From Spirochaetia bacterium (GTDB lineage: Bacteria; Spirochaetota; Spirochaetia; CADAEX01), in NCBI GenBank assembly GCA_017554185.1, contig JAFZIU010000077.1:182-64181 (forward strand): 64,000 nucleotides of DNA. Reading direction: 5' to 3'. A program made the translations under genes and the position numbers. A model generated the notes under the pieces. The model was given only the letters and a program-made list of their open reading frames with translations. It searched no databases and was not told the origin of the DNA. Position 1 is the stretch's first letter; every line of letters begins with the position of its first letter. Positions 1 through 64,000 of this stretch are shown here, piece after piece.

Positions 1-88
1 CCTGGTGGGTGAAGAGCTGGGCTACTGATTTCTGTTGGAAATCTGGCATTTTTTTGGTATATTTAGAGTGTAGATTTGGGAGGTAAGA

Positions 89-628
89 ATGAAAATAGGA
101 AAAAATACTGTTGTTACATTTGATTATATCTTGAAAGATGAAGACGGCAACGTGCTTGAAGACACCGAAGGACAGGGATCAAGCTACCTGCACGGCTACG
201 GAAACCTGCTGCCTGCTCTGGAAGAGGCTCTGGAGGGTCTGGAGCCTGGCGACAGCCTGCACAAACAGCTTACTGTGGATGAGGGCTTCGGCGCTTATGA
301 CGACTCGCTGGTGATCTCTTTCCCTATCTCTGAATTCGGAGACAACAAGCCGGAAGTTGGTCAGGAGATCCTGATGCCTAACGACGAGGGCGATGATGTT
401 ATCTTCGAGGTTACAGAGATTGAGGACGGCATGGTCACCCTGGACGGAAACCACCCTTATGCTGACATGCCTCTTGATTTCAACATCACTATTACAGATG
501 TCCGCGAGGCTACCCCTGAGGAGATTGCCAACGGCGACATCGAGTATGATGACGACTGTTGCTGCGACGATGACTGCGACTGCGATGATGATCACGACCA
601 CGGCTGTGACTGCGGCTGCTGTCACTGA
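89..628 (+). CDS. slyD: FKBP-type peptidyl-prolyl cis-trans isomerase SlyD with Asp/Cys/His-rich C-terminal metal-binding tail
   Basis: 179 aa. FKBP fold with inserted IF domain (VTFDYILKDEDGNVLE...LHGYGNLLPALEEALEGLEPGD). GGGAGG RBS 6 nt upstream. C-terminus DDDCCCDDDCDCDDDHDHGCDCGCCH. Confidence 0.85.
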   Translation: MKIGKNTVVTFDYILKDEDGNVLEDTEGQGSSYLHGYGNLLPALEEALEGLEPGDSLHKQLTVDEGFGAYDDSLVISFPISEFGDNKPEVGQEILMPNDEGDDVIFEVTEIEDGMVTLDGNHPYADMPLDFNITITDVREATPEEIANGDIEYDDDCCCDDDCDCDDDHDHGCDCGCCH

Positions 629-644
629 GCCGGCTTAAAACCTA

Positions 645-1181
645 TCAGAAGGTGGAGCAGAAATGTTCCACCTTTTCTTTTACTTCAGGATCTTCCTTAT
701 AATCCGGACCGGCAGCCACAATAATATCTTCAACCAGCAGGTTATAGCTGTCCAGGGTCTTCTTGACCTGGTTCATCATTTCTTTATAGTAGGCTTTGTC
801 AGGCGCCCCCTGGGAGAACACCAGAAGTGCCCTTTTAGGCGCAAGGCGGGGCTTCCGGGCGGCATCCTTAAGGCAGTAGAGGCGGTCCAGGAACATCTTC
901 AGCTGCGCCGACACATTCCCCATATAGACCGGAGACCCTATCAGAACCATATCTGTATCAGGCAGCTCTTCGATCAGGGCCGAAAGCTTGTCATCTACAG
1001 CACACTTATCCCCTTCCTTGCGGCAATATCCGCAGGCCTGGCATCCATGGAGCTCAAGCCGGTTCAGGACCACAACTTTGCCGAAATGGCCCTTCTCTGC
1101 CCCTTTCTCCAATATGTCCAGAAGTATGGAATTGGTCACCCCCTCCACCCGTGGGCTTCCCGAAATTGCTGTTATTCTCAT
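645..1181 (-). CDS. flavodoxin-like fold NADPH-dependent FMN reductase / iron-sulfur flavoprotein family protein
   Basis: ORF-track ORF trimmed to the ATG at 1181 (MRITAISGSPRVEG...). N-terminus typical of FMN reductases, plus a CxxC (HGCQACGYC). The longer track N-terminus is low-complexity. Confidence 0.6.
   Translation of the reverse strand: MRITAISGSPRVEGVTNSILLDILEKGAEKGHFGKVVVLNRLELHGCQACGYCRKEGDKCAVDDKLSALIEELPDTDMVLIGSPVYMGNVSAQLKMFLDRLYCLKDAARKPRLAPKRALLVFSQGAPDKAYYKEMMNQVKKTLDSYNLLVEDIIVAAGPDYKEDPEVKEKVEHFCSTF
649..682 (+). terminator. rho-independent terminator after slyD (8-bp stem aaggtgga/tccacctt plus T-run); lies inside the 3' end of the convergent gene
   Basis: Hairpin followed by ttttcttttac, read directly from sequence. 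Confidence 0.45.
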
Positions 1182-1292
1182 GACATCTCCAAAAAATTTA
1201 TTATTTTTACTGATTATACTATGTACTAAAACAAAAAAAAAGGTTAAACTTATTGAACGTGATATAAAAATCTCTAAAAAAGGAGTCTGGCT

Positions 1293-1379
1293 ATGCCTTG
1301 CGGAAGAAAACGGAAAAGACATAAGATCGCAACACATAAGAGAAAGAAAAAGCTGAGAAAGAACAGACATAAGAAGTAA
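1293..1379 (+). CDS. 28-aa ultra-basic peptide MPCGRKRKRHKIATHKRKKKLRKNRHKK; resembles small ribosomal-type bTHX-like proteins of Bacteroidota/Spirochaetes (not in ORF track)
   Basis: AAGGAG RBS 6-7 nt upstream of the ATG. 18 of 28 residues are K/R/H. Family assignment is from memory, not a search. Confidence 0.5.
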   Translation: MPCGRKRKRHKIATHKRKKKLRKNRHKK

Positions 1380-1435
1380 TTGTTTCCTCTGTCAGTTTGG
1401 CAGAGACGGTTAATATATTTTAAAGGAGATATGAC

Positions 1436-1609
1436 ATGGCATATTCTATCAAGGCAGACGAATGTCTGAACTGTGGTGCTTGCGAAGGCGAATGCCCAAA
1501 CGAAGCAATCAGCGAAAAAGATGGAAAGAGAGTAATTGCTGCTGACAAGTGTGTTTCTTGCGGTTGCTGTAAAGACGCATGCCCAGCTGATGCAATTGTA
1601 GAAGGCTGA
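1436..1609 (+). CDS. 2x[4Fe-4S] ferredoxin (57 aa; not in ORF track)
   Basis: Two CxxCxxCxxxCP motifs ([12 protein letters not shown] and [12 protein letters not shown]). AAAGGAG RBS upstream. Strong terminator follows. Confidence 0.8.
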
Positions 1610-1627
1610 TCATAATCAATATGATGA

Positions 1628-1655
1628 AAAGTCCCCGCAAGGGGACTTTTTTTTT
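1628..1655 (+). terminator. rho-independent terminator (aaagtcccc-gcaa-ggggacttt plus T9)
   Basis: Perfect GC-rich stem, GNRA-like loop and a run of about 9 T. Confidence 0.7.
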
Positions 1656-1752
1656 GCCCTCACCCTTTTTGCACTTCTAAAAAAATTTCAACTTTTTTAA
1701 ACTTTTTTCCAAAAAATTGAAGCAAAATTAATTTTTTTGTTGTAAGAAAGGT

Positions 1753-2409
1753 ATGAACATAAAGACAATGCCTCCGGAAGAGAGGCCAAGAGAAAAACTA
1801 TTGTCCTGCGGGGCAGCATACCTTTCCGATGTGGAGCTTATGGCAGTGATGCTGGGAAGCGGCATAAGGGGAAAGGATATCTTTGCCCTTTCGGACGAGA
1901 TTGTGAAAGAGATTGATGAGCGGGGCCTGGGCATAGGGATAGAGGACTTGCTGAGGCTCGAGGGGCTGGGGCTGGCCAAGGCCACAACGTTAGCTGCCTC
2001 TTTCGAGTTCATGCGGCGGCATCTTCTGCCCAGCACACAGCGGATACGGTTTCCCAAGGACATACTCCCGGCGGTGGCCCACTACGCTGACCGTCCCCAG
2101 GAATACTTTATCTGCCTGTCCTTGAACGGTGCCCACGAGATTACCCATACCCGGGTGGTCTCCATAGGGCTTGTGAACCGCACCATGGTCCACCCCCGGG
2201 AGGTGTTTGCCGACCCTATCAAGGACAGGGCCACCGCCATAATCTGCGCCCATAACCACCCCAGCGGCAGCACCGAGCCCAGCAAGGAGGACCGGGATGT
2301 TACCGAGATGATACGGCAGGCCGGAAAGATTCTGGGGATAGAACTCTTGGACCACATAATTTTTTCGCCTCGGGGCTATTATAGCTTTGCAGAAAAAAAA
2401 GAACTGTAG
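1753..2409 (+). CDS. radC: RadC-family JAB/MPN-domain protein (UPF0758)
   Basis: N-terminal HhH region and C-terminal JAMM motif (ICAHNHPSGSTEPSKED). Confidence 0.85.
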   Translation: MNIKTMPPEERPREKLLSCGAAYLSDVELMAVMLGSGIRGKDIFALSDEIVKEIDERGLGIGIEDLLRLEGLGLAKATTLAASFEFMRRHLLPSTQRIRFPKDILPAVAHYADRPQEYFICLSLNGAHEITHTRVVSIGLVNRTMVHPREVFADPIKDRATAIICAHNHPSGSTEPSKEDRDVTEMIRQAGKILGIELLDHIIFSPRGYYSFAEKKEL

Positions 2410-2421
2410 TATTATAGCGTT

Positions 2422-2616
2422 ATGGATGATAAACTGATTTTTATAAACGGATTCAGCCGGGAAGAGGTGTTCGAGATAATGCGGGCTGTCAAGAAGGTGG
2501 TCAAGGAACCTCAGGATGTGGCTTTCTGCATGGGCACCCCAGACAATATGTTCTTCACAGTAAAGGAGCTGATCAGCCAGGTGACCGAAGAGCACCGGAT
2601 GATGACAAAGAAATGA
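2422..2616 (+). CDS. small conserved hypothetical protein (64 aa)
   Basis: Globular-looking sequence. Its stop overlaps the start of the downstream CDF transporter gene (ATGA, 4-nt overlap), suggesting translational coupling. No SD seen. Confidence 0.4.
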   Translation: MDDKLIFINGFSREEVFEIMRAVKKVVKEPQDVAFCMGTPDNMFFTVKELISQVTEEHRMMTKK

Positions 2617-3725
2617 ACCACACAGACTATGGCAAACGGGCCAGTATAATAGGAATCTGCTGCAATGTGATGCTCTGCGTCGGCAAGCTTCTGGCAGGAT
2701 ATATAAGCGGAAGTATCTCCATCGTAGCAGACGGACTTAATAACTTATCAGATGCATCCGGGAATGCGGTGAGCTTCCTTGGCTTCAAGCTGGGCGAGAA
2801 GAAGCCCGATGCAGAGCACCCCTATGGCCACGCACGGTACGAGTATCTGGCAGGGCTTACTGTTTCTGTAATCGTACTTGCACTGGGCCTTTCCCTCTGC
2901 AAAGAGGCTGTCCTCAAGCTTATCCACCCGGAACAGCTTACCTTCAGCTGGCTCTCTATTATCATCCTTATTGTATCCATAGCAGTTAAGATGTGGATGT
3001 CCTTCTACAGCCGCCAGATCGGAGAAAAGATAGGCTCAGATACACTCAAGGCAGTATCCATCGACTCAAGGAATGATGTGATTGCCACATCGGCAGTCCT
3101 GGCGGGCATCATTTTCACCTACAACACAAATATACTGCGGCTGGATGGAATCATAGGTCTGGCCGTAGCACTCTTCATAATCTACAGCGGCATAAATCTG
3201 GTGCGGGACATGCTCTCTCCCCTTCTTGGCGAGAGCCCTGATCCTGAGCTGGTAAAGAGAATTGAAAAAAAGGTTCTGGGTTACCCCAATGTGCTGGGAA
3301 TCCACGACCTTATGGTGCACGACTACGGCCCGGGACACACCTTTGCAAGCCTCCATGTGGAGATGCCCGCCGAGATGGATGTCATGGAGAGCCACGACCT
3401 GATAGACTGCATAGAGAACGACCTCCTGGAAGAGGGAATCCAGACCTCCATCCACTTCGATCCTATAGTGACAAATGACAGCAGGGTTTCCGAGATGCGC
3501 CTTGCCATAGCCGGCAAAGTGAAGGAACTGGACAACAGCCTTACTATCCACGACCTTCGGCTGGTGATCGGCCCTACCCACACCAATGTGCTTTTCGACC
3601 TGGTGTTCCCTGCCGGTTTCAAGGGTGATGCCGCCTATGTGGAAAAAGAGGTCGAGAAGTTCATAAAGGGCCTGGACGAAAAGAATATTCCTAAGATAAA
3701 GGTAGAACAGGGTTACACCCGCTGA
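2613..3725 (+). CDS. cation diffusion facilitator (CDF) family metal efflux transporter
   Basis: 6 TM helices plus cytoplasmic domain. Motifs HPYGHARYE and SIVADGLNNLSDA are typical of CzcD/FieF. Confidence 0.85.
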   Translation: MNHTDYGKRASIIGICCNVMLCVGKLLAGYISGSISIVADGLNNLSDASGNAVSFLGFKLGEKKPDAEHPYGHARYEYLAGLTVSVIVLALGLSLCKEAVLKLIHPEQLTFSWLSIIILIVSIAVKMWMSFYSRQIGEKIGSDTLKAVSIDSRNDVIATSAVLAGIIFTYNTNILRLDGIIGLAVALFIIYSGINLVRDMLSPLLGESPDPELVKRIEKKVLGYPNVLGIHDLMVHDYGPGHTFASLHVEMPAEMDVMESHDLIDCIENDLLEEGIQTSIHFDPIVTNDSRVSEMRLAIAGKVKELDNSLTIHDLRLVIGPTHTNVLFDLVFPAGFKGDAAYVEKEVEKFIKGLDEKNIPKIKVEQGYTR

Positions 3726-3727
3726 TA

Positions 3728-5077
3728 TCAGTCTGCCAGGTCTGTACCATCCTCTTTAGGCAGCCTGCCGAAGAAGTACAGGGCAAATGGCAATGTCATA
3801 GGAGCCGACAAGAGAAGTGACAGAGGCTGTGCCTCCTGTATGCCCGAAAGACCCCGGAAATGTGCAAGAAGAAGGAGAGTCGGGATAAAGAGAAGTCCGC
3901 TTCTTAGTGCCGAAACCAGCGATGCAGAAAGCCGGTGTCCGGTGCTCTGGAACAGCATCTCGGTCACCATGCATGGCGGCAGGACCAAGGATGCAACAGC
4001 GTGGAGACGCAGAGCCCTTTTTCCTATTACTATAACAGACGGGTCATCCCGCAGAAGCTGTACCAGCTGCGGAGCAAAGACAAACAGGATTATGACCCCA
4101 ACTACAATTATGCTTTCTGCCACCATCATTGTAAAACGGTAGCTCTGCCGGATCCGGGAATAGCGCCTTGCCCCATAGTTATAGGCAGCCACCGGCTGGA
4201 ACCCCTGTCCCACTCCCAATGCAAAGGAGAAGGTGAAGAATGTAAGCCTGGACACAATGCTCATGGCAGCAACCGCCGCATCGCCAAACAGAGCACACTG
4301 GGCGTTGAGAACCACGGTAGTAAGGCTGTGGAGCCCCTGCCTGAGCAGGCTTGGAAAACCTGTGGCAGCAATATTTCCCATAACCAATGGCGAAGCTTGG
4401 AGTGCCCGCTTTATGGAAAGCTGGGATTCTGTCTTGCCCCGCCGGAACATTGACACCAGGATAGACCAGCTTATGAACTGGCTTATGGCAGTGGAAAGGC
4501 CTGCTCCGAAAATCCCCATTTTCATGGCAAACATGAAGATAGGATCCATGACCATATTGAGCACTGCTCCGGTCATCATACCCATCATTCCCAGCCTGGC
4601 CTTTCCCTCGTAGCGGAGGAAGTTGTTCAGTGTAAAGCTGCTGGTCATAAATGGGGCTGCAATAAGGATGAAAGATATATAAGTCTTGGCATAAGGGGCA
4701 ATGGTGGGAGTGCTCCCCAAGAACATGACTATAGGGTCAAGCCAGATAAATCCGATAATGGCAATGCAAAGACCGCATGTCATGGAGCCGAAGAATCCGG
4801 CCGATGCGTGGAGGGATGCCCTTTCCTTGTCCCTGGCTCCCAACGCACGGGACAGGATACTCCCGCCTCCCTGGCCGAACATAAAGCCGAAGGCCTGGAT
4901 TATTGCCATGAAGCCGAATACAATGCCCACCGCACCGCTGGCACTGGTTCCCAGCCTGCCTACAAAGGCAGTATCTACCATGTTGTAGAGGTTGCTCACC
5001 ATCATGGTTATTATGCTGGGAATAGCCAGACGCAGGACAAGGCCCGACACCGGCATGTCGGTCATTCTGTCTTTCAT
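3728..5077 (-). CDS. MATE family efflux transporter
   Basis: 449 aa, 12 TM, MATE N-terminal signature (LAIPSIITMMVSNLYNMVDTAFVGRLG). Start abuts the stop of the upstream response-regulator gene. Confidence 0.85.
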   Translation of the reverse strand: MKDRMTDMPVSGLVLRLAIPSIITMMVSNLYNMVDTAFVGRLGTSASGAVGIVFGFMAIIQAFGFMFGQGGGSILSRALGARDKERASLHASAGFFGSMTCGLCIAIIGFIWLDPIVMFLGSTPTIAPYAKTYISFILIAAPFMTSSFTLNNFLRYEGKARLGMMGMMTGAVLNMVMDPIFMFAMKMGIFGAGLSTAISQFISWSILVSMFRRGKTESQLSIKRALQASPLVMGNIAATGFPSLLRQGLHSLTTVVLNAQCALFGDAAVAAMSIVSRLTFFTFSFALGVGQGFQPVAAYNYGARRYSRIRQSYRFTMMVAESIIVVGVIILFVFAPQLVQLLRDDPSVIVIGKRALRLHAVASLVLPPCMVTEMLFQSTGHRLSASLVSALRSGLLFIPTLLLLAHFRGLSGIQEAQPLSLLLSAPMTLPFALYFFGRLPKEDGTDLAD

Positions 5078-5734
5078 TTATGCATCCACCAGACCTATAT
5101 GGATAGCATATTTTATCAGTTCCACCATGTTGCTGCAGTTAAGCTTCTGCATAATGTTGGTGCGGTGGTTTATCACTGTCTTAGAGCTAATGCACAGTTC
5201 CTTGGCAATGTCCCGGATCTCACGTCCCTCTGCCAGAAGCCTCAATATCTCCTGCTCCCGGGAGGAGAGGGTGTCATAAGTGCTGTCCTCAGGCTGTTCC
5301 AGATCCTCTTCAGGCGAAATCAGGCTTGCTATTACCTTGCTGCTTATGCGGCTGTCCACATAGGTCTCGCCGGAAAGGACCTTCTTTATTCCATCTATGA
5401 TGCTGTCCATATCGGCTTCTTTAAGGATATAGCCTTTTGCTCCAGCCTTCAGCGACTCAGTGATGTAAATCACCTTTGAATACATGGAAAGCATCACAAT
5501 CTTTATTCCCGGATTCTTCTGGAGAATCTTTCGGGTAAGCTCTATGCCGGAAGCACCATAAAGAGAGATATCCATCACAATAAGGTCGGGCTTGAGGGTC
5601 ATGGCCTGGTTGTAACCTTCCTCGCTGTTTCCTGCCTCATATATTTTTTCTGCAATATTTTTCTTTAAAAGTTCTGCTCCGATGCTGGCCCTTATAGCCG
5701 GATGGTCGTCCACCAGTAAAATAGTATCAGCCAT
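5078..5734 (-). CDS. two-component response regulator, NarL/FixJ family (REC + LuxR-type HTH)
   Basis: REC domain (LLVDDHPAIR...DLIVMDISL) and C-terminal LuxR HTH (LSSREQEILRLLAEGREIRDIAKELCISSKTV). Confidence 0.85.
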   Translation of the reverse strand: MADTILLVDDHPAIRASIGAELLKKNIAEKIYEAGNSEEGYNQAMTLKPDLIVMDISLYGASGIELTRKILQKNPGIKIVMLSMYSKVIYITESLKAGAKGYILKEADMDSIIDGIKKVLSGETYVDSRISSKVIASLISPEEDLEQPEDSTYDTLSSREQEILRLLAEGREIRDIAKELCISSKTVINHRTNIMQKLNCSNMVELIKYAIHIGLVDA

Positions 5735-7004
5735 TTTCCTTCCCCTTGAATGGAATTCTTACGTTTATCTTAGTCCCCTTTCCGGGATTGGATGTTACGC
5801 TGAAAGTTCCGTTATAATACTTAACCCGCTCCTGCATACCATAGAATCCGATATGCTCCTTGGTCAGGCTTGCCCCAATACTGCTGTCAGGAAGCCCTAT
5901 TCCATCATCAGCCACCGAGAACATTACAAAAGGATAGGAATAGATGAACTTCATAGTCACCTTAGAGGCCTCGGCATACTTGACCACATTGTTCAGAATC
6001 TCCTGAATAATCCGGAACATGCTTATCCGCATATCCTCCGGCAGCGATATCTTGTTGAAGCCGGTGCTTGAGATTGCCAGCTGGATATTTTTTGCCATAA
6101 GGATCTCTGCTGCATAGCTTTTTATCACATCAACAAAATCCTCTCCCGATTCACTGGAGGAAATGAAAGGAATCAGGTTGAAGGAGATATCCCTTGCCTC
6201 GTCTATGATGGATGATATTTCGCTGGAGATATGCTCCTTATGGCCGTCAGCAATCACTGTATCGGTATACCCCTTGAGTTCCCGAAGCCTATGCACCAAA
6301 CTGTCGTGAATATCCATGGCAATACGTTTGCGCTCGTTCTCCCTTATATGGATAAGTGTTTTTGAAAGCTCCTGCAGCTTCTCTTCCTGCTCCAGCCTGT
6401 GCTCTATCTTGGCATTCCTGAAAATTGCAAAGGAAGAGATGAACATAAGTATTACAACAACCGCATATGACATGAGAAGATTCCGCCGCTGCTGTCGCCT
6501 GTTGACGTTACGCACAAAATGGCGCAGAAGACCGAAGAACCGGTCAACCTCCTGGGTGTCCCTGGAAATCCAGAGCACCAATGTAGCAAACTCTGTCAGG
6601 TTTTCTCCTGCCTGTAAAAGCGCAGTAAGCTGATATTGAACTCTCTGCCAGTTGTATACCAGAACCTGCCGGAAATCATGAACCTGTGGATATTGTCTTT
6701 CTATTTTCATGAATGTCTGGTCGTCGGAAATCTGCACCATGGAATTGTCGAATTCCTCGAAATCCTTGACCAGTCGCTCCTGTTCTGCTGTCCGCCCAGG
6801 AGAAGGAGAAGTGATATAAGAGAAAACCGAGGTACGGAGAATAAGCCAGTTCTCGTACATATCATCGACCTGGGAGTTCTTGACTATAAAACTCTCCTGA
6901 GTGAAGAAAGAGGTGGTGACAGTATAGACCACAATGCCGATGAGAACTATCTCAATGCACAGCAGCATTGCAATTTTCTTCAGATTCTTGATGCTGATTA
7001 CCAC
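5727..7004 (-). CDS. sensor histidine kinase (HisKA_3/HATPase_c, NarX/LiaS-like) with a periplasmic sensor domain of about 150 aa
   Basis: 2 TM. H-box DIHDSLVHRLRELKG. ATPase N/G boxes at the C-terminus. 8-nt overlap with the RR gene. GTG start in the track. Confidence 0.8.
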   Translation of the reverse strand: MVISIKNLKKIAMLLCIEIVLIGIVVYTVTTSFFTQESFIVKNSQVDDMYENWLILRTSVFSYITSPSPGRTAEQERLVKDFEEFDNSMVQISDDQTFMKIERQYPQVHDFRQVLVYNWQRVQYQLTALLQAGENLTEFATLVLWISRDTQEVDRFFGLLRHFVRNVNRRQQRRNLLMSYAVVVILMFISSFAIFRNAKIEHRLEQEEKLQELSKTLIHIRENERKRIAMDIHDSLVHRLRELKGYTDTVIADGHKEHISSEISSIIDEARDISFNLIPFISSSESGEDFVDVIKSYAAEILMAKNIQLAISSTGFNKISLPEDMRISMFRIIQEILNNVVKYAEASKVTMKFIYSYPFVMFSVADDGIGLPDSSIGASLTKEHIGFYGMQERVKYYNGTFSVTSNPGKGTKINVRIPFKGKENG

Positions 7005-7023
7005 CAGACTTTATCCCCCAAAC

Positions 7024-7062
7024 AAAAAAACCTTGTACTATAGTATACACCATAATACAAGG
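7024..7062 (-). terminator. rho-independent terminator after the M20 peptidase gene (32-nt hairpin ccttgta...tacaagg followed by U7 on the minus strand)
   Basis: Seen in sequence. The A-run precedes the hairpin on the plus strand. Confidence 0.5.
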
Positions 7063-7086
7063 TTATGTCTAAAAAGAGAATTATTT

Positions 7087-8445
7087 TTACTTACACCAGC
7101 GGTATATGGTCACAGCCAGAACTTTTATTCCCTTGATATAGTCATCAAGACTTATGTATTCATCGGTGCTGTGGGCCATTTTGATATCTCCCGGTCCGTA
7201 GACTATTGCTGGAATACCACCCTGGTTTCCAAAATGCCGTGCATCGCATCCGCCGCCAAGCTGGGTTATGACAGGCTCTTTTCCAAGGACATCCCGGATG
7301 GCATCCTCGGTAAGAGTCTTGATATCCTGCTTGTCGGATGGCAGCATGTATGCGTCGTCATAATGCTGGAACTTAATGACAGGGGGATTTGCCTTAAGCC
7401 AAGCATCATCCACATTCAGAACTGCATCCTTAAGCATTTTCTTGACACGGATTATTCCCTCTTTTCCTGTTCCAAGACCCGGTGAGAAATAGGCCACTCC
7501 GTTGATCACACATTCTGCAGCTGTTGCTGTAGCGTATGTACCTCCCTTGATTGTGCCTATGCACAGGGACATCATGGTCTTTTCCTTGTTCAGGCCTGTC
7601 TCCAGGCTGATAAGGCTGTCCACCACCAGTGCCGCCTTCTCTATGGCACTTATTCCGAAAGGTTTGTTATTCTGCCATCTGGATCCGGCATGGGTCTCGT
7701 ATCCCTTTATCCGTACTTCCCAGTAGACACCGCCGCCATTTCCATCCAGGATTACATTTCCTCCTGGACCGGCAGGCTCTGTGACAATTGCAGCATCTGC
7801 TTTGTAGCCGTCTGCTATAATGCCCAGTGCTCCGCCGCCGGCGTGTTCCTCGTTCACCACTGTCTGGATCATAAGGTCGCCTGCCAGAGGTACTTTCAGG
7901 GAAGTCAGAACTTCCACTGCACTGATCATGGCAGCAACGCCGCCTTTCATATCAACAGACCCGCGGCCATAGAGCTTGCCATCTTTAATCTCGGCTCCGA
8001 AAGGATCGACATGCCACTTGCTCTCGTCCCCTATTGGAACAGTGTCGATATGGCCATTTAGTATAAGGGACTTTCCGCCTCCTTTACCTTTCAGCTTTCC
8101 AACCAGATTAGGTCTGTCTTTGTATGATTTAAGCCTGTCAAATGGCGATGCCATCAGCTGCTCGTAAGTGAACTTATCCTCTGTCATCAGCGGCATATCC
8201 AGCCCTTCCTCTCCTATGGAAGGCACCTGGGCCACTTCGGGGAAAAGCTCGAACATCTTCTTGACATCGGGCTCCACCAGTTCAGTCTCAAACCCAAGGC
8301 CGGCTATCTTGCCCTGGACAAACTCCTGGGCTTTCTTCTCGTAGCCGGTAATGCTGGGGACCTTTACCAGATCCCCAAGAAACTTGATAAAATCATCCTT
8401 GTGTTCATCTACATACTGCACAAGCTGCTGTTCTATCTTGTCCAT
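7087..8445 (-). CDS. M20 family metallopeptidase (ArgE/DapE/dipeptidase-like)
   Basis: 452 aa. Metal-binding motifs (LNGHIDTVP, GRGSVDMKGG, NEEHAGG). Sits 9 nt downstream of the TRAP permease gene. Confidence 0.8.
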   Translation of the reverse strand: MDKIEQQLVQYVDEHKDDFIKFLGDLVKVPSITGYEKKAQEFVQGKIAGLGFETELVEPDVKKMFELFPEVAQVPSIGEEGLDMPLMTEDKFTYEQLMASPFDRLKSYKDRPNLVGKLKGKGGGKSLILNGHIDTVPIGDESKWHVDPFGAEIKDGKLYGRGSVDMKGGVAAMISAVEVLTSLKVPLAGDLMIQTVVNEEHAGGGALGIIADGYKADAAIVTEPAGPGGNVILDGNGGGVYWEVRIKGYETHAGSRWQNNKPFGISAIEKAALVVDSLISLETGLNKEKTMMSLCIGTIKGGTYATATAAECVINGVAYFSPGLGTGKEGIIRVKKMLKDAVLNVDDAWLKANPPVIKFQHYDDAYMLPSDKQDIKTLTEDAIRDVLGKEPVITQLGGGCDARHFGNQGGIPAIVYGPGDIKMAHSTDEYISLDDYIKGIKVLAVTIYRWCK

Positions 8446-8454
8446 ATCTTCTCC

Positions 8455-10422
8455 TTATGCAACTGCTGCCTTTTTCTTCTCTCTGATGTACCGTGTAAAA
8501 TGGAGGAATGCACCTGCACCAAACAGAACCAGCATGGAGATAAGGGCATAATCCTTCATGAAGAAGAAGCTTATTGTGGAGAGTGAGAACAGAATCATCT
8601 CTACAAAGCTCATCTTAGTGAACCAGAACCGCTGCGGAACTATGATGAGAGGGAACATGAACAGCATGAATTCAAGGAAGTTCTTTCCGACAATAAGCAA
8701 TGGGGCGTTGAACAGAAGTCCAGGCCAGATTACAAACATGAACGGAAGGAAATAGATGAACGGTGCCATTGTCATGGCAGTGACTCCTACCTTCATCGGC
8801 TTAGCACCTGCTATACCGGCTCCTACATATGCAGAAAGACATACTGGAGGGGTAATTGCAGAAAGGATTGCGAAGTAGAATACAAACAGGTGTGCTGCAA
8901 GCATCGGAGCACCCAGCTGTACCAGAGCAGGAACGCCCAGCGCTGCCAGAACTATGTATGCTGCCAGAGTAGGAAGTCCCATTCCCAGGATAACACACAT
9001 AAGAGCAGTGAAGGCAAGACCTATGAACAGGTTTCCGTTGGCAACAGAAAGAATTCCATATGCCAGACGTTCGCCGAATCCTGTCATAGACATAATTCCT
9101 ACAATAAGTCCGCATCCTGCACAGGAAGTGGTGATAGGAATCATAATCTTGGATGCCAGTGCCATAGCTTTCAGAATCTTGACTATTCCGACTCTCTTCT
9201 CTTTGAACGGCAGATAGCTGACTATAAGTGCCACTATGGACCACATTACAGCAAACTGTGTACTGAACTGAAGCGAGAGGAGGATAACAAGCACTGTGAT
9301 TGGAATAAGCAGAGGAACAACTTTCTTTGCAGATTCCTTGAAATCAGGAAGCTGTGATTTTGGAAGGCCTGTCATACCCTGCTTTCTTGCCCGGACATCA
9401 ACTACAAAGAACATACAGGTGAAATAGAGCACCGACGGCAGGAATGCTGCGATGCAGACTGCCCAGTAGGTGTTTCCTGTATACTCTGCAATAACAAATG
9501 CTGCAGCTCCCATGATAGGAGGCATGAACTGTCCTGCGGTGGAGGATACTGCCTCGATGGCAGCAGCCACGTGCCGCTTGAAGCCCATGGAAATCATAAG
9601 CGGAATGGTTACAGAACCGGTTGTTGCAACGTTACCGCTGGCACTTCCGGAAAGCATTCCCATGAAACCGCTGGATACTACAGCTACTTTTGCCGGGCCG
9701 CCGGTAAGATGGCCGGCAATCGCCTTAGAGAAATCCATAAACAGGTTGGTGGCGTTGGAAATCTTAAGGAAGGACGCAAACAGCATGAAGAATACAATCT
9801 GTGTACATCCTGTGGACATAAGGTCTCCAAGCATACCTTCTGTTCCAATTACCAGCTGGGTCACAAGCTGAGACGGCTCAAAGCCCACATGGGCAAAGAA
9901 CCGCGGCATATATGGACCCACGAAGCAGTACAGAAGGAAGACAAAGGCAATAATAGACATTGCCATGCCGATTGATCTTCTTATTGCCTCAAAGGTAAGG
10001 AAGATGAACAGGAAGGTGAACACCACCTCGTATGTCTGTGGATCTGGATAGATATAGAGCGGAACCCAGCGCAGCCGCGCCCAGATACATATTGCTATGA
10101 TAAGGGCAATCAGAATCAGGTTGAGCACGGTCTCTATCTTCTTATTCTTGAAGAAGCCGGATGGATATACCATGAATACGATTGTGTACATAAGCATGAT
10201 ATGCACCGGTCTCTGAATGTTAGGCGGGAAAGCGAATGCAAAAATCTCAAAGACCGGGATACCGATGACTATGACCCCGATGACAAACAGGAACTTCTTG
10301 ATCCAATCATGCTTGAAAAAAGCAGTCACACCCTGAAAATCGTCATCGTCGTAGATGTTGATTCCCATCTCCTTTTCGAGCTCTTCAATTTCAGCTTTGT
10401 TGAATTGTTTAGCTTCGGCCAC
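8455..10422 (-). CDS. TRAP transporter fused permease (TAXI-type 4TM/12TM DctQM fusion)
   Basis: 655 aa polytopic membrane protein. Adjacent to a TAXI binding protein. Confidence 0.85.
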   Translation of the reverse strand: MAEAKQFNKAEIEELEKEMGINIYDDDDFQGVTAFFKHDWIKKFLFVIGVIVIGIPVFEIFAFAFPPNIQRPVHIMLMYTIVFMVYPSGFFKNKKIETVLNLILIALIIAICIWARLRWVPLYIYPDPQTYEVVFTFLFIFLTFEAIRRSIGMAMSIIAFVFLLYCFVGPYMPRFFAHVGFEPSQLVTQLVIGTEGMLGDLMSTGCTQIVFFMLFASFLKISNATNLFMDFSKAIAGHLTGGPAKVAVVSSGFMGMLSGSASGNVATTGSVTIPLMISMGFKRHVAAAIEAVSSTAGQFMPPIMGAAAFVIAEYTGNTYWAVCIAAFLPSVLYFTCMFFVVDVRARKQGMTGLPKSQLPDFKESAKKVVPLLIPITVLVILLSLQFSTQFAVMWSIVALIVSYLPFKEKRVGIVKILKAMALASKIMIPITTSCAGCGLIVGIMSMTGFGERLAYGILSVANGNLFIGLAFTALMCVILGMGLPTLAAYIVLAALGVPALVQLGAPMLAAHLFVFYFAILSAITPPVCLSAYVGAGIAGAKPMKVGVTAMTMAPFIYFLPFMFVIWPGLLFNAPLLIVGKNFLEFMLFMFPLIIVPQRFWFTKMSFVEMILFSLSTISFFFMKDYALISMLVLFGAGAFLHFTRYIREKKKAAVA

Positions 10423-10437
10423 AGACTACCTCTTAAA

Positions 10438-11409
10438 TTATTTGATGATTCCTTTTTCCTTGAAGTATTTCAGAGCACCTGGGTGCATAGGAATTGGAAG
10501 TCCACCCTGTGGGTCATCCTTGTTGATCCATGGAACGTTGCTTGGCATAGCTTCCTGGAGGAAGTCCCAATGTTCCCACCATACTTTTGTGAACTCATAT
10601 GCCTGATCTTCTGGCAGTGTATCGAGACACATAATGAAGTATGTACTCTGGAACTGCTGTGCATCTGGAACATTGAACTCAGATCCGAATGTTGTGGATG
10701 AATAGTATGGATACTTCTCCATGAATTTCTTAGCAAGAGCATCGTCTGTAGGAAGGAATCTAATCTTTCTTGCAGTTGTGATCTCTTTCAGCTTTGCATG
10801 GCCGTGACCGAATGCATAGATAAGACAATCGGCCTGTCCATCGATGAACATTCTGGTTGCATCGTTTTTCATGATTCTGTAGATTCTTGCAGTCTGGTCA
10901 GTTACACCTGCCCATGAAAGAAGCTCGGAGAATGCGATTCCGTCTGGCTCGCCCTCTACATAGGTTGCAATACTCTTGCCCTTAAGGTCTGCCAATGTCT
11001 TGATGTTGGAATCAGCGTTTACAACGATGTTGAAGATTCCAGGCCAGATTCCGAACAGAATTCTGATGTTCTGTGGTTTGTCCCATGGCTCTTTTCCCTG
11101 AAGAGCTGTATATCCGCCAAGAGGCTCGCCCAATGCCAGCTGAGCTTTTCCTTCAGCCATTGCCTTGATGCTCTCGTTGGTAAGTCCAGGGGATGCACTG
11201 TTCATTGCAATGAAGTTTGTATTGTCAGTAATCAGTTTTGCATAAGCTGCACCGCATGCATACCATGATCCTCCGATTGAAGATGACTTGATGACTACAA
11301 ACTGCTTTCCGCCATCAGCTCCACCTTCGCCTTTCTCTTTGCTTCCACCGGCAAATACCATGCCAGCTGCAAGAAGAAGAACTAAAGCAAACAGTAATAC
11401 TTTTTTCAT
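10438..11409 (-). CDS. TAXI-family TRAP transporter solute-binding subunit
   Basis: Signal peptide plus TAXI fold motifs (IGGSWYACGAAYAKL). Confidence 0.85.
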   Translation of the reverse strand: MKKVLLFALVLLLAAGMVFAGGSKEKGEGGADGGKQFVVIKSSSIGGSWYACGAAYAKLITDNTNFIAMNSASPGLTNESIKAMAEGKAQLALGEPLGGYTALQGKEPWDKPQNIRILFGIWPGIFNIVVNADSNIKTLADLKGKSIATYVEGEPDGIAFSELLSWAGVTDQTARIYRIMKNDATRMFIDGQADCLIYAFGHGHAKLKEITTARKIRFLPTDDALAKKFMEKYPYYSSTTFGSEFNVPDAQQFQSTYFIMCLDTLPEDQAYEFTKVWWEHWDFLQEAMPSNVPWINKDDPQGGLPIPMHPGALKYFKEKGIIK

Positions 11410-11442
11410 ACTTTTCTCTCCTTTTTGTTTTGTTATTTTAAT

Positions 11443-11470
11443 AATATAGGGGGGGCTCCGGTGCCGTAAA
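11443..11470 (-). promoter_or_regulatory. candidate sigma70-like promoter of the TAXI-TRAP-M20 operon (minus strand -35 TTTACG, 16-nt spacer containing a C7 homopolymer, -10 TATATT)
   Basis: Plus-strand G7 tract at 11449..11455 lies inside the spacer. Hexamers are weak and read by eye. Confidence 0.3.
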
Positions 11471-11564
11471 TGGGAAAATTTCCTAAATTCCCGGGCATGG
11501 AAAACATTTTCCCGAAAGGTTTACAGAACCGCTTTTAGCCGTTATAGTAATAGAGGAGATTCGT

Positions 11565-11792
11565 ATGATGAACGACAGAATAAGCAAGCTGGGCCTTCTA
11601 TTTATTATTGTGGGTTTCTTCATGCTCTGTGTCAGCTATGCCATAGAAAATTTCGATATATTATACTCTGTTGATCCAGGCTATCTGTCAGCCCTGGGCG
11701 GCTTTACCCTCGTCACCGGCATGCTGGTGCTGGCCATCACCGGAACCTTCTATATCCTCAAGATGCTGGTCAGAAGATTTACAAAGAAATAA
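11565..11792 (+). CDS. small 2-TM membrane protein (75 aa)
   Basis: GAGGAG RBS. Two hydrophobic helices. Confidence 0.45.
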   Translation: MMNDRISKLGLLFIIVGFFMLCVSYAIENFDILYSVDPGYLSALGGFTLVTGMLVLAITGTFYILKMLVRRFTKK

Positions 11793-11911
11793 TTTTGTAA
11801 ATAAATAAATTTTTGTAAATAAAGTTAAAAAATAGTTGACAAAAAGTTATACATCAAGTTATATTTTATAATGTATTCATGTTTATATACTATTAGTATA
11901 TATATTAAGGA

Positions 11912-13309
11912 GTGAGAATGAAAAACAAGCTAATTTTTCTTTTGTGCGCAGTAATTGTACTGATGTTGTGTGCTTGTGATTCAGGAAGTGTTAAAAATAG
12001 CAGTTTAGACAGCGATACAGTCACAGTATCCCTTGCTGTTGCAGGGGAAAATATCTCTTCAAAAGCAATCTCAATCGGCAACCCTTGGGTTGGAAGCGAC
12101 ATAATATTTCAGTATAAGGCAATTCCAAGCTTTAAGCTTGCAAACGGGAAAGATCCTATAGGCTCAACTGGTGATGTCTGGACCGATTTCCCTTCCAGTT
12201 TTAATGGCTCCAGCTTTGAGCTGACTATCTCAAGAGGAGACTGGACTTTTGATGTCCGCGGCATCGATAAAAATGATGCTTCCATCATTTTATACAAGTT
12301 GCCAGCCAAGATGAGCTTTTCTTCCTCTTCCACATCAACAAACACCATTGTCTTCAATATTGAGAAAATGCCTGAGGGATTTGGCACTGCCTGCTTGAAT
12401 ATCCTTGTACAGACCGACATTGATGATGGAAGACTTATTGTCGAGTATAACGCTGTCGGCAGTGACGATTCTTATGAGTACACTTTTGACAGACCTACAG
12501 ATATCGATAAATATAAGGCCTTTTTTGCAGAAAACCTTGATCTTGCCAGCGGCACCTATATAATGACTTTCAACTATAAGGACAGTGAGTACAAGGCAGA
12601 TCTGGGCCCCTATATTGTTGAGATTGTGAACAAAAAGATTACCACTGTTGAGGGACGGATTGCAACGAATCGTCCATTCAGATTCGTAATGTCTGGAAGC
12701 ACCGAAGGCGTCCCCAGAATGAGCTTGAGTGAGTGTATCGTCTACTTTGATACAACAGTCGACCAGAATGTTGATTTAACTTTGTCAAAAGGAACTTTCT
12801 TCATACCAAGAGAGGGATCCTATACTCTCAATCCATCCCCATTCGCAGAAAGCCAGATAGAAATAGAGAAGCAGAGCATAAATAAGCAACAGCAGCTTGA
12901 AGTTAAGAAAGTTGAAGTTCAAAAAGCCGAAGCCCAGAAGGCTGAAGCTAAAAAAGCTGTAATAGAAAAGCAGCTTGAGCAGAAAATTGTAGTTCAGAAT
13001 GAACCTGCAAAAATAATTGAAAAACAGAAGATAAAAGAGTTGATCAAGGATGAAATAACAAAACCGCAGGATCGTGGCATTACTTTCAAATATGATTTTA
13101 TCTGTGATAGCGTTTTGGTTGACTCTGAACGGGTAAAATGGTGTTATAACTACGATACCAAGCGCTGGGAATTCTCCTTGCCGGCATCCTTGTTTAACAA
13201 TAACATTGCTGCCGCAAATCATACTCTTGTTATCAAAGCTTCTGTATTTATTGGCGAAGAACTTGTACTCGGCACAGAGAGTGAGCCTGTTGCAATTCAC
13301 TTAGAGTAA
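11912..13309 (+). CDS. lipoprotein with a central K/E/A/Q-rich coiled-coil repeat region (KKVEVQKAEAQKAEAKKAVIEKQLEQK)
   Basis: Lipobox (LMLCAC). Gene and its 120-nt upstream region are AT-rich (about 38% and 20% GC). Tandem 15-nt DNA repeats near 12890..12960. Confidence 0.6.
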   Translation: MRMKNKLIFLLCAVIVLMLCACDSGSVKNSSLDSDTVTVSLAVAGENISSKAISIGNPWVGSDIIFQYKAIPSFKLANGKDPIGSTGDVWTDFPSSFNGSSFELTISRGDWTFDVRGIDKNDASIILYKLPAKMSFSSSSTSTNTIVFNIEKMPEGFGTACLNILVQTDIDDGRLIVEYNAVGSDDSYEYTFDRPTDIDKYKAFFAENLDLASGTYIMTFNYKDSEYKADLGPYIVEIVNKKITTVEGRIATNRPFRFVMSGSTEGVPRMSLSECIVYFDTTVDQNVDLTLSKGTFFIPREGSYTLNPSPFAESQIEIEKQSINKQQQLEVKKVEVQKAEAQKAEAKKAVIEKQLEQKIVVQNEPAKIIEKQKIKELIKDEITKPQDRGITFKYDFICDSVLVDSERVKWCYNYDTKRWEFSLPASLFNNNIAAANHTLVIKASVFIGEELVLGTESEPVAIHLE

Positions 13310-13332
13310 GTTCTGGGTTAATTGATTTATAC

Positions 13333-13363
13333 ATCCCTGTGTTCTATGGCACAGGGATTTTTT
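13333..13363 (+). terminator. rho-independent terminator (tccctgtg-N8-cacaggga plus T6) immediately 5' of tRNA-Gly
   Basis: Seen in sequence. Closely resembles the terminator at 38184. Confidence 0.6.
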
Positions 13364-13434
13364 GCGGGCGTCGTATAGTGGTAATACCTAAGCTTCCCAA
13401 GCTTATGTCGGGGGTCCGATTCCCCTCGCCCGCT
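13364..13434 (+). tRNA. tRNA-Gly(CCC)
   Basis: Cloverleaf: acceptor GCGGGCG/CGCCCGC, D-arm GTATAGTGGTAATAC, anticodon arm TAAGC-TTCCCAA-GCTTA, T-loop TCCGATT. No encoded CCA. Confidence 0.85.
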
Positions 13435-13443
13435 TAATTTATT

Positions 13444-14289
13444 ATGACTGGACTGGTGATGGAAGGCGGAGCCATGCGGGGTATGTTCACCGCTGGTGTC
13501 TGCGATGTGCTTATGGAGCACGGCATAAAATTCGACGGTGCAATAGGTGTCTCGGCCGGCGCCACCTTTGGCTGCAACTACAAATCACATCAGATAGGCC
13601 GCGTGATACGGTACAACAAGCGTTTTGCCCGCAACTGGAGGTACTGCAGCCTCCGTTCCCTGTTCCTTACCGGCGACCTGTATGGCGCCGACTTCTGCTA
13701 CGACAAGATACCTAACCAGTTCGATCCTTTCGATTACGACACCTTTGCCAAAGACCCCATGCGCTTTTATGTGGTGGTCTCTGACTGCATGACCGGCGAG
13801 CCTATCTATAAAGAACTCAAAACTGGCCGAGGAACAGAGCTTACCTGGATGCGGGCCAGTGCCAGCATGCCATTAGTCTCCAGCGTGGTCAAAGTGGATG
13901 GCTACTGCCTTCTGGACGGAGGCATGACCGATTCCATCCCTCTAAAGAAGTTTCAGGAGATGGGATACGACAAGAACATTGTGATTTTGACACAGCCTAA
14001 AGATTTCATCAAAGAACCGGATTCCCTTCTGAAGCCTATGCGCCTTACACTGCATCGCTATCCCAAGCTGCTGGCAAAGATGGAGAACCGCCATGTCGAA
14101 TACAACCATCAGCATGATTATGCCTTCCAGCAGGAAAAAGAGGGGAAAGCCATAGTGATCTGCCCCGATAAGCCACTGGGAATATCACGCGTAGAGCATA
14201 ATCCAGACGAACTCCAGCGTTGCTATGACGCAGGCCGCCAGGTTGCAGAAACCCGTCTGGAAGAGATTAAAAAATTTCTGAATAACTAA
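13444..14289 (+). CDS. patatin-like phospholipase
   Basis: Gly-rich oxyanion hole (MEGGAMRG), nucleophile elbow GVSAG, Asp in DGG (LLDGGMTD). Confidence 0.8.
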   Translation: MTGLVMEGGAMRGMFTAGVCDVLMEHGIKFDGAIGVSAGATFGCNYKSHQIGRVIRYNKRFARNWRYCSLRSLFLTGDLYGADFCYDKIPNQFDPFDYDTFAKDPMRFYVVVSDCMTGEPIYKELKTGRGTELTWMRASASMPLVSSVVKVDGYCLLDGGMTDSIPLKKFQEMGYDKNIVILTQPKDFIKEPDSLLKPMRLTLHRYPKLLAKMENRHVEYNHQHDYAFQQEKEGKAIVICPDKPLGISRVEHNPDELQRCYDAGRQVAETRLEEIKKFLNN

Positions 14290-14290
14290 T

Positions 14291-14767
14291 CTATTTCTCT
14301 TTGATCACTTTACCGGTGATATGCTCGGGAACCAGCTCAAGACAGGTGACCTTGGGACCGCTTTTCTCAACAGTCTTCTCGATGAATTCAGGTGCAAAGT
14401 TGAACTTATAGCAAAGCTTTCTGCAGATATCAAGTGCCTTATCATGATCCTCCACAATGCGAATACGGCCGAACACAATCACGCTCTTGAAATGGAGAAA
14501 CCATCCCTCTGCATCTGGGGTTCCTTTGTCCATCACGCAGAAAGAGACCTTGTCGTGCCTGCTGATGGAATCAATCTTATGCCCCTCGCCTGCGCCGTGG
14601 AAATAGATGCGGCCATCGGCCTCCGAATAGTAGAAATCAAGGGGGATTCCATAGGGATAATCATCATCCCCGAGAACGGAGAGGACACCCCGCACCTCGC
14701 CCTTTAGAATAGCGATGCACTCCTCCCGGGAAAGCTGCTGCTTGATCCGGCGCATAGGTCTGAACAT
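14291..14767 (-). CDS. pyridoxamine 5'-phosphate oxidase family (FMN-binding split-barrel) protein
   Basis: 158 aa with PNPOx-like fold signature. Confidence 0.65.
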   Translation of the reverse strand: MFRPMRRIKQQLSREECIAILKGEVRGVLSVLGDDDYPYGIPLDFYYSEADGRIYFHGAGEGHKIDSISRHDKVSFCVMDKGTPDAEGWFLHFKSVIVFGRIRIVEDHDKALDICRKLCYKFNFAPEFIEKTVEKSGPKVTCLELVPEHITGKVIKEK

Positions 14768-14768
14768 G

Positions 14769-15410
14769 CTATCTCCTGCGGCCGAAAAGACGCTCTGCAG
14801 GATTAACCCTGAAGCGGATTACAAAATAAAGGTAGGCAAAGGCAAAGCCGCCCAGGTGGGTCAGATGGGCAACCCCGGCGTTGTAGCCAGTCATCTGATA
14901 TACAATCTCAAGCACAGTGTACCCGAGGATAAGCATCCGTGCCGACATGGGGACAATACCGAAAAGGAACACGGTGGAATCAGGGAATATCACAGCATAG
15001 GCCAGAAGCACTGCAAAGAGGGCACCGGAGGCACCCAGAAGGAAGATGCGATAATAACCGGTGTTCACATAGACAAAGTAAGAGAAGATGCCGGCAAGAG
15101 TTCCGCATACAAAGTAGAACAGGAGGAATTCCTTGCTGCCTATAGACTGTTCCACAGCCATGCCGAAAAAGTAGAGACCAAGCATGTTGAAGAAAAGGTG
15201 GCTCAGGCTTCCGTGAACAAACATGTAGGTTACAAACTGCCAGTACATGTGATGATGAGCCACGTTGATAGGGTTCATGGCCAGGTACGATGCAATCCGG
15301 CTGTTCATGGAGGTAAGCAGGAATATTGCCACATTGACTATGATTATGTAGAGGCACCAGTTCTTGTAAACATATCTGAATCTGGTTGAAAGAAGGTCAC
15401 GGATTTTCAT
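14769..15410 (-). CDS. rhomboid family intramembrane serine protease
   Basis: 6 TM. GASGALF catalytic Ser motif and downstream AHLTHLGG His. Confidence 0.8.
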   Translation of the reverse strand: MKIRDLLSTRFRYVYKNWCLYIIIVNVAIFLLTSMNSRIASYLAMNPINVAHHHMYWQFVTYMFVHGSLSHLFFNMLGLYFFGMAVEQSIGSKEFLLFYFVCGTLAGIFSYFVYVNTGYYRIFLLGASGALFAVLLAYAVIFPDSTVFLFGIVPMSARMLILGYTVLEIVYQMTGYNAGVAHLTHLGGFAFAYLYFVIRFRVNPAERLFGRRR

Positions 15411-16411
15411 CGGTTTTCTCCTTTGAATGGCTTAAGGAATGAGTCGAAGAGAGCGCTTATATCGTCCAGGACTGGGCTTGCCGGATAGGAGTTCACAATA
15501 GTCTCTCGGCTTGATGAGAGGATTTCAAAAGCTTTTTTCTTTGCCTTCTCGATTGCTCCGGTGGCTTCAATTATAGCAATGGCTTCCTCCACTGCATCAC
15601 CCGCTTTTTCGATTCCCTGATTGCCTGCGTAAGCAAAGATTTCTTTAAGACGGGCCATATCGCCGCCCAGCAGGCTGCACAGTATTACAGGAAGGCTCTT
15701 CTTTCCCTCAACTATGTCGTCACCCCGCTTTTTACCAGGGTTTCCTGTAGTCAGGTTGGTCACATCATCCAAGATCTGGAAGCCCACACCCATCTGCTGA
15801 CAGACCTTTCCCATGGCAAGAGCTGTCTCTTCGGAACCACCTCCGGCACGTACACCCAGGCGCCCGGAAAGCTGTGAAAGCGCACCTGTCTTGAAGCTGC
15901 ACATAGTCATATATTCATCTTCGGAAGGGATGTAGTCCTTGTCCCTGTGCCACAGGATATCAAGCCCCTGCCCTATGTGGAGATGGGTCATGCTGTCGTT
16001 GTAATAGCGGTAAGCTGCAAGCTTTATCTCGTCTTTGAAGCTGCTTGAGTCGATGCAGATATGAGGCAGGAAGTAGAGGAAGTTACCTGTGTTGATGGAG
16101 AGGTCGGTGCCATATATAAGATGAACTGCCGGTTTGCCCCGGCGGAAGTCTGATGAATCCTCGATGTCGTCTATGATCAGGGTACCGTTGTGGGGAAGCT
16201 CCACCAGAGGTGTGAAGGCAAGGATATCGTCATCGCTTTTGTACAGCTGGTAGAAGAGCATCATCAAAAGGGGACGCCACCGCTTGCCACCCCGGGCTAT
16301 CAGGTCAAGGGCAGGTGCATTGATCTGGCTCAGGAACTGGTCTTTGACCATATTCATTTTTTTAGGGAAAATGGTCTGTAAATATTCCTCGATTTTTGTT
16401 AATCTCATCAT
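15407..16411 (-). CDS. polyprenyl diphosphate synthase (trans-isoprenyl diphosphate synthase family)
   Basis: Both DDxxD motifs (LIIDDIEDSSD and FQILDDVTN). Confidence 0.85.
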   Translation of the reverse strand: MMRLTKIEEYLQTIFPKKMNMVKDQFLSQINAPALDLIARGGKRWRPLLMMLFYQLYKSDDDILAFTPLVELPHNGTLIIDDIEDSSDFRRGKPAVHLIYGTDLSINTGNFLYFLPHICIDSSSFKDEIKLAAYRYYNDSMTHLHIGQGLDILWHRDKDYIPSEDEYMTMCSFKTGALSQLSGRLGVRAGGGSEETALAMGKVCQQMGVGFQILDDVTNLTTGNPGKKRGDDIVEGKKSLPVILCSLLGGDMARLKEIFAYAGNQGIEKAGDAVEEAIAIIEATGAIEKAKKKAFEILSSSRETIVNSYPASPVLDDISALFDSFLKPFKGENR

Positions 16412-16444
16412 ATATAATGTAAGGGTAATGGGGATTTAGTTCAA

Positions 16445-17041
16445 GTGAAAAAAGGAACCTGGGACGACGATTTTTATACCAAGAAGGCACAGAAGGAGGG
16501 CTACCCTGCCCGTTCTGTCTATAAACTGCAGGAGATTCAGCAGAAGTTCAGCGTGATAAAGAAGGATTTCAAGGTGCTGGATGTGGGGGCTGCCCCGGGA
16601 AGCTGGACCATGTACATCATGAAGATGCTGGGTGAGTCCGGATTTCTTTCGGCCATTGACCTTAAGCCGCTGAGCATAACTGTAAAGAACCCCAATTTTT
16701 TCTTTGTCCAGGGCGATGCTTTTGACCCCGAGAACATAAGAGTGCTGGCAGAGAAAGGGCCTTACAATGCGGTAGTAAGCGATGCTGCCCCCTCCACCAC
16801 CGGCAACAAGATAGTGGATACCGAGCGCTCAATCCAGCTGATTGAATCGATTTACAGCACTGCACTGCAGGTGCTTACCCCCGGCGGCAACTTTGTGTTC
16901 AAGATGTTCCAAGGGGGCAAGGAGAAAGAGATCCTTGATGATATGAAGAAGCACTTTAATGCGGTGAAGATACTTAAGCCGCAGGCTTCCCGCAGCAATT
17001 CCTTCGAAACGTTTGTGATAGGGCTGGGTAAGAAAGCTTAA
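16445..17041 (+). CDS. rlmE: 23S rRNA (uridine2552-2'-O)-methyltransferase RlmE/FtsJ
   Basis: SAM motif VLDVGAAPGSW, K-D-K-E catalytic residues. GTG start. Confidence 0.85.
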   Translation: MKKGTWDDDFYTKKAQKEGYPARSVYKLQEIQQKFSVIKKDFKVLDVGAAPGSWTMYIMKMLGESGFLSAIDLKPLSITVKNPNFFFVQGDAFDPENIRVLAEKGPYNAVVSDAAPSTTGNKIVDTERSIQLIESIYSTALQVLTPGGNFVFKMFQGGKEKEILDDMKKHFNAVKILKPQASRSNSFETFVIGLGKKA

Positions 17042-17502
17042 AGCAGGCCTTTACCACCCTTCCCGCCCAGGATCTTGCCCCCCGCGGCAAGACCCAAGGC
17101 AATGGCGGCCACGCCCACCACTGCCTTCAGGACCGTGTTCACCTGGCTCGACTCTTTAGTGCCGTATTTGCACCAGTGGGTGAAGTGCTCGCAGTTGTTG
17201 AATGCAATGTTGTACTCGCCATGGAGCTTGCCCACCATGGATTTGGCCCTCTCCACCACACGGTCCGGCGGGAAGGCGCCCGGCTCATCCGTCTCCTCCA
17301 CATAGAGCCCGCTGCCTTCAAGAAAGTCTGCAAGAGAAGTCTCGATTATCTTAGCTCTTTCGGCATCCAGCTCTATACCTATGCCGGCCGAATAGTGGAT
17401 GACCCGGCCGTTCCCAATGTAAATGCCATAGTGTTTGTATAATCCCCGGTCTGCCACAATCACATCGCCGGCCAGCGGAACTTTTTCTGTAATACTCTTC
17501 AT
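17038..17502 (-). CDS. LRAT/PLAAT-like NlpC/P60-superfamily protein with C-terminal Gly-rich membrane anchor
   Basis: His (KHYGIYIG) plus NCEHF catalytic Cys signature of the LRAT/H-rev107 family. Tail KAVVGVAAIALGLAAGGKILGG. GGAGG RBS. Confidence 0.65.
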   Translation of the reverse strand: MKSITEKVPLAGDVIVADRGLYKHYGIYIGNGRVIHYSAGIGIELDAERAKIIETSLADFLEGSGLYVEETDEPGAFPPDRVVERAKSMVGKLHGEYNIAFNNCEHFTHWCKYGTKESSQVNTVLKAVVGVAAIALGLAAGGKILGGKGGKGLL

Positions 17503-17525
17503 AATCTAAATATACCTCCGATAAT

Positions 17526-18179
17526 CTAAATCGCCAACGGGTTCTCAAGCAAATCTTCCATGGAGCATCCCAGCACCTTGGAAAGCCGGAACAGCGCATT
17601 CACCTGGGCTTTGTCTATGTTGTTCTTCCGCTGTTCATACATCTGGATAGAACGCAGACTCACCTCTGACCGCTCAGCAAGTTGTGACTGTGAAAGGCCG
17701 TTTGCCTCCCTGATCCTCTTAAGATGTGTCTCTGCTCCCAGCTTTGAGCACACCTGATCAAGCCGTTCGATGAACCGGGTTATATCCATCTCATGGTATA
17801 CCGGATACATCTTAATAATTTCTGAAAGAGAAATATGTTCAAAGATGTCCCTGAAACTCCGGGCACTGTACCACTGATACTCTGCCAACGCCCACCCAGC
17901 CCAGTACTCCGGCGATTTTGACAAGGAAAACTTAACTTTTTGGGGCAACTTCTTTCCCGGATAGAAGCGGGAAATAATCTCAGATGCCAGCTCATAACCA
18001 GACATCCCGGCAACCACCCGGGGATTGCCGCATTCAAAAAGCCTTGCATACTCTGAGTTGATAAAAAACCTGGCAAAGAGATCTGCCTCTATCCCGACCA
18101 TGTTTATGGCATAGTCAAAGGCGGTAGCCAGATGCTTTTTTGCATCACTTAAATAGTATTCGCTGTATGCGTGCATCAT
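17526..18179 (-). CDS. protein with uncharacterised N-terminal domain and C-terminal XRE-family HTH (antitoxin-like)
   Basis: C-terminal HTH_3 (LKRIREANGLSQSQLAERSEVSLRSIQMYEQ). ATG at 18179 preceded by AAGGAG (the track TTG start at 18188 is less likely). Overlaps the upstream DUF3990-like gene by about 35 nt. Confidence 0.6.
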   Translation of the reverse strand: MMHAYSEYYLSDAKKHLATAFDYAINMVGIEADLFARFFINSEYARLFECGNPRVVAGMSGYELASEIISRFYPGKKLPQKVKFSLSKSPEYWAGWALAEYQWYSARSFRDIFEHISLSEIIKMYPVYHEMDITRFIERLDQVCSKLGAETHLKRIREANGLSQSQLAERSEVSLRSIQMYEQRKNNIDKAQVNALFRLSKVLGCSMEDLLENPLAI

Positions 18180-18834
18180 TGTTATCAATCTCCTTTCGGA
18201 TAATATCCATCACAAACAGGTCATTTTTATACCTTGAGACCTTTTTCATCTCAAGCTTATACGCCTTCCGGGCCTCATCATCCCGCTTTTTAAATAGAGG
18301 AAAATATTCAGACTTATCCACCGGTTTGGCCTCTATAAAGCTGATTGCTTCAAAAGCTTTTTTGGAAATAAGAACAGTCTGTGAGCCAAGATGACCGAAA
18401 TATAGTGCGTGAGTCAGGCTTCTGAGCGGCAATCCGTTCTCCACAAAACTTTCTGCAAAAGCAAAGTAGGAATCATCTGCACGATAACCGGTCAAGACAT
18501 CATAGACCGATGTGTCCTCGCAGAAATGACTGATTATATAATCCTTTGCATTGACCGCAATCTCGTTGGAAAGAGAGAATTTCCTGTTCTTGAGCAACAG
18601 GGCAATCCAGTTGAGCACAGTATGATTCCCGTCCAGCTGATTCAGATGCTCAAGCCCGTCCAAAGGAAACTCATACATGTTCACAAAGCCATCAGTGCCA
18701 TTCTTGCATGCCCATTCCTGTGCCAGCTCATAGTCAAAGGTACAGTAAAATCCCCGGCCATAATCATTGTTAGGTTTGCCAAGGGCAAGCTGGGGTTCTT
18801 TTATTATGTGGTCAGATCCATGATACAAAATCAT
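18145..18834 (-). CDS. DUF3990-like protein (MILYHGSDHIIK N-terminus)
   Basis: N-terminal LYHGS motif is how DUF3990 proteins start. Family assignment is from memory. ATG at 18834; the track TTG is at 18840. Confidence 0.5.
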   Translation of the reverse strand: MILYHGSDHIIKEPQLALGKPNNDYGRGFYCTFDYELAQEWACKNGTDGFVNMYEFPLDGLEHLNQLDGNHTVLNWIALLLKNRKFSLSNEIAVNAKDYIISHFCEDTSVYDVLTGYRADDSYFAFAESFVENGLPLRSLTHALYFGHLGSQTVLISKKAFEAISFIEAKPVDKSEYFPLFKKRDDEARKAYKLEMKKVSRYKNDLFVMDIIRKEIDNNDARIQRILFK

Positions 18835-18841
18835 GGTCAAA

Positions 18842-18863
18842 TTATATCATTACAATGATATAA
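18842..18863 (-). promoter_or_regulatory. perfect palindrome TTATATCATT-AC-AATGATATAA ending 8 nt upstream of the DUF3990-like start; candidate operator for the downstream HTH protein
   Basis: 10-bp perfect inverted arms with a 2-bp spacer. The minus-strand reading contains TATAAT. Confidence 0.45.
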
Positions 18864-18865
18864 AA

Positions 18866-19945
18866 TCAAGCATTAAGTTGACTTATCAAAAATGAGCGGC
18901 AGTAGTCCACCAGCTGTCGACGCCTGCCCCAGGCCCGGCGGAAATTGGCAGGATCAATCAGCCTTATATGCTTGGTGATATTGTTCTCCTGAAACTGCCA
19001 ACCATGGTATTCGGCCAGTTTAGACCAGAACACCTCGCCTCCGGCGGTGGGCAGATCGATGTTGAAATATCCCTGTATTTCCTTAAGATGCTCAGGATGC
19101 GCAGAGATCACCTCCAGAGTCCTCTGAAGGATTGCCTCGTCATCCATGGCATTTATCTTCTTAGCTCTGGCCCCGCTAAAGCTGAAATTAAAGTATCCCT
19201 TCAATGTCTTCAGGAGCGGGGCAAACCGCTTCCTGCAATCATCATACCCCAGCTTCATCCGCCGCTCGGCTCCCTTGGAAGAAAAGTCCAGCACGCCGAA
19301 CCAGTTATCCCCAAGATTGACAGTAGGATGAATCACGATTGTATTGATTCCCAAACCAGAATAGTCAACGTGGTAACTCCGCTTCAGGTTCACCACAATT
19401 GCATCGGTGCACCCCTCTTCCACAAGGGGTCCTATAGGGACCTCATCGCCCCAGCCGCCATCGATATAATGACTGCCAAAAATCTTCTCACCCTGGAACA
19501 CAATGGGAATTGCGCTGGTGGCACATAGAATCTGCTCCGCCATTTCTTTATCATAATTGTTCAAACAGAAACTCTCGGTCTTATGGGTGTCGGTATTTAG
19601 ACAGGTTGCATACAATTTTTTCTTGAGGGTAGGCAGCCTGCTGAAATCCAACTGCTCCATGATTCTATAAAGCCCTTCCCTGCTGAAGATAGCCCCAGAC
19701 CTCTTGGTGGGAGACTTGAAATCCAGGATATTGCTTTCAAGCTGGGTAGTCCATATATCTACAGCGGTATCGAAATCGCAGAGTGTCAACAAAATAGCAT
19801 TCAGCGCCCCTACCGAGGATCCTGAGATCACTGATATTTTCTTGGTCAGCCCTATCTCGGCCAGGTACTTCCAGACGCCCAGCTCATATGCGCCTTTTCC
19901 ACCGCCGCCTGCCAGAACCAGCCCTATTTTATGTTTGAAAAACAT
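18866..19945 (-). CDS. patatin-like phospholipase (359 aa, with C-terminal extension of about 130 aa)
   Basis: LVLAGGGGKGAY oxyanion loop, GSSVG nucleophile, IDGG Asp. ATG at 19945 preceded by GGAGG (the track start 19963 is less likely). Overlaps the 3' end of the Fic gene by 22 nt. Confidence 0.8.
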   Translation of the reverse strand: MFFKHKIGLVLAGGGGKGAYELGVWKYLAEIGLTKKISVISGSSVGALNAILLTLCDFDTAVDIWTTQLESNILDFKSPTKRSGAIFSREGLYRIMEQLDFSRLPTLKKKLYATCLNTDTHKTESFCLNNYDKEMAEQILCATSAIPIVFQGEKIFGSHYIDGGWGDEVPIGPLVEEGCTDAIVVNLKRSYHVDYSGLGINTIVIHPTVNLGDNWFGVLDFSSKGAERRMKLGYDDCRKRFAPLLKTLKGYFNFSFSGARAKKINAMDDEAILQRTLEVISAHPEHLKEIQGYFNIDLPTAGGEVFWSKLAEYHGWQFQENNITKHIRLIDPANFRRAWGRRRQLVDYCRSFLISQLNA

Positions 19946-20802
19946 GATTGTGCCTCCAGACAAGTCTCTCGTAGGAATCCCCGCTCATAGTTCCATTCCT
20001 TAAGTCCACGGTAGTAAAACCACTTGAGTTCTTCGGTGATGATAATCGGTTTAATATTGTACTTCAAGCACTCCTTGAACATGATAAGACGCCCCACCCG
20101 ACCGTTGCCATCCTGGAATGGATGAATACGCTCAAACTGAACATGGAAATCCAAGATATCATCCAAGGTCACGGTTTTCTTTGCATTATACTCGGCAAGG
20201 AGAGCCTTGATCCTGGGCTTAACACTCTCGGGACTGGCTGTATCCATACCCCCTACCTCGTTCTCTAAAAGCTTATAATCTCCAACTTTGAACCAAGTCT
20301 TCCTGGAATCGGAGGTACCGCTCTTGAGAATAAAATGAAGCTGTTTGATAAAGCTTTCGGTAAGTTTTGACTTAGCCCCCTCAATAGCCAGATCCACACA
20401 CCGAAAATGATTCACTGTCTCAACTATATCGTCCACATTGACGCTTTTATCTGTAATTCCTATGGTGTTAGTCTCGAAGATATAGCGGGTCTGCTCCGGG
20501 GTAAGCCGTGAGCCTTCTATATGGTTGGAGTTATAGGTAAGCTCTATCTGAACCCGATGGTACAGCCCACCTTTAAGCCCGGCTTCCTTTTCCCTCTTAA
20601 GCTGCTCAAGGATAGTCTCGTTCTTTTTCTTGGAGTGACGTATCTGCCGTTTTGGCTTAGAAGACCTAGATGGTACTTTCCAAGTCTTGCCCTCCAAAAT
20701 GGCACCTGGCACACGTCCGGCATTGCAGTAGTTCCGCACACTCCGCTCCGAGACCTGCCAGGCTTTGGCTATATCTGTCACTTGCCAATAATCTACGCTC
20801 AT
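19924..20802 (-). CDS. Fic/Doc family protein with N-terminal HTH and class-II-type inhibitory motif
   Basis: Fic motif HPFQDGNGRVGR. SNHIEG matches the (S/T)xxxE(G/N) inhibitory helix. N-terminal MerR/excisionase-like HTH (MSVDYWQVTDIAKAWQVSERSVRNY). ATG at 20802. Confidence 0.85.
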   Translation of the reverse strand: MSVDYWQVTDIAKAWQVSERSVRNYCNAGRVPGAILEGKTWKVPSRSSKPKRQIRHSKKKNETILEQLKREKEAGLKGGLYHRVQIELTYNSNHIEGSRLTPEQTRYIFETNTIGITDKSVNVDDIVETVNHFRCVDLAIEGAKSKLTESFIKQLHFILKSGTSDSRKTWFKVGDYKLLENEVGGMDTASPESVKPRIKALLAEYNAKKTVTLDDILDFHVQFERIHPFQDGNGRVGRLIMFKECLKYNIKPIIITEELKWFYYRGLKEWNYERGFLRETCLEAQSCFSNIK

Positions 20803-20820
20803 AGTAAGAATATAGCATAA

Positions 20821-20879
20821 TATCGGCAAAATATAAAGCACTTTTTTATTAAAATAACTCTATTTATATATTGCCGATA
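20821..20879 (-). promoter_or_regulatory. 15-bp imperfect inverted repeat (TATCGGCAAAATATA ... TATATATTGCCGATA, 14/15) in the AT-rich region upstream of the Fic gene
   Basis: Seen in sequence. About 29-nt spacer. Lies between the dapA terminator and the Fic start. Confidence 0.3.
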
Positions 20880-20893
20880 AAATCCGATAAGGA

Positions 20894-20928
20894 CAAAAAA
20901 ATCACCCCAGGAAAGCACCCGGGGTGAC
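20894..20928 (-). terminator. rho-independent terminator after dapA (tcaccccgggtgctttcctggggtga plus U8 on the minus strand)
   Basis: GC-rich 9-bp stem and a poly-U tail. Confidence 0.65.
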
Positions 20929-20950
20929 GAAATAGCGTAAAGCGATAACC

Positions 20951-21826
20951 TTACAGTCCAAGCTTTGCCATTGCAGCGTCCATCTGAGCCTTTACAGCAG
21001 CAGAGGTCTCGCACAGAGGCAGGCGGTAAGCTTCCTGGATCATGCCGGCCTTGGCCATAGCATACTTGATAGGAACCGGGTTTGTGTCGGCAAACTCTGC
21101 TCTGAAGAACGGGAGCAGCTTGTAGTGGAGTGCCTTAGCCTCTTCCAGCTTGCCAGCCAGTGCTGCGTTGCACAGTGCATTCATCTCTCTTGGGATAAGG
21201 TTGGATGCTACAGATACAATTCCCTTTCCGCCCATTGCAATAAGGAGGAAGCCCAGGTTGTCGTCGCCGGAGAGCACTGTGAATGTGTCTGGCTTTGCAG
21301 CGATAAGGTTCATCATCTGGTTTACGTCGCCGCTTGCTTCCTTTACAGCCTGGATATTTGGATGCTGAGCCAGTCTGAGCATAGTTGCGTTGTCGATGTT
21401 CTTTCCTGTTCTTCCAGGGATGTTGTATACAACCATCGGAATGTCAACTGCATCTGCGATTGTCATGAAGTGGCGGTAGAAGCCCTCCATGCTAGGCTTG
21501 TTGTAGTAAGGTGCAACCTGCAGTGTGGCATCTACGCCGTAGCTTGCTGCAATCTTGGTCATGTGGAGTGCCTCGGCTGTGCTGTTGGAGCCTGCGCCTG
21601 CGATAATCTGGCAGCGGCCTGCAACCTGACGTGCTACAAACTCGATGATCTTAAGGTGATCCTCGTGGATGATTGTAGGGCTTTCGCCTGTGGTGCCCAT
21701 AGGTGCGATTCCGGCAACTCCGGATTCCACCTGGAAGTCAACCAGTGCCTTGAGAGCGCCCCAGTCAATTGATTCGTCCTTATTGAATGGTGTGATAAGG
21801 GCGGTGTATATTCCTTCAAACTTCAT
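20951..21826 (-). CDS. dapA: 4-hydroxy-tetrahydrodipicolinate synthase
   Basis: DapA N-terminus GIYTALITPF and TIM-barrel motifs (GTTGE). Confidence 0.9.
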   Translation of the reverse strand: MKFEGIYTALITPFNKDESIDWGALKALVDFQVESGVAGIAPMGTTGESPTIIHEDHLKIIEFVARQVAGRCQIIAGAGSNSTAEALHMTKIAASYGVDATLQVAPYYNKPSMEGFYRHFMTIADAVDIPMVVYNIPGRTGKNIDNATMLRLAQHPNIQAVKEASGDVNQMMNLIAAKPDTFTVLSGDDNLGFLLIAMGGKGIVSVASNLIPREMNALCNAALAGKLEEAKALHYKLLPFFRAEFADTNPVPIKYAMAKAGMIQEAYRLPLCETSAAVKAQMDAAMAKLGL

Positions 21827-21839
21827 TTTTTTTCTCCTG

Positions 21840-22583
21840 TTATGGTAAAATTTCTTTTATAAAATCTTCTACACTGTAGAAGCCTTTCTTGCCCTTGATC
21901 CACTCTGCTGCCATTACTGCACCCAATGCAAAGCCTCCGCGGCTCCGTGCATTATGGGTTATCTCGATGGTGTCGGCAGGTGAATCCATATACATAGTAT
22001 GGATTCCAGGAATGCTGCCACCTCTTGTGGATGACACATGGAGCTCTTCCGGCTCTATCCGCCGGTCCAGGCACTGTGTCACGATCTTGGTCTTCCGGTC
22101 GCAGTTGGCAAGAATCTTCTCTGCCAGTGTGATGGCGGTGCCGGAGGGTGAATCCTTCTTAAGCTTATGATGCATCTCGTGAACCATGATGTCGTAGTCC
22201 GGCACAGCGTTTGCCAAAGATGCGGCATAGCTTGCCAGCTTGAACAGCATATGTGCTCCGATGGAGAAGTTGGATCCCCATACAAAGCCGATGCCTGCCT
22301 TCTCGATCATAGCCTTGATCTGGTCATACTTGTCACCCCAGCCGGTAGTTCCAAGAACAACAGGTGTGGAACCCTGCGCGTAGGCGGTGCAGTTTTTAAG
22401 CACAGCTGCTGGTGATGAGAAGTCAATTACTACATCTGCATCAGCCAGTACAGCAGCTGATATCTCCTTGTGAGCAGTTTCTACCATCGGGTCTACAATG
22501 GCAGACACAACATGACCGCGGGAAAGGAGGATCTTTTCGATTTCCTTTCCCATCTGGCCGTAGCCTGATAATAAAATTTTCAT
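21840..22583 (-). CDS. dapB: 4-hydroxy-tetrahydrodipicolinate reductase
   Basis: N-terminal Rossmann GYGQMGKEI and the DapB C-terminal domain. Confidence 0.9.
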   Translation of the reverse strand: MKILLSGYGQMGKEIEKILLSRGHVVSAIVDPMVETAHKEISAAVLADADVVIDFSSPAAVLKNCTAYAQGSTPVVLGTTGWGDKYDQIKAMIEKAGIGFVWGSNFSIGAHMLFKLASYAASLANAVPDYDIMVHEMHHKLKKDSPSGTAITLAEKILANCDRKTKIVTQCLDRRIEPEELHVSSTRGGSIPGIHTMYMDSPADTIEITHNARSRGGFALGAVMAAEWIKGKKGFYSVEDFIKEILP

Positions 22584-22587
22584 GCGT

Positions 22588-23559
22588 TTATTTTAATATT
22601 CTAAAGTCCACATCGTCAACTGGGTTAAGACCAAGTTCTGCTGTGATCACTGGAACGCCCTCTTTCTCGAAGGTTCCGGCAATCTTAGCCTGCATATCCA
22701 GGTCTTTTACCAGTGCAACCATGTAGCCGCCTCTTCCGCCACCGGTAAGCTTTGCACCGTAGGCACCCATCTTGATGGACCGCTCGCAGAGCTCGATAAG
22801 CCGTGGATGGCTCATGTTAAGCTCGATAAGAAGCTGATGGTTTGCTGTCATGATCTCGCCCACTGCATCGTAGTCGCCAGATATAAGGGCAGCCTTGAGT
22901 GCATATACCTGCTCTGCAGTCTTGTTCAGCCTCTTGTAGAAGAAGCCTGCATCCTTCTTGATCAGCGCCTCAATCTCTGCATCCATAAGGGCTGTGTCGT
23001 AGGTCACACCGCTGTTTGCCAGAACTACATAGAGTGGCTTAGGCGGTTTGATCCGCTCGTACATCTTCTTGCCGTCCCTGATCTGATACATCATGATTCC
23101 GCCGAAGGAAGATGCTGTGTTGTCAACACCGCTCGGCTCCCCGTGATATGGGAACTCACCCTGGAAACCCACCCAGTTCTGCTCCACCAGGTCCAGACCC
23201 AGCTTGAACTCGTCGTTGCATGCACGGCCGAAGGATACGCTGATTGCTGCGCTGGCTCCTACTCCGCTTCCTGCCAGAAGATCGCCGCCTACTGTGATCT
23301 TCATAGGGTTCTTCTTGATATCAAGACCCATCTTCTCAATCATTCTTTCATAGGAAAGGCGGCACTTTGCAGCCTTTTTCTGAATATATCCTGGAACCTC
23401 GGTCCGGTGGTCCTCGATTATGAGGTCGGAACCTTCAGGCAGGCGCTCAACCTTGGTCTCTGTCTTAAAAGGCAGTGCCGATACAATTGCTGGTACACCG
23501 TTGAGAACAAACTGATCCCCAATCAGAATGTTTTTTCCGTATGCATATCCAATACCCAT
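22588..23559 (-). CDS. GHMP kinase, mevalonate-kinase-like
   Basis: N-terminus GKNILIGDQFVLNGVPAIVSALP resembles MVK (GKVILFGEHAVVYG). GHMP ATP motif ITVGGDLLAGSGVGASAA. Assignment not confirmed by search. Confidence 0.55.
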   Translation of the reverse strand: MGIGYAYGKNILIGDQFVLNGVPAIVSALPFKTETKVERLPEGSDLIIEDHRTEVPGYIQKKAAKCRLSYERMIEKMGLDIKKNPMKITVGGDLLAGSGVGASAAISVSFGRACNDEFKLGLDLVEQNWVGFQGEFPYHGEPSGVDNTASSFGGIMMYQIRDGKKMYERIKPPKPLYVVLANSGVTYDTALMDAEIEALIKKDAGFFYKRLNKTAEQVYALKAALISGDYDAVGEIMTANHQLLIELNMSHPRLIELCERSIKMGAYGAKLTGGGRGGYMVALVKDLDMQAKIAGTFEKEGVPVITAELGLNPVDDVDFRILK

Positions 23560-23576
23560 TTCATTCCTCCATTTTT

Positions 23577-24806
23577 TTATTTATTCATCAGCTTCTTGAG
23601 GACGTTCTCACATTCATCCATAAGAAGCGCTTCTTTTCCAATTTTTATCGTAGTTGCAGCTGACACTCTATGACAGGCATCTGCAAAGCCGCCCAGGTTC
23701 AATGTCGCTTCCGGCAGGAAGGCGTTGAGCCCCGGAATCTCATCGTGCATAACCCGGTCTGTCAGGGGCAGCGAAGTCCGCATAGAAACCTTGGTCTCTC
23801 CCATATCCACATGCCCGAAACCCGGCACCTCGTCAGGAATCTGCTGATACCCGGCCATGTACTTATCCTTGGGCACCAGACCGCTGTCGGCAACCTCCTC
23901 GCAGAAAATACCGATCATCTTGACACCCATGGGCATGAACCGGTCCTTTACATCGCACCAAACAATGTGCTCTGTCTGGTTGAACTCACCTTTCCTGATC
24001 CGCTCGAACTCCTGGTCGAACTTCTCCTTCTTCATGCTGCGGAACTTCTCTATTGTCTTCTGGTCTGCATCGTCTGTCCCGTGGAGAAGCATCTTGATTC
24101 CAAGCTCGGGGCCGCCGCCGTAGAAGCCTACGCCGCCGATAATATCAAGCATGCTGTAGAGCTCGATGATCTCGAATTCCCTGTCCGGGAGGGTGATGTA
24201 GAAGACATCCTTGCCATCATTCTTCTCCATGCGCATAGTCCCCTGCTTAAGGGCCTCTTCCGTGCACTTCCAGTTCTCGCCGTGCACCTGCCAGTCGATA
24301 TAGAAGAAGTCGGCAATGCCACCCAGTGCGGCAATATGGGCCAGTTTCTTGTTGGCAGGATTCAGGCGGCAGGCAAAGTACCAGCAGGTCACCGATGCAG
24401 AGATATCCCTGTCGCCCTTGAGACCGTACAGGTCCGGGTCCAGGTTTATGACAGAGTCGGAAGTTGATTTTTCTGCCTTGTGGTGGTCCAGCAGGATCAC
24501 CAGGTTCTTGCCGGCATTCAGTTTGCATACAAAGGGTGCAATCTTTCCGGCAAAGTCGGCAAAGACAATGATTTTACCGCTGTTTTCGGCAAACAGTTTT
24601 TCAAGCACCTTCGGATAAGGCTTTTCCAGAGAGAACCGCTGCACCTTGTAGCCTTCGTCGCAGAACGCTTTGTACAGCACTGCACCTGATGTAAGGCCGT
24701 CAGTATCGTTATGATGGAGAAGAACCAGCTCCTTGGAAGGATAGTTCTTCATCCGCACTATGGTTTTATCAACATCCCTGAAATAGGTGTCCAATATTGA
24801 GTCCAT
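23577..24806 (-). CDS. DHH-family phosphoesterase (DHH + DHHA1-like)
   Basis: N-terminal DHH signature VLLHHNDTDGLTSG. Gly-rich GGGPE near the C-terminal domain. Confidence 0.55.
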   Translation of the reverse strand: MDSILDTYFRDVDKTIVRMKNYPSKELVLLHHNDTDGLTSGAVLYKAFCDEGYKVQRFSLEKPYPKVLEKLFAENSGKIIVFADFAGKIAPFVCKLNAGKNLVILLDHHKAEKSTSDSVINLDPDLYGLKGDRDISASVTCWYFACRLNPANKKLAHIAALGGIADFFYIDWQVHGENWKCTEEALKQGTMRMEKNDGKDVFYITLPDREFEIIELYSMLDIIGGVGFYGGGPELGIKMLLHGTDDADQKTIEKFRSMKKEKFDQEFERIRKGEFNQTEHIVWCDVKDRFMPMGVKMIGIFCEEVADSGLVPKDKYMAGYQQIPDEVPGFGHVDMGETKVSMRTSLPLTDRVMHDEIPGLNAFLPEATLNLGGFADACHRVSAATTIKIGKEALLMDECENVLKKLMNK

Positions 24807-24824
24807 TCTGTCTTTCCTCTCTCC

Positions 24825-25691
24825 TTAATCCTCTGTCTTTTTCCTTGACAGCATCAGGTTTACCATTGCACAGATAGATGTCACAAAGATCAGCAGGAAG
24901 GAGATAGCGTTGATAACTGGTGTAGAGCCATCCCTTACACGGTTGAACAGTGCTACCGGCAGCGGTACATCTGCTCCTACCAGGAACAGTGTGGTGTTGA
25001 AGTTCTCGAAAGAAAGCAGGAACGAAAGTGCAAGTCCTCCGATTATGGAAGGCCGCAGGTACTTAAGGGTGATGTACCAGATTACCTGGAACCGGTTGGC
25101 ACCAAGGTTGTAGGCTGCATCCTCAAGTGTCCTGTCAAACTTCTTAAGCCGGGCAGACACAACCATAGCCACATAGGTGGATATGAAAGAGAACTGTCCG
25201 AAAGCCACCAGCCAGAAACCAGGTCTTATAGCATCCAGCCGGATACCGAAATGGTTCTGGAAGAATGTGGCAACTGTGGTGGTGAAGGACAATATAGAGA
25301 TACCCAGGATTACACCAGGAATGACGATAGGTGCAATCATCAGGAGGTACATAAGGTTCTTGAGCGGGAAGTTCTCCTGCTCGAACAGGAATGCAGCACA
25401 GGTTCCCATGGCTGTGGACATAAGTGATACTGCAATAGCCAGCCGGAACGATACTCCGAAAGCCCTCATGTTGAACCTGTCGTGGAAGAAGCCGGTCGGT
25501 CCGCCGCCGGATCCATCGCCGAAGAACCAGTCAAGGGTAAAGCCTTTCCATGGAAGTGACGGGATCATGGAGTTGTTGAACGCTAGGATACAGGTGATAA
25601 GAAGCGGTGCGAACAGGAACACAAAGTAAATGATGATGAATGTGTTGAATGTTATGGTATAAAACTTTGAGTTAGGCAGTGAACGGATCAT
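24825..25691 (-). CDS. potC: ABC transporter permease, PotC-like (spermidine/putrescine type)
   Basis: 6-TM permease in a Pot-type operon with an EAA-like loop. Confidence 0.75.
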   Translation of the reverse strand: MIRSLPNSKFYTITFNTFIIIYFVFLFAPLLITCILAFNNSMIPSLPWKGFTLDWFFGDGSGGGPTGFFHDRFNMRAFGVSFRLAIAVSLMSTAMGTCAAFLFEQENFPLKNLMYLLMIAPIVIPGVILGISILSFTTTVATFFQNHFGIRLDAIRPGFWLVAFGQFSFISTYVAMVVSARLKKFDRTLEDAAYNLGANRFQVIWYITLKYLRPSIIGGLALSFLLSFENFNTTLFLVGADVPLPVALFNRVRDGSTPVINAISFLLIFVTSICAMVNLMLSRKKTED

Positions 25692-26554
25692 TTTACCACC
25701 TCCTTAAGGTTCTGGCCGGAGAGCTTGAGTGCTATCCAGATTATAATAGAAGACATAAGGAGCAGCAGGAAGCCGAAGGCAGCACCCATGTTCCAGTTGA
25801 AGTAGAGGATGAACTGGTTGTAGATCTGCTGTGTGAACCACAGGGAGTTCTTTCCGCCCATCAGGTTAGGTGTCAGGTAGCTTCCAAGAACCATCATGAA
25901 CACGATGATGCAGCCGGAGATTATACCGGGCATGCAGTGCGGAATTATTATATGACGCCAGATCACCCACTTCTTGGCGCCCAGGTCGTAGGCTGCCTCG
26001 ATATAGGAGTTGTCCAGGCTGTCCATTACACCGATAATCGGGACAATCATGAAGAGGACCGATGTGTAGACCAGACCCATGATCATGGCTGCGTCGTTGT
26101 ACAGCATCTCTATAGGCTGTTTCCAGATTCCGAACTTGGTCATGAAGTGGTTGATTATACCGCTCTCGCGGAGGATGATCATCCAGCCGTAAACTCTTAT
26201 AAGCTCGCTTACCCAGAACGGGATAAGGATAAGGATTGTCAGGAATCCACGGGTCTTGAGGCTTGCTATCTTAGTAATATAGAAAGCAACCGGAAGTCCG
26301 ATGATCAGCACGATTATGGTTACTGTGATGGAATACATTGCAGTGCGCAGGAAAGTGTTCCAGTAGATCGGCTCCTTGAAGAACTCAAAGTAGTTTGATA
26401 ATGTAAGTCCAGGCTGCTTTAGATATGCGGCTCTGGTGAATGACATACGCAGAAGCTCGATATGCGGCAGCACTATAAGGAGCAGCAGCCACAGGAAAAC
26501 CGGGATAAAGAATATAAAGAAGCCCCAGCCTAGCTTTTTAGATTTCGTCATCAT
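25688..26554 (-). CDS. potB: ABC transporter permease, PotB-like
   Basis: 6-TM permease with 4-nt overlaps on both sides. Confidence 0.75.
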   Translation of the reverse strand: MMTKSKKLGWGFFIFFIPVFLWLLLLIVLPHIELLRMSFTRAAYLKQPGLTLSNYFEFFKEPIYWNTFLRTAMYSITVTIIVLIIGLPVAFYITKIASLKTRGFLTILILIPFWVSELIRVYGWMIILRESGIINHFMTKFGIWKQPIEMLYNDAAMIMGLVYTSVLFMIVPIIGVMDSLDNSYIEAAYDLGAKKWVIWRHIIIPHCMPGIISGCIIVFMMVLGSYLTPNLMGGKNSLWFTQQIYNQFILYFNWNMGAAFGFLLLLMSSIIIWIALKLSGQNLKEVVK

Positions 26555-27647
26555 ACATCTTCGCTCCTGTTTCCTTGAAACATACAGAAGAAGCTGGATC
26601 CCAGCCGATTACGATATTGTCGCCCTTCTTGATGTAGTCGAACTGATGGTTCTGAGGCAGTGCAACAAGCACCTCCTGACCGGTAGGTGTGACTACCAGA
26701 AGCCTTGAGTTTCCGCCGTCGAACAGCACAGCCTTTACAAATACACCGGTGCGGTTGAAGGATGTCTTGTCCTCTGCAGGATTGATGATTATGGCTTCAG
26801 GACGGGTATACATTCCTACGGTGTCACCTTCCTTGCAGTCCTTGATGGAGGTGATGGCATACTTAAGGCTGTTCTTGTCCAGCACATAGAAGTTGCCGCT
26901 CTCGTCTTTTGCCAGTTTTCCGGTAACCTTGTTGTTGTTTCCTACGAACATGGCAACAAAGGAAGAAGCCGGGTTGTTGTACAGGTTGCTCGGAGTGTCG
27001 ATCTGCTCGAAGCGGCCGGTGTTCATTACTGCCACATGGTCGCTCATCACCATGGCCTCCGACTGGTCGTGGGTTATGTATACGAAGGTTGTGCCGATCT
27101 CGGCCTGCAGCTTCTTAAGCTCTACCTTCATGTGCTCACGCAGCTTAAGGTCCAGTGCTCCCAGAGGCTCGTCCAGAAGCAGTACTGCGGGCTCCAGGAC
27201 CAGACAGCGGGCAATTGCGATACGCTGTTTCTGGCCGCCGGAAAGCTGGTCAATCCGCTTGTCTGCATACTCTGGCAGACCTACTCTTTCAAGAATGTTA
27301 TGCACCTTTTTCATCACCTCTGGGGTTTTCTCGCCCCGGCGGCGGAGTCCGAATGCGATGTTTTCCTTGACATCCATCATCGGGAAAAGTGCAAGATGTT
27401 GAAAAACAAGGTTTACAGGCCGTTTGTTAGGCGGCACGTTTGCCATATTCTTTCCCCGGATTTCGATAGAACCTGCTGTAGGCTCGAAGAAACCGGCAAT
27501 CATTCTGAGCAGCGTTGTTTTTCCACATCCGGAAGGTCCAAGAATAGAGAAGAATTTTCCATCCTCTACATTGAAGGACACATCATTCACTGCAGTAAAA
27601 TCTCCATATTTCTTTACTACATTTTTTACTGAAAGAGCAATTTCCAT
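26538..27647 (-). CDS. potA: ABC transporter ATP-binding protein, PotA-like
   Basis: Walker A GPSGCGKTT, signature LSGGQKQR, Walker B LLLDEP, C-terminal TOBE domain. Confidence 0.85.
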   Translation of the reverse strand: MEIALSVKNVVKKYGDFTAVNDVSFNVEDGKFFSILGPSGCGKTTLLRMIAGFFEPTAGSIEIRGKNMANVPPNKRPVNLVFQHLALFPMMDVKENIAFGLRRRGEKTPEVMKKVHNILERVGLPEYADKRIDQLSGGQKQRIAIARCLVLEPAVLLLDEPLGALDLKLREHMKVELKKLQAEIGTTFVYITHDQSEAMVMSDHVAVMNTGRFEQIDTPSNLYNNPASSFVAMFVGNNNKVTGKLAKDESGNFYVLDKNSLKYAITSIKDCKEGDTVGMYTRPEAIIINPAEDKTSFNRTGVFVKAVLFDGGNSRLLVVTPTGQEVLVALPQNHQFDYIKKGDNIVIGWDPASSVCFKETGAKMYDDEI

Positions 27648-27720
27648 GTTATACCTGCACTAATAAAAGATAAAAAAAAGCAAAGCCGGCACGTGGCCAG
27701 CTTTGCCTAAGAATGAAAAC

Positions 27721-28818
27721 TTATTTTGCAGCTCTCATCTTGTCGAGAATCTTTCCTTCCATTTCCTCAAGTCCTGATGGAACGGTCGGATACCAGTTCA
27801 TGTTAGCCATAACTTCTGGTGTGAAGCATCTTGAGAAGTTTGCAGCAGCTTCTGGAGTATAGTATTTAACTGCATCCTTTGATGCTGTACCATAGCCTTC
27901 TGCGTTTGTGAACTCAGCTGCCTTCTCTGGCTGCAGAACGAAGTTGATCCACTTGTAAGCGCCTTCAACGTTCTCAGACTTTGCAGGAAGTGCAAATGTG
28001 TCAACCCATGCCATAGCTCCGCTCTTTGGTGCTACGTAGTCGATGTCTGGGTTCTCTTTGTAGAGCTTCCATGCTCCCTGCTCCCAGCCTTTTGCCAGCC
28101 AGATCTCTCCAGCTCTCATACCCTGCAGGAGTGCGTCGCCGTTTTCCCAGTAGTACTTAAGAACTTTCTTGCCTTCGATCAGCTTTGCTCCAACTGCATC
28201 AAGCATCTTCTGATATTCAGTCGGGTTGCTGTAAAGAGCGAATGGGTCATATCCAAGGGCAAATCCCATAGCGCAGAGGATAGGTCTCTTGCATCTGTAG
28301 GATACATGTCCTGCATACTGTGGGTCCAGAAGGTCTGTGTAGTCCAGTTCTTTTGGATCTTTCTTGACATACTTCTTGTTTACAACAAGTCCGGATGTTC
28401 CGAATACGTGTGGAACTGCATAGGACTGGCCTTTGTACTCAGTATACTTCTTTGTTGCAGCAAGTGTGCTTGCATCCAGCTGATCTGTGTTGACCTTTGA
28501 ATAGTCGATCGGCTGATAAATTCCAAACTCTTCAACTACTGCCACAACTCTGTCCTGTGATGGCTGTGCCAGGTCGAATCCGCTGCCGCCTGTAGCTCTC
28601 AGCTTGGAGATCATCTCCTCGTTGCTGGATGGTGTAGCTTCTACCTTAATACCATAAAGTCTCTCGAACTCGTCGATCTGGGACTGTGGAGCATATCCTG
28701 TCCAAGTGAGCATTCTAAGAACTTTGTTTTCTGCAGCTGCTTTCTCTTTGTTTCCGCCTGCAAATGCAACAGATGCACATACGAGGACAACAAGAAGAAC
28801 CAGTAAAGCTTTTTTCAT
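27721..28818 (-). CDS. potD: periplasmic polyamine-type solute-binding protein, PotD/PotF family
   Basis: Signal peptide plus type-2 periplasmic binding fold. First gene of the minus-strand operon. Confidence 0.75.
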   Translation of the reverse strand: MKKALLVLLVVLVCASVAFAGGNKEKAAAENKVLRMLTWTGYAPQSQIDEFERLYGIKVEATPSSNEEMISKLRATGGSGFDLAQPSQDRVVAVVEEFGIYQPIDYSKVNTDQLDASTLAATKKYTEYKGQSYAVPHVFGTSGLVVNKKYVKKDPKELDYTDLLDPQYAGHVSYRCKRPILCAMGFALGYDPFALYSNPTEYQKMLDAVGAKLIEGKKVLKYYWENGDALLQGMRAGEIWLAKGWEQGAWKLYKENPDIDYVAPKSGAMAWVDTFALPAKSENVEGAYKWINFVLQPEKAAEFTNAEGYGTASKDAVKYYTPEAAANFSRCFTPEVMANMNWYPTVPSGLEEMEGKILDKMRAAK

Positions 28819-28948
28819 ATTTTTCCTCCATTAGATATATGTTCTTCTATTTTCCCCTATTTTAAGTGTCAAGTCAACCTTTTTTCCACCCTTTATTATA
28901 TATATTTTTTATATTGATAATAACTTTAGGAATGATTAATATAAGGTT

Positions 28949-29704
28949 GTGGACCGTTTTTCCAGAATCATACAGGTGATCGGTGATGACTCTTTCCAGA
29001 AGATCCAGAAGGCGCGGATAACCATCTTTGGACTTGGTGCCGTAGGGGCCTGGGCGGCCGAGATGCTGTCCCGGAGCGGTGTGGGTCACTTTACCCTGGT
29101 GGATTTTGACCAGATTGCCAAGACCAACATAAACCGGCATGTGTGTGCCACCGAGTCCACCATAGGAATCCCCAAGGTAGAGGCTGTGCGGAACCGGATC
29201 CTGGATATAAATCCGAAGGCCGAGGTGAAGGCGCTCAAGCTGTTTGCAGACTACACCAACAGGGATGCGATTCTGGACGAGAATCCTGATATAGTGATTG
29301 ATGCCATAGATTCCCTGGGGCCAAAGGCGGCCCTGCTGGAAGCCATCCACCAGCGGGGGCTACGGGCCATCTCCTCCATGGGGGCTGCACTGAAGACCGA
29401 CATAACTGCTGTCCACACCGGAGACCTGTTCAAGACCACGGTATGCCCGCTGGCCCGGAGCCTGCGCAAGTACTTGCGCCGCCGGGGGATAGCTGACGGA
29501 ATACTGTGCGTATACTCAACCGAGCTGCCGGATCCTGGAGCTCTTAGAGCCCCGGAGATAGAGCCTGATGATGAGCAGCTGCACAGGGGCCGGGAGCGGA
29601 ACATACTGGGCAGCTATCCCCCGGTGACCGCTGTGTTCGGGATTACAATAGCCGACCTGGCAGTAAAGATGATATGTAATCCCGACTCTGCTGCCGGGCG
29701 ATAG
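28949..29704 (+). CDS. tcdA: tRNA threonylcarbamoyladenosine dehydratase (ThiF/MoeB-like E1 fold)
   Basis: Rossmann motif IFGLGAVGAWAAEMLSRSGVG. GTG start. Confidence 0.8.
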   Translation: MDRFSRIIQVIGDDSFQKIQKARITIFGLGAVGAWAAEMLSRSGVGHFTLVDFDQIAKTNINRHVCATESTIGIPKVEAVRNRILDINPKAEVKALKLFADYTNRDAILDENPDIVIDAIDSLGPKAALLEAIHQRGLRAISSMGAALKTDITAVHTGDLFKTTVCPLARSLRKYLRRRGIADGILCVYSTELPDPGALRAPEIEPDDEQLHRGRERNILGSYPPVTAVFGITIADLAVKMICNPDSAAGR

Positions 29705-29706
29705 GC

Positions 29707-29732
29707 AAAAAAAAGCCTCCCGGTCGGGAGGC
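29707..29732. terminator. terminator hairpin gcctcccg-gtc-gggaggc with an A-run on the plus side (U-run on the minus side); terminates the minus-strand tRNA-Arg/MFS transcript, possibly bidirectional
   Basis: Seen in sequence. Confidence 0.55.
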
Positions 29733-29739
29733 ATCTATC

Positions 29740-29813
29740 TAGGCCCTAGAAGATTCGAACTTCTGACCTACGGCTTAGAAGGCAGTTGCTCTATCCAGCT
29801 GAGCTAAGGGCCC
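29740..29813 (-). tRNA. tRNA-Arg(TCT)
   Basis: Reverse complement GGGCCCTTAGCTCAGCTGGATAGAGCAACTGCCTTCTAAGCCGTAGGTCAGAAGTTCGAATCTTCTAGGGCCTA is very close to E. coli argU. G1-U72 wobble and one U-C mismatch in the anticodon stem. Confidence 0.8.
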
Positions 29814-29849
29814 AAGATAAGAGAAGTATATTTATTACAATATTTGTTG

Positions 29850-31052
29850 TCAAGTTGCCTTTCCTATTTTTCTAAGTGCAAAGACAGAGAGTAAAAGACA
29901 TGGAATCATGATCATGGCGATAAGCTGGAAGTTGCCTGTTCCGGCGTACAGGGCATAACCCAGGAACGGCCCTGTGGCGCTTCCCATATCCTGGAACGTG
30001 GCAATGCGGTTCATGAACACAGCCTGCTCTGCAGGATTGGCATATTCACCGGCAATGGAGGTGCGCAGGATCTGGGAGGCGGAACCGGAGAAAAGCTGCA
30101 CTATGAACATGGCCAGCATTATGTACCACAGCTTGAATATAGCCAGTGTCAGGATAATGATTATCTGAATGATAAATACAATTGAAAAAGCTTTCCTGCG
30201 CCCTATCTTGTCGCATACATACCCGATCACAGGGCCGCTTAAGGACACTATCTGCCCTGCCACCTGGAACAGGGCGGCGAAGGTGGCCGCACCCACGGCT
30301 ATGCCGGCCCCGGGCAGGATATAATCAACAATAGCACGACCCCGCAGGGAGCCCATCATGGTGGCAAATGTGGCAGAGACCAGGATCACAAGGCCCAGTA
30401 TTATGAGCACCTTGGGGTTGCTCACCTTACCCCGCCCTGCCCGGGGTGCTGTATCCACCGCTGCTCCGTCGGCTCCCATAAGGTTCGCCCTGCCCCCCTT
30501 GAAGAAAAGCAGGCAGGCAGCAGTAAGGGCCGCAAGCAGTACAGGCACTGACCGGGGGGATATAAGGTCGGCCAGGACACCGGAGATAATAGTTATAATG
30601 CCGTAAATCTGCCCTTTTATGGTCTCGTGCCATGCCATATACCGGCTTAAGGACTCCCGGTTTGAATAGCGCAGGGCAGCTATGTACCCCTCTATACGGA
30701 GCAGCGAGAAGCAACCTCCCCAGAGGGCGCGCAGGAAAAGGAGCCACCAGAAGCCCCATGGTATAGCGTAACCCAAAGTTATGAATGTGGAAAGGCATAC
30801 AGCGATAACCAGCGGTTTATCTGAATTCATCCGGGTGACCACAGAGGTGGAGATCTCGTTTGTAATAAGCCGGACAAACCGGTTAACAGAAAGGAGTATT
30901 CCGATCTGGAACACTGTGATATTAAAGCTTTCAGGGGTTACTGGAAGCAGGCAGTAGATCATGGCATCACCAGCCATTCCCAGCCCCACAATAATCATGA
31001 CTATGATGAATTTTTTTGTATCCGGGGTGATCTTTGTCCGCATAATACTCAA
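29850..31052 (-). CDS. MFS transporter
   Basis: 400 aa, 12 TM. 4-nt overlap with the recR stop. Confidence 0.8.
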   Translation of the reverse strand: MSIMRTKITPDTKKFIIVMIIVGLGMAGDAMIYCLLPVTPESFNITVFQIGILLSVNRFVRLITNEISTSVVTRMNSDKPLVIAVCLSTFITLGYAIPWGFWWLLFLRALWGGCFSLLRIEGYIAALRYSNRESLSRYMAWHETIKGQIYGIITIISGVLADLISPRSVPVLLAALTAACLLFFKGGRANLMGADGAAVDTAPRAGRGKVSNPKVLIILGLVILVSATFATMMGSLRGRAIVDYILPGAGIAVGAATFAALFQVAGQIVSLSGPVIGYVCDKIGRRKAFSIVFIIQIIIILTLAIFKLWYIMLAMFIVQLFSGSASQILRTSIAGEYANPAEQAVFMNRIATFQDMGSATGPFLGYALYAGTGNFQLIAMIMIPCLLLSVFALRKIGKAT

Positions 31053-31654
31053 ATTGAAGTACGTCCCAATAGCGAACGGGTCAACGTCATCCGGTCAACA
31101 TATTCAAGGTCGCCCCCCACAGGAAGCCCTGATGCAAGCCGTGTAACTTTTATATGGATGCCCCGGTTCTCCAGCATCTTCTGGATATAGAGGGCAGTGG
31201 TCTCTCCTTCCACCGATGGGTTCAGGGCAAATATCAGTTCCTCAACCTCCCCTTTCTCTATCCGGCTTATAAGGGGATAGACGTTCAGCTTCTCGGGCCC
31301 TATGCCGTCAATGGGCGAAAGAAGTCCCATAAGCACATGGTAATAGCCATCAAAGGCACCGGTAGATTCGATGATGTCGATATCCTGTGGATTCTCCACC
31401 ACGCACAGAAGCTTCTTATTCCGTGTGGTGTCGGAGCAGATGCTGCACTCATGGGCATCGGTGTAGCAGCCGCATGTCGGACATGGTTTTATAGTCTCTT
31501 TAAGTTTTTTTATGTTGTCAGCCAGGTTGTCGGTGAAGAAGGAATCCTCTTTTAAAAGATGATAGACAATCCGGGCAGCACTCTTACGCCCAATTCCTGG
31601 CAGAGAGGAGAAATTCTTTATAAGCACATCGATGATGGTCTCTTGGGTCTTCAT
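31049..31654 (-). CDS. recR: recombination protein RecR
   Basis: HhH (LPGIGRKSAARI), C4 zinc finger (CPTCGCYTDAHECSIC), Toprim domain. Confidence 0.9.
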   Translation of the reverse strand: MKTQETIIDVLIKNFSSLPGIGRKSAARIVYHLLKEDSFFTDNLADNIKKLKETIKPCPTCGCYTDAHECSICSDTTRNKKLLCVVENPQDIDIIESTGAFDGYYHVLMGLLSPIDGIGPEKLNVYPLISRIEKGEVEELIFALNPSVEGETTALYIQKMLENRGIHIKVTRLASGLPVGGDLEYVDRMTLTRSLLGRTSI

Positions 31655-31974
31655 CAGATACCTGCGAATCCAGGAGGAAGCCCGCCCATGCGGGAAGAGA
31701 ACTCCTCGTTCATCTTCTGCTTTATCTTGTTATATGCATCAGTGCAGGCAGCCTTCACCAGCTGTTCTGTCATGGATGGGTCGGATGCATCAATGGCATC
31801 GGGAGATATCTTTACATCGGTTATCTCCATCTTGCCGTTCATGTCCACCCGCACCATATCGCCGCCGCCATAGCCGCTTACAGAGAGGTTCTCCATCGAT
31901 TTCTTCATCTCTTCCATCTTGGCCTGGATGCCGGAGGCGTTCTTCAATATATCCATCGGGTTGAAATTCATCAT
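31654..31974 (-). CDS. ybaB: nucleoid-associated protein YbaB/EbfC
   Basis: YbaB fold. ATG at 31974 (or 31971) with AAAGGA RBS; the track start is a TTG. Confidence 0.85.
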   Translation of the reverse strand: MMNFNPMDILKNASGIQAKMEEMKKSMENLSVSGYGGGDMVRVDMNGKMEITDVKISPDAIDASDPSMTEQLVKAACTDAYNKIKQKMNEEFSSRMGGLPPGFAGI

Positions 31975-31984
31975 ATTATCCTTT

Positions 31985-33580
31985 TCAGACAATCTCGCCT
32001 TTAAAAACGTTCTTCACCATCTCCACAGCCGGCGACACAGCTGGCCTTACTGCCGCAGCACTGGCATTCTCCTGTTTCTGGGGCTTCTGCACCTCGACAG
32101 CAAGATTCTGCCCTGTTGTCTCTGCAACCACAGATCCGATTTTTTGGGCAGCCTCCTCCAGTTTCAATGCCTGGAAAGATTCGGAACATGGAATGATCAC
32201 CTTTCCATTCTGCACTTTCCACCCGCCGGTCCGCTCCAGGGAAGAAGCGAGGAAAATCTCATTTTCCTTTTTAAAAGCTTCAATCACATTGTTTCTTATA
32301 GCTGTGATGTCAATCTGCGCCGGCTCTGGTTCATCCTGCACATCTTCGGGCTTGGTTTCTTCAGCCTGATGTGAAGCACTGTCATCCTGAACTGGTTTCA
32401 GGGGAATATCCTGTTTCGGAGCGCAGCCTTTTGCCGGCACAAATCCTTTCTTAAGAGCCTCAAGCCGCTCCACCAGCTCGGAACTGGAGACAAAGTTCTT
32501 CATAGAAGAGAGCCGGGTCACCAGAAGTTCAAGCTCAAACCGCTGGCTCAGCGAATAGCGCAGGTCCCGGTAAAGCTGGAGCACAAGGGCAAGCGCCTGC
32601 TCTATCTGATACACAGAGAATGCAGAAATAACCTTGGGTGAGAATGCAGCGCTGGAATAGCCCAGGACCGATTCCTTATCCACATTGTTCTTTATAAGCA
32701 GGATGTTGCGGAAATACTCGGTAAGCTCGGTTACAAACTGCTCTACAGCCACGCCGCTGGCCAGAATATCGTCCAGGATTTCCAGTGCAGCCTTGGAAGA
32801 GCCGTCTGCAAAGCACTCGGCCAGCTGGTTTATCTTGTCAAAGCCCACCAGCCCCATCTTCTCCTTGATCAGGGCAAGGGAAATCTCATCCCCCGAGAAA
32901 GCCGCTATCTTGTCGAACAGGGTATAGGCATCCCGGAGCGACCCGGTGGCTTCCTTAGCTATCCAGAAAAGGACATCATCATCAGCCTTTATGCTGCTCT
33001 CGTCGCATATCTTGCGCAGCCTTTCCTTGATCACGTCGGTGTGGATAAGGCGGAAATTGAAATGCTGGCACCGGGAGCGGATGGTTGCCGGCACCTTGTA
33101 GACCTCGGTGGTGGCAAAGATGAATACAATATATGGAGGTGGCTCCTCTATGGTCTTGAGCAGTGCGTTGAATGCACTGTTTGAGAGCATGTGCACCTCG
33201 TCAATGATATAGACTTTATACTTGGAATTGGCAGGGGCGAAAAGCACTTCGTCCTTGATCTGCCGCACGTCATTCACCGATGTGTTGGATGCGCCGTCTA
33301 TCTCGATCACATCCATGGAGTTGCCCTGGGCAATCTCCCTGCAGCTGGAGCACTGGCAGCATGGGTTACCGTCCGGTAACGGGTTCTGGCAGTTTATGGC
33401 TTTGGCCAGGATGCGTGCGGCAGAAGTCTTGCCTACGCCCCGGGGTCCCGAGAACAGGTAGGCATGGGCAATCTTGCCTGAAGAAGTCGATTTCTTGAGG
33501 CTGGTGGCCACAAAATCCTGCCCTGCCAGCTGGTCGAAAATGGCGGGTCTCATTCTGGTTGCAGTTACGGTGTATGACAT
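31985..33580 (-). CDS. dnaX: DNA polymerase III subunits gamma/tau
   Basis: AAA+ Walker A GPRGVGKTS, Zn module CQCSSC, DEVH box IIDEVHML. Confidence 0.9.
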   Translation of the reverse strand: MSYTVTATRMRPAIFDQLAGQDFVATSLKKSTSSGKIAHAYLFSGPRGVGKTSAARILAKAINCQNPLPDGNPCCQCSSCREIAQGNSMDVIEIDGASNTSVNDVRQIKDEVLFAPANSKYKVYIIDEVHMLSNSAFNALLKTIEEPPPYIVFIFATTEVYKVPATIRSRCQHFNFRLIHTDVIKERLRKICDESSIKADDDVLFWIAKEATGSLRDAYTLFDKIAAFSGDEISLALIKEKMGLVGFDKINQLAECFADGSSKAALEILDDILASGVAVEQFVTELTEYFRNILLIKNNVDKESVLGYSSAAFSPKVISAFSVYQIEQALALVLQLYRDLRYSLSQRFELELLVTRLSSMKNFVSSSELVERLEALKKGFVPAKGCAPKQDIPLKPVQDDSASHQAEETKPEDVQDEPEPAQIDITAIRNNVIEAFKKENEIFLASSLERTGGWKVQNGKVIIPCSESFQALKLEEAAQKIGSVVAETTGQNLAVEVQKPQKQENASAAAVRPAVSPAVEMVKNVFKGEIV

Positions 33581-33650
33581 CTTTTATAGTATAAGGTAAA
33601 TAATTGCATAGGTCAATTGACAAATTGCCAGCGGGAAAGGTACAATTTTC

Positions 33651-34493
33651 ATGATGACATACCAGAGTTTTAAGAAACGTGTTTTTGAAATTGTAGACAG
33701 ATCCAAGCCCGGCGATACTGCAAGCCGGATTTTTGATGTCTCGATAATTTCATTAATCATCGTCACTATTATCACAATCTTCATAGAGACTTTCGATATA
33801 CCTGACAAGCTGCAGAAAGCCATTGATAATTTTGAGACATTCACTCTGATTGTATTCTCGGTGGAGTATCTCCTCAGGCTCTGGGTCTCTCCGTTCCTTT
33901 ATCCACGCCTTTCTCCGGCCAAGGCCCGTCTGAAATACTGTTTCTCGTTCATAGCGATTCTGGACCTGATAGCAATCCTTCCGTTCTGGGTACCTGCCCT
34001 CTATCCCTTTGACCTCCGTATCCTGAGGGTTTTCTGGCTTATCAAGGCCAACCGGCATACCAGATCCATGCGGAAGCTTTTTGTGATAATGAAGCGGAAA
34101 AAAACAGAGCTGTTCTATTCATTATTTGTGCTGTTTGTTCTTCTGCTGGCCACCTCTGTCCTGGTTTATCATTTTGAGTCCAATGCCCAGCCAAATATAT
34201 ATGGCAATGCCCTGGAAGGCCTGTGGTGGTCTATATCAATATTCACATTTGCATGGCCTGGAGATGTCTATCCCATCACCATACCCGGAAGGCTTTTGGG
34301 TGGAATCATGGCTATAATAGGCATGGCAATAATTGCAGTCCCTGTAGGTATCATTTCATCCGGATTTATGGAAAGTGCGGAGAAATCCAGCAAAAACAAA
34401 GAAAGAGACGTCAAACTCGAGCTCCTCAATCAGATAAAAGAAGAACTGGATGACATCAAGAAAAAAGTTGATAAATCAGGAGATAAAGAATGA
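33651..34493 (+). CDS. Kv-like 6-TM ion channel with non-canonical selectivity filter (TFAWPGD)
   Basis: S4-like LRILRVFWLIKANRH. The pore region GLWWSISIFTFAWPGDVYPIT aligns to Kv [20 protein letters not shown]. Confidence 0.7.
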   Translation: MMTYQSFKKRVFEIVDRSKPGDTASRIFDVSIISLIIVTIITIFIETFDIPDKLQKAIDNFETFTLIVFSVEYLLRLWVSPFLYPRLSPAKARLKYCFSFIAILDLIAILPFWVPALYPFDLRILRVFWLIKANRHTRSMRKLFVIMKRKKTELFYSLFVLFVLLLATSVLVYHFESNAQPNIYGNALEGLWWSISIFTFAWPGDVYPITIPGRLLGGIMAIIGMAIIAVPVGIISSGFMESAEKSSKNKERDVKLELLNQIKEELDDIKKKVDKSGDKE

Positions 34494-34750
34494 AAGATTA
34501 CACTATCCCTACCCAGAATATCTGCCCCCGTTCCATCTCGTTTTCCATCGAAGACGGCAAAGTTTATAACATAAAGTTCCAGGGGGGCTGCCCAGGCAAC
34601 ACCAAGGCAATAGCAAAGCTGCTTGAGGGAGCCGATGCACAGTATGTGGTGGACATGCTCAAGGGCAACGACTGCGGCGGCAAAGGCACTTCCTGCGCCG
34701 ACCAGCTGGCCCGCGGTGTGGAACAAGCCCTGGCTGAACAGCCAGCATAA
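34490..34750 (+). CDS. small conserved 4-Cys protein (86 aa)
   Basis: AGGAG RBS. The ATG overlaps the channel-gene stop (ATGA). Cys in CPRS, GGCPGN, NDCGGKGTSC. Confidence 0.5.
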   Translation: MKDYTIPTQNICPRSISFSIEDGKVYNIKFQGGCPGNTKAIAKLLEGADAQYVVDMLKGNDCGGKGTSCADQLARGVEQALAEQPA

Positions 34751-34755
34751 TAAAT

Positions 34756-34786
34756 AAAAAGGGCAGCCAAGAAGCTGCCCTTTAAA
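34756..34786. terminator. bidirectional terminator between convergent genes (gggcagc-caagaa-gctgccc flanked by A5 and TTTAAA)
   Basis: Seen in sequence. Confidence 0.55.
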
Positions 34787-34802
34787 CACTTTTCAGTGAA
34801 TC

Positions 34803-35954
34803 TTACTTCATCAGGCTCTTAAACAGAGCAAGCACATCTTCCTTGGAAGCATCCCGTGGGTTGCCTGGGGCACATGCATCCTTGATAGCGCACTCTGCCA
34901 GATAGTCCAAGTCCGCTTCCTTGACAATGCCGTTAAGGCTCTGTGGAATTCCAACATCGATGGAGAGCTGGCGCACTGCATCAACTGCAGCCTTGCGGTA
35001 CTCTTCCTGACTCATTGTGGAAATGCCTTTCACTCCCATTGCCCAAGCGATATTGCGGTACTTCTCTCCGGAAGCCGGTGCATTGTATTCCATTACAGTC
35101 GGCAGCAGGATAGCGCATGCAACACCGTGCGGTGTGTCGTAGAAAGCACTCAGTGTATGAGCCATAGCATGGTCAATTCCAAGGCCTACGTTCGAGAAGC
35201 CCATTCCAGCCACATACTGGCCCAGAGCCATCTCTTCCCTTGCCTTTGGATCTCCCTTTACAGAGTCCCGCAGAGACCGGGCAATAATCTCGATAGCCTT
35301 CAGATGCATCATGTCGGTCATCTCCCAAGCGCCTTTGGTGATATATCCCTCGATAGCGTGGGTCAGGGCATCCATACCGGTGGAAGCCGCCAGTTTTGCA
35401 GGCATGGACATCATCATGTCCGGGTCTACACATGCGATTATTGGAATATCGTGAACATCGACGCATACGAACTTGCGCTTTGCCTGGACATCGGTGATTA
35501 CATAGTTGATTGTAACCTCGGCAGCTGTGCCGGATGTGGTCGGAACTGCGATTATAGGCAGACAAGGATTCTTGGTAGGGGCCACCCCTTCAAGGCTCCG
35601 CACGTCGGCAAACTCTGGGTTTGTGATTATGATTCCAACTGCCTTGGCTGTGTCCATAGAGGATCCGCCTCCGATAGCGATAATGTAATCTGCTCCGCAC
35701 TTCTTGCAGAACTCAACTCCGCTTAGAACATTCTCTACCGGTGGATTCGGCTTGATGTCGGAATATACCTCATATGCAAGTCCTGCTCCGTCCAGGATGT
35801 CGGTAACCTTCTTGGTGACGCCGAACTTAAGCAGATCCGGGTCGGTGCACACCAGCGCTTTTTTCCAGCCGTGAGCTTTTGCTTCGTTGACAATCTCGTT
35901 GATTGCCCCTTTTCCGTGGTAGGATGTCTGGTTAAGAGTAATTCTGTTTGCCAT
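34803..35954 (-). CDS. iron-containing alcohol dehydrogenase (FucO/DhaT-like)
   Basis: Fe-ADH motifs GGGSSMDTAK and the His cluster. Confidence 0.85.
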   Translation of the reverse strand: MANRITLNQTSYHGKGAINEIVNEAKAHGWKKALVCTDPDLLKFGVTKKVTDILDGAGLAYEVYSDIKPNPPVENVLSGVEFCKKCGADYIIAIGGGSSMDTAKAVGIIITNPEFADVRSLEGVAPTKNPCLPIIAVPTTSGTAAEVTINYVITDVQAKRKFVCVDVHDIPIIACVDPDMMMSMPAKLAASTGMDALTHAIEGYITKGAWEMTDMMHLKAIEIIARSLRDSVKGDPKAREEMALGQYVAGMGFSNVGLGIDHAMAHTLSAFYDTPHGVACAILLPTVMEYNAPASGEKYRNIAWAMGVKGISTMSQEEYRKAAVDAVRQLSIDVGIPQSLNGIVKEADLDYLAECAIKDACAPGNPRDASKEDVLALFKSLMK

Positions 35955-36027
35955 GTTTTCTCCTTTTTTTGTAGTCTAACATTACTATTGTAAGGGCAAA
36001 ATCCTTATCTGGCAAGAAATTTGTTGG

Positions 36028-36057
36028 TTGACTTTTCCCATAGGGGGGGGGTATCTT
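36028..36057 (+). promoter_or_regulatory. candidate promoter of the lipoprotein gene with a G9 homopolymer in the spacer (-35 TTGACT, 18-nt spacer tttcccata+G9, -10 TATCTT)
   Basis: G tract at 36043..36051. With G8 the spacing would be 17 nt. Confidence 0.4.
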
Positions 36058-36097
36058 TAAAGTAGAGTTTAAATACTTTGACAAAGGAGGCTTCAAA

Positions 36098-36595
36098 ATG
36101 AAGTCAAAATCATTATTTTTTATCTTTTTAATGGTTTGCCTGGTGTTCTTCCTTGCCAGCTGTGATGGCGGTGGAAGTTCCGGTGGTGGCGGCGGTGAAG
36201 GAAGCGGCGGTGATGTATTTGTTATTACCGATGTAACTCCTCACGATGGTATTGATGATATTCATACTGTTTCTGGAGGTATTTATATTTCATCAGGTGG
36301 AAATGTACTCATTATTAAGGACAGAATAGAGTTAAATAATGGTGGAACCATCCTCGATAAAGTCCAAGCAGAAATAGATGGCGTTCCTGCCGCTAATAGT
36401 GAGTTTACCGGTACATGGAGCCTAAATGGAAATAAATATACCGTTCATCTGACAAAAGAGAAAGATAAACTCGAGGGAACAACAAAAGATGTTGATATCA
36501 ATGCCTCAGCCACCCTTTCTGCAGACGGGAAGACTTTGACATCTGATCAGAAACAAGAGGGTATAGAATGGTATTACGTTTATACAAAGCAGTGA
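36098..36595 (+). CDS. lipoprotein with Gly/Ser-rich linker (165 aa)
   Basis: Lipobox LASC followed by DGGGSSGGGGGEGSGG. AGGAGG RBS. AT-rich gene. Confidence 0.6.
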   Translation: MKSKSLFFIFLMVCLVFFLASCDGGGSSGGGGGEGSGGDVFVITDVTPHDGIDDIHTVSGGIYISSGGNVLIIKDRIELNNGGTILDKVQAEIDGVPAANSEFTGTWSLNGNKYTVHLTKEKDKLEGTTKDVDINASATLSADGKTLTSDQKQEGIEWYYVYTKQ

Positions 36596-36618
36596 TTTTT
36601 ACTGCGTTTGATTGATAC

Positions 36619-36646
36619 AAGGCAGGGTTTTGACTCTGCCTTTTTT
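36619..36646 (+). terminator. rho-independent terminator (aggcag-N10-ctgcct plus T5)
   Basis: Seen in sequence. Confidence 0.5.
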
Positions 36647-36690
36647 GTTGCAGTGCAATGATTTAGAAAAAAGTTTAAAAATTTTTCATT

Positions 36691-36745
36691 TTGTTCTTGC
36701 ATATAGAAACAAAACATGCTATTGTGTTTCTATCCATAAGAACAA
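36691..36745 (+). promoter_or_regulatory. 55-nt inverted repeat (TTGTTCTTGCATATAGAAACA ... TGTTTCTATCCATAAGAACAA) abutting the trpB2 RBS; candidate operator or translation-regulating hairpin
   Basis: 8-bp and 7-bp stems separated by a 6x6 internal loop, with a 13-nt apical loop. 3' arm ends at 36745; AAGGAGG is at 36744..36750. A possible -35/-10 (TTGCAT/TATTGT) sits inside. Confidence 0.35.
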
Positions 36746-36762
36746 GGAGGTTACAGAGTCTT

Positions 36763-38148
36763 ATGAGCAAAAATGAAATCCCTTACAAAATCTATCTTTC
36801 TGAAAACGAGTTGCCAAAGAGCTGGTACAATCTCCGTGCTGATATGAAGAACAAGCCGGCCCCGCTGCTCCACCCGGGCACACATCAGCCCCTTAAGCTG
36901 GAGGAGCTTACCCCTATTTTCTGCGAAGAGCTGGCAAAGCAGGAGCTGGATGACACCACTCCATATATCGAGATTCCAGAGGAAATCCGGAACTTCTACA
37001 AGATGTACCGGCCATCTCCACTGGTTCGGGCATACTGCCTTGAGAAACAGCTGGGAACCCCTGCAAAGATCTACTACAAGTTCGAAGGAAACAACACATC
37101 TGGAAGCCACAAGCTTAACTCAGCCATTGCCCAGGCCTACTATGCAAAGAAACAGGGCCTCAAGGGTGTGACCACCGAGACTGGCGCCGGACAGTGGGGA
37201 ACAGCCCTTTCCATGGCATGTGCATACTTCGGTCTGGACTGCCAGGTCTACATGGTCAAGGTTTCCTACGAGCAGAAGCCGTTCCGCCGCGAGGTAATGC
37301 GGACCTACGGAGCAAAGGTCACTCCTTCTCCATCCGACACAACCAATGTTGGACGGGCTATCCTGAAGCAGTTCCCTGGAACAACAGGAAGCTTGGGATG
37401 CGCTATCTCCGAGGCTGTTGAAGCTGCAACAACACAGGAAGGCTACCGCTATGTGCTTGGAAGCGTACTTGCACAGGTATTGCTGCACCAGACAGTAATC
37501 GGTCAGGAAACCATGACAGCATTGGATAAATATGGTGTAAAACCAGATATGATTATCGGCTGTGCCGGCGGCGGTTCCAACCTGGGCGGCCTTATCTCTC
37601 CATTCATGGGAAGAAAGCTCCGGGGCGAGGCAGACTACCAGATCATCGCTGTAGAGCCTGCATCCTGCCCGAGCTTCACCAGAGGTGTGTATGCATACGA
37701 CTTCTGCGACACAGGCCATGTATGTCCGCTGGCAAAGATGTACACACTGGGCTCTGAGTTCATTCCATCTGCAAACCACGCAGGCGGACTCCGCTACCAC
37801 GGCATGAGCTCCATCCTGTCCCAGCTGTACGATGACAAGCTTATCGAAGCACGGGCTGTCGAGCAGACATCGGTATTCCAGGCTGCAGAGCAGTTTGCAC
37901 GTGTCGAGGGTATCCTCCCTGCACCAGAGTCCAGCCATGCTATCCGCGTAGCTATCGACGAGGCACTCAAGTGCAAAGAGACCGGTGAAGAGAAGACAAT
38001 CGTATTCGGCCTTACCGGAACCGGTTACTTCGACCTGGTTGCATATCAGAAGTACAACGACGGCCAGATGGGCGACTATATCCCGACCGATGCCGACCTG
38101 AAGAGGGGCTTCGATGCAATCCCGCGGTTCCCTGGAAACATGGAATAA
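36763..38148 (+). CDS. trpB: TrpB2-type tryptophan synthase beta-like PLP enzyme
   Basis: TrpB-like PLP lysine region (SGSHKLNSA) and the TrpB2 N-terminal extension. ATG at 36763 (MSKNEIPYKI) preceded by AAGGAGG; the upstream track extension is non-coding. Confidence 0.8.
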   Translation: MSKNEIPYKIYLSENELPKSWYNLRADMKNKPAPLLHPGTHQPLKLEELTPIFCEELAKQELDDTTPYIEIPEEIRNFYKMYRPSPLVRAYCLEKQLGTPAKIYYKFEGNNTSGSHKLNSAIAQAYYAKKQGLKGVTTETGAGQWGTALSMACAYFGLDCQVYMVKVSYEQKPFRREVMRTYGAKVTPSPSDTTNVGRAILKQFPGTTGSLGCAISEAVEAATTQEGYRYVLGSVLAQVLLHQTVIGQETMTALDKYGVKPDMIIGCAGGGSNLGGLISPFMGRKLRGEADYQIIAVEPASCPSFTRGVYAYDFCDTGHVCPLAKMYTLGSEFIPSANHAGGLRYHGMSSILSQLYDDKLIEARAVEQTSVFQAAEQFARVEGILPAPESSHAIRVAIDEALKCKETGEEKTIVFGLTGTGYFDLVAYQKYNDGQMGDYIPTDADLKRGFDAIPRFPGNME

Positions 38149-38183
38149 TTAAGTAAAAGTAGTTCTCCTGAGAAAGATTTGTA

Positions 38184-38216
38184 CCCTGTGTCAGCAATGG
38201 CACAGGGATTTTTATT
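38184..38216. terminator. terminator ccctgtg-N10-cacaggg plus ATTTTTATTT between convergent genes
   Basis: Near-identical stem to the terminator at 13333. Confidence 0.55.
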
Positions 38217-39153
38217 TCATCTGCTTTTCCCAGAATCGCACAGCATCATCAAGCCAGCCCTCGGCTATGGTGCCGGCTCCAAGCCCAAAGCCGTGAGGCA
38301 ATCCATTGTAGGCATGGAACTCGGTAGGTATGCCCAGGGCTTTCATTGCATCAATGCGCTGTTCCATAGTTCTCCAGCTGGCTATGCCGTCACTCTTGCC
38401 GACACAGACAAAAGTCGGCGGGTCGGTGGCCTGGTAATCATCATATCCAGTATACTGCATAACAACAGTGCCAGCCCTTGGAATATCGCCGCCACCGAAG
38501 TACTGTGCCCCGTAGCTGTCCAAAGTTGCCGCCATCCGTGCCCCTGCGCTGCCTCCCCACAGAGAGTAGCAGTTTGTATCCACCTGCAGATCATCGGCAT
38601 GCTCAAAGATAAATGTCAGAGCCCGGGCTAAATCCTGATATGCAGTAAGCCACCCAGGTCTGTAGATAATGGCAAAAGCATTGTAGCCCTTTTTAGAAAG
38701 TTCCAGAGCGTGGGGAAAACTGTCCTGCAGAGCTCCCACATAGACAAACCCGCCGCCTGCATTGCACACAGCAAACTTTGCCCCTGGCTTCCCACGGAAG
38801 AAGAATAATCCGGTATCCCGCTTTGCTGGATCGGCTTTCTTTTCTTCTTCTGTATAGATATTGTAGAATACCTGCTCACCCTTCTGTGCATGCTCTTTAA
38901 AATATTTGACTATTTCTACAGTTTTATTCGGGTCATGCCCATACCAAGTTAGGCGGAGATTTCCAAGTGTAGTGCCGGAATAGTAGTGATCATTGGCTGG
39001 GAAAATCAGCCTTCCCCAGGGCTTGAGATCCGGGTCATTTTTCACATCTTCTATAGCTGTATTTGTGGTAATATTGTTCATTGTAAGCCCCTTTGCATAA
39101 AGTGCTGTGCTAAGACAGAATGCCAGTAGAAGAAGTGCAATATATTTTTTCAT
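38212..39153 (-). CDS. secreted alpha/beta-hydrolase (esterase/lipase)
   Basis: Signal peptide. Nucleophile elbow GGSAG, catalytic His near LPHGFG. Confidence 0.75.
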   Translation of the reverse strand: MKKYIALLLLAFCLSTALYAKGLTMNNITTNTAIEDVKNDPDLKPWGRLIFPANDHYYSGTTLGNLRLTWYGHDPNKTVEIVKYFKEHAQKGEQVFYNIYTEEEKKADPAKRDTGLFFFRGKPGAKFAVCNAGGGFVYVGALQDSFPHALELSKKGYNAFAIIYRPGWLTAYQDLARALTFIFEHADDLQVDTNCYSLWGGSAGARMAATLDSYGAQYFGGGDIPRAGTVVMQYTGYDDYQATDPPTFVCVGKSDGIASWRTMEQRIDAMKALGIPTEFHAYNGLPHGFGLGAGTIAEGWLDDAVRFWEKQMK

Positions 39154-39206
39154 GTCATACTCCTTTCTTCAATTCCACTTTAATAATACAAAGATGGAAG
39201 AGCATT

Positions 39207-39251
39207 TGTACAATATAACTTTCGCAACCCGCTATACCTAAAACGCATAGC
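39207..39251. repeat. copy A of a 45-nt repeated element (TGTACAATATAAcTTTCGCAA-N-GCTATA-N7-AACGCATAGC); the second copy is at 42525
   Basis: About 80% identity to 42525..42569. Lies upstream of the minus-strand hydrolase gene. Confidence 0.4.
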
Positions 39252-39348
39252 AAAAAAGTTGAAAAATATTTTGTTGTTCTATTGACATTACAACAAAACC
39301 ACGCTATATTATTCTTGTAACTTAAAAAGAACAACAAAGGAGGCCACT

Positions 39349-40134
39349 ATGGCAAAGACAGTTAAATTAGCAAAAGGAATTATGGAAGTATACGATTTCG
39401 GAACAGTAAAACTCCACGCATACAAGACTAACGATTTTATCACAGACGAATGCTTCCTGGTGGAAAAAAACGGAGCAGCATTCCTTATTGAATCACCATG
39501 TTTCTTTGACAACATTGCAGAGCTTGAAAAATACATCAAGGACGCTGGACTCAAGTATGAAGGAACAGTTATCTCTTACCATGGAGCAGGTGCCAGCTTT
39601 ATGAAAGGTTACCCTGTCTACTCCACCAAGAATGCAGATGACTACAACCACAATGGCGGTGGCGCAGGACTGGTCAACAAATTCACAGGAGCTTTCGGAA
39701 CAGTTTTTGACAACTCTATCTATACCACCACAGATTTCATCAAGGGTGACACCCTCACTCTGGCAGGGGTAGAGATGAAGATCACAATTACAGGCGAGGC
39801 TTTTGACATAGAGATTCCCGAGATCAACGCAGTTTATACCCACATGTTGGGACACGACTGCCACTCTATCGTAGCTGGTGCCGGCCATGCTGACGCTATC
39901 ATTGCACAGCTTGAGGGCTATATCAAAAAAGGAATCAATATGATCCTTACCTCTCACTACACAGTAGAGAACCTGGAAGATGCAAAGACAAAGATTGCAT
40001 ATCTGGAAGATCTTAAGAAAATTGCAGCCGCAAACACTACCCCCGAGGCTTTCAAGGCAGCAGTTAAGGCTAAATACGGAACATATTCCGGAGAAAACTA
40101 TCTGGATATGACCACTGGTTTCTTCTACAAATAA
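39349..40134 (+). CDS. hypothetical protein (261 aa), possibly metallo-hydrolase-like
   Basis: AGGAGG RBS. Sequence THMLGHDCHSIVAGAGH. No confident family assignment. Confidence 0.4.
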   Translation: MAKTVKLAKGIMEVYDFGTVKLHAYKTNDFITDECFLVEKNGAAFLIESPCFFDNIAELEKYIKDAGLKYEGTVISYHGAGASFMKGYPVYSTKNADDYNHNGGGAGLVNKFTGAFGTVFDNSIYTTTDFIKGDTLTLAGVEMKITITGEAFDIEIPEINAVYTHMLGHDCHSIVAGAGHADAIIAQLEGYIKKGINMILTSHYTVENLEDAKTKIAYLEDLKKIAAANTTPEAFKAAVKAKYGTYSGENYLDMTTGFFYK

Positions 40135-40168
40135 AAGAATTCTGGTATACTTCCGGCAGGAGCAGAAG

Positions 40169-40588
40169 ATGAGGATTAGTGTTCGTTTTACTGCAGCAGT
40201 CCACACACTGCTGTGCATAGATTACTTCGAAGACTCATTTAAAGTTACATCTGACTTCATTGCCGGAAGCACCGGAGTCAACGCTGTCATCATAAGAAAG
40301 ATACTTCTGCAGTTGCAGAAGGCTAATCTGGTGACCACGGCGGCAGGAACCGGCGGCTCCCACCTGGCAAAGGAGCCCGAAGATATAACGCTGCTTGATA
40401 TTTATAACGCTGTCAAGGATAAGGAGGATGAGATATTCAACTTCCATCCTTCCCCTAATGGCAAATGCCCGGTGGGAAATAACATCCACCGGGTATTGGA
40501 TCCATGTTTGAACACTGCCCAAGGAGCCTTGGAAGCGGAGCTTGGCAAGACCACCCTGGCAGATCTGCTTAAAAAATTACCTAAATAA
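40169..40588 (+). CDS. Rrf2 family transcriptional regulator
   Basis: Rrf2 wHTH (SDFIAGSTGVNAVIIRKILLQLQKANLV). Only a single C-terminal Cys (NGKCPVGNN). Confidence 0.8.
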   Translation: MRISVRFTAAVHTLLCIDYFEDSFKVTSDFIAGSTGVNAVIIRKILLQLQKANLVTTAAGTGGSHLAKEPEDITLLDIYNAVKDKEDEIFNFHPSPNGKCPVGNNIHRVLDPCLNTAQGALEAELGKTTLADLLKKLPK

Positions 40589-40606
40589 ATCTAACAAGCT
40601 GATAGT

Positions 40607-41608
40607 TTACTTTATCTCAACAAGTCTATAGTTGCGGGAACCGAAGCCGATTTTTGCTGCGTGCTCCAGAGTGTGGATTCCGTTCCTGCTCTCAATGCGC
40701 TCAATCAGACTGCCGGAATCTTTTGCCTTGTAAACCAGATCAACACAAGCCTGGTCAAGGGCAACCGGGTCGGTGGATGCAAGAATTCCGATATCGTGCA
40801 TATCAGGCTCTGCCGGATTTGCATTACAATCACAGTCCACGCTCAGCCGGTTCATAACATTCACACATACAATTCCTTTGCCATCCTGCATATAATCGCA
40901 TACCGACTTTGCAGCTTCTGCCATGCTCTCAAGGAACTCATCCTGAGGACAGCGGGTCCAAGATGTCACACTCCGTCCTGCGCTGTGGATATTAAGCTTA
41001 CCCGATTTTTCGCAGCTCATACCCGATGCAAAACCTATGGAAAGATTCTTGATTGCACCGCCGAAACCGCCCATGGCATGTCCCTTGAAGTGGGAGAGGA
41101 TCAGATAGGTCTGGTAGTCCTTAAAATGGGTGCCCACATAGTTTTCCTTAAGCCGGATACCGCCATTCACAGGAATTGTCATATACCCTTCTTCATCCTG
41201 CAGGTCAAAGCCGTTTGCCACATCCAGAAAGCCGTGCTCCTTTGCAATCCTCATATGGTCTATGTTGTTGCTCCTAGAGCCGCCGTATGCTGTGTTGCAT
41301 TCCACGATTGTAGCGTTAAGTTCATCCTTAACCAGCTTTCCAATTAAGGCTGGACGTAGATAATTTGTTTTCTCGCTTTCGCCGGTGCTCACTTTCACTC
41401 CAGTTTTACCAGTCGCCTTATAGCCAGTGGCATTGTATACTTTTACCAGGGCTTCCGGTGTGATGTCCTTTATAAAATAGACCACCGGAGCAGACTTATC
41501 TTTTGTCTCAAAAGTTTTATTTTTTTCCACCTCTTTTTCTCCCTTTGCAAAAAGTGATACCGAAAGTGCCAGCACAAGTGCAACAACAAAAATTGATTTC
41601 AGTTTCAT
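40607..41608 (-). CDS. secreted hypothetical protein (DUF362-like)
   Basis: Signal peptide. Motifs HFKGHAMGGFGGAIKNLSIG and CDCNANP. Family recalled from memory. Confidence 0.4.
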   Translation of the reverse strand: MKLKSIFVVALVLALSVSLFAKGEKEVEKNKTFETKDKSAPVVYFIKDITPEALVKVYNATGYKATGKTGVKVSTGESEKTNYLRPALIGKLVKDELNATIVECNTAYGGSRSNNIDHMRIAKEHGFLDVANGFDLQDEEGYMTIPVNGGIRLKENYVGTHFKDYQTYLILSHFKGHAMGGFGGAIKNLSIGFASGMSCEKSGKLNIHSAGRSVTSWTRCPQDEFLESMAEAAKSVCDYMQDGKGIVCVNVMNRLSVDCDCNANPAEPDMHDIGILASTDPVALDQACVDLVYKAKDSGSLIERIESRNGIHTLEHAAKIGFGSRNYRLVEIK

Positions 41609-41617
41609 AATAAGCTC

Positions 41618-42478
41618 CTACTCCGGCTTTCCGCTTAAAATAAATTTCACTATATTCGGGTCGTTGTGATCAATAATCTCGCTGTGTCCCAGGTCAAGGG
41701 AATCGATTTTTGCCATGTCACTTTTGGTAAGCTTAAAGTCCCATATGTCAAAGTTCTGCTCCATGCGCTCCTTATGCACGCTCTTCGGCAGGATTGAGAC
41801 GCCTCTCTGGACATTCCACTTAAGAGCAACCTGGGCGGCAGTCTTTCCGTACTTCCTTCCAATATCGCTTAGGACCGGGTGAGTAAAGATACCGTGTTTG
41901 CCCTCTGCAAGAGGCCCCCAGGCCTGAGGTACACAGCCATATTCCTTCATAATTTCGATTGCATTGTACTGAGCAAAGAAAGGATGAAGCTCAATCTGGT
42001 TCACCATAGGTTTTACATCTACCAATGTGCAGAACTCAGTCATCTTCCCAGGATTGAAGTTGGACACTCCTATGGCTCGGATCTTGCCAGCCTTGTAAAG
42101 CTCTGTCATTGCCCTCCATGCACCATATACATCACCATAAGGCTGATGCAGAAGAAGCAGGTCAAGGTACTCCAGACCAAGCCTTCTCAAGCAGCGGTCA
42201 AAGCCTTTCTTGGCCTCTTCGTATCCGTAGTCGCTGGTCCACAGTTTTGTGGTTATAAAAAGATCTTCCCTCTTTACAATTCCTGCTGCCACTGCCTCTT
42301 TTATTGCAGCTCCTACAGCTTCCTCATTCATATATATTGCAGCTGTATCAATCAGCCTGTAACCTGTCTTAATAGCATCTAAAACCGCCTGCTTACACAC
42401 CTGTGGATCCGGCACCTGAAAAACTCCGAAGCCTTCCAGAGGCATCTTAACGCCATTATGCAAAGTACTATATTCCAT
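41618..42478 (-). CDS. aldo/keto reductase
   Basis: AKR catalytic tetrad context (IDTAAIYMNE) and C-terminal cofactor loop. Confidence 0.85.
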   Translation of the reverse strand: MEYSTLHNGVKMPLEGFGVFQVPDPQVCKQAVLDAIKTGYRLIDTAAIYMNEEAVGAAIKEAVAAGIVKREDLFITTKLWTSDYGYEEAKKGFDRCLRRLGLEYLDLLLLHQPYGDVYGAWRAMTELYKAGKIRAIGVSNFNPGKMTEFCTLVDVKPMVNQIELHPFFAQYNAIEIMKEYGCVPQAWGPLAEGKHGIFTHPVLSDIGRKYGKTAAQVALKWNVQRGVSILPKSVHKERMEQNFDIWDFKLTKSDMAKIDSLDLGHSEIIDHNDPNIVKFILSGKPE

Positions 42479-42524
42479 GAATCAATCTCCTTATGATTCA
42501 AGGATAACGGCTGGGTCGTAAAAT

Positions 42525-42569
42525 GTACAATATAATTTTCGCAATGTGCTATATCAGGAACGCATAGCT
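42525..42569. repeat. copy B of the 45-nt repeated element; spans the AKR upstream region and the last 7 codons of the LysR gene
   Basis: See copy A at 39207. Confidence 0.4.
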
Positions 42570-43376
42570 GTTTTTATCTCTTTTATGAAAGACTACATAG
42601 TAAGTTGCAAGTGCTTCCTTGTCAGTAATCGGAATATCTGTGCGGTCACTCTTCCAATCTGTGCGTTTCTGTGTCACATCGGTGGAGAAAGAAGGAAGCT
42701 GGGAGGAATTTACCAGTGTGGAAAAATCATCCCTGCTGTTCTGCAAGAGGAAACGGCTGTTGGGCATCATCTTCTCATGAATTTCATGCCAGAAGCCTAT
42801 CTCGCTCATCAAAAGCATGGTCTCCCCGTCAATGTCCTTGAATTTAAGCGACTTGCGTTTCTCAAATTTATGCCCCTTCGGAGCCGAGAAATAAAGGTGT
42901 TCGGTACCATATTTCCTGCATATATAATTATCATCTACTATGGGCTCGGCCAGAACTGCTATCTGGATCTCTCCCCTGTCCAGCTTTCTGCGGACAGCTT
43001 CTGAACCTTCAACTGATGATGTGATGTTCTTATCAGGATAAATGGAAGAAAGCTGCGGAATCAGGTCCCATAGGGGCGAAGGTGCTACAGAAGCAATATT
43101 GATGCTGTGTTCCATGCGGTATGTATCCTGAAGCACTGTCTTGAAGCTGTTCACGCTCAACTCGATATCCTTTGCATACTGTACAGCCAGCTTTCCATAT
43201 TCGTTCAAGGCAATGGTATTCTTGGTCCTGGTAAAAAGTGGCACCCCCAGTTCCTCCTCCAGATGCTTCATTGCACGGCTCAAGGCAGGCTGTGATGTAT
43301 GCACCTGCTGCGCCGCCTTCGAAATATTGCCGCACTCGGCGAATGCCAGGAATTGGTTGATCTGATATAGTTCCAT
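42549..43376 (-). CDS. LysR family transcriptional regulator
   Basis: N-terminal LysR HTH (MELYQINQFLAFAECGNISKAAQQVHTSQPALSRAMKHLEEELG). ATG at 43376; the track extension is spurious. Confidence 0.8.
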   Translation of the reverse strand: MELYQINQFLAFAECGNISKAAQQVHTSQPALSRAMKHLEEELGVPLFTRTKNTIALNEYGKLAVQYAKDIELSVNSFKTVLQDTYRMEHSINIASVAPSPLWDLIPQLSSIYPDKNITSSVEGSEAVRRKLDRGEIQIAVLAEPIVDDNYICRKYGTEHLYFSAPKGHKFEKRKSLKFKDIDGETMLLMSEIGFWHEIHEKMMPNSRFLLQNSRDDFSTLVNSSQLPSFSTDVTQKRTDWKSDRTDIPITDKEALATYYVVFHKRDKNSYAFLI

Positions 43377-43481
43377 AATATTATTATACCACGTACTATG
43401 CGTTTTGAGTATAGTGGATTGCGAAATATTTATTGTACAAATATGTAAGAATGTTACAGAATAAAGCAAAGGGAGAATGAT

Positions 43482-44099
43482 ATGAACGTATTGATGATAA
43501 ATGGAAGCCCTCATGCAAGCGGCAATACAACCCTTGCCTTGGGAGAAATGGAAAAGATATTTGCACAGGAAGGGATTGAGACAAAAATCCTGAATATTGG
43601 AAACAAAGCTATCCGTGGCTGTATAGCATGCCGGTCATGCGCCAAAACCGGTAAATGTGTCTTTGACGATTGTGTGAACGAGGCAGCACCCCTTTTTGAG
43701 AAGACCGACGGTCTAGTGGTGGCAAGCCCTGTTTATTATGCCTCGGCAAATGCAACCCTTATTGCGTTCCTTGACCGACTGTTCTTCAGCACCCATTTTG
43801 ACAAGACCATGAAGGTAGGTGCCAGCGTGGTATGTGCAAGGCGGGGCGGCTGTACTGCCACATTCGACGAACTGAACAAATATTTTACCATTTGCGGGAT
43901 GCCTGTAACTTCAAGCCAGTACTGGAACTGCGTCCACGGCCGGGAGATAGGCGAGGCTGCCCAGGATTCCGAAGGGCTTCAGACCATGAGGGTTCTTGCC
44001 CGGAATATGTCATTCCTTATAAAAAGCATTGCCCTTGGAAAGGAAAAATATGGCCTGCCCGAGAAAGAGCCATGGCAGCCTACTCACTTTATAAGATGA
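43482..44099 (+). CDS. flavodoxin-like fold FMN reductase / iron-sulfur flavoprotein family
   Basis: MINGSPHASGNT N-terminus and a CxxC pair (CIACRSCAKTGKC). Confidence 0.7.
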   Translation: MNVLMINGSPHASGNTTLALGEMEKIFAQEGIETKILNIGNKAIRGCIACRSCAKTGKCVFDDCVNEAAPLFEKTDGLVVASPVYYASANATLIAFLDRLFFSTHFDKTMKVGASVVCARRGGCTATFDELNKYFTICGMPVTSSQYWNCVHGREIGEAAQDSEGLQTMRVLARNMSFLIKSIALGKEKYGLPEKEPWQPTHFIR

Positions 44100-44113
44100 A
44101 AAGGAGTAAATAG

Positions 44114-45706
44114 ATGAAAAAATTTTTAGCAGTAGTATTATTTGCACTTTTGATTATCAGCACCGGTGCTGCCAAGCCTTTGAACACTATCCAGGCAGGC
44201 CCTGGCATCGCAGTGGTCGAGACACAGTCCGGCACAGTACAGGGCTATGTCCACAATGGGGTATATACCTATCACGGCATTCCTTATGCACAGGCAGAAC
44301 GGTTTGCAGAACCCAAGCCGGTTGCAAAATGGGATGGAATCCGCCCTGCACTGGTATGGGGAGATATGGCTCCTCAGGACACCTCCCGGGAGAATGATAT
44401 GTTCCCAAGCCACTGGAACTGGCCCTACTGGGAACCCCATGTGCTCCCTATGAGCGAAGACTGCCTTAACCTCAATATATGGACCAACGGAATAAACGAC
44501 GGCAAGAAACGGCCTGTCATGGTATGGTTCCACGGCGGTGGCTTTGTAGTGGGCGGCGCTATCTCTGATATGGCATACGATGGCGAGAACCTGGCCCGCA
44601 CAGGAGATGTGGTTGTTGTTTCTGTAACCCACCGGCTGGGCGTACTGGGCTTCCTGGACCTGAGCGCATATGGCGATGAATACAAGCATTCCGGAAACCT
44701 GGGAATTGTAGACCTGGAAGCTTCTCTTAAGTGGATCCGCGACAACATAGCCCAGTTCGGCGGCGATCCAAACAATGTCACTATCTTCGGCCAGTCCGGT
44801 GGCGGAGCCAAGGTTCTCGCCCTTATGGCAACCCCTTCGGCGAAAGGCCTTTTCCATAAAGGTATAGTACAGAGCGCCGCACTTATCGAGGCAAACCCTG
44901 TAAGCCACAAAGTGGCAGAACTGGTTATGAAGAACCTGGGTGTATCAACTGTAGAACAGCTTAAGCAGGTTCCTTTCGACAAGCTTAATGCCGCAGGTTT
45001 CAAAGCAATGGCAAATGCAGGACAGAATATGTGGAGACCGATGGTAGACGGTGATTACATTCCAGAACCACCTGTAGCTGACAAGTTCACCTCTATCTCA
45101 AATGATGTACCTCTTATGATTGGAACAGCCCTTAACGAATGGGTGACACTCCTTGACCTTCCAAAGATGATGACACTCCAGAGCGACAATAAGAACAACT
45201 GGACCGATGAACAGGTAAAGCAGAAGATGAAAGAAAAGTACGGCGACAAGGCAGATGCGGTTGCGGCTGCATTCAAGAAGGCATATCCCAACAAAAAGCC
45301 TGCCGATGCCCTCTTTGTAGAAAATTGGCTGCGCCAGTATATGCTCCAGGCCATGAACACAAAGGCAGACCAGAAGGGCGCCCCTGTATACAGCTATGTA
45401 TTCACCTGGGAAACTCCGGTCATGGGCGGCTTTGCCATGAGCTACCACTGCTCCGAGCTCCCGTTCGTATTCAACAACATAGACCTGACACTTACTGCCA
45501 CCGGCGGTTCCAAGGAAGCACGTAAACTGGCCAGCACCATAAGTTCAGCATGGGTCAACTTTGCCCGCACTGGAAGTCCTGATGCAAAAGGACTGCCAAA
45601 GTGGGAACCTTACACAACAGAAAAAGGCGCTACTATGATCCTGGACAACAAGAGTGCCCTGGGGTACCACCACGATGCAGAGCTTCTTAAGTTGTTGACC
45701 CCATAG
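44114..45706 (+). CDS. type-B carboxylesterase/lipase (secreted)
   Basis: Signal peptide. VWFHGGGF oxyanion hole, GQSGGG nucleophile. Confidence 0.85.
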   Translation: MKKFLAVVLFALLIISTGAAKPLNTIQAGPGIAVVETQSGTVQGYVHNGVYTYHGIPYAQAERFAEPKPVAKWDGIRPALVWGDMAPQDTSRENDMFPSHWNWPYWEPHVLPMSEDCLNLNIWTNGINDGKKRPVMVWFHGGGFVVGGAISDMAYDGENLARTGDVVVVSVTHRLGVLGFLDLSAYGDEYKHSGNLGIVDLEASLKWIRDNIAQFGGDPNNVTIFGQSGGGAKVLALMATPSAKGLFHKGIVQSAALIEANPVSHKVAELVMKNLGVSTVEQLKQVPFDKLNAAGFKAMANAGQNMWRPMVDGDYIPEPPVADKFTSISNDVPLMIGTALNEWVTLLDLPKMMTLQSDNKNNWTDEQVKQKMKEKYGDKADAVAAAFKKAYPNKKPADALFVENWLRQYMLQAMNTKADQKGAPVYSYVFTWETPVMGGFAMSYHCSELPFVFNNIDLTLTATGGSKEARKLASTISSAWVNFARTGSPDAKGLPKWEPYTTEKGATMILDNKSALGYHHDAELLKLLTP

Positions 45707-45723
45707 TTTAAGTAATTATTTAT

Positions 45724-46599
45724 TCAGCACACAGTTCGCAAGGTCTCCAGGAACACTTCTCCTGCCCTTGTGAACTGCTGTCCTCTTCGCCATACCACAT
45801 ACATATTTGTCACAAGTTCAGGCATCAGTGGTTTGAAGCAGAGAGGAGAATCCTTGCTTGTATCAGTCAGCCCATCAAAAGTAAGCAGATACCCTACCCC
45901 GCCCCGGGCAAGAACACTTCCATTATAGGAAAGATCCAGGGTTGCCACCACATTAAGCTTAGATATATCATCCCCGAACCATTTAGGCAGGTCGGCCGCA
46001 AGGGCCTGTCTGGAGGCCATAAGAGGCTTTCCTATCAAATCCTTAGGTTCAATATAATCGCGGTCTGCAAGCTCGGCATCACACCTCATCACCACACCCC
46101 AGCGGTCAACAGAATGAACTGTAATTGAATTATATTTCTCCACATCCACATTCTCTACAATAACTGCAAAATCAAACAACCCTTTGTCCAGCTTCTCCAG
46201 CACCCGCTCGCTGTCTCCGGCATAAAGATGGTAGCGGATTTTCGGATGCTGCTTTTTCAAAAGCAATATTGTCTTAGCCAGGAAAGAGATATTCTTAGAC
46301 TCGGCACAGGCAATGGCAATATCACCCATAACTTCATCTTCCTTAAGCATCTTAAGGTCAAGCACTGTCTTATCTGCCATAGCGATGATATCCTCAGCCC
46401 GCTCCCTCAGAATCTCCCCTGCTGGAGTCAGCCGCATTGCATAATTGGTGCGCTCAAAAAGCTTTTCTCCAAGCTCCCATTCCAGATCCTTGATCTGGCG
46501 GCTTATAGTGGGCTGGGTCACGCTTAGCACCTCTGCTGCCTTGGTGATATTCTCAAGCCTGGCAACCTCTAAAAAATACTTTAATACCCGTAGTTCCAT
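45724..46599 (-). CDS. LysR family transcriptional regulator
   Basis: HTH MELRVLKYFLEVARLENITKAAEVLSVTQPTISRQIKDLE. ATG at 46599. Confidence 0.8.
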   Translation of the reverse strand: MELRVLKYFLEVARLENITKAAEVLSVTQPTISRQIKDLEWELGEKLFERTNYAMRLTPAGEILRERAEDIIAMADKTVLDLKMLKEDEVMGDIAIACAESKNISFLAKTILLLKKQHPKIRYHLYAGDSERVLEKLDKGLFDFAVIVENVDVEKYNSITVHSVDRWGVVMRCDAELADRDYIEPKDLIGKPLMASRQALAADLPKWFGDDISKLNVVATLDLSYNGSVLARGGVGYLLTFDGLTDTSKDSPLCFKPLMPELVTNMYVVWRRGQQFTRAGEVFLETLRTVC

Positions 46600-46712
46600 G
46601 GGATAAATATAGCATATTTCTTTTCCTTTGTCATTCATAAAAAGCATAACTGGCAATATAAACAAAGTATTGGTAATAACTGCTGCACTTTGCTATATTC
46701 AAACCATAGGAG

Positions 46713-47801
46713 ATGACTATGAAACTTACAAAATCAATCTTATTAATTGGAATCATCGCTCTGGCAGCATCTGCACTTAGCATGGCATCCTGCAAAACCA
46801 CAAAGGAGATATCAATGGATACAACATCAGCAAAAATTGAAAAGACTGAACATTACACATTTGAACTTGCAGAAAATGTAACCCGCACAAAGGTGACATT
46901 CAGGAACCATTTCGGAATCGAGCTGGCAGGCGACCTTTATGCACCAAAAGATGCACCACAGACAGGAAACGCAGCCCTTGCAATCAGCGGTCCTTTCGGA
47001 GCAGTCAAGGAGCAGTCATCGGGCTTCTATGCAAACCAGATGGCTTCCCGTGGCTTCATCGCCCTTGCATTTGACCCATCCTTCACCGGCGAATCTGGCG
47101 GAGAACCTCGTTACATGAACAGTCCCGACATCAACACCGAAGACTTTATGGCAGCAGTGGACTACCTTTCAACCAGAGACAACATCGACCCGGAGAAAAT
47201 CGGAATAATCGGTATCTGCGGCTGGGGCGGCATGGCAATTAACACAGCAGCAATTGATACAAGAATCAAAGCAACTGTAGCAAGCACTATGTACGATATG
47301 AGCCGTGTCGTTGCAAAAGGCTACTTTGACAGCGCAGACAGTGAGGATGCTCGGCATGGAATGCGGCAGGCACTTATGGCACAGAGAACCGAAGACTTCA
47401 AGAATGGCACATACAAGCTGGGCGGCGGCGTGGTCGATCCACTTCCTGCAGATGCACCTTACTTTGTAAAAGACTATTATGACTACTACAAGACACCACG
47501 GGGTTATCATGAGCGCTCCCTTAACTCAAACGGCGGTTGGGCAGTTCAGACAGGAACATCGCTTCTGAATGCAAAGCTTATGGCTTATTCTGACGAAATC
47601 CGCAGTGCAGTAATGGTACTCCACGGCGAAAAAGCACATTCCCGCTACTTCGGAGAGGATGCCTTCAAACGGCTTACCGGTGACAACAAGGAATTAGTGA
47701 TCATCCCTGGTGCAAGCCATACCGACCTGTATGACGGTGGCGCAAACAACGTAATTCCATTCGACAGACTTGCAGAGTTCTTTGATAAATATTTGAAATA
47801 A
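46713..47801 (+). CDS. dienelactone-hydrolase-like alpha/beta hydrolase (lipoprotein)
   Basis: Lipobox SMASC. GICGWGG resembles the DLH Cys-nucleophile elbow G-x-C-x-G-G. Confidence 0.6.
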   Translation: MTMKLTKSILLIGIIALAASALSMASCKTTKEISMDTTSAKIEKTEHYTFELAENVTRTKVTFRNHFGIELAGDLYAPKDAPQTGNAALAISGPFGAVKEQSSGFYANQMASRGFIALAFDPSFTGESGGEPRYMNSPDINTEDFMAAVDYLSTRDNIDPEKIGIIGICGWGGMAINTAAIDTRIKATVASTMYDMSRVVAKGYFDSADSEDARHGMRQALMAQRTEDFKNGTYKLGGGVVDPLPADAPYFVKDYYDYYKTPRGYHERSLNSNGGWAVQTGTSLLNAKLMAYSDEIRSAVMVLHGEKAHSRYFGEDAFKRLTGDNKELVIIPGASHTDLYDGGANNVIPFDRLAEFFDKYLK

Positions 47802-47812
47802 AAGAGGATATT

Positions 47813-48328
47813 ATGAGCAAAAAGATAATCGCGCTTATGGCGCTGGTACTGATTACCGGAATCATGGCAACAAATGTTACAGCACAGTCAAAAAAAGTTG
47901 CAAAGGATGGTGCAGCAATGCAGACAAAAGATAAATCTGTGGCAACCCGCGTCATCACAAATGGAACAAAGATTGTAATGCACTTCGGCAGCACAGAGAT
48001 TCCCGGAATCCTTAACGATTCAAAGACAGCTCAGGCCCTTATAAAGAATCTTCCGTATACTGTGCACATGAACCGTTACAGCCACGACTTCTGCGGCATC
48101 GTGCCGGCAAGAGATTTTCCCCATAACGAAAGCGAAGTTCATTATGGATGGCTCAATGGCGATATCGACTATGCAACCGACGGACCGTATTTCACAATCC
48201 TGTTTGAGGACGAAGAAGCTTCCGAGCGGTATGGAAACCAGGTCAACATCGGCGTGATCACCTGCCCTCTTGAAAAAATTTCTTCCCTTAAAGGAAGTTT
48301 TGATGTTAGAATTGAACTTGCCCAATAG
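47813..48328 (+). CDS. secreted cyclophilin-like-fold family protein (paralog 1)
   Basis: Signal peptide. Shares I.ING.T..ATL.DNS.S.A....LP.T..M with 48972..49424. Confidence 0.45.
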   Translation: MSKKIIALMALVLITGIMATNVTAQSKKVAKDGAAMQTKDKSVATRVITNGTKIVMHFGSTEIPGILNDSKTAQALIKNLPYTVHMNRYSHDFCGIVPARDFPHNESEVHYGWLNGDIDYATDGPYFTILFEDEEASERYGNQVNIGVITCPLEKISSLKGSFDVRIELAQ

Positions 48329-48337
48329 GAGGTTCTT

Positions 48338-48967
48338 ATGAAAAAGATCATCATGCTGATTGCTGCAATCGGCCTGATTATAGGCTTAACCAGCCCGGTC
48401 TTTGCACAGAACACGGTAAATGGAAAGAACTTAATCGTCTTCTTCTCCCTTTACGGCAACCAGAAGAGTGTACAGACCGATGCAGATTCAAGCGCAAGCC
48501 GGACCATATATAATGGCAAAGTGGCAGGCAACACAGAAATCATTGCCCAGATGATTCAGGAAGAAGTGGGCGGTGACATGGTGCTGCTTCAGACTGTCAA
48601 TAAATTTTCCAACGAATATAAAACCGTGATTGAAGAGGGAAAACACAATAAAAACACCAAGTTCAAGGAGACAACCAACAAGATTGATCTTAGCGGCTAC
48701 GAGAATATCTTTATCGGATTCCCGGCATGGTGGTACGATATGCCAGACCCACTTTTCGACTTCTTAGACAAACATGACTTAAGCGGTAAAAAGGTATATG
48801 TATTCGCCACAAGCGGCGGCAGCGGACTTATGCGGTCAATCAGCGGAATTCAGAAACTTGAACCGAATGCTGACGTGAACAAAACCGGTTTCCATGTGTT
48901 CTACACCCGCATTGCCGGCGCAAAAGAAGATGTGAAGGCATGGCTCAAGAAAGTCGGAGTAAAGTAA
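48338..48967 (+). CDS. flavodoxin with N-terminal signal peptide
   Basis: Signal peptide MKKIIMLIAAIGLIIGLTSPVFAQ, then a flavodoxin core (LIVFFSLYGN...YVFATSGGSG). Confidence 0.65.
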   Translation: MKKIIMLIAAIGLIIGLTSPVFAQNTVNGKNLIVFFSLYGNQKSVQTDADSSASRTIYNGKVAGNTEIIAQMIQEEVGGDMVLLQTVNKFSNEYKTVIEEGKHNKNTKFKETTNKIDLSGYENIFIGFPAWWYDMPDPLFDFLDKHDLSGKKVYVFATSGGSGLMRSISGIQKLEPNADVNKTGFHVFYTRIAGAKEDVKAWLKKVGVK

Positions 48968-48971
48968 ACCC

Positions 48972-49424
48972 ATGAAAAAACTGGTTGTTTTATCTTTGCT
49001 GCTTTTTATAAGTTCCGCTCTCTTTGCGGCTGAAAATGGAAACTCTGTGGGTAAAAACACTTTGGATGAAAAACTGATTATCAATATCAACGGCCAGACC
49101 GACCTTACTGCCACCCTGTATGACAACTCCTCAAGCAGGGCTATGGTGGAGCTCCTTAAGAAGGGGCCTGTCACCATAGATATGCACGATTTCTCCAATT
49201 TTGAGAAAGTGGGTGAACTTCCGGTGACACTGCCCAGAAACGATACCTACACCGAAACCGATTCAGGCGATCTCATCCTCTACCTGGGCAAGCGTTTTGT
49301 AATCTACTACGACAAGAACAGCTGGAATTTTACTCCGCTGGGAAAAGTTGAAGGTGTTTCAAAGCCAGAACTGAAAAAGATTCTTGGCAGCGGGAATGTG
49401 ACAGCGGTGTTGACACTTAGGTAG
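48972..49424 (+). CDS. secreted cyclophilin-like-fold family protein (paralog 2)
   Basis: Signal peptide. Paralog of 47813..48328. Confidence 0.45.
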   Translation: MKKLVVLSLLLFISSALFAAENGNSVGKNTLDEKLIININGQTDLTATLYDNSSSRAMVELLKKGPVTIDMHDFSNFEKVGELPVTLPRNDTYTETDSGDLILYLGKRFVIYYDKNSWNFTPLGKVEGVSKPELKKILGSGNVTAVLTLR

Positions 49425-49434
49425 GAAACTTGCT

Positions 49435-50505
49435 ATGCGTTCATTTTGTGTTGGAGCCCTTCTGATGACCGCTTTTTTACTCCTCCCCTGCCTGGCCTTT
49501 GCAGACGCAGCTGACTATGCAGCCCGGGCTTCCAACTTCGATGGGAAAATATTCCATAACGAACACGAGTTCATCCTCCTGATGAAAGATATCCCCAAGG
49601 ATGCTCCAACCAGTTTCCTTTCCGACAAAGAGACTGTCCCGGAAAGCAAACTCCCTCTTAAAACCCCTGATTTCACCGGCGACACTATGGGCGGGGAACT
49701 CTTTTTCACCTGGTTTGGCCACTCCACACTGCTTATCCAGATGGGTGGGAAAAATATACTTTTTGACCCGGTTTTCTCAAACCGCTCGTCGCCGGTGCAG
49801 TTTGCAGGCCCCAAGCGGTTCACCCCGCCCCCATGCACCATTGCCGACCTGCTGGAAATCGATATACTGATCATCTCCCACGACCACTACGACCACCTGG
49901 ACAAGAATGCAATTAAGAAAATCGATCCCAAGGTCAAGAAATATGTATGCCCCCTTGGAGTGGAGAAACGGCTTATAAAATTCGGCGTCCCAGGGGATAA
50001 GATCACAAACATGGCCTGGTGGGAGGAAATCAAGCTGGAAAGCATTGATATAGCCTGCACCCCTGCCCGCCATTTTTCTGCCAGATCCTTAACAGACCGC
50101 TTCGAGACCCTGTGGGCCTCCTGGGTGCTGTCCGACGGCAAATATAAAATCTTTGAAAGCGGCGACAGCGGCTGGGATGACCATTTCCAGCGCATCGGAG
50201 CCAAGTACGGCAGCTTTGACCTGGCCTTCATGGAAGCTGGGCAGTACAATATCCGCTGGCCGTCTGTGCACATGAAACCGGAAGAATCCTTCGAAGCAGC
50301 CAAAGCTGTAGGGGCAAAGCTGGTAGTCCCTATCCACTGGGGCACCTTTGTACTATCCAGCCACCCCTGGGACGACAGCGTCCAGCGGATGGTCAAGGCT
50401 GCCGACGGAAGCAACATCAAGATTATAACCCCATACATCGGGGAGACCGTGCCATTCTCCAGGATCCTGGACTACCAGGAACGCTGGTACGAACCGATCC
50501 GTTAA
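49435..50505 (+). CDS. secreted MBL-fold metallo-hydrolase (NAPE-PLD-like / Zn-dependent hydrolase)
   Basis: HxHxDH motif ISHDHYDHLD. Confidence 0.75.
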   Translation: MRSFCVGALLMTAFLLLPCLAFADAADYAARASNFDGKIFHNEHEFILLMKDIPKDAPTSFLSDKETVPESKLPLKTPDFTGDTMGGELFFTWFGHSTLLIQMGGKNILFDPVFSNRSSPVQFAGPKRFTPPPCTIADLLEIDILIISHDHYDHLDKNAIKKIDPKVKKYVCPLGVEKRLIKFGVPGDKITNMAWWEEIKLESIDIACTPARHFSARSLTDRFETLWASWVLSDGKYKIFESGDSGWDDHFQRIGAKYGSFDLAFMEAGQYNIRWPSVHMKPEESFEAAKAVGAKLVVPIHWGTFVLSSHPWDDSVQRMVKAADGSNIKIITPYIGETVPFSRILDYQERWYEPIR

Positions 50506-50554
50506 AAAGTAGTTATATATGGTATAATTCTGCCGATATAATAAATGTACCGGT

Positions 50555-51601
50555 ATGAAAAAAGATCTGTTCTGGACCATTGTAACGCTGATTCTCTCCA
50601 TCCTCACAATGTATATCTGCTTCTTCAAGAGCGGCCTTTCCTTCCAGGAGTTTGTGGAGGCAATCAAGCACGCCAACGTCCTTTGGCTTATCCCCGCAGT
50701 CCTCTGCATGTTCTGTTTCATCTGGTTCGAAGGGCACTCCCTTACCCTGATCTCCCGCTCCATGGGCTATCCGGTTCAGCACAGAAAAGGCTTCTTGTAT
50801 GCATCTGCCGACATCTACTTCTCGTCCATAACTCCATCTGCCACCGGCGGACAGCCTGCCAGCGCCTACTTCATGTATATCGACGGCCTTCCGGCCGAAG
50901 TTGTGACTGCAGCCCTCATCCTTAACCTGACCATGTACACATTGGCCATCATCACACTGGGACTGCTTTCTGTACTCTTCTTCCCAAGCATCTTCTTCCA
51001 GTTCCCTCTCTCCTGCAAGGTGATGATCCTGTTCGGCATTGTCTCCATGGTGCTGCTGACACTCTCATTCATCATCCTGCTTAAGAAAAAGGTTGTACTC
51101 CTCAAGATAAGCAGCATCATCTTCTATCTGCTGCGCAAGCTCCATTTCAAGGCCCTTTCGGCAAAGCTTGAGACAAGGTTCAACGCAGGAATGGAAAAGT
51201 ACAATCTGGTTGTCGAGCAGATTTCCGGCAAGACAGGACTTTTAAGCAGAATCTTCTTCCTTAACCTGCTGCAGCGTACATCTCAGATCCTGGTTCCTGT
51301 ATTTGTCTACTTTGCCCTTCACGGCAATTATTCAAACTGGCTTATGATATTCGTCATCCAGTGCTATGTGGTGGTGGGATCAAACTTCATCCCTATGCCT
51401 GGTGCGGTAGGAATCTCGGAATTCATCATGTTCTTCGGCTACTCAATGCTCATGGACAACAGCTTTGCCATAGAATTAGCAGTTGCAAGCCGTGGAATTT
51501 CATTCTATACTTGTAGTATAGTTTCCCTTATAACAGTAATATTGGGATACATCTTCATCAGGTTCATCAAAAACAGACGGAAAAGCGAGGTCCGGGAATG
51601 A
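50555..51601 (+). CDS. lysylphosphatidylglycerol-synthase-TM-like (flippase-like, UPF0104) membrane protein
   Basis: 348 aa, about 8 TM. 4-nt overlap with pssA. Confidence 0.65.
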   Translation: MKKDLFWTIVTLILSILTMYICFFKSGLSFQEFVEAIKHANVLWLIPAVLCMFCFIWFEGHSLTLISRSMGYPVQHRKGFLYASADIYFSSITPSATGGQPASAYFMYIDGLPAEVVTAALILNLTMYTLAIITLGLLSVLFFPSIFFQFPLSCKVMILFGIVSMVLLTLSFIILLKKKVVLLKISSIIFYLLRKLHFKALSAKLETRFNAGMEKYNLVVEQISGKTGLLSRIFFLNLLQRTSQILVPVFVYFALHGNYSNWLMIFVIQCYVVVGSNFIPMPGAVGISEFIMFFGYSMLMDNSFAIELAVASRGISFYTCSIVSLITVILGYIFIRFIKNRRKSEVRE

Positions 51602-52308
51602 TTGGTTTTTATGACTATACAGTAATCCTCACATATCTTTCCATGATTTCCGCCACATGCGGAATAATCTTCTGCCTGAATAATATAGGGCACCCTTATA
51701 TAGGTATGTTCTTCCTCCTGCTGTGCGGACTGTGTGACGCCTTTGACGGGAAGGTGGCCAGGACCAAGAAAAACAGGACCGAGCGGATGAAGAAGTTCGG
51801 CATCCAGATCGATTCCCTCTCGGACCTGATAGCTTTCGGAGTGCTGCCTGCCTGCATCGGAATTGCCATGATGCGGTGCAGTATATTCTACGAGACCCTG
51901 CCCAACACCATCTTCTTCTTAAAAATCACTGAACGGGCCATGGGGGTCAAGATAGCCTTCACTATAATTGCCACATTCTACACCCTTGCGGCTCTGATCC
52001 GCCTGGCATTCTTCAATGTACTGGAGGAGGAACGGCAGCAGACCGAAGATTCTGCAGGACGTTTCTTCCATGGACTTCCGGTCACCAGTGCAGCCCTGGT
52101 GTTCCCTACCGTACTGCTATGCCATATTGTGTTCAGCATGGACTTTACATTTCTCTATTGTGCCCTTATGGCATTAATGGGAATCCTGTTCATCTCCGAC
52201 ATAAAGGTAAAAAAACCTACCACAAAGGATGTCCTTGTGATGATTGCCTTCGGTGCTGCGGAGGCCATTGTACTGGGCCTTATATTCATCTTCCTGAAAA
52301 GCCGCTGA
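51598..52308 (+). CDS. pssA: CDP-alcohol phosphatidyltransferase, probable CDP-diacylglycerol--serine O-phosphatidyltransferase
   Basis: DG(x2)AR(x8)G(x3)D(x3)D motif (CDAFDGKVARTKKNRTERMKKFGIQIDSLSD). Directly upstream of psd. Confidence 0.7.
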   Translation: MIGFYDYTVILTYLSMISATCGIIFCLNNIGHPYIGMFFLLLCGLCDAFDGKVARTKKNRTERMKKFGIQIDSLSDLIAFGVLPACIGIAMMRCSIFYETLPNTIFFLKITERAMGVKIAFTIIATFYTLAALIRLAFFNVLEEERQQTEDSAGRFFHGLPVTSAALVFPTVLLCHIVFSMDFTFLYCALMALMGILFISDIKVKKPTTKDVLVMIAFGAAEAIVLGLIFIFLKSR

Positions 52309-52323
52309 AACACCGGGACTGCC

Positions 52324-53136
52324 ATGGACGGGCTGAACTTCTTATATAAGACTCCCTTTGGAAGATGTGTCTTAAAGCTTCTTGCATCTCGTCCTGTCTC
52401 AAAGCTGTGCGGCGCATTCCTGGATTCCAGGCTCTCTGCCTTCCTTATCAAAAGCTTTGTCAGAAAAAACAATATAGACTGCAGCGACTACGAGCTTGAC
52501 GGGATAAAAACCTTCAACCAGTTCTTCCGCCGCAGGATCAAAGAGGGGAAACGCCCCTTCGATATAGAGTCACAGCATCTTCCTGCCCCCTGCGACGGTC
52601 TTCTTACCGTCTATCCAATAAATGACGAATGTACAGTGATACCTGTAAAGCAGTCGGCTTACACAATCACCTCGCTCTTGAAAGATAAAGAACTTGCCAC
52701 AAGATATTCGGGGGGATGGTGCCTGGTGTTCCGCCTCTGCGTTGACAACTACCATCGGTATGCCTACCCTGTTTCCGGGGTTAAGGGACCCAACATCTTT
52801 ATTCCGGGAATACTGCATACAGTGCAGCCCATTGCCCTGGAAGAGTTTCCTGTGTTTGCCCAGAACTGCCGCGAATACACCGTAATTGAATCAGACCAGT
52901 TCGGCAAAGTGGTGCAGATGGAAGTAGGTGCCATGCTGGTAGGAAGAATCGTAAACCTGGAGCAGGAGGGAAAGGCCGAGCGCGGCATGGAGAAAGGCTA
53001 TTTTGAATACGGTGGCTCCACAGTCATCCTGCTGATAGAGAAAGATAAGCTTTCAGTCCGCCAGGACATTATTGAAAACACCCAGAACGGAACTGAAACC
53101 CCAGTCAAGATGGGTGAATATGTGGGAACCAGATAA
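52324..53136 (+). CDS. psd: phosphatidylserine decarboxylase proenzyme
   Basis: Self-cleavage GST motif (FEYGGSTV) and conserved His and Asp. Confidence 0.85.
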   Translation: MDGLNFLYKTPFGRCVLKLLASRPVSKLCGAFLDSRLSAFLIKSFVRKNNIDCSDYELDGIKTFNQFFRRRIKEGKRPFDIESQHLPAPCDGLLTVYPINDECTVIPVKQSAYTITSLLKDKELATRYSGGWCLVFRLCVDNYHRYAYPVSGVKGPNIFIPGILHTVQPIALEEFPVFAQNCREYTVIESDQFGKVVQMEVGAMLVGRIVNLEQEGKAERGMEKGYFEYGGSTVILLIEKDKLSVRQDIIENTQNGTETPVKMGEYVGTR

Positions 53137-53138
53137 TT

Positions 53139-54842
53139 TCAGTACAGCTTCTTGATGAAGTTTGTAAGTCCTTTCTTTTCGGATCTATCATAGAAAGAAG
53201 CATATCCCGTAAGCTTATAATCAGGGGCAACTCCACCCTCAATATCAAAGAATGCACCATTCCTTACAGAGCTGAAAAGCCATGGGCTTGAGGTCTGGAA
53301 CAGGGATCCTGCCGCAGTGGATGTAAGATATACTGCACATGCGCCGCCGCCGGTCTTGTTTCCTATAAGTGTCACCTTGCCCGATTCGGCCAGCATAGAG
53401 GCCAGCAGGTTTCCGCAGGAGAAAGTGGTGCCGGAGATGATACAGAAGATGCGGCGGTCGCCTACATAGTCATCCGCTTCCCCGAATTTCCCGTCAAAGT
53501 TCACATCTGCTGTGTAGGATGTGGCAGACTGACAGTCGGTTATATTCCGGCGGACAGCCAGGGAGCTCTGCCCCAGAATCCAGCTGGCCACAAAGACCTC
53601 GGCATCCACAGAACCGCCTGTGTTGCAGGAAAGATCTATGACCACATTCTTTATCTTAGGGTTATTCTGTATCTCTTCGTTGGCATAGTGGATAAGGCCC
53701 ACAGTGTCAATTCCGCTGGAGGCAAAATCCTTTTCTACAGCACGCTTCTCCTTGCGGGTCAAGGGTTCTTCTGCATAGTTTCTGGAGCGGTCAAAGCTGA
53801 AATCATCAAAGGTAATGTATGCAGTATCACCCTTTTTCTGATATCCAGGAACTCCATCTGGGAAGAACTCCTGCCTTGCCTCAAGTCTTTCATGCAGATT
53901 CTGGACAAAGCTTTTAACAGATGGGCTTGGAACTATATCTATCCCTTCCCTATGCACTCCTGTATAAGGAGACCGGGCATGGAAAGCGCTGTGGAGGTCG
54001 CCGAAATACTTGTAGCAGATTTCTGCCAAAGCATAATCGCACTGGAACGGGTCGGTGGAAGAAAGCTTCTCGTCCAGCCCCAGCATTTCGAACCACTCCC
54101 TTATTTTAGTTATGTTATGGCTCTCGGCAAGGCCATAGTTGAGCTGCAGGTTAAGCCCCAGTTCCTTGTAGTTGAAATCAGCAAAATTCTCATCAAGCTG
54201 AGAAGGCTCTACAGAATAATACTTCTCTCCCAGCTCTGTAAGCTCTTCATCATAGGTTTTAATGCAGCTCTTGGAAGAGACAAAGAACAGGTTCTCGCCG
54301 TTGTAAAGCAGAGCTCCCAGGGACGCTATCCCGAAGACATCCGAGAAGGTCTGGAGAGGCATAAGACAGAGATTGCCAGCCCTGAATATATCGATGTTGA
54401 AGGTTCCATACTCCAGGGTAAGAGAACGCCCTCTGCTCTCAAAGCTTAACGGCTCGTGCTTGATGATGGTGTCATCAAGGACAATATCAAGGAGGGTAAC
54501 TGCATCGGGCTGCTTAAGGAACAGGTCATAGTCGGAAAAATAGATTTTCTCCTCCTCTACATTCACCTCAAGGAAGGCGCCGTTGGACCTGGTGACAACA
54601 ATGATTCCATCTTTGACCTCGGTGGTATATTCCCCTTCTCCATAGAGGAAAACCAGCCCATCCTGCAGGCTTACATAGGGTATTTTTCCAGTAGCGTCAG
54701 AAAAGAGCAGGTCGAGGGTTTCTGTATTCTCAAGGCTCTCTATAAATGCTGTTGTTGTCTGTGTATTAAAGGTAATATCCTGAGCCATAGCCGGCTGAAG
54801 GAACAGACATAATAGAAATACTGTCAAAAGGATACGCCGCAT
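53139..54842 (-). CDS. S41-family (C-terminal processing/tail-specific-like) peptidase, secreted
   Basis: VVIDLSCNTGGSVDAEVFVASW matches the S41 IDLRNNGGG...A region; the Lys is at NKTGGG. ATG at 54842 (MRRILLTVFLL signal) with GGAGG RBS. Confidence 0.6.
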   Translation of the reverse strand: MRRILLTVFLLCLFLQPAMAQDITFNTQTTTAFIESLENTETLDLLFSDATGKIPYVSLQDGLVFLYGEGEYTTEVKDGIIVVTRSNGAFLEVNVEEEKIYFSDYDLFLKQPDAVTLLDIVLDDTIIKHEPLSFESRGRSLTLEYGTFNIDIFRAGNLCLMPLQTFSDVFGIASLGALLYNGENLFFVSSKSCIKTYDEELTELGEKYYSVEPSQLDENFADFNYKELGLNLQLNYGLAESHNITKIREWFEMLGLDEKLSSTDPFQCDYALAEICYKYFGDLHSAFHARSPYTGVHREGIDIVPSPSVKSFVQNLHERLEARQEFFPDGVPGYQKKGDTAYITFDDFSFDRSRNYAEEPLTRKEKRAVEKDFASSGIDTVGLIHYANEEIQNNPKIKNVVIDLSCNTGGSVDAEVFVASWILGQSSLAVRRNITDCQSATSYTADVNFDGKFGEADDYVGDRRIFCIISGTTFSCGNLLASMLAESGKVTLIGNKTGGGACAVYLTSTAAGSLFQTSSPWLFSSVRNGAFFDIEGGVAPDYKLTGYASFYDRSEKKGLTNFIKKLY

Positions 54843-54960
54843 GAAAACCTCCAAAAAAAACAGCCAAGCAGACTGCATCACATTGGCTGCCGCTTACCGC
54901 TGCTACCTTCCGGTCCTGACGGGGTTGGGCGGAGCTCAATTGCACAGTGCCTGGCTGAAG

Positions 54961-55047
<87 letters not shown>

Positions 55048-55082
55048 AAAGGCTCGTACAGTTTATCCACAAAAAATGTAAA

Positions 55083-55111
55083 TTGTCAAGCGTATAATAA
55101 TTTGGTAATAT
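55083..55111 (+). promoter_or_regulatory. candidate promoter TTGTCA-N17-TAATAT ending 6 nt before the M23 peptidase ATG (possibly leaderless)
   Basis: Hexamers read by eye. Confidence 0.35.
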
Positions 55112-55117
55112 ATAAGA

Positions 55118-56275
55118 ATGAGGCATGTTCTGGCAAAATGCATCATCATCCTTTCCTTGCTGCTCCCGGCACTGCTGCTATCGGCCGAAGAAAAAGAACT
55201 CAAAGTCCCCAAGGGGGGAAACCTCTCGACCATGCTGAAAAACGAGGGAATTCCGGGCCAGCAGATACTGGATGTCACCAAAGCCCTCTCTGCCCACTAC
55301 AACCTTAAGCATATATATCCTAACCAGAAGATACTTATAAAGACAGAGGATGATCCCGAGGTACGCCTTATGGAGCTGCGCCTTTCTGCCGACTTTGACA
55401 AGGATATAGTTGTCAAGTACAACGGATATGCCTACGAATCCTACCCCGAGATGCTCTCCCTCAGGATGGTGCCTGTTGCGGCCGAAGGTTCGATAGAGAG
55501 CAGCTTCTACAACGATATGTCGGCAGCCGGAGTAGCAGGAGCCAAGATAATGGAACTGTTCAGGATTTTCTCTTTTGATGTGGATTTCCAGCGTGATATC
55601 CGCAAGGGGGACAAGTTCAAGGTGCTCTACTACGATTTTATAAAGGATGACGGCACCGTGGTGAAGCATGGCCCTCTGGCATTTGCATCCCTCAAGACCA
55701 ATTTCTCTGATGTGAATCTGTACGGATTTGTAACTGACAGCAATGAATACGACTATTACAGCTCGGAAGGAAAGAGTGTGCGGAAAACCCTGCTCAAGAC
55801 CCCGGTGGCCAATGCAAGAATCTCTTCCACCTATGGCATGAGGACAAACCCGGTATACGGCTACGAGTCATTCCACAAGGGGCTTGATTTCGCAGCACCC
55901 CTCAACTCACCCATCCTGGCATCGGGAAGCGGCACCGTGGAACTGGCCGGCTGGTTCGATATCTATGGGAATTGTATAATTCTGAGGCACAACAACGGGT
56001 ACAAGACCCTGTATGGCCACATGAACGCCTACGGCAAAGGAATAAAGAAAGGGGTGAGGGTAAAGCAGGGGCAGGTGATCGGCTATATAGGCTCCACCGG
56101 AATGTCCACAGGACCGCATCTGCACTATGAGGTCATACTCAATGATGTGAAGATAAACCCGGCATCGGTCAAGTCGCCGCCGGAACGGAATCTGACCAAG
56201 AACGAGATGGAGCGGTTTACAAAGCGCAAGGCCCAGATTGACGAGCTTTTCGAGAACTTGAAGAAAAAGGATTAA
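55118..56275 (+). CDS. M23 family (LytM-type) peptidoglycan DD-metalloendopeptidase
   Basis: HKGLDFAAP ... GSTGMSTGPHLHYEV Zn-binding motifs. Signal peptide. Confidence 0.85.
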   Translation: MRHVLAKCIIILSLLLPALLLSAEEKELKVPKGGNLSTMLKNEGIPGQQILDVTKALSAHYNLKHIYPNQKILIKTEDDPEVRLMELRLSADFDKDIVVKYNGYAYESYPEMLSLRMVPVAAEGSIESSFYNDMSAAGVAGAKIMELFRIFSFDVDFQRDIRKGDKFKVLYYDFIKDDGTVVKHGPLAFASLKTNFSDVNLYGFVTDSNEYDYYSSEGKSVRKTLLKTPVANARISSTYGMRTNPVYGYESFHKGLDFAAPLNSPILASGSGTVELAGWFDIYGNCIILRHNNGYKTLYGHMNAYGKGIKKGVRVKQGQVIGYIGSTGMSTGPHLHYEVILNDVKINPASVKSPPERNLTKNEMERFTKRKAQIDELFENLKKKD

Positions 56276-56292
56276 ACAGGTATAGTGATTTT

Positions 56293-56508
56293 ATGACACC
56301 ATTATTCAAAATGTTACTTGGCTGTGTGCTTATCACAGTTTCAATGATAGGATTCCTTATGGAATTCAAGGCCTTTCCCCATAACCCCAAGAACCCTGAA
56401 TGGTGGGATGCATTTCATGCCAAGCATCTGCGCCAGATCCGTCTGGCCGGACGTATGTGCCTGCTTCTGGGCCTTACTTTCCTGCTCTATGCTTACCACA
56501 AGTACTGA
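56293..56508 (+). CDS. small 2-TM membrane protein (71 aa)
   Basis: ORF-track ORF. Hydrophobic helices. Confidence 0.35.
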   Translation: MTPLFKMLLGCVLITVSMIGFLMEFKAFPHNPKNPEWWDAFHAKHLRQIRLAGRMCLLLGLTFLLYAYHKY

Positions 56509-58584
56509 TCAGGGACTTATCTTCTCAAGCTTAGTATAGTTGGTCAGGAACCGTGCATACTGGCCGGTCTCAAACCGCACCACAACCACAGGCTCGCCAG
56601 CCTCGACCCAGCTTTTTACAATTACACCTACTCCGTAATCGTCCCGATAAATGTAGTCGCCTATTCTGTATCCTGTGCCAGCTCTTCCTTTGGAATGACT
56701 GCCGCCTCTGACATCAAGATATTCAGATGGAATCTCGTCCAGGAAGCGGGATGGGCTGCAGAACTGGGACTTACCCCATATCATCCGCTGGCGGCAGGAG
56801 GTCATGTAGAGCTCATTTCTGGCCCTGGTTATGCTTACGTAGAAGATGCGCCGTTCCTCCTCGATCTCCTCCTCGTCCTCGGCGCCCCGGCCGGGGAAGA
56901 GCTCGTCCTCAAGGCCTGTTATTATGACACGGTCAAATTCAAGCCCTTTGGTGTTGTGCATTGTTATAAGGGTTACACGGGCGTTCTCGTCGGTCTGTGC
57001 AGCACCGGTATCAAGTTCTATGTTCTCGAGGAACTGGGTTATTCCCTCTGAACCGGCCGGGAATTCGGCGGCAGCGTTGGAAAGCTCTCTTAGGTTATCG
57101 GCCTTGAAGGTTCCCTCCGCCTTGTCCTCGTCCCTGTAGTACTCAAGGAGGCCGGAGCTGCGGAGTATCTCGTTTATCAGGCCGGAGAGGTTTTCGTCCG
57201 GCTGGGCAAGCTGGGTGGACAGCCCGGAATATACTTCCAGGAACTCCTCAAGGGCTGCCTTGCTCTTCCCCTTGCTGCCTTCCACATAGGCCTTGAGCCT
57301 GGTGGCTATGTCTTCCCCTTCTGACGCCAGGATCTTGTCTACAGTAGCCTTGCCGATGCCCCGTGCCGGCTTGTTTATTATACGCTGGAACGAAATCTGG
57401 TCCTTTGGGTTCACCAGGAAGGCCATCCAGGCCAGGGTGTCCTTTATCTCTTCCCGCTCGTAGAACCGCAGGGAACCCACTATGCGATAGGGTATGGCAA
57501 GCCGTGTGAACACCGACTCGAAAAGCCGGGACTGGGCATTGGTGCGGTACAGGATGGCGGTCTCCACTTTGTCCTTGGCCACCAGGCTGGCGCAGTACTC
57601 GGCCTCCTCCTGGGCTGTGTTGAAGTAGCTTAGTACTGGCTTCTGCCCTCCCTTCCGGGCTGTCCACAGTCTCTTGCCCAGCCGGCCTCTGTTCTTATCC
57701 ACCACTGCGCTGGCCAGATTGAGTATAGGGGCGGTGGAGCGGTAGTTCTGCTCCAGCTTTATAACCTTGGTGCCGCTGAAGTACTCCGGGAACCCTATTA
57801 TGTTCTGCACCTCGGCACCCCGGAATTTGTATATGGACTGGTCGTCGTCCCCCACCACTGTAAGGCTCCTGCCGTCACCGGCCAGCAGCTTCAGAAGCTC
57901 AAACTGGGCAATGTTCGAGTCCTGGTACTCGTCCACCAGTATGACCTGGAACTTCCGGGAAAGGCGTTCCCGTATCTCCCTGTTGTTCTTTAAGAGCTCC
58001 ACCGCCTTAAGGATAAGGTCGCCGAAGTCTACATTGCCAATGGAATCAAGCTTCTCCTGATAAGCCTTGTATACAGCCGGAAAATCAGGGTCAAAAGTAA
58101 CTGTTGTCAGATCGTCATCCGGCCCAAGGCCAAAGTCCTTGGCCCTGCTTATCAGGTTGGCATAAAGCTTCATATCCCGCTTGGAACCGCCCTTCTCCAG
58201 GCTCTTCAGAAGAGAGACCATGTCGGAGTCGTCGTAGATGGAGAAACTGGGGGAAAGGCCGGCATACTCGCTGTTCCGCCTGAGTATCCAGGCTCCGAAG
58301 GAATGGAAGGTGCGGATCATCGGAAGCTCGTATGACTTCATATCCCCGGTGTAGCCAAGGAAGTTTGCCACCCTTTCTCGCATCTCCCCTGCTGCTTTGT
58401 TTGTAAAGGTTACAGCCAGTATGGAGGACGGCAGGGCGCCGCAGTGCTCCACCAGATATGCAATCTTGGAGGTTATCACCCGGGTTTTCCCCGAGCCTGC
58501 GCCGGCCAGAATCAGAAGAGGATGCCCCTGATTCACCACCGCTTCATATTGTTTTGGATTCAGCTTCTCAAGATAATCCGACAT
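56509..58584 (-). CDS. uvrD: ATP-dependent DNA helicase UvrD/PcrA
   Basis: Walker A AGAGSGKT and the UvrD helicase motifs. Confidence 0.9.
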   Translation of the reverse strand: MSDYLEKLNPKQYEAVVNQGHPLLILAGAGSGKTRVITSKIAYLVEHCGALPSSILAVTFTNKAAGEMRERVANFLGYTGDMKSYELPMIRTFHSFGAWILRRNSEYAGLSPSFSIYDDSDMVSLLKSLEKGGSKRDMKLYANLISRAKDFGLGPDDDLTTVTFDPDFPAVYKAYQEKLDSIGNVDFGDLILKAVELLKNNREIRERLSRKFQVILVDEYQDSNIAQFELLKLLAGDGRSLTVVGDDDQSIYKFRGAEVQNIIGFPEYFSGTKVIKLEQNYRSTAPILNLASAVVDKNRGRLGKRLWTARKGGQKPVLSYFNTAQEEAEYCASLVAKDKVETAILYRTNAQSRLFESVFTRLAIPYRIVGSLRFYEREEIKDTLAWMAFLVNPKDQISFQRIINKPARGIGKATVDKILASEGEDIATRLKAYVEGSKGKSKAALEEFLEVYSGLSTQLAQPDENLSGLINEILRSSGLLEYYRDEDKAEGTFKADNLRELSNAAAEFPAGSEGITQFLENIELDTGAAQTDENARVTLITMHNTKGLEFDRVIITGLEDELFPGRGAEDEEEIEEERRIFYVSITRARNELYMTSCRQRMIWGKSQFCSPSRFLDEIPSEYLDVRGGSHSKGRAGTGYRIGDYIYRDDYGVGVIVKSWVEAGEPVVVVRFETGQYARFLTNYTKLEKISP

Positions 58585-59899
58585 CTACTGCTTCCAGATC
58601 TATGTTGTTCCTTTTTATCACTTTTGCCCGGACTACATCCCCCGGCTTTATGCTGCCGGACATAGCCCGACCGCTATGCAGGATAACAGCTCCGTCCACC
58701 TCGGGAGCATTCATATATCCCCGTCCCAAGGCTATTTCTTCTTCGGCTATGACTTCCTCCACCAGCACCTCAATCTCCCTGCCTGTATAGGATTCAAGCC
58801 TTTTTTCGGTGATGCGGTTCTGCAGATCCTGTGCCTGCTCCTTCCTAAGCCCTGCTGTTGCTATAGGCACTTTGTCCTTGAAACCGAAGGCCTTGGTTCC
58901 CTCTTCCCTTGAATATGTGAAGAAACCGCACCAGTCAAGCTGTGCCTCCTCAAGGAATTCCATAAGACACTGGAAATCAGAATCTTTCTCGCCGGGAAAT
59001 CCCAGCATTATTGTGGAGCGGATAACGCTTTCCGGCAGTGCCTTGCGGATAGAAGCAATCAGCTTAAGGTATTTCTCATTGTTTCCCTTTCTCCCCATTG
59101 CCTTCAGAATAGGCTCCGATGCATGCTGGAAGGGAATGTCAAAGTAAGGAATCAGCCGGCTGTCCTTTTTAAACAAAGGCAGAATCGAAGGATTGAATTT
59201 ATCAGGATGCATGTACAGAAGCCTAATCCGAAAGTCCCCCTTAAGACGGCAGATCCGCCTAAGCAGATATATCAGATCCTGTCCGATGTCGGTACCCCAG
59301 GAAGCAAGGTCCTGGCTTACCAGGTTTATCTCGAAGAAGCCTTTTTTAACAAAGCTCTTGATCTCTTTCATTATGATGTCGGCTGGAATGCTCCTGAGCT
59401 GCCCCCTGATAAGGGGGATGGCACAGTAGGTGCAGTTGTTGTTGCACCCTTCTGCAATCTTTATGTAGGTGCTCCGCGGGAATGTGAACAGTGTACTCCG
59501 TTCCACAAAGCAGTCTTGCGATGGCAGCTTGGGGCTTACAAGTCTGGTTTTCCCTTTGACAATTTTCTCAACAGCATCGGGAATTGCATACAGGTCGCGG
59601 TTTCCCACAAAGCCGTCGGCTTCACTCATCTCGTCGGAAAGCTCCTTTCCATACCGCTGGGCAAGGCATCCTGCTGCTATCACAATCTTATCCGGATAGC
59701 TGCTTTTGCAGTTAAGGATTGTGTTTATAGATTCCTCTTTCGCATCATTTATAAAGCCGCAGGTGTTGATTATGACAACATCAGCATGCTCAAGATCGGT
59801 GTACTTCCAGCCCTTCTGCTCCATGAGGGCAAGGACAGTCTCCCCATCCACCTGGTTTTTGGAACATCCCAGGTTAACGATATAAAAAGTTTTTTTCAA
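58568..59899 (-). CDS. rimO: ribosomal protein S12 methylthiotransferase RimO (radical SAM MTTase with TRAM domain)
   Basis: N-terminal Cys triad (NLGCSKN, NTCGF), radical SAM CNNNCTYC, C-terminal TRAM. Confidence 0.8.
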   Translation of the reverse strand: MKKTFYIVNLGCSKNQVDGETVLALMEQKGWKYTDLEHADVVIINTCGFINDAKEESINTILNCKSSYPDKIVIAAGCLAQRYGKELSDEMSEADGFVGNRDLYAIPDAVEKIVKGKTRLVSPKLPSQDCFVERSTLFTFPRSTYIKIAEGCNNNCTYCAIPLIRGQLRSIPADIIMKEIKSFVKKGFFEINLVSQDLASWGTDIGQDLIYLLRRICRLKGDFRIRLLYMHPDKFNPSILPLFKKDSRLIPYFDIPFQHASEPILKAMGRKGNNEKYLKLIASIRKALPESVIRSTIMLGFPGEKDSDFQCLMEFLEEAQLDWCGFFTYSREEGTKAFGFKDKVPIATAGLRKEQAQDLQNRITEKRLESYTGREIEVLVEEVIAEEEIALGRGYMNAPEVDGAVILHSGRAMSGSIKPGDVVRAKVIKRNNIDLEAVDVGLS

Positions 59900-59907
59900 A
59901 TTTCACC

Positions 59908-60990
59908 TCAGTGTGTCGAGACAATTGAAAGATTGAAGGATTTGTCTGCTGTCTCTTCCCAGCCGATCTTCTCGGATGTCACATCACCCTTGTTTCCAAG
60001 AGAAATCTCTGCATCAGCTATAAGAATCCTGGCATTGCCGGCATTGGAAAGCCATACCTTGACCTCGTCGGTCACCTCAAGGCGAACCTGCTCTCCTGCC
60101 TTATAGTATTTTTCTGCACTTTTGCTGCTGTCTGCCTGATACCGGAACATACATGGGCCGCTGAAGTTCACCTCCATGGCAAAGTTCCGTTTCACAGGGG
60201 ATGCAAGCACTGTCACGCTTCCCTTGTCATGCATTATTACAGATTCCGGCTTGGGCGCGATGGCAATCGATGGAAGCGGCGGCGGCACAGGAGCCTCTAT
60301 AGCCCGGTCTATCCGTATGATTGCAGTCCTGGCCTCCGGGTTCACATCCTTAAGTGTGACCTTCACATCGTTCCTGGAGTCTCCGTTCAAGTCTAAAAGC
60401 TTCTCCTGGCCGGGAGACAGCACTACATTGCCACCCTCGGTTCCAAGCACCACAGATGCACCCACTGCCTTGCATACAATCTCGGAAGAGGTATCTCCAA
60501 GCTGCACCTGCACTATATCGTTCTCGGTAAACGAGCGCTCAAAAAGCACTTCGTTCATCACATATACATTTGTCTTCTGCTCTTCCTGTGCAACAGGTTC
60601 CGCTGCACTCTCCTGCACTTTTCTGCCCGAGAAGATGAACCACACTGCAATTCCCATGACAACCAGGAACACAAGGATAAGGACAAGAGGGGTAATATTC
60701 TTTTTTTCAGTCATTACAACCGGAGCTTTTGTCTTCTGGGCCGGAGCTGATTTCTCCTCCTCTGGAATTCCCTTGAACATGGCCACCAGATGTCTGCTGT
60801 CAAGCCCATAATAGCGGGCAAGAGAGCCTATAAAACCTGTACAGTAAGCCTCGCCCGGCAGATCCTGGAACCTGTTTTCCTCTATAGCCTGAACATAGCC
60901 GGGCAGGATATGGGTATCGGATGAAACCTGATTAACAGGGAGGTTCTTCTCCTCTCTGGCTGCTTTAAGAATTGCACCTACAGAATCCAT
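59908..60990 (-). CDS. RodZ-like cytoskeleton protein (N-terminal HTH, TM, C-terminal DUF4115-like)
   Basis: HTH_25-like N-terminus, a single TM (ITPLVLILVFLVVMGIAVWFIF) and a periplasmic beta-rich domain. Confidence 0.55.
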   Translation of the reverse strand: MDSVGAILKAAREEKNLPVNQVSSDTHILPGYVQAIEENRFQDLPGEAYCTGFIGSLARYYGLDSRHLVAMFKGIPEEEKSAPAQKTKAPVVMTEKKNITPLVLILVFLVVMGIAVWFIFSGRKVQESAAEPVAQEEQKTNVYVMNEVLFERSFTENDIVQVQLGDTSSEIVCKAVGASVVLGTEGGNVVLSPGQEKLLDLNGDSRNDVKVTLKDVNPEARTAIIRIDRAIEAPVPPPLPSIAIAPKPESVIMHDKGSVTVLASPVKRNFAMEVNFSGPCMFRYQADSSKSAEKYYKAGEQVRLEVTDEVKVWLSNAGNARILIADAEISLGNKGDVTSEKIGWEETADKSFNLSIVSTH

Positions 60991-60993
60991 GTA

Positions 60994-61704
60994 TCACTCA
61001 GCCTCGAAAAGGAAGTTCTCAAATACATTGGCACTGGCCGGAGAATCATATTCAAACCGGGTTTCCGGAATACCTTCGTTGGTCTTTATATCGGTAAAGT
61101 CGAACTGCATCTCCTGATAATCGGCAGACACACATATCATGCGCCGTATAAGATTGTTCTCGCCAACACACATGATAAGCTGACGGAAGCCTTCATCAGC
61201 AGTCTTCCATACAAACTTAAGCTTTATGACCATCTCTTCGCTGCTTTCATCAAGCGGTACAAAATCAGGGCTTTCAAGATATGCGACAGTATAATTCTGC
61301 TTCAAGATCTTAAGACCTTCTCTGCTTGCCATCCCGGCGCCGGAAACACCGCCTTTCTTCTTAAGCTTCTGCTGCATGATTACACGGTATTTCGGGATAT
61401 AGATGACCAGCTTCTCCTTGTCCACCACCAGAACCTGTTCCTTGGGGTTGTCAAAATTAATCCTGAGGAGCGACGGGGTCTTGTAATATATAATGCCAGT
61501 CATCTTCTCCTTGCCTTTGGAAATGGCCACATTTGCCTCGTAATCATCAATTGTACCGTACTGGGCAGAAACTATGTTGAGGAATTCGTTTGCTGTGACA
61601 ATCCGCGCCGGATCCTGTGTCTCCTGTGCAGAAGAGAAAAGCACTGGGAATATAATCAGACAGATAAAAATAAAATACTTTTTCACATATATTAGTTTAT
61701 TCAT
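60994..61704 (-). CDS. LolA-like outer-membrane lipoprotein carrier/sorting protein
   Basis: Signal peptide plus LolA-like fold. Low confidence on exact family. Confidence 0.45.
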   Translation of the reverse strand: MNKLIYVKKYFIFICLIIFPVLFSSAQETQDPARIVTANEFLNIVSAQYGTIDDYEANVAISKGKEKMTGIIYYKTPSLLRINFDNPKEQVLVVDKEKLVIYIPKYRVIMQQKLKKKGGVSGAGMASREGLKILKQNYTVAYLESPDFVPLDESSEEMVIKLKFVWKTADEGFRQLIMCVGENNLIRRMICVSADYQEMQFDFTDIKTNEGIPETRFEYDSPASANVFENFLFEAE

Positions 61705-62474
61705 AGAATATGGTTTGTCAAGGTTAGAGCCGAAAGTTCCTGCTCGGTCAGCTCCCTATAACTGCCCGGTGCAAGCGCAGGGTCCAGGCTCAGATGATTA
61801 ATGCTGATGCGCTTGAGGAATGTGACCCGGTTCCCCAGGGCTGCAAATATCCGCTTGACCTCGTGATAAAGCCCTTCGTAAATTGTAAGCCGGCAGGTGT
61901 TACCACTATCCCACTCAAGCTTTCCGCCCCTGCAGACAGCTCCCGGCTCATGATCTTCCGGCGGTATCTCCACACCGGCAGCTACAGCTTCGGCATACTG
62001 CTTCTGCCCTGCCTCTGAGACTGCATTCTCAAGCTTCACAAAATAGGTTTTTGGTATGCGGTGCTTTGGAGAAGTAAGCCGGTGGTTAAGCTCTCCGTCT
62101 GTGGTCAGTATCAGAAGCCCCTCGGTATCCAGGTCAAGACGGCCTACAATGCCTAGCTCGCCTCCCAGCCTTTTACCCTTGTCTGCATCTTCCAGCAGGT
62201 CGAACACTGTGGAATGAGCACCCCCTTTGGAGGAGCAGACATACCCTGCCGGTTTGTTCATCATATAGTACACATGAACCGCAATCTTAAGAGGCTGACC
62301 ATCAACTTCGATTCTGTCCCGAGAAAGATTTATATGGATATCAGTGCGCCCTGCAGGTACCCCGTTCACAGTCACCAGACCATCCCTGACCAGAGCCTTC
62401 ACGTCGCTGCGGGAGCCATATCCGCTGTTTGCCAGAAGCCGGTCAAGCCGCACTTTTTCCTCAATCTTTCCCAT
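61701..62474 (-). CDS. rsuA: RsuA/RluB family rRNA pseudouridine synthase
   Basis: S4 domain RLDRLLANSGYGSRS and catalytic GRLDLDTEGLLILT. Confidence 0.8.
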   Translation of the reverse strand: MGKIEEKVRLDRLLANSGYGSRSDVKALVRDGLVTVNGVPAGRTDIHINLSRDRIEVDGQPLKIAVHVYYMMNKPAGYVCSSKGGAHSTVFDLLEDADKGKRLGGELGIVGRLDLDTEGLLILTTDGELNHRLTSPKHRIPKTYFVKLENAVSEAGQKQYAEAVAAGVEIPPEDHEPGAVCRGGKLEWDSGNTCRLTIYEGLYHEVKRIFAALGNRVTFLKRISINHLSLDPALAPGSYRELTEQELSALTLTNHIL

Positions 62475-62503
62475 ACTTTTATTATAACATATTGACTTGC
62501 CAG

Positions 62504-62532
62504 TTGACAGACCATTTTTTTAAACTTACAAT
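62504..62532 (+). promoter_or_regulatory. strong sigma70-like promoter TTGACA-N17-TACAAT ending 6 nt before the helicase ATG (leaderless mRNA candidate)
   Basis: Consensus -35, good -10 and 17-nt spacer. ATG at 62539. Confidence 0.5.
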
Positions 62533-62538
62533 TTTTGA

Positions 62539-64000
62539 ATGGCCTTGACAGAAGAAAAACCTATCATAGTACAGAGCGATGGCACAATACTGCTGGATGT
62601 CCACTCCCCCAATTTCGAGGCAGCCCGGGATGATATCTCTGTCTTTGCAGAGCTTATCAAGTCCCCCGAGCATATCCACACCTATTCAATCTCTCCCATA
62701 TCCCTCTGGAACGCCGCTTCTGCAGGCATTCCCACCGCACAGGTTATAAAAAGGCTTAAGAAATGGTCCCGTTTTGCAATACCCGAGAATGTCCTTTTCC
62801 AGATTGAGGACAGCGGTTCCCTTTTCGGAAAGCTGGTGCTGGTGGAGACTGATAATCCCGACAATCTGCTTCTCAAGGTGGAGAACGATATTCTTTACAA
62901 ATCCATTTTTGCAGTTAAAAAGCTTGAGAAGCTGCTTATGCCTGTTCCGGGCGAGAACGCTTTCCTGGTGAATGTCCTTGACCGGGGCACCGTGAAGCAG
63001 GAGCTTATAAACTTAGGCTATCCTGTAAAGGATAATATACCGCTCCGGACCGGTGCTCCAATGGAGTTCAAGCTGCGGAAGACCACAGCCGGCGGAAAGA
63101 AGCTGGTGATCAGGGATTACCAGATAGAGGCTGCCAATGCATTCTACGGCAAGGGTGCCCCGGGCAATGGTTATGGCACTGTGGTCATGGCCTGCGGTTC
63201 CGGGAAGACTATGGTTGGAATGAAGATAATGGAGCTTATGCAGACCCAGACTTTGATCCTGACCACCAACATCGCTGCAGTGCATCAGTGGATGGAGGAG
63301 CTCCTGGACAAGTCCTTTGCAAAGCCAGAGGATATCGGGGAATACAGCGGCGAGAAGAAAGAGATAAAGCCTATAACTGTGGCCACATATCAGATTCTTA
63401 CATGGCGGCCCGACAAGAATGATCATTTCCCTCATTTTGAAATCTTCAAGAAGAACAAATGGGGACTCATTATTTATGACGAAGTCCATCTGCTCCCTGC
63501 CCCAGTGTTCAGGATCACCGCAGAGATTCAGGCAATAAGCCGGGTAGGTCTTACCGCCACACTCATCCGCGAGGATGGCAGGGAAAAAGATCTTTTCTCG
63601 CTGGTAGGACCTAAAAAGTATGACAGCCCATGGAAAGACCTTCAGGCCAAGGGGTGGATTGCAGATGCATCGTGCCACGAGATAAGGGTGGAACTTCCCG
63701 AGGATATGAAGGTTCCCTACTCCATCGCAGGAAAGAGAGAGAAGTTCCGCATTGCATCAGAAAACCCTCGGAAGCTTCCGATCATAAAGGAGCTTATAGA
63801 CAACCATCCCGATGATTTTATCCTTATCATAGGACAGTATCTGTCACAGCTGAAGGAAGTCAAGAAACTGCTGAATGTCCCCATCATCACAGGTCAGACC
63901 CCCAACAAGACCAGAGAGGAAATATATGGCCGGTTCAAGAGGGGCGAAGAGCGGGTGATCATTGTCTCAAAGGTGGCAAACTTTGCCATAGACCTGCCCG
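62539..64000 (+). CDS. XPB/Ssl2-like SF2 DNA repair helicase (3' end outside window; absent from ORF track)
   Basis: N-terminal damage-recognition-like domain, Walker A MACGSGKTMVG, DEVH box IIYDEVHLL. Reading frame stays open to the window edge. Confidence 0.8.
   Translation, partial: MALTEEKPIIVQSDGTILLDVHSPNFEAARDDISVFAELIKSPEHIHTYSISPISLWNAASAGIPTAQVIKRLKKWSRFAIPENVLFQIEDSGSLFGKLVLVETDNPDNLLLKVENDILYKSIFAVKKLEKLLMPVPGENAFLVNVLDRGTVKQELINLGYPVKDNIPLRTGAPMEFKLRKTTAGGKKLVIRDYQIEAANAFYGKGAPGNGYGTVVMACGSGKTMVGMKIMELMQTQTLILTTNIAAVHQWMEELLDKSFAKPEDIGEYSGEKKEIKPITVATYQILTWRPDKNDHFPHFEIFKKNKWGLIIYDEVHLLPAPVFRITAEIQAISRVGLTATLIREDGREKDLFSLVGPKKYDSPWKDLQAKGWIADASCHEIRVELPEDMKVPYSIAGKREKFRIASENPRKLPIIKELIDNHPDDFILIIGQYLSQLKEVKKLLNVPIITGQTPNKTREEIYGRFKRGEERVIIVSKVANFAIDLP

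Follow-up and report, generated by a model that had tools for sequence, protein, structure and literature searches.

A LysR-linked cluster of exported cyclophilin-like, flavodoxin and hydrolase genes in a Treponema-like spirochaete, a putative periplasmic redox and hydrolysis module

Experiments have recently demonstrated that ApbE covalently flavinylates, on a motif Ser/Thr, a class of extracytosolic Flavodoxin_4 proteins in which an insertion separates strand 1 from helix 1 (Huang et al., 2024, PMC11334425). The same study put Flavodoxin_4 together with apbE and DUF4405, the latter being a heme-b cytochrome that clusters with these proteins. Treponema has a periplasmic Ftp able to flavinylate periplasmic proteins (PMC4767422). 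In Escherichia coli, the hydrolase gene ycjY and the LysR gene pgrR are divergently oriented; the PgrR regulon consists of ycjY-ymjDC-mpaA, in which ycjY shares a transcript with mpaA, encoding a murein tripeptide amidase (PMC5934670). On an association of PF18050 cyclophilin-like proteins with redox proteins, our literature search found no paper.

The window analysed here, a 64-kb stretch of spirochaete DNA, contains five co-directional plus-strand open reading frames separated by 11, 9, 4 and 10 nt. Gene 1 (46713-47801) encodes an alpha/beta-hydrolase with PETase, S9 and DLH matches in Pfam, gene 2 (47813-48328; 171 aa) a Cyclophil_like2 protein (PF18050, 61 bits, E 1.2e-16), gene 3 (48338-48967; 209 aa) a Flavodoxin_4 protein (PF12682, 60.9 bits), gene 4 (48972-49424; 150 aa) a second PF18050 protein (77 bits) and gene 5 (49435-50505; 356 aa) a Lactamase_B_2 protein (131.8 bits). 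The cut-off of PF18050 is 22.7 bits, and this family takes the place of the DUF3830-type label given to genes 2 and 4 in the original prediction. The tight linkage of the five genes with a divergent LysR gene (45724-46599, minus strand) was borne out; its 291-aa product matches HTH_1 (78.9 bits) and LysR_substrate (68.3 bits), and the same 291-aa protein occupies the same position in L007, the orthologous locus of a close relative. LysR genes are present in 26 of the 85 cyclophilin-like loci surveyed. The 113-nt control region between gene 1 and the regulator (46600-46712) carries promoter-like sites on the plus strand (TTGGTA-18-TATATT with extended TG, 46670-46699) and on the minus strand (ATGACA-17-TATATT, 46634-46606) as well as a 6-nt inverted repeat (CAAAGT-N18-ACTTTG, 46663-46692), all of them consensus matches only. 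It is 92% identical to its counterpart in L007, too close a relative for this to inform. Gene 1 most likely starts at its second ATG (46719), since this codon sits 7 nt after AGGAG and its ortholog starts likewise.

Although the five reading frames were found as predicted, the co-directional string does not end at 50505 and runs up to 53136. A flippase-like LPG_synthase_TM gene (50555-51601, assigned by Pfam in the window and in L007) is followed by genes for a CDP-alcohol phosphatidyltransferase (51598-52308) and a phosphatidylserine decarboxylase (52324-53136), both assigned by Pfam in L007; all three are on the plus strand, with gaps of 49, -4 and 15 nt from gene 5 onward. Their products are 81%, 100% and 97% identical, respectively, to those in L007, and a sequence scan between 50505 and 50555 found no convincing terminator. 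The close spacing of these phospholipid genes on the same strand suggests that the transcription unit may comprise eight genes.

In all five products a basic n-region is followed by a hydrophobic core (Kyte-Doolittle maximum of 2.7-3.5 over 10 residues) and a lipobox or AXA-type site, in agreement with the leader or lipobox claimed earlier for each of them. Gene 1 encodes a lipoprotein (lipobox M-A-S-C27, 46782-46793), and cleavage is predicted around VTA↓Q in gene 2 (47876-47887), around VFA↓Q24 in gene 3, at about LFA↓A in gene 4 (mature protein from A20) and at AFA↓D in gene 5. These assignments are based on sequence rules and conservation. The leaders are retained in the orthologs in L007 and L005, and the Cys-ended leader of gene 1 is kept in PA2218 as well. 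Leaders were found in 127 of 149 diverse cyclophilin-like relatives (~85%) and, by the same hydrophobicity test, which counts two archaeal Tat-leader proteins as leaderless, in 33 of 50 flavodoxin homologs. Together with surface-type fusion partners, including SLH, dockerin, Big_2 and Cu_amine_oxidN1, the leader count points to an extracytoplasmic location of the cyclophilin-like family, although some versions are cytoplasmic, for example the P0401 triple fusion and L037's type A gene.

Alternatively, the hydrophobic N-termini could be annotation artefacts of mis-called starts on cytoplasmic proteins. Internal Met codons in genes 1, 2 and 5 (residues 35, 36 and 50) would indeed leave the catalytic domains intact. 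For genes 3 and 4 this can be ruled out, because starting at the next in-frame Met (residues 72 and 58) would cost core strands. Genes 1-3 have a good Shine-Dalgarno site ahead of the start that includes the leader, the NCBIfam model PRK06934 aligns to gene 3 from residue 4 and thus itself covers the leader, and the leader is modelled as disordered and separate from the compact domain. Leaders kept in orthologs and in the majority of distant family members, lipoboxes in four phyla and the fusions to surface anchors likewise make such an artefact scarcely credible.

The leader-bearing flavodoxin had been regarded as an oddity. The leader is present, but export of a flavodoxin has ceased to be exceptional, and the class described by Huang et al. 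largely explains the oddity: gene 3 fits the extracytosolic Flavodoxin_4 proteins flavinylated by ApbE. Its homologs include the FMN-binding structures 4ICI, 3KLB and 4J8P, and its FMN-site loops GFPAWWYDMP (48716-48745) and FATSGGSG (48803-48826) are conserved in two of them, 3KLB and 4ICI. Strand 1 and helix 1 are separated by an insertion of 26 residues, which bears D48-A-D-S-S-A-S54 (48479-48499), the sole match to the flavinylation motif among the long open reading frames of the window, and Ser54 is the predicted site of phosphoester-linked FMN. Whereas the canonical motif reads S-G-A-S, gene 3 has S-S-A-S, and flavinylation of this variant is a prediction only; its orthologs conserve the insertion with D-x-x-[S/T]-x-A-S, some having the canonical SGAS. 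Among the 50 homologs, many of them close relatives, the motif occurs in 23 of the 33 with leaders versus none of the 17 others (Fisher p = 1.5e-6). The insertion is missing from the two archaeal Tat-signal homologs, as one would expect if these fold and take up FMN before export. The window has no gene for ApbE/Ftp, for DUF4405 or for any other obvious electron donor. DUF4405 adjoins or lies near exported Flavodoxin_4 in ten other loci (L001, L003, L008, L011, L012, L016, L018, L029, L036 and L075).

As judged from its sequence, gene 1 encodes a YcjY/PA2218-family alpha/beta-hydrolase whose nucleophile is a cysteine. Its relatives of known structure are PA2218 (PDB 2HDW, E 5e-104) and YcjY (5XB6, E 8e-44), and it is 33% identical to E. 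coli YcjY over the full length, with the same Cys elbow. The elbow G-I-C169-G-W-G-G (47211-47231) is accompanied by a conserved S-H336-T-D-L-Y-D (47715-47735); GICGWGG is found in 16 of 16 family members of the survey, YcjY having GICAGAG. The dienelactone-hydrolase-like call is thereby upheld, the cysteine nucleophile being of that type. In 12 listed loci from three phyla a cyclophilin-like gene directly follows a member of this family, and in two more the two are one gene apart.

Genes 2 and 4 are both PF18050 proteins, as their description as paralogs implied, but they are only ~22% identical and therefore represent two subtypes rather than recent paralogs. Gene 2 (type A) carries the signature HYGWLNGDIDYATDGPYFT (48140-48196); gene 4 (type B) has the polar signature FSNFEKVG (49191-49214), LPRND (49230-49244), GDLILY (49266-49283) and NSWNFT (49317-49334). 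Type A genes turned up only in the window, L005 (which contains the gene 2 ortholog), L050, L037 and L075, always with a type B gene within ~1 kb, and in the spirochaete locus L075 the two types are fused. In type B, dense invariant polar residues lie on a confidently modelled barrel, an arrangement that would be expected for a binding or active site. The match to the cyclophilin-like fold is at fold level only (12-16% identity) and says nothing on chemistry.

The recurrence of cyclophilin-like and flavodoxin pairs was confirmed by a Flavodoxin_4 domain within 6.5 kb in 38 of the 85 surveyed loci, and by many fusions. Fusion to Flavodoxin_4 was seen in 20 of 149 cyclophilin-like representatives and in roughly one in three of the 120 best profile matches; other fusions join the domain to AKR (aldo-keto reductase) or DUF362, and there are three AKR-Flavodoxin_4-CypL triple fusions. 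The flavinylation motif is missing from most cyclophilin-linked Flavodoxin_4 domains (present in 0/20 fusions and 7/52 in the survey), indicating that flavinylation is not intrinsic to the partnership. Besides Fe-ADH and AKR, whose cytoplasmic members are frequent neighbours, the genes recurring next to cyclophilin-like genes encode FMN_red, ABM, CMD/cupin, acetyltransferase and MatE proteins; ApbE was not recurrent in this neighbourhood survey.

A second LysR unit built of similar part types is adjacent to the cluster (40607-45706). It consists of minus-strand genes for an exported DUF362 protein (40607-41608, by Pfam and leader), a leaderless AKR (41618-42478, by Pfam) and a second LysR protein (42549 to about 43370, by Pfam), followed on the plus strand by genes for FMN_red (43482-44099, by Pfam) and an exported type-B carboxylesterase (44114-45706, by Pfam and leader). 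DUF362, AKR and FMN_red recur beside the cyclophilin-like domain, and the first two are also its fusion partners elsewhere.

The membership of gene 5 is uncertain. Its product is an exported or membrane-anchored MBL-fold hydrolase with the metal motif H149-D-H-Y-D-H154 (49879-49896), homologous to NAPE-PLD (PDB 4QN9, E 5e-49, residues 63-312). The fold assigned earlier thus stands, but the protein is not recurrent in the redox module: of the 89 fetched loci, the ortholog L007 alone has it. No neighbours of MBL homologs are strongly conserved; CypL then MBL recurs in L093, and L095 also has both. Gene 5 could be an occasional partner of the redox module, and it may belong with the downstream phospholipid genes instead. 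L007 differs from the window in having neither a type A gene nor the flavodoxin and in carrying a gene for an exported aldo-keto reductase after its type B gene; the five genes are therefore not a fixed unit.

Taken as a whole, the cluster could encode a LysR-controlled periplasmic redox and hydrolysis module of a rumen or gut Treponema-like spirochaete, a reading whose steps, as proposed here, stand at about an even balance of probability. From the gene arrangement, the divergent LysR protein would sense a small molecule and turn the operon on. The five products would leave the cytoplasm by Sec-type leaders, gene 1 being lipid-anchored through Cys27 and the others periplasmic or membrane-tethered. 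By homology to the proven class, the flavodoxin would cross the membrane unfolded and cofactor-free, after which a periplasmic Ftp/ApbE would join FMN by a phosphoester to Ser54 of the D-A-D-S-S-A-S loop; the tethered flavin would occupy the ordinary flavodoxin FMN pocket and could not diffuse away. The flavodoxin would be reduced by a membrane electron carrier whose gene lies elsewhere in the genome, a role that an adjacent DUF4405 cytochrome b presumably takes in related spirochaete clusters. In what is the weakest step, suggested by fusions and co-occurrence, subtypes A and B, probably as a pair, would bind or convert a small-molecule substrate with flavodoxin electrons. The YcjY/PA2218-type lipoprotein, the most regular neighbour of type B genes, would cut the same compound or its precursor at an ester, lactone or amide bond; its fold and nucleophile are evident, its substrate conjectural. 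In physiological terms, the module would probably process or detoxify a carbonyl, quinone or lactone-type compound of plant or host origin ahead of its uptake. Ester or lactone xenobiotics, favoured originally, are only one possibility, and the recurrent neighbours suggest carbonyl- or quinone-type compounds at least as much.

It is also possible, although considerably less probable, that the cluster is a co-regulated toolbox of exported stress or detoxification proteins acting independently under one LysR switch, with no pathway among them. The flavodoxin, covalently flavinylated or not, would then be a general periplasmic electron carrier, the cyclophilin-like proteins would be binding or chaperone-like and take no electrons directly from it, and the hydrolases would act on unrelated substrates. 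Gene content is indeed very fluid between close relatives, as the differences of L007 illustrate, and in L001 and L003 the same flavodoxin is placed in entirely different clusters. The neighbouring genes are of the usual mixed kind (Fe-ADH, CMD, ABM, acetyltransferase, MatE, DUF3737), and AlphaFold2 gave no confident domain interface for a natural Flavodoxin_4-CypL fusion (pTM 0.47). Nevertheless, repeated independent fusions of CypL with Flavodoxin_4, AKR and DUF362, including the triples, are hard to explain without direct coupling, and the adjacencies ABH then CypL and Fe-ADH then CypL are conserved across phyla.

Respiratory or extracellular electron transfer is an unlikely alternative, in which the flavinylated flavodoxin would be the outlet of a DUF4405-type cytochrome b chain and pass electrons onto quinones, humics or an organic acceptor bound by the cyclophilin-like proteins, serving redox balance or energy conservation and not detoxification. 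Characterised flavinylated extracytosolic proteins mostly serve respiration-linked electron transfer (PMC8238504), and both the grouping by Huang et al. and the many related loci in which DUF4405 adjoins Flavodoxin_4 are in line with this. In the window, however, no DUF4405 or other membrane redox gene lies beside the operon, and regulation by LysR, TetR, MerR or AraC proteins with efflux pumps, acetyltransferases and hydrolases nearby resembles a compound-inducible response. The likeness of gene 1 to YcjY and the divergent ycjY/pgrR arrangement would, by analogy, suggest cell-wall peptide recycling, which we consider very improbable. The LysR protein of the window is not a PgrR ortholog, the similarity being only generic (29% identity over the HTH); amidase, epimerase and murein-peptide transporter genes are absent from the cluster and from the 85 surveyed loci; YcjY has no demonstrated recycling role; and the partners here are redox proteins.

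What is new extends beyond this cluster: across many anaerobes, cyclophilin-like proteins frequently accompany exported redox enzymes.

The five genes of the cluster all lie on the forward strand and encode an alpha/beta-hydrolase (gene 1, 46713-47801; Pfam/NCBIfam), a Cyclophil_like2 protein (gene 2, 47813-48328; PF18050, Pfam 61.2 bits against a cut-off of 22.7), a Flavodoxin_4 protein (gene 3, 48338-48967; PF12682, 60.9 bits, cut-off 24), a further Cyclophil_like2 protein (gene 4, 48972-49424; 76.6 bits, cut-off 22.7) and an MBL-fold Lactamase_B_2 hydrolase (gene 5, 49435-50505; Pfam/NCBIfam). As the original prediction held, they are co-directional with intergenic gaps of 11, 9, 4 and 10 nt, and a LysR regulator with HTH_1 and LysR_substrate domains (Pfam) is encoded divergently on the minus strand (45724-46599), separated from gene 1 by a 113-nt spacer. 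Candidate promoter-like sites are present in this spacer on both strands, and the divergent LysR arrangement is also found in four comparison loci from other genomes (L005, L007, L171 and L172). A T-N11-A box for LysR was considered in the spacer and set aside, just a weak 6-nt inverted repeat being present and the ortholog being too close for footprinting. The transcript may run on past gene 5 to 53136. The closest named homologs come from Treponema and Spirochaetia MAGs, and therefore the host is a diderm with a periplasm.

The cluster is modular. The orthologous locus L007 has the same flanks as the window and reads LysR, hydrolase, type B cyclophilin-like gene, exported aldo-keto reductase (AKR) and MBL, with neither a flavodoxin nor a type A gene; types A and B denote the two distant cyclophilin-like subtypes, represented here by genes 2 and 4, respectively. 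L005, with one gene of each type, follows the order LysR, hydrolase, type B, type A, short hydrolase, flavodoxin and ECF S-component. The last of these was examined as a flavin transporter and rejected, as it matches the CD3073 family alone, which is substrate-unassigned. Directly upstream of the cluster, a second LysR unit occupies 40607-45706. Its minus strand encodes an exported DUF362 protein, a leaderless AKR and LysR2; divergent from these are genes for an FMN_red protein (C-x2-C-x2-C-x5-C motif) and for an exported type-B carboxylesterase of 530 aa. The parts of this unit are of the same kinds that neighbour cyclophilin-like genes elsewhere, and both DUF362 and AKR also occur in fusions with cyclophilin-like domains in other loci. 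Close upstream of the DUF362 gene lie genes for another exported esterase (BD-FAE/Abhydrolase_3; 38212-39153, minus), for a 261-aa protein without a family match (39349-40134) and for an Rrf2 regulator (40169-40588). Elsewhere in the window, a patatin-like phospholipase gene (18866-19963, minus) and a Fic/DOC-domain gene (19924-20841, minus) overlap by ~40 nt.

Export of all five products had been predicted, and under sequence rules each of them opens with a basic n-region ahead of a strongly hydrophobic stretch, with a lipobox next in gene 1 (M-A-S-C27) and an AXA-type cleavage site in the other four. The leaders are retained in the orthologous loci L007 and L005, and that of gene 1 also in its Pseudomonas aeruginosa homolog. 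Among 149 diverse cyclophilin-like relatives, 127 have leaders, 72 of these with a lipobox-like motif. The flavodoxin leader, MKK-hydrophobic-VFA/Q, is kept in all close orthologs, and by sequence distant homologs have lipoboxes. That the leaders merely reflect mis-called starts, with an internal Met as the true start, is highly improbable: the next in-frame Met is residue 72 in gene 3 and residue 58 in gene 4, at which core strands would be lost. Good Shine-Dalgarno sites precede the leader-encoding starts of genes 1-3, and AlphaFold2 models gene 4 with low confidence over its first ~30 residues, leader included (block means 45-52), and with a pLDDT of 95-98 over residues 31-150. A small adjustment concerns gene 1, in which two in-frame ATGs lie 6 nt apart (46713 and 46719), with AGGAG 7 nt before the second; the L007 ortholog starts at the position of the second, and 46719 is most probably the true start. 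The export signals of the five products are concluded to be genuine at the level of sequence.

The FMN-pocket loops of gene 3, GFPAWWYDMP and FATSGGSG, align to those of 3KLB and 4ICI. Gene 3 and its orthologs carry a 26-residue insertion after strand 1 (NLIVFFS) and before helix 1 begins (GNTE), a place where canonical members have 1-2 residues. The insertion contains the motif D48-A-D-S-S-A-S54, for which the orthologs have DAVSGAS, DANSGAS, DADSGAS or DTVSSAS at the same position, and gene 3 is the sole match to D-x-x-[ST]-[GS]-A-[ST] among the long ORFs of the window. Across 50 homologs, the motif is present in 23 of 33 that bear leaders and in none of the other 17 (Fisher p 1.5e-6, many of the 23 being close relatives). 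A class of Flavodoxin_4 proteins in which an [S/T]GA[S/T]-like motif lies in an insertion separating strand 1 from helix 1 has been described, with proteins from Anaerocolumna xylanovorans and Desulfosporosinus lacus; flavinylation of these proteins by ApbE was shown by co-expression and point mutation, and they were linked to DUF4405, shown to bind heme b (Huang et al., 2024; mSystems, PMC11334425). Gene 3 shares with this class PF12682, the export signal, the insertion with its motif and the conserved FMN pocket of the non-covalent type, whereas its motif S-S-A-S has Ser for the central Gly of S-G-A-S. The described class is mainly from Firmicutes, with spirochaetes not mentioned in that paper, and gene 3 is from a spirochaete. 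Its partners also differ, being cyclophilin-like proteins and hydrolases, while the paper makes no mention of cyclophilin and the window cluster has no apbE, DUF4405 or flavin transporter gene. It is likely that gene 3 belongs to the flavinylated extracytosolic Flavodoxin_4 class, and we infer its flavinylation by homology to these proven members. The original prediction had regarded a flavodoxin with a signal peptide as an oddity; its export stands, but the oddity disappears, since an ApbE-flavinylated class of this kind was already known.

Export signals are widespread among the homologs of gene 3; for example, spirochaete members have Sec leaders, Firmicute-like and Bacteroidetes-like sequences have lipoboxes, and haloarchaeal members combine a twin-arginine signal with a lipobox. 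Two archaeal Flavodoxin_4 homologs with Tat signals have no insertion, which fits the export of a protein already folded and loaded with FMN. These haloarchaeal proteins (P0034 and P0035, the latter from Halomarina pelagica), with both a twin-arginine signal and a lipobox and no flavinylation insertion, look from their sequences like lipid-anchored extracellular flavodoxins that are exported folded.

Treponema possesses a periplasmic flavin-trafficking protein, Ftp (formerly ApbE), and both Ftp types can flavinylate periplasmic proteins (PMC4767422). ApbE/Ftp was not found in the window by a six-frame motif scan or by Pfam on ten ORFs of 305-400 aa, taken as ApbE-sized, and the ORFs at 33.6-43.5 kb, about half of the window ORFs being scanned by family, and no ApbE family was recurrent in 85 related loci with cyclophilin-like genes. 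By tblastn, DUF4405, the FGE-sulfatase fusion described below, DUF4491 and the ECF component were not found in the window; DUF362 alone was. In the related spirochaete loci L003, L008, L016, L018, L029 and L075, DUF4405 stands directly beside an exported Flavodoxin_4, often together with a cyclophilin-like gene. The window, in contrast, lacks DUF4405, so the electron donor must be elsewhere or different.

Several of these relatives contain larger assemblies. The closest homologs of the window flavodoxin, in L001 and L003, sit with DUF4491, with a DUF4405-type membrane protein nearby and, directly downstream, with an exported 466-472-aa fusion of FGE-sulfatase (formylglycine-generating-enzyme-like) and Flavodoxin_4 (L001 8627-10045; L003 8609-10009). 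The fullest set of module parts is seen in L075 (4422-9225), in the order DUF4405, exported Flavodoxin_4 with the motif DTVTTAS, second exported Flavodoxin_4, FGE-sulfatase-like gene, A-B fusion and AKR. Cytoplasmic and exported parts occur in one gene string in the Treponema loci L008 (8001-10725), L016 and L012, which have a TetR regulator: leaderless Fe-ADH, leaderless Flavodoxin_4, lipoprotein cyclophilin-like protein, exported Flavodoxin_4, DUF4405 and ABM. This suggests a single pathway spanning both sides of the membrane. Related loci (L011 and L012) are also present in two cultivable treponemes, Treponema parvum and Treponema sp. JC4.

Genes 2 and 4 had been described as two paralogous cyclophilin-like proteins of the DUF3830 type. 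The cyclophilin-like assignment stands, and Cyclophil_like2 has the cyclophilin-like beta-barrel fold, but Pfam gives PF18050 rather than DUF3830, and with ~22% identity the two proteins represent two subtypes rather than recent paralogs. Type B (gene 4) is recognized by the signature DYGNFEKVG...LPRND...GDLILY...NSWNFT, of which E78, D100, Y113, N116 and T121 do not vary in either alignment, and type A (gene 2) by PYTVxM...HYGWLNGDIDYATDGPYFT. The window, L005, L050 (Succiniclasticum), L037 (Eggerthella) and L075 (Spirochaetia) are the only places in which a type A gene was found, in every case ~1 kb or less from a type B gene, and in L075 the two types are fused into one exported protein (7473-8333). 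Neither gene 2 nor gene 4 matched any PDB cyclophilin in single-sequence or profile searches, and none of these searches tied the cyclophilin-like proteins to a solved structure at the level of sequence. An identity as PPIase cyclophilins was rejected, as similarity is at the level of fold alone with 10-18% identity, and the two proteins should not be filed as PPIases. The closest known barrels of this kind are TM1367 (1ZX8), AF2241 (2NNZ) and the Arthrobacter protein 3KOP, as well as the N-terminal barrels of the Pictet-Spenglerases McbB (3X27) and KslB (9K0A, 9NS6). PF18050 comprises 2,947 representative clusters at E <= 1e-3 (~2,900 at 50% identity), is mostly exported and is abundant in rumen and gut anaerobes.

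The fusion partners of this family are of two kinds. Cyclophilin-like domains are fused to surface-anchor modules (SLH, dockerin, Big_2, Cu_amine_oxidN1, LRR_5 and Por_Secre_tail) and to redox modules, namely Flavodoxin_4 (20 of 149 representatives and about one third of the top 120 profile matches), aldo-keto reductase and DUF362, with three AKR-Flavodoxin_4-cyclophilin-like triple fusions. The pairing of cyclophilin-like and flavodoxin genes, which was predicted to recur, does so: in a neighbour survey of 85 loci from at least six phyla, 38 have a Flavodoxin_4 domain no more than 6.5 kb away, and a fusion occurs in 19. Leaders are present in 73 of the 86 cyclophilin-like proteins and 39 of the 52 flavodoxins surveyed. 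Other recurrent neighbours in the 85 loci are LysR (26), Fe-ADH (20), AKR (19, similar to that of the window by tblastn), CMD/cupin (17), a 360-aa hydrolase of the gene 1 type (16), TetR (15), DUF3737 (13), MatE (13), hexapeptide acetyltransferase (12), ABM (12), DUF362 (10) and DUF4405 (8). None of the 20 Flavodoxin_4 domains fused to a cyclophilin-like domain has the flavinylation motif, and one of the triple fusions (P0401) is leaderless; therefore, the partnership is older and broader than flavinylation or export. An AlphaFold2 model of a natural Flavodoxin_4-cyclophilin-like fusion, made in search of a fixed interface between the domains, had a pTM of 0.47, too low for a confident one.

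The AKRs found with these genes fall into two sequence types. The lysine of the AKR motif [IL]PK[ST] contacts the 2'-phosphate of NADPH, and NADPH is not expected outside the cytoplasm. This cofactor motif is retained in three leaderless stand-alone AKRs, those of the window (41618-42478, minus), L075 and L171. All AKRs with a leader or a fused cyclophilin-like domain have IPGSSNPxH (L007 8459-9343, L003 7044-7946, P0328, P0373, P0327, P0389, P0423, P0374 and P0401), the leaderless P0401 being an exception to the link between IPGSS and export. The IPGSS AKRs may use the cofactor differently.

Gene 1 had been called dienelactone-hydrolase-like. The G-x-C-x-G elbow and a conserved His support this likeness. 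PF01738 (DLH) covers residues 141-190 only (27.9 bits, cut-off 21), and the best full-length relatives, both close homologs, are P. aeruginosa PA2218 (PDB 2HDW; E 5e-104) and Escherichia coli YcjY (PDB 5XB6; E 8e-44), both uncharacterised. The elbow reads G-I-C-G-W-G-G in all 16 family members surveyed and GICAGAG in YcjY, and SH(T/M)DLYD is conserved. The conserved Cys elbow indicates, therefore, that the gene 1 family uses a cysteine nucleophile, like true dienelactone hydrolases. Gene 1, PA2218 and YcjY share the elbow and H-x-DLYD; PA2218 has a lipobox-like leader, whereas YcjY is leaderless. A hydrolase of the gene 1 type directly followed by a cyclophilin-like gene was found in 12 listed loci of Spirochaetota, Bacteroidota and Bacillota, with the two one gene apart in two more.

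Gene 5 is an MBL hydrolase, as proposed, and a homolog of human NAPE-PLD (PDB 4QN9; E 5e-49, residues 63-312), with which it aligns over ~250 residues and shares the HxHxDH metal motif (H149-D-H-Y-D-H154), gene 5 differing in being bacterial and leader-bearing. Among the 89 loci fetched, a gene 5 homolog accompanies the module in the ortholog L007 only, and no conserved neighbour of gene 5 homologs was found across 52 loci; on these two counts, MBL as a core member of the module was rejected as a general rule. The human-gut locus L093 has the order MerR, FMN_red, cyclophilin-like gene and MBL, and in L095 a cyclophilin-like gene and FMN_red are near an MBL gene. In the window, gene 5 is followed 49 nt on by genes for a flippase-like LPG_synthase_TM protein, a CDP-alcohol phosphatidyltransferase and a PS decarboxylase. 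The NAPE-PLD-like gene thus stands directly upstream of genes for phosphatidylserine and phosphatidylethanolamine synthesis (49435-53136), an order kept in L007. The allegiance of gene 5, to the redox module or to the phospholipid genes, is ambiguous.

A scheme that would join these parts begins with a compound sensed by LysR, which would induce the operon. The products would be exported through Sec, with gene 1 becoming lipid-anchored, and a periplasmic Ftp/ApbE would load FMN covalently on Ser54 of the apo-flavodoxin. A membrane carrier with its gene elsewhere would then reduce the loaded flavodoxin; DUF4405 would fill this role in relatives, and the present donor can be proposed by analogy with them. 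The flavodoxin's electrons would feed a reaction that cyclophilin-like types A and B organise as a pair, a role for the two barrels that we infer from the fusions and the co-occurrence. The cysteine hydrolase would act on the same substrate, or on a precursor of it, by cleaving an ester, lactone or amide bond. The scheme as a whole, from LysR switch to hydrolase, has in our judgement an even chance of being right. Ester or lactone xenobiotics, the substrates first suggested, stand as one possible type, but carbonyl or quinone-type compounds fit the spectrum of neighbours (AKR, Fe-ADH, FMN_red, ABM, CMD, acetyltransferase and efflux pump) at least as well.

Other explanations of the cluster have to be set beside this scheme. 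The five genes might form a co-regulated toolbox without direct coupling; loci such as L007 do dispense with the flavodoxin, and natural fusions join flavodoxin to cyclophilin-like domains, and we regard such a toolbox as rather unlikely. A respiratory or redox-balancing electron outlet is improbable. Murein-peptide recycling would follow by analogy with E. coli, in which ycjY, a member of the PgrR regulon ycjY-ymjDC-mpaA, is transcribed divergently from pgrR, a LysR gene (PMC5934670). The divergent LysR gene is indeed common to both, but the regulators are not orthologous: the window LysR was rejected as a PgrR ortholog, with 29% identity confined to the HTH. No murein-peptide genes were found with the window cluster, and recycling of this kind is very unlikely.

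For the family, it is a tentative and rather doubtful proposal that anaerobes possess a large group of small-molecule oxidoreductases, undescribed and mostly extracytoplasmic, in which PF18050 proteins would bind the substrate or serve as the catalytic subunit. The A and B pair would represent them here, and electrons would come from the exported redox module paired with or fused to them, be it Flavodoxin_4, a lysine-less (IPGSS) AKR or DUF362. Under this proposal, the spirochaete chain would lead from a membrane cytochrome b (DUF4405) through the covalently flavinylated flavodoxin and the cyclophilin-like pair to the substrate. The flavodoxin is a further member of a described class, and there is nothing unusual in the LysR unit or the hydrolase folds. 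No literature was found on PF18050 or on the pairing of cyclophilin-like proteins with flavodoxin, nor any description of a systematic partnership between the two-subtype PF18050 family and exported modules of the flavodoxin, AKR and DUF362 kinds, or of a connection of this partnership to electron transfer by flavinylated proteins in spirochaetes.

Bacteria have only recently been recognised to wire electrons to the periplasm or the cell surface by covalent flavinylation of proteins outside the cytoplasm. The locus probably extends the flavinylated Flavodoxin_4 class to spirochaetes and links it to PF18050, and it offers concrete targets in one flavodoxin, two small barrels, one cysteine hydrolase and one LysR switch. 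If the cyclophilin-like proteins are not substrate-handling, the locus would be an ordinary flavodoxin of a known class in a variable stress-response cluster. If they are substrate-handling partners, it would point to a redox chemistry of gut microbes that takes place outside the cytoplasm and is so far unexplored, probably with small molecules from the diet or the host as substrates, and, should the proposal for PF18050 prove true, the family would provide a new class of terminal enzyme for flavinylation-based extracytosolic electron transfer.
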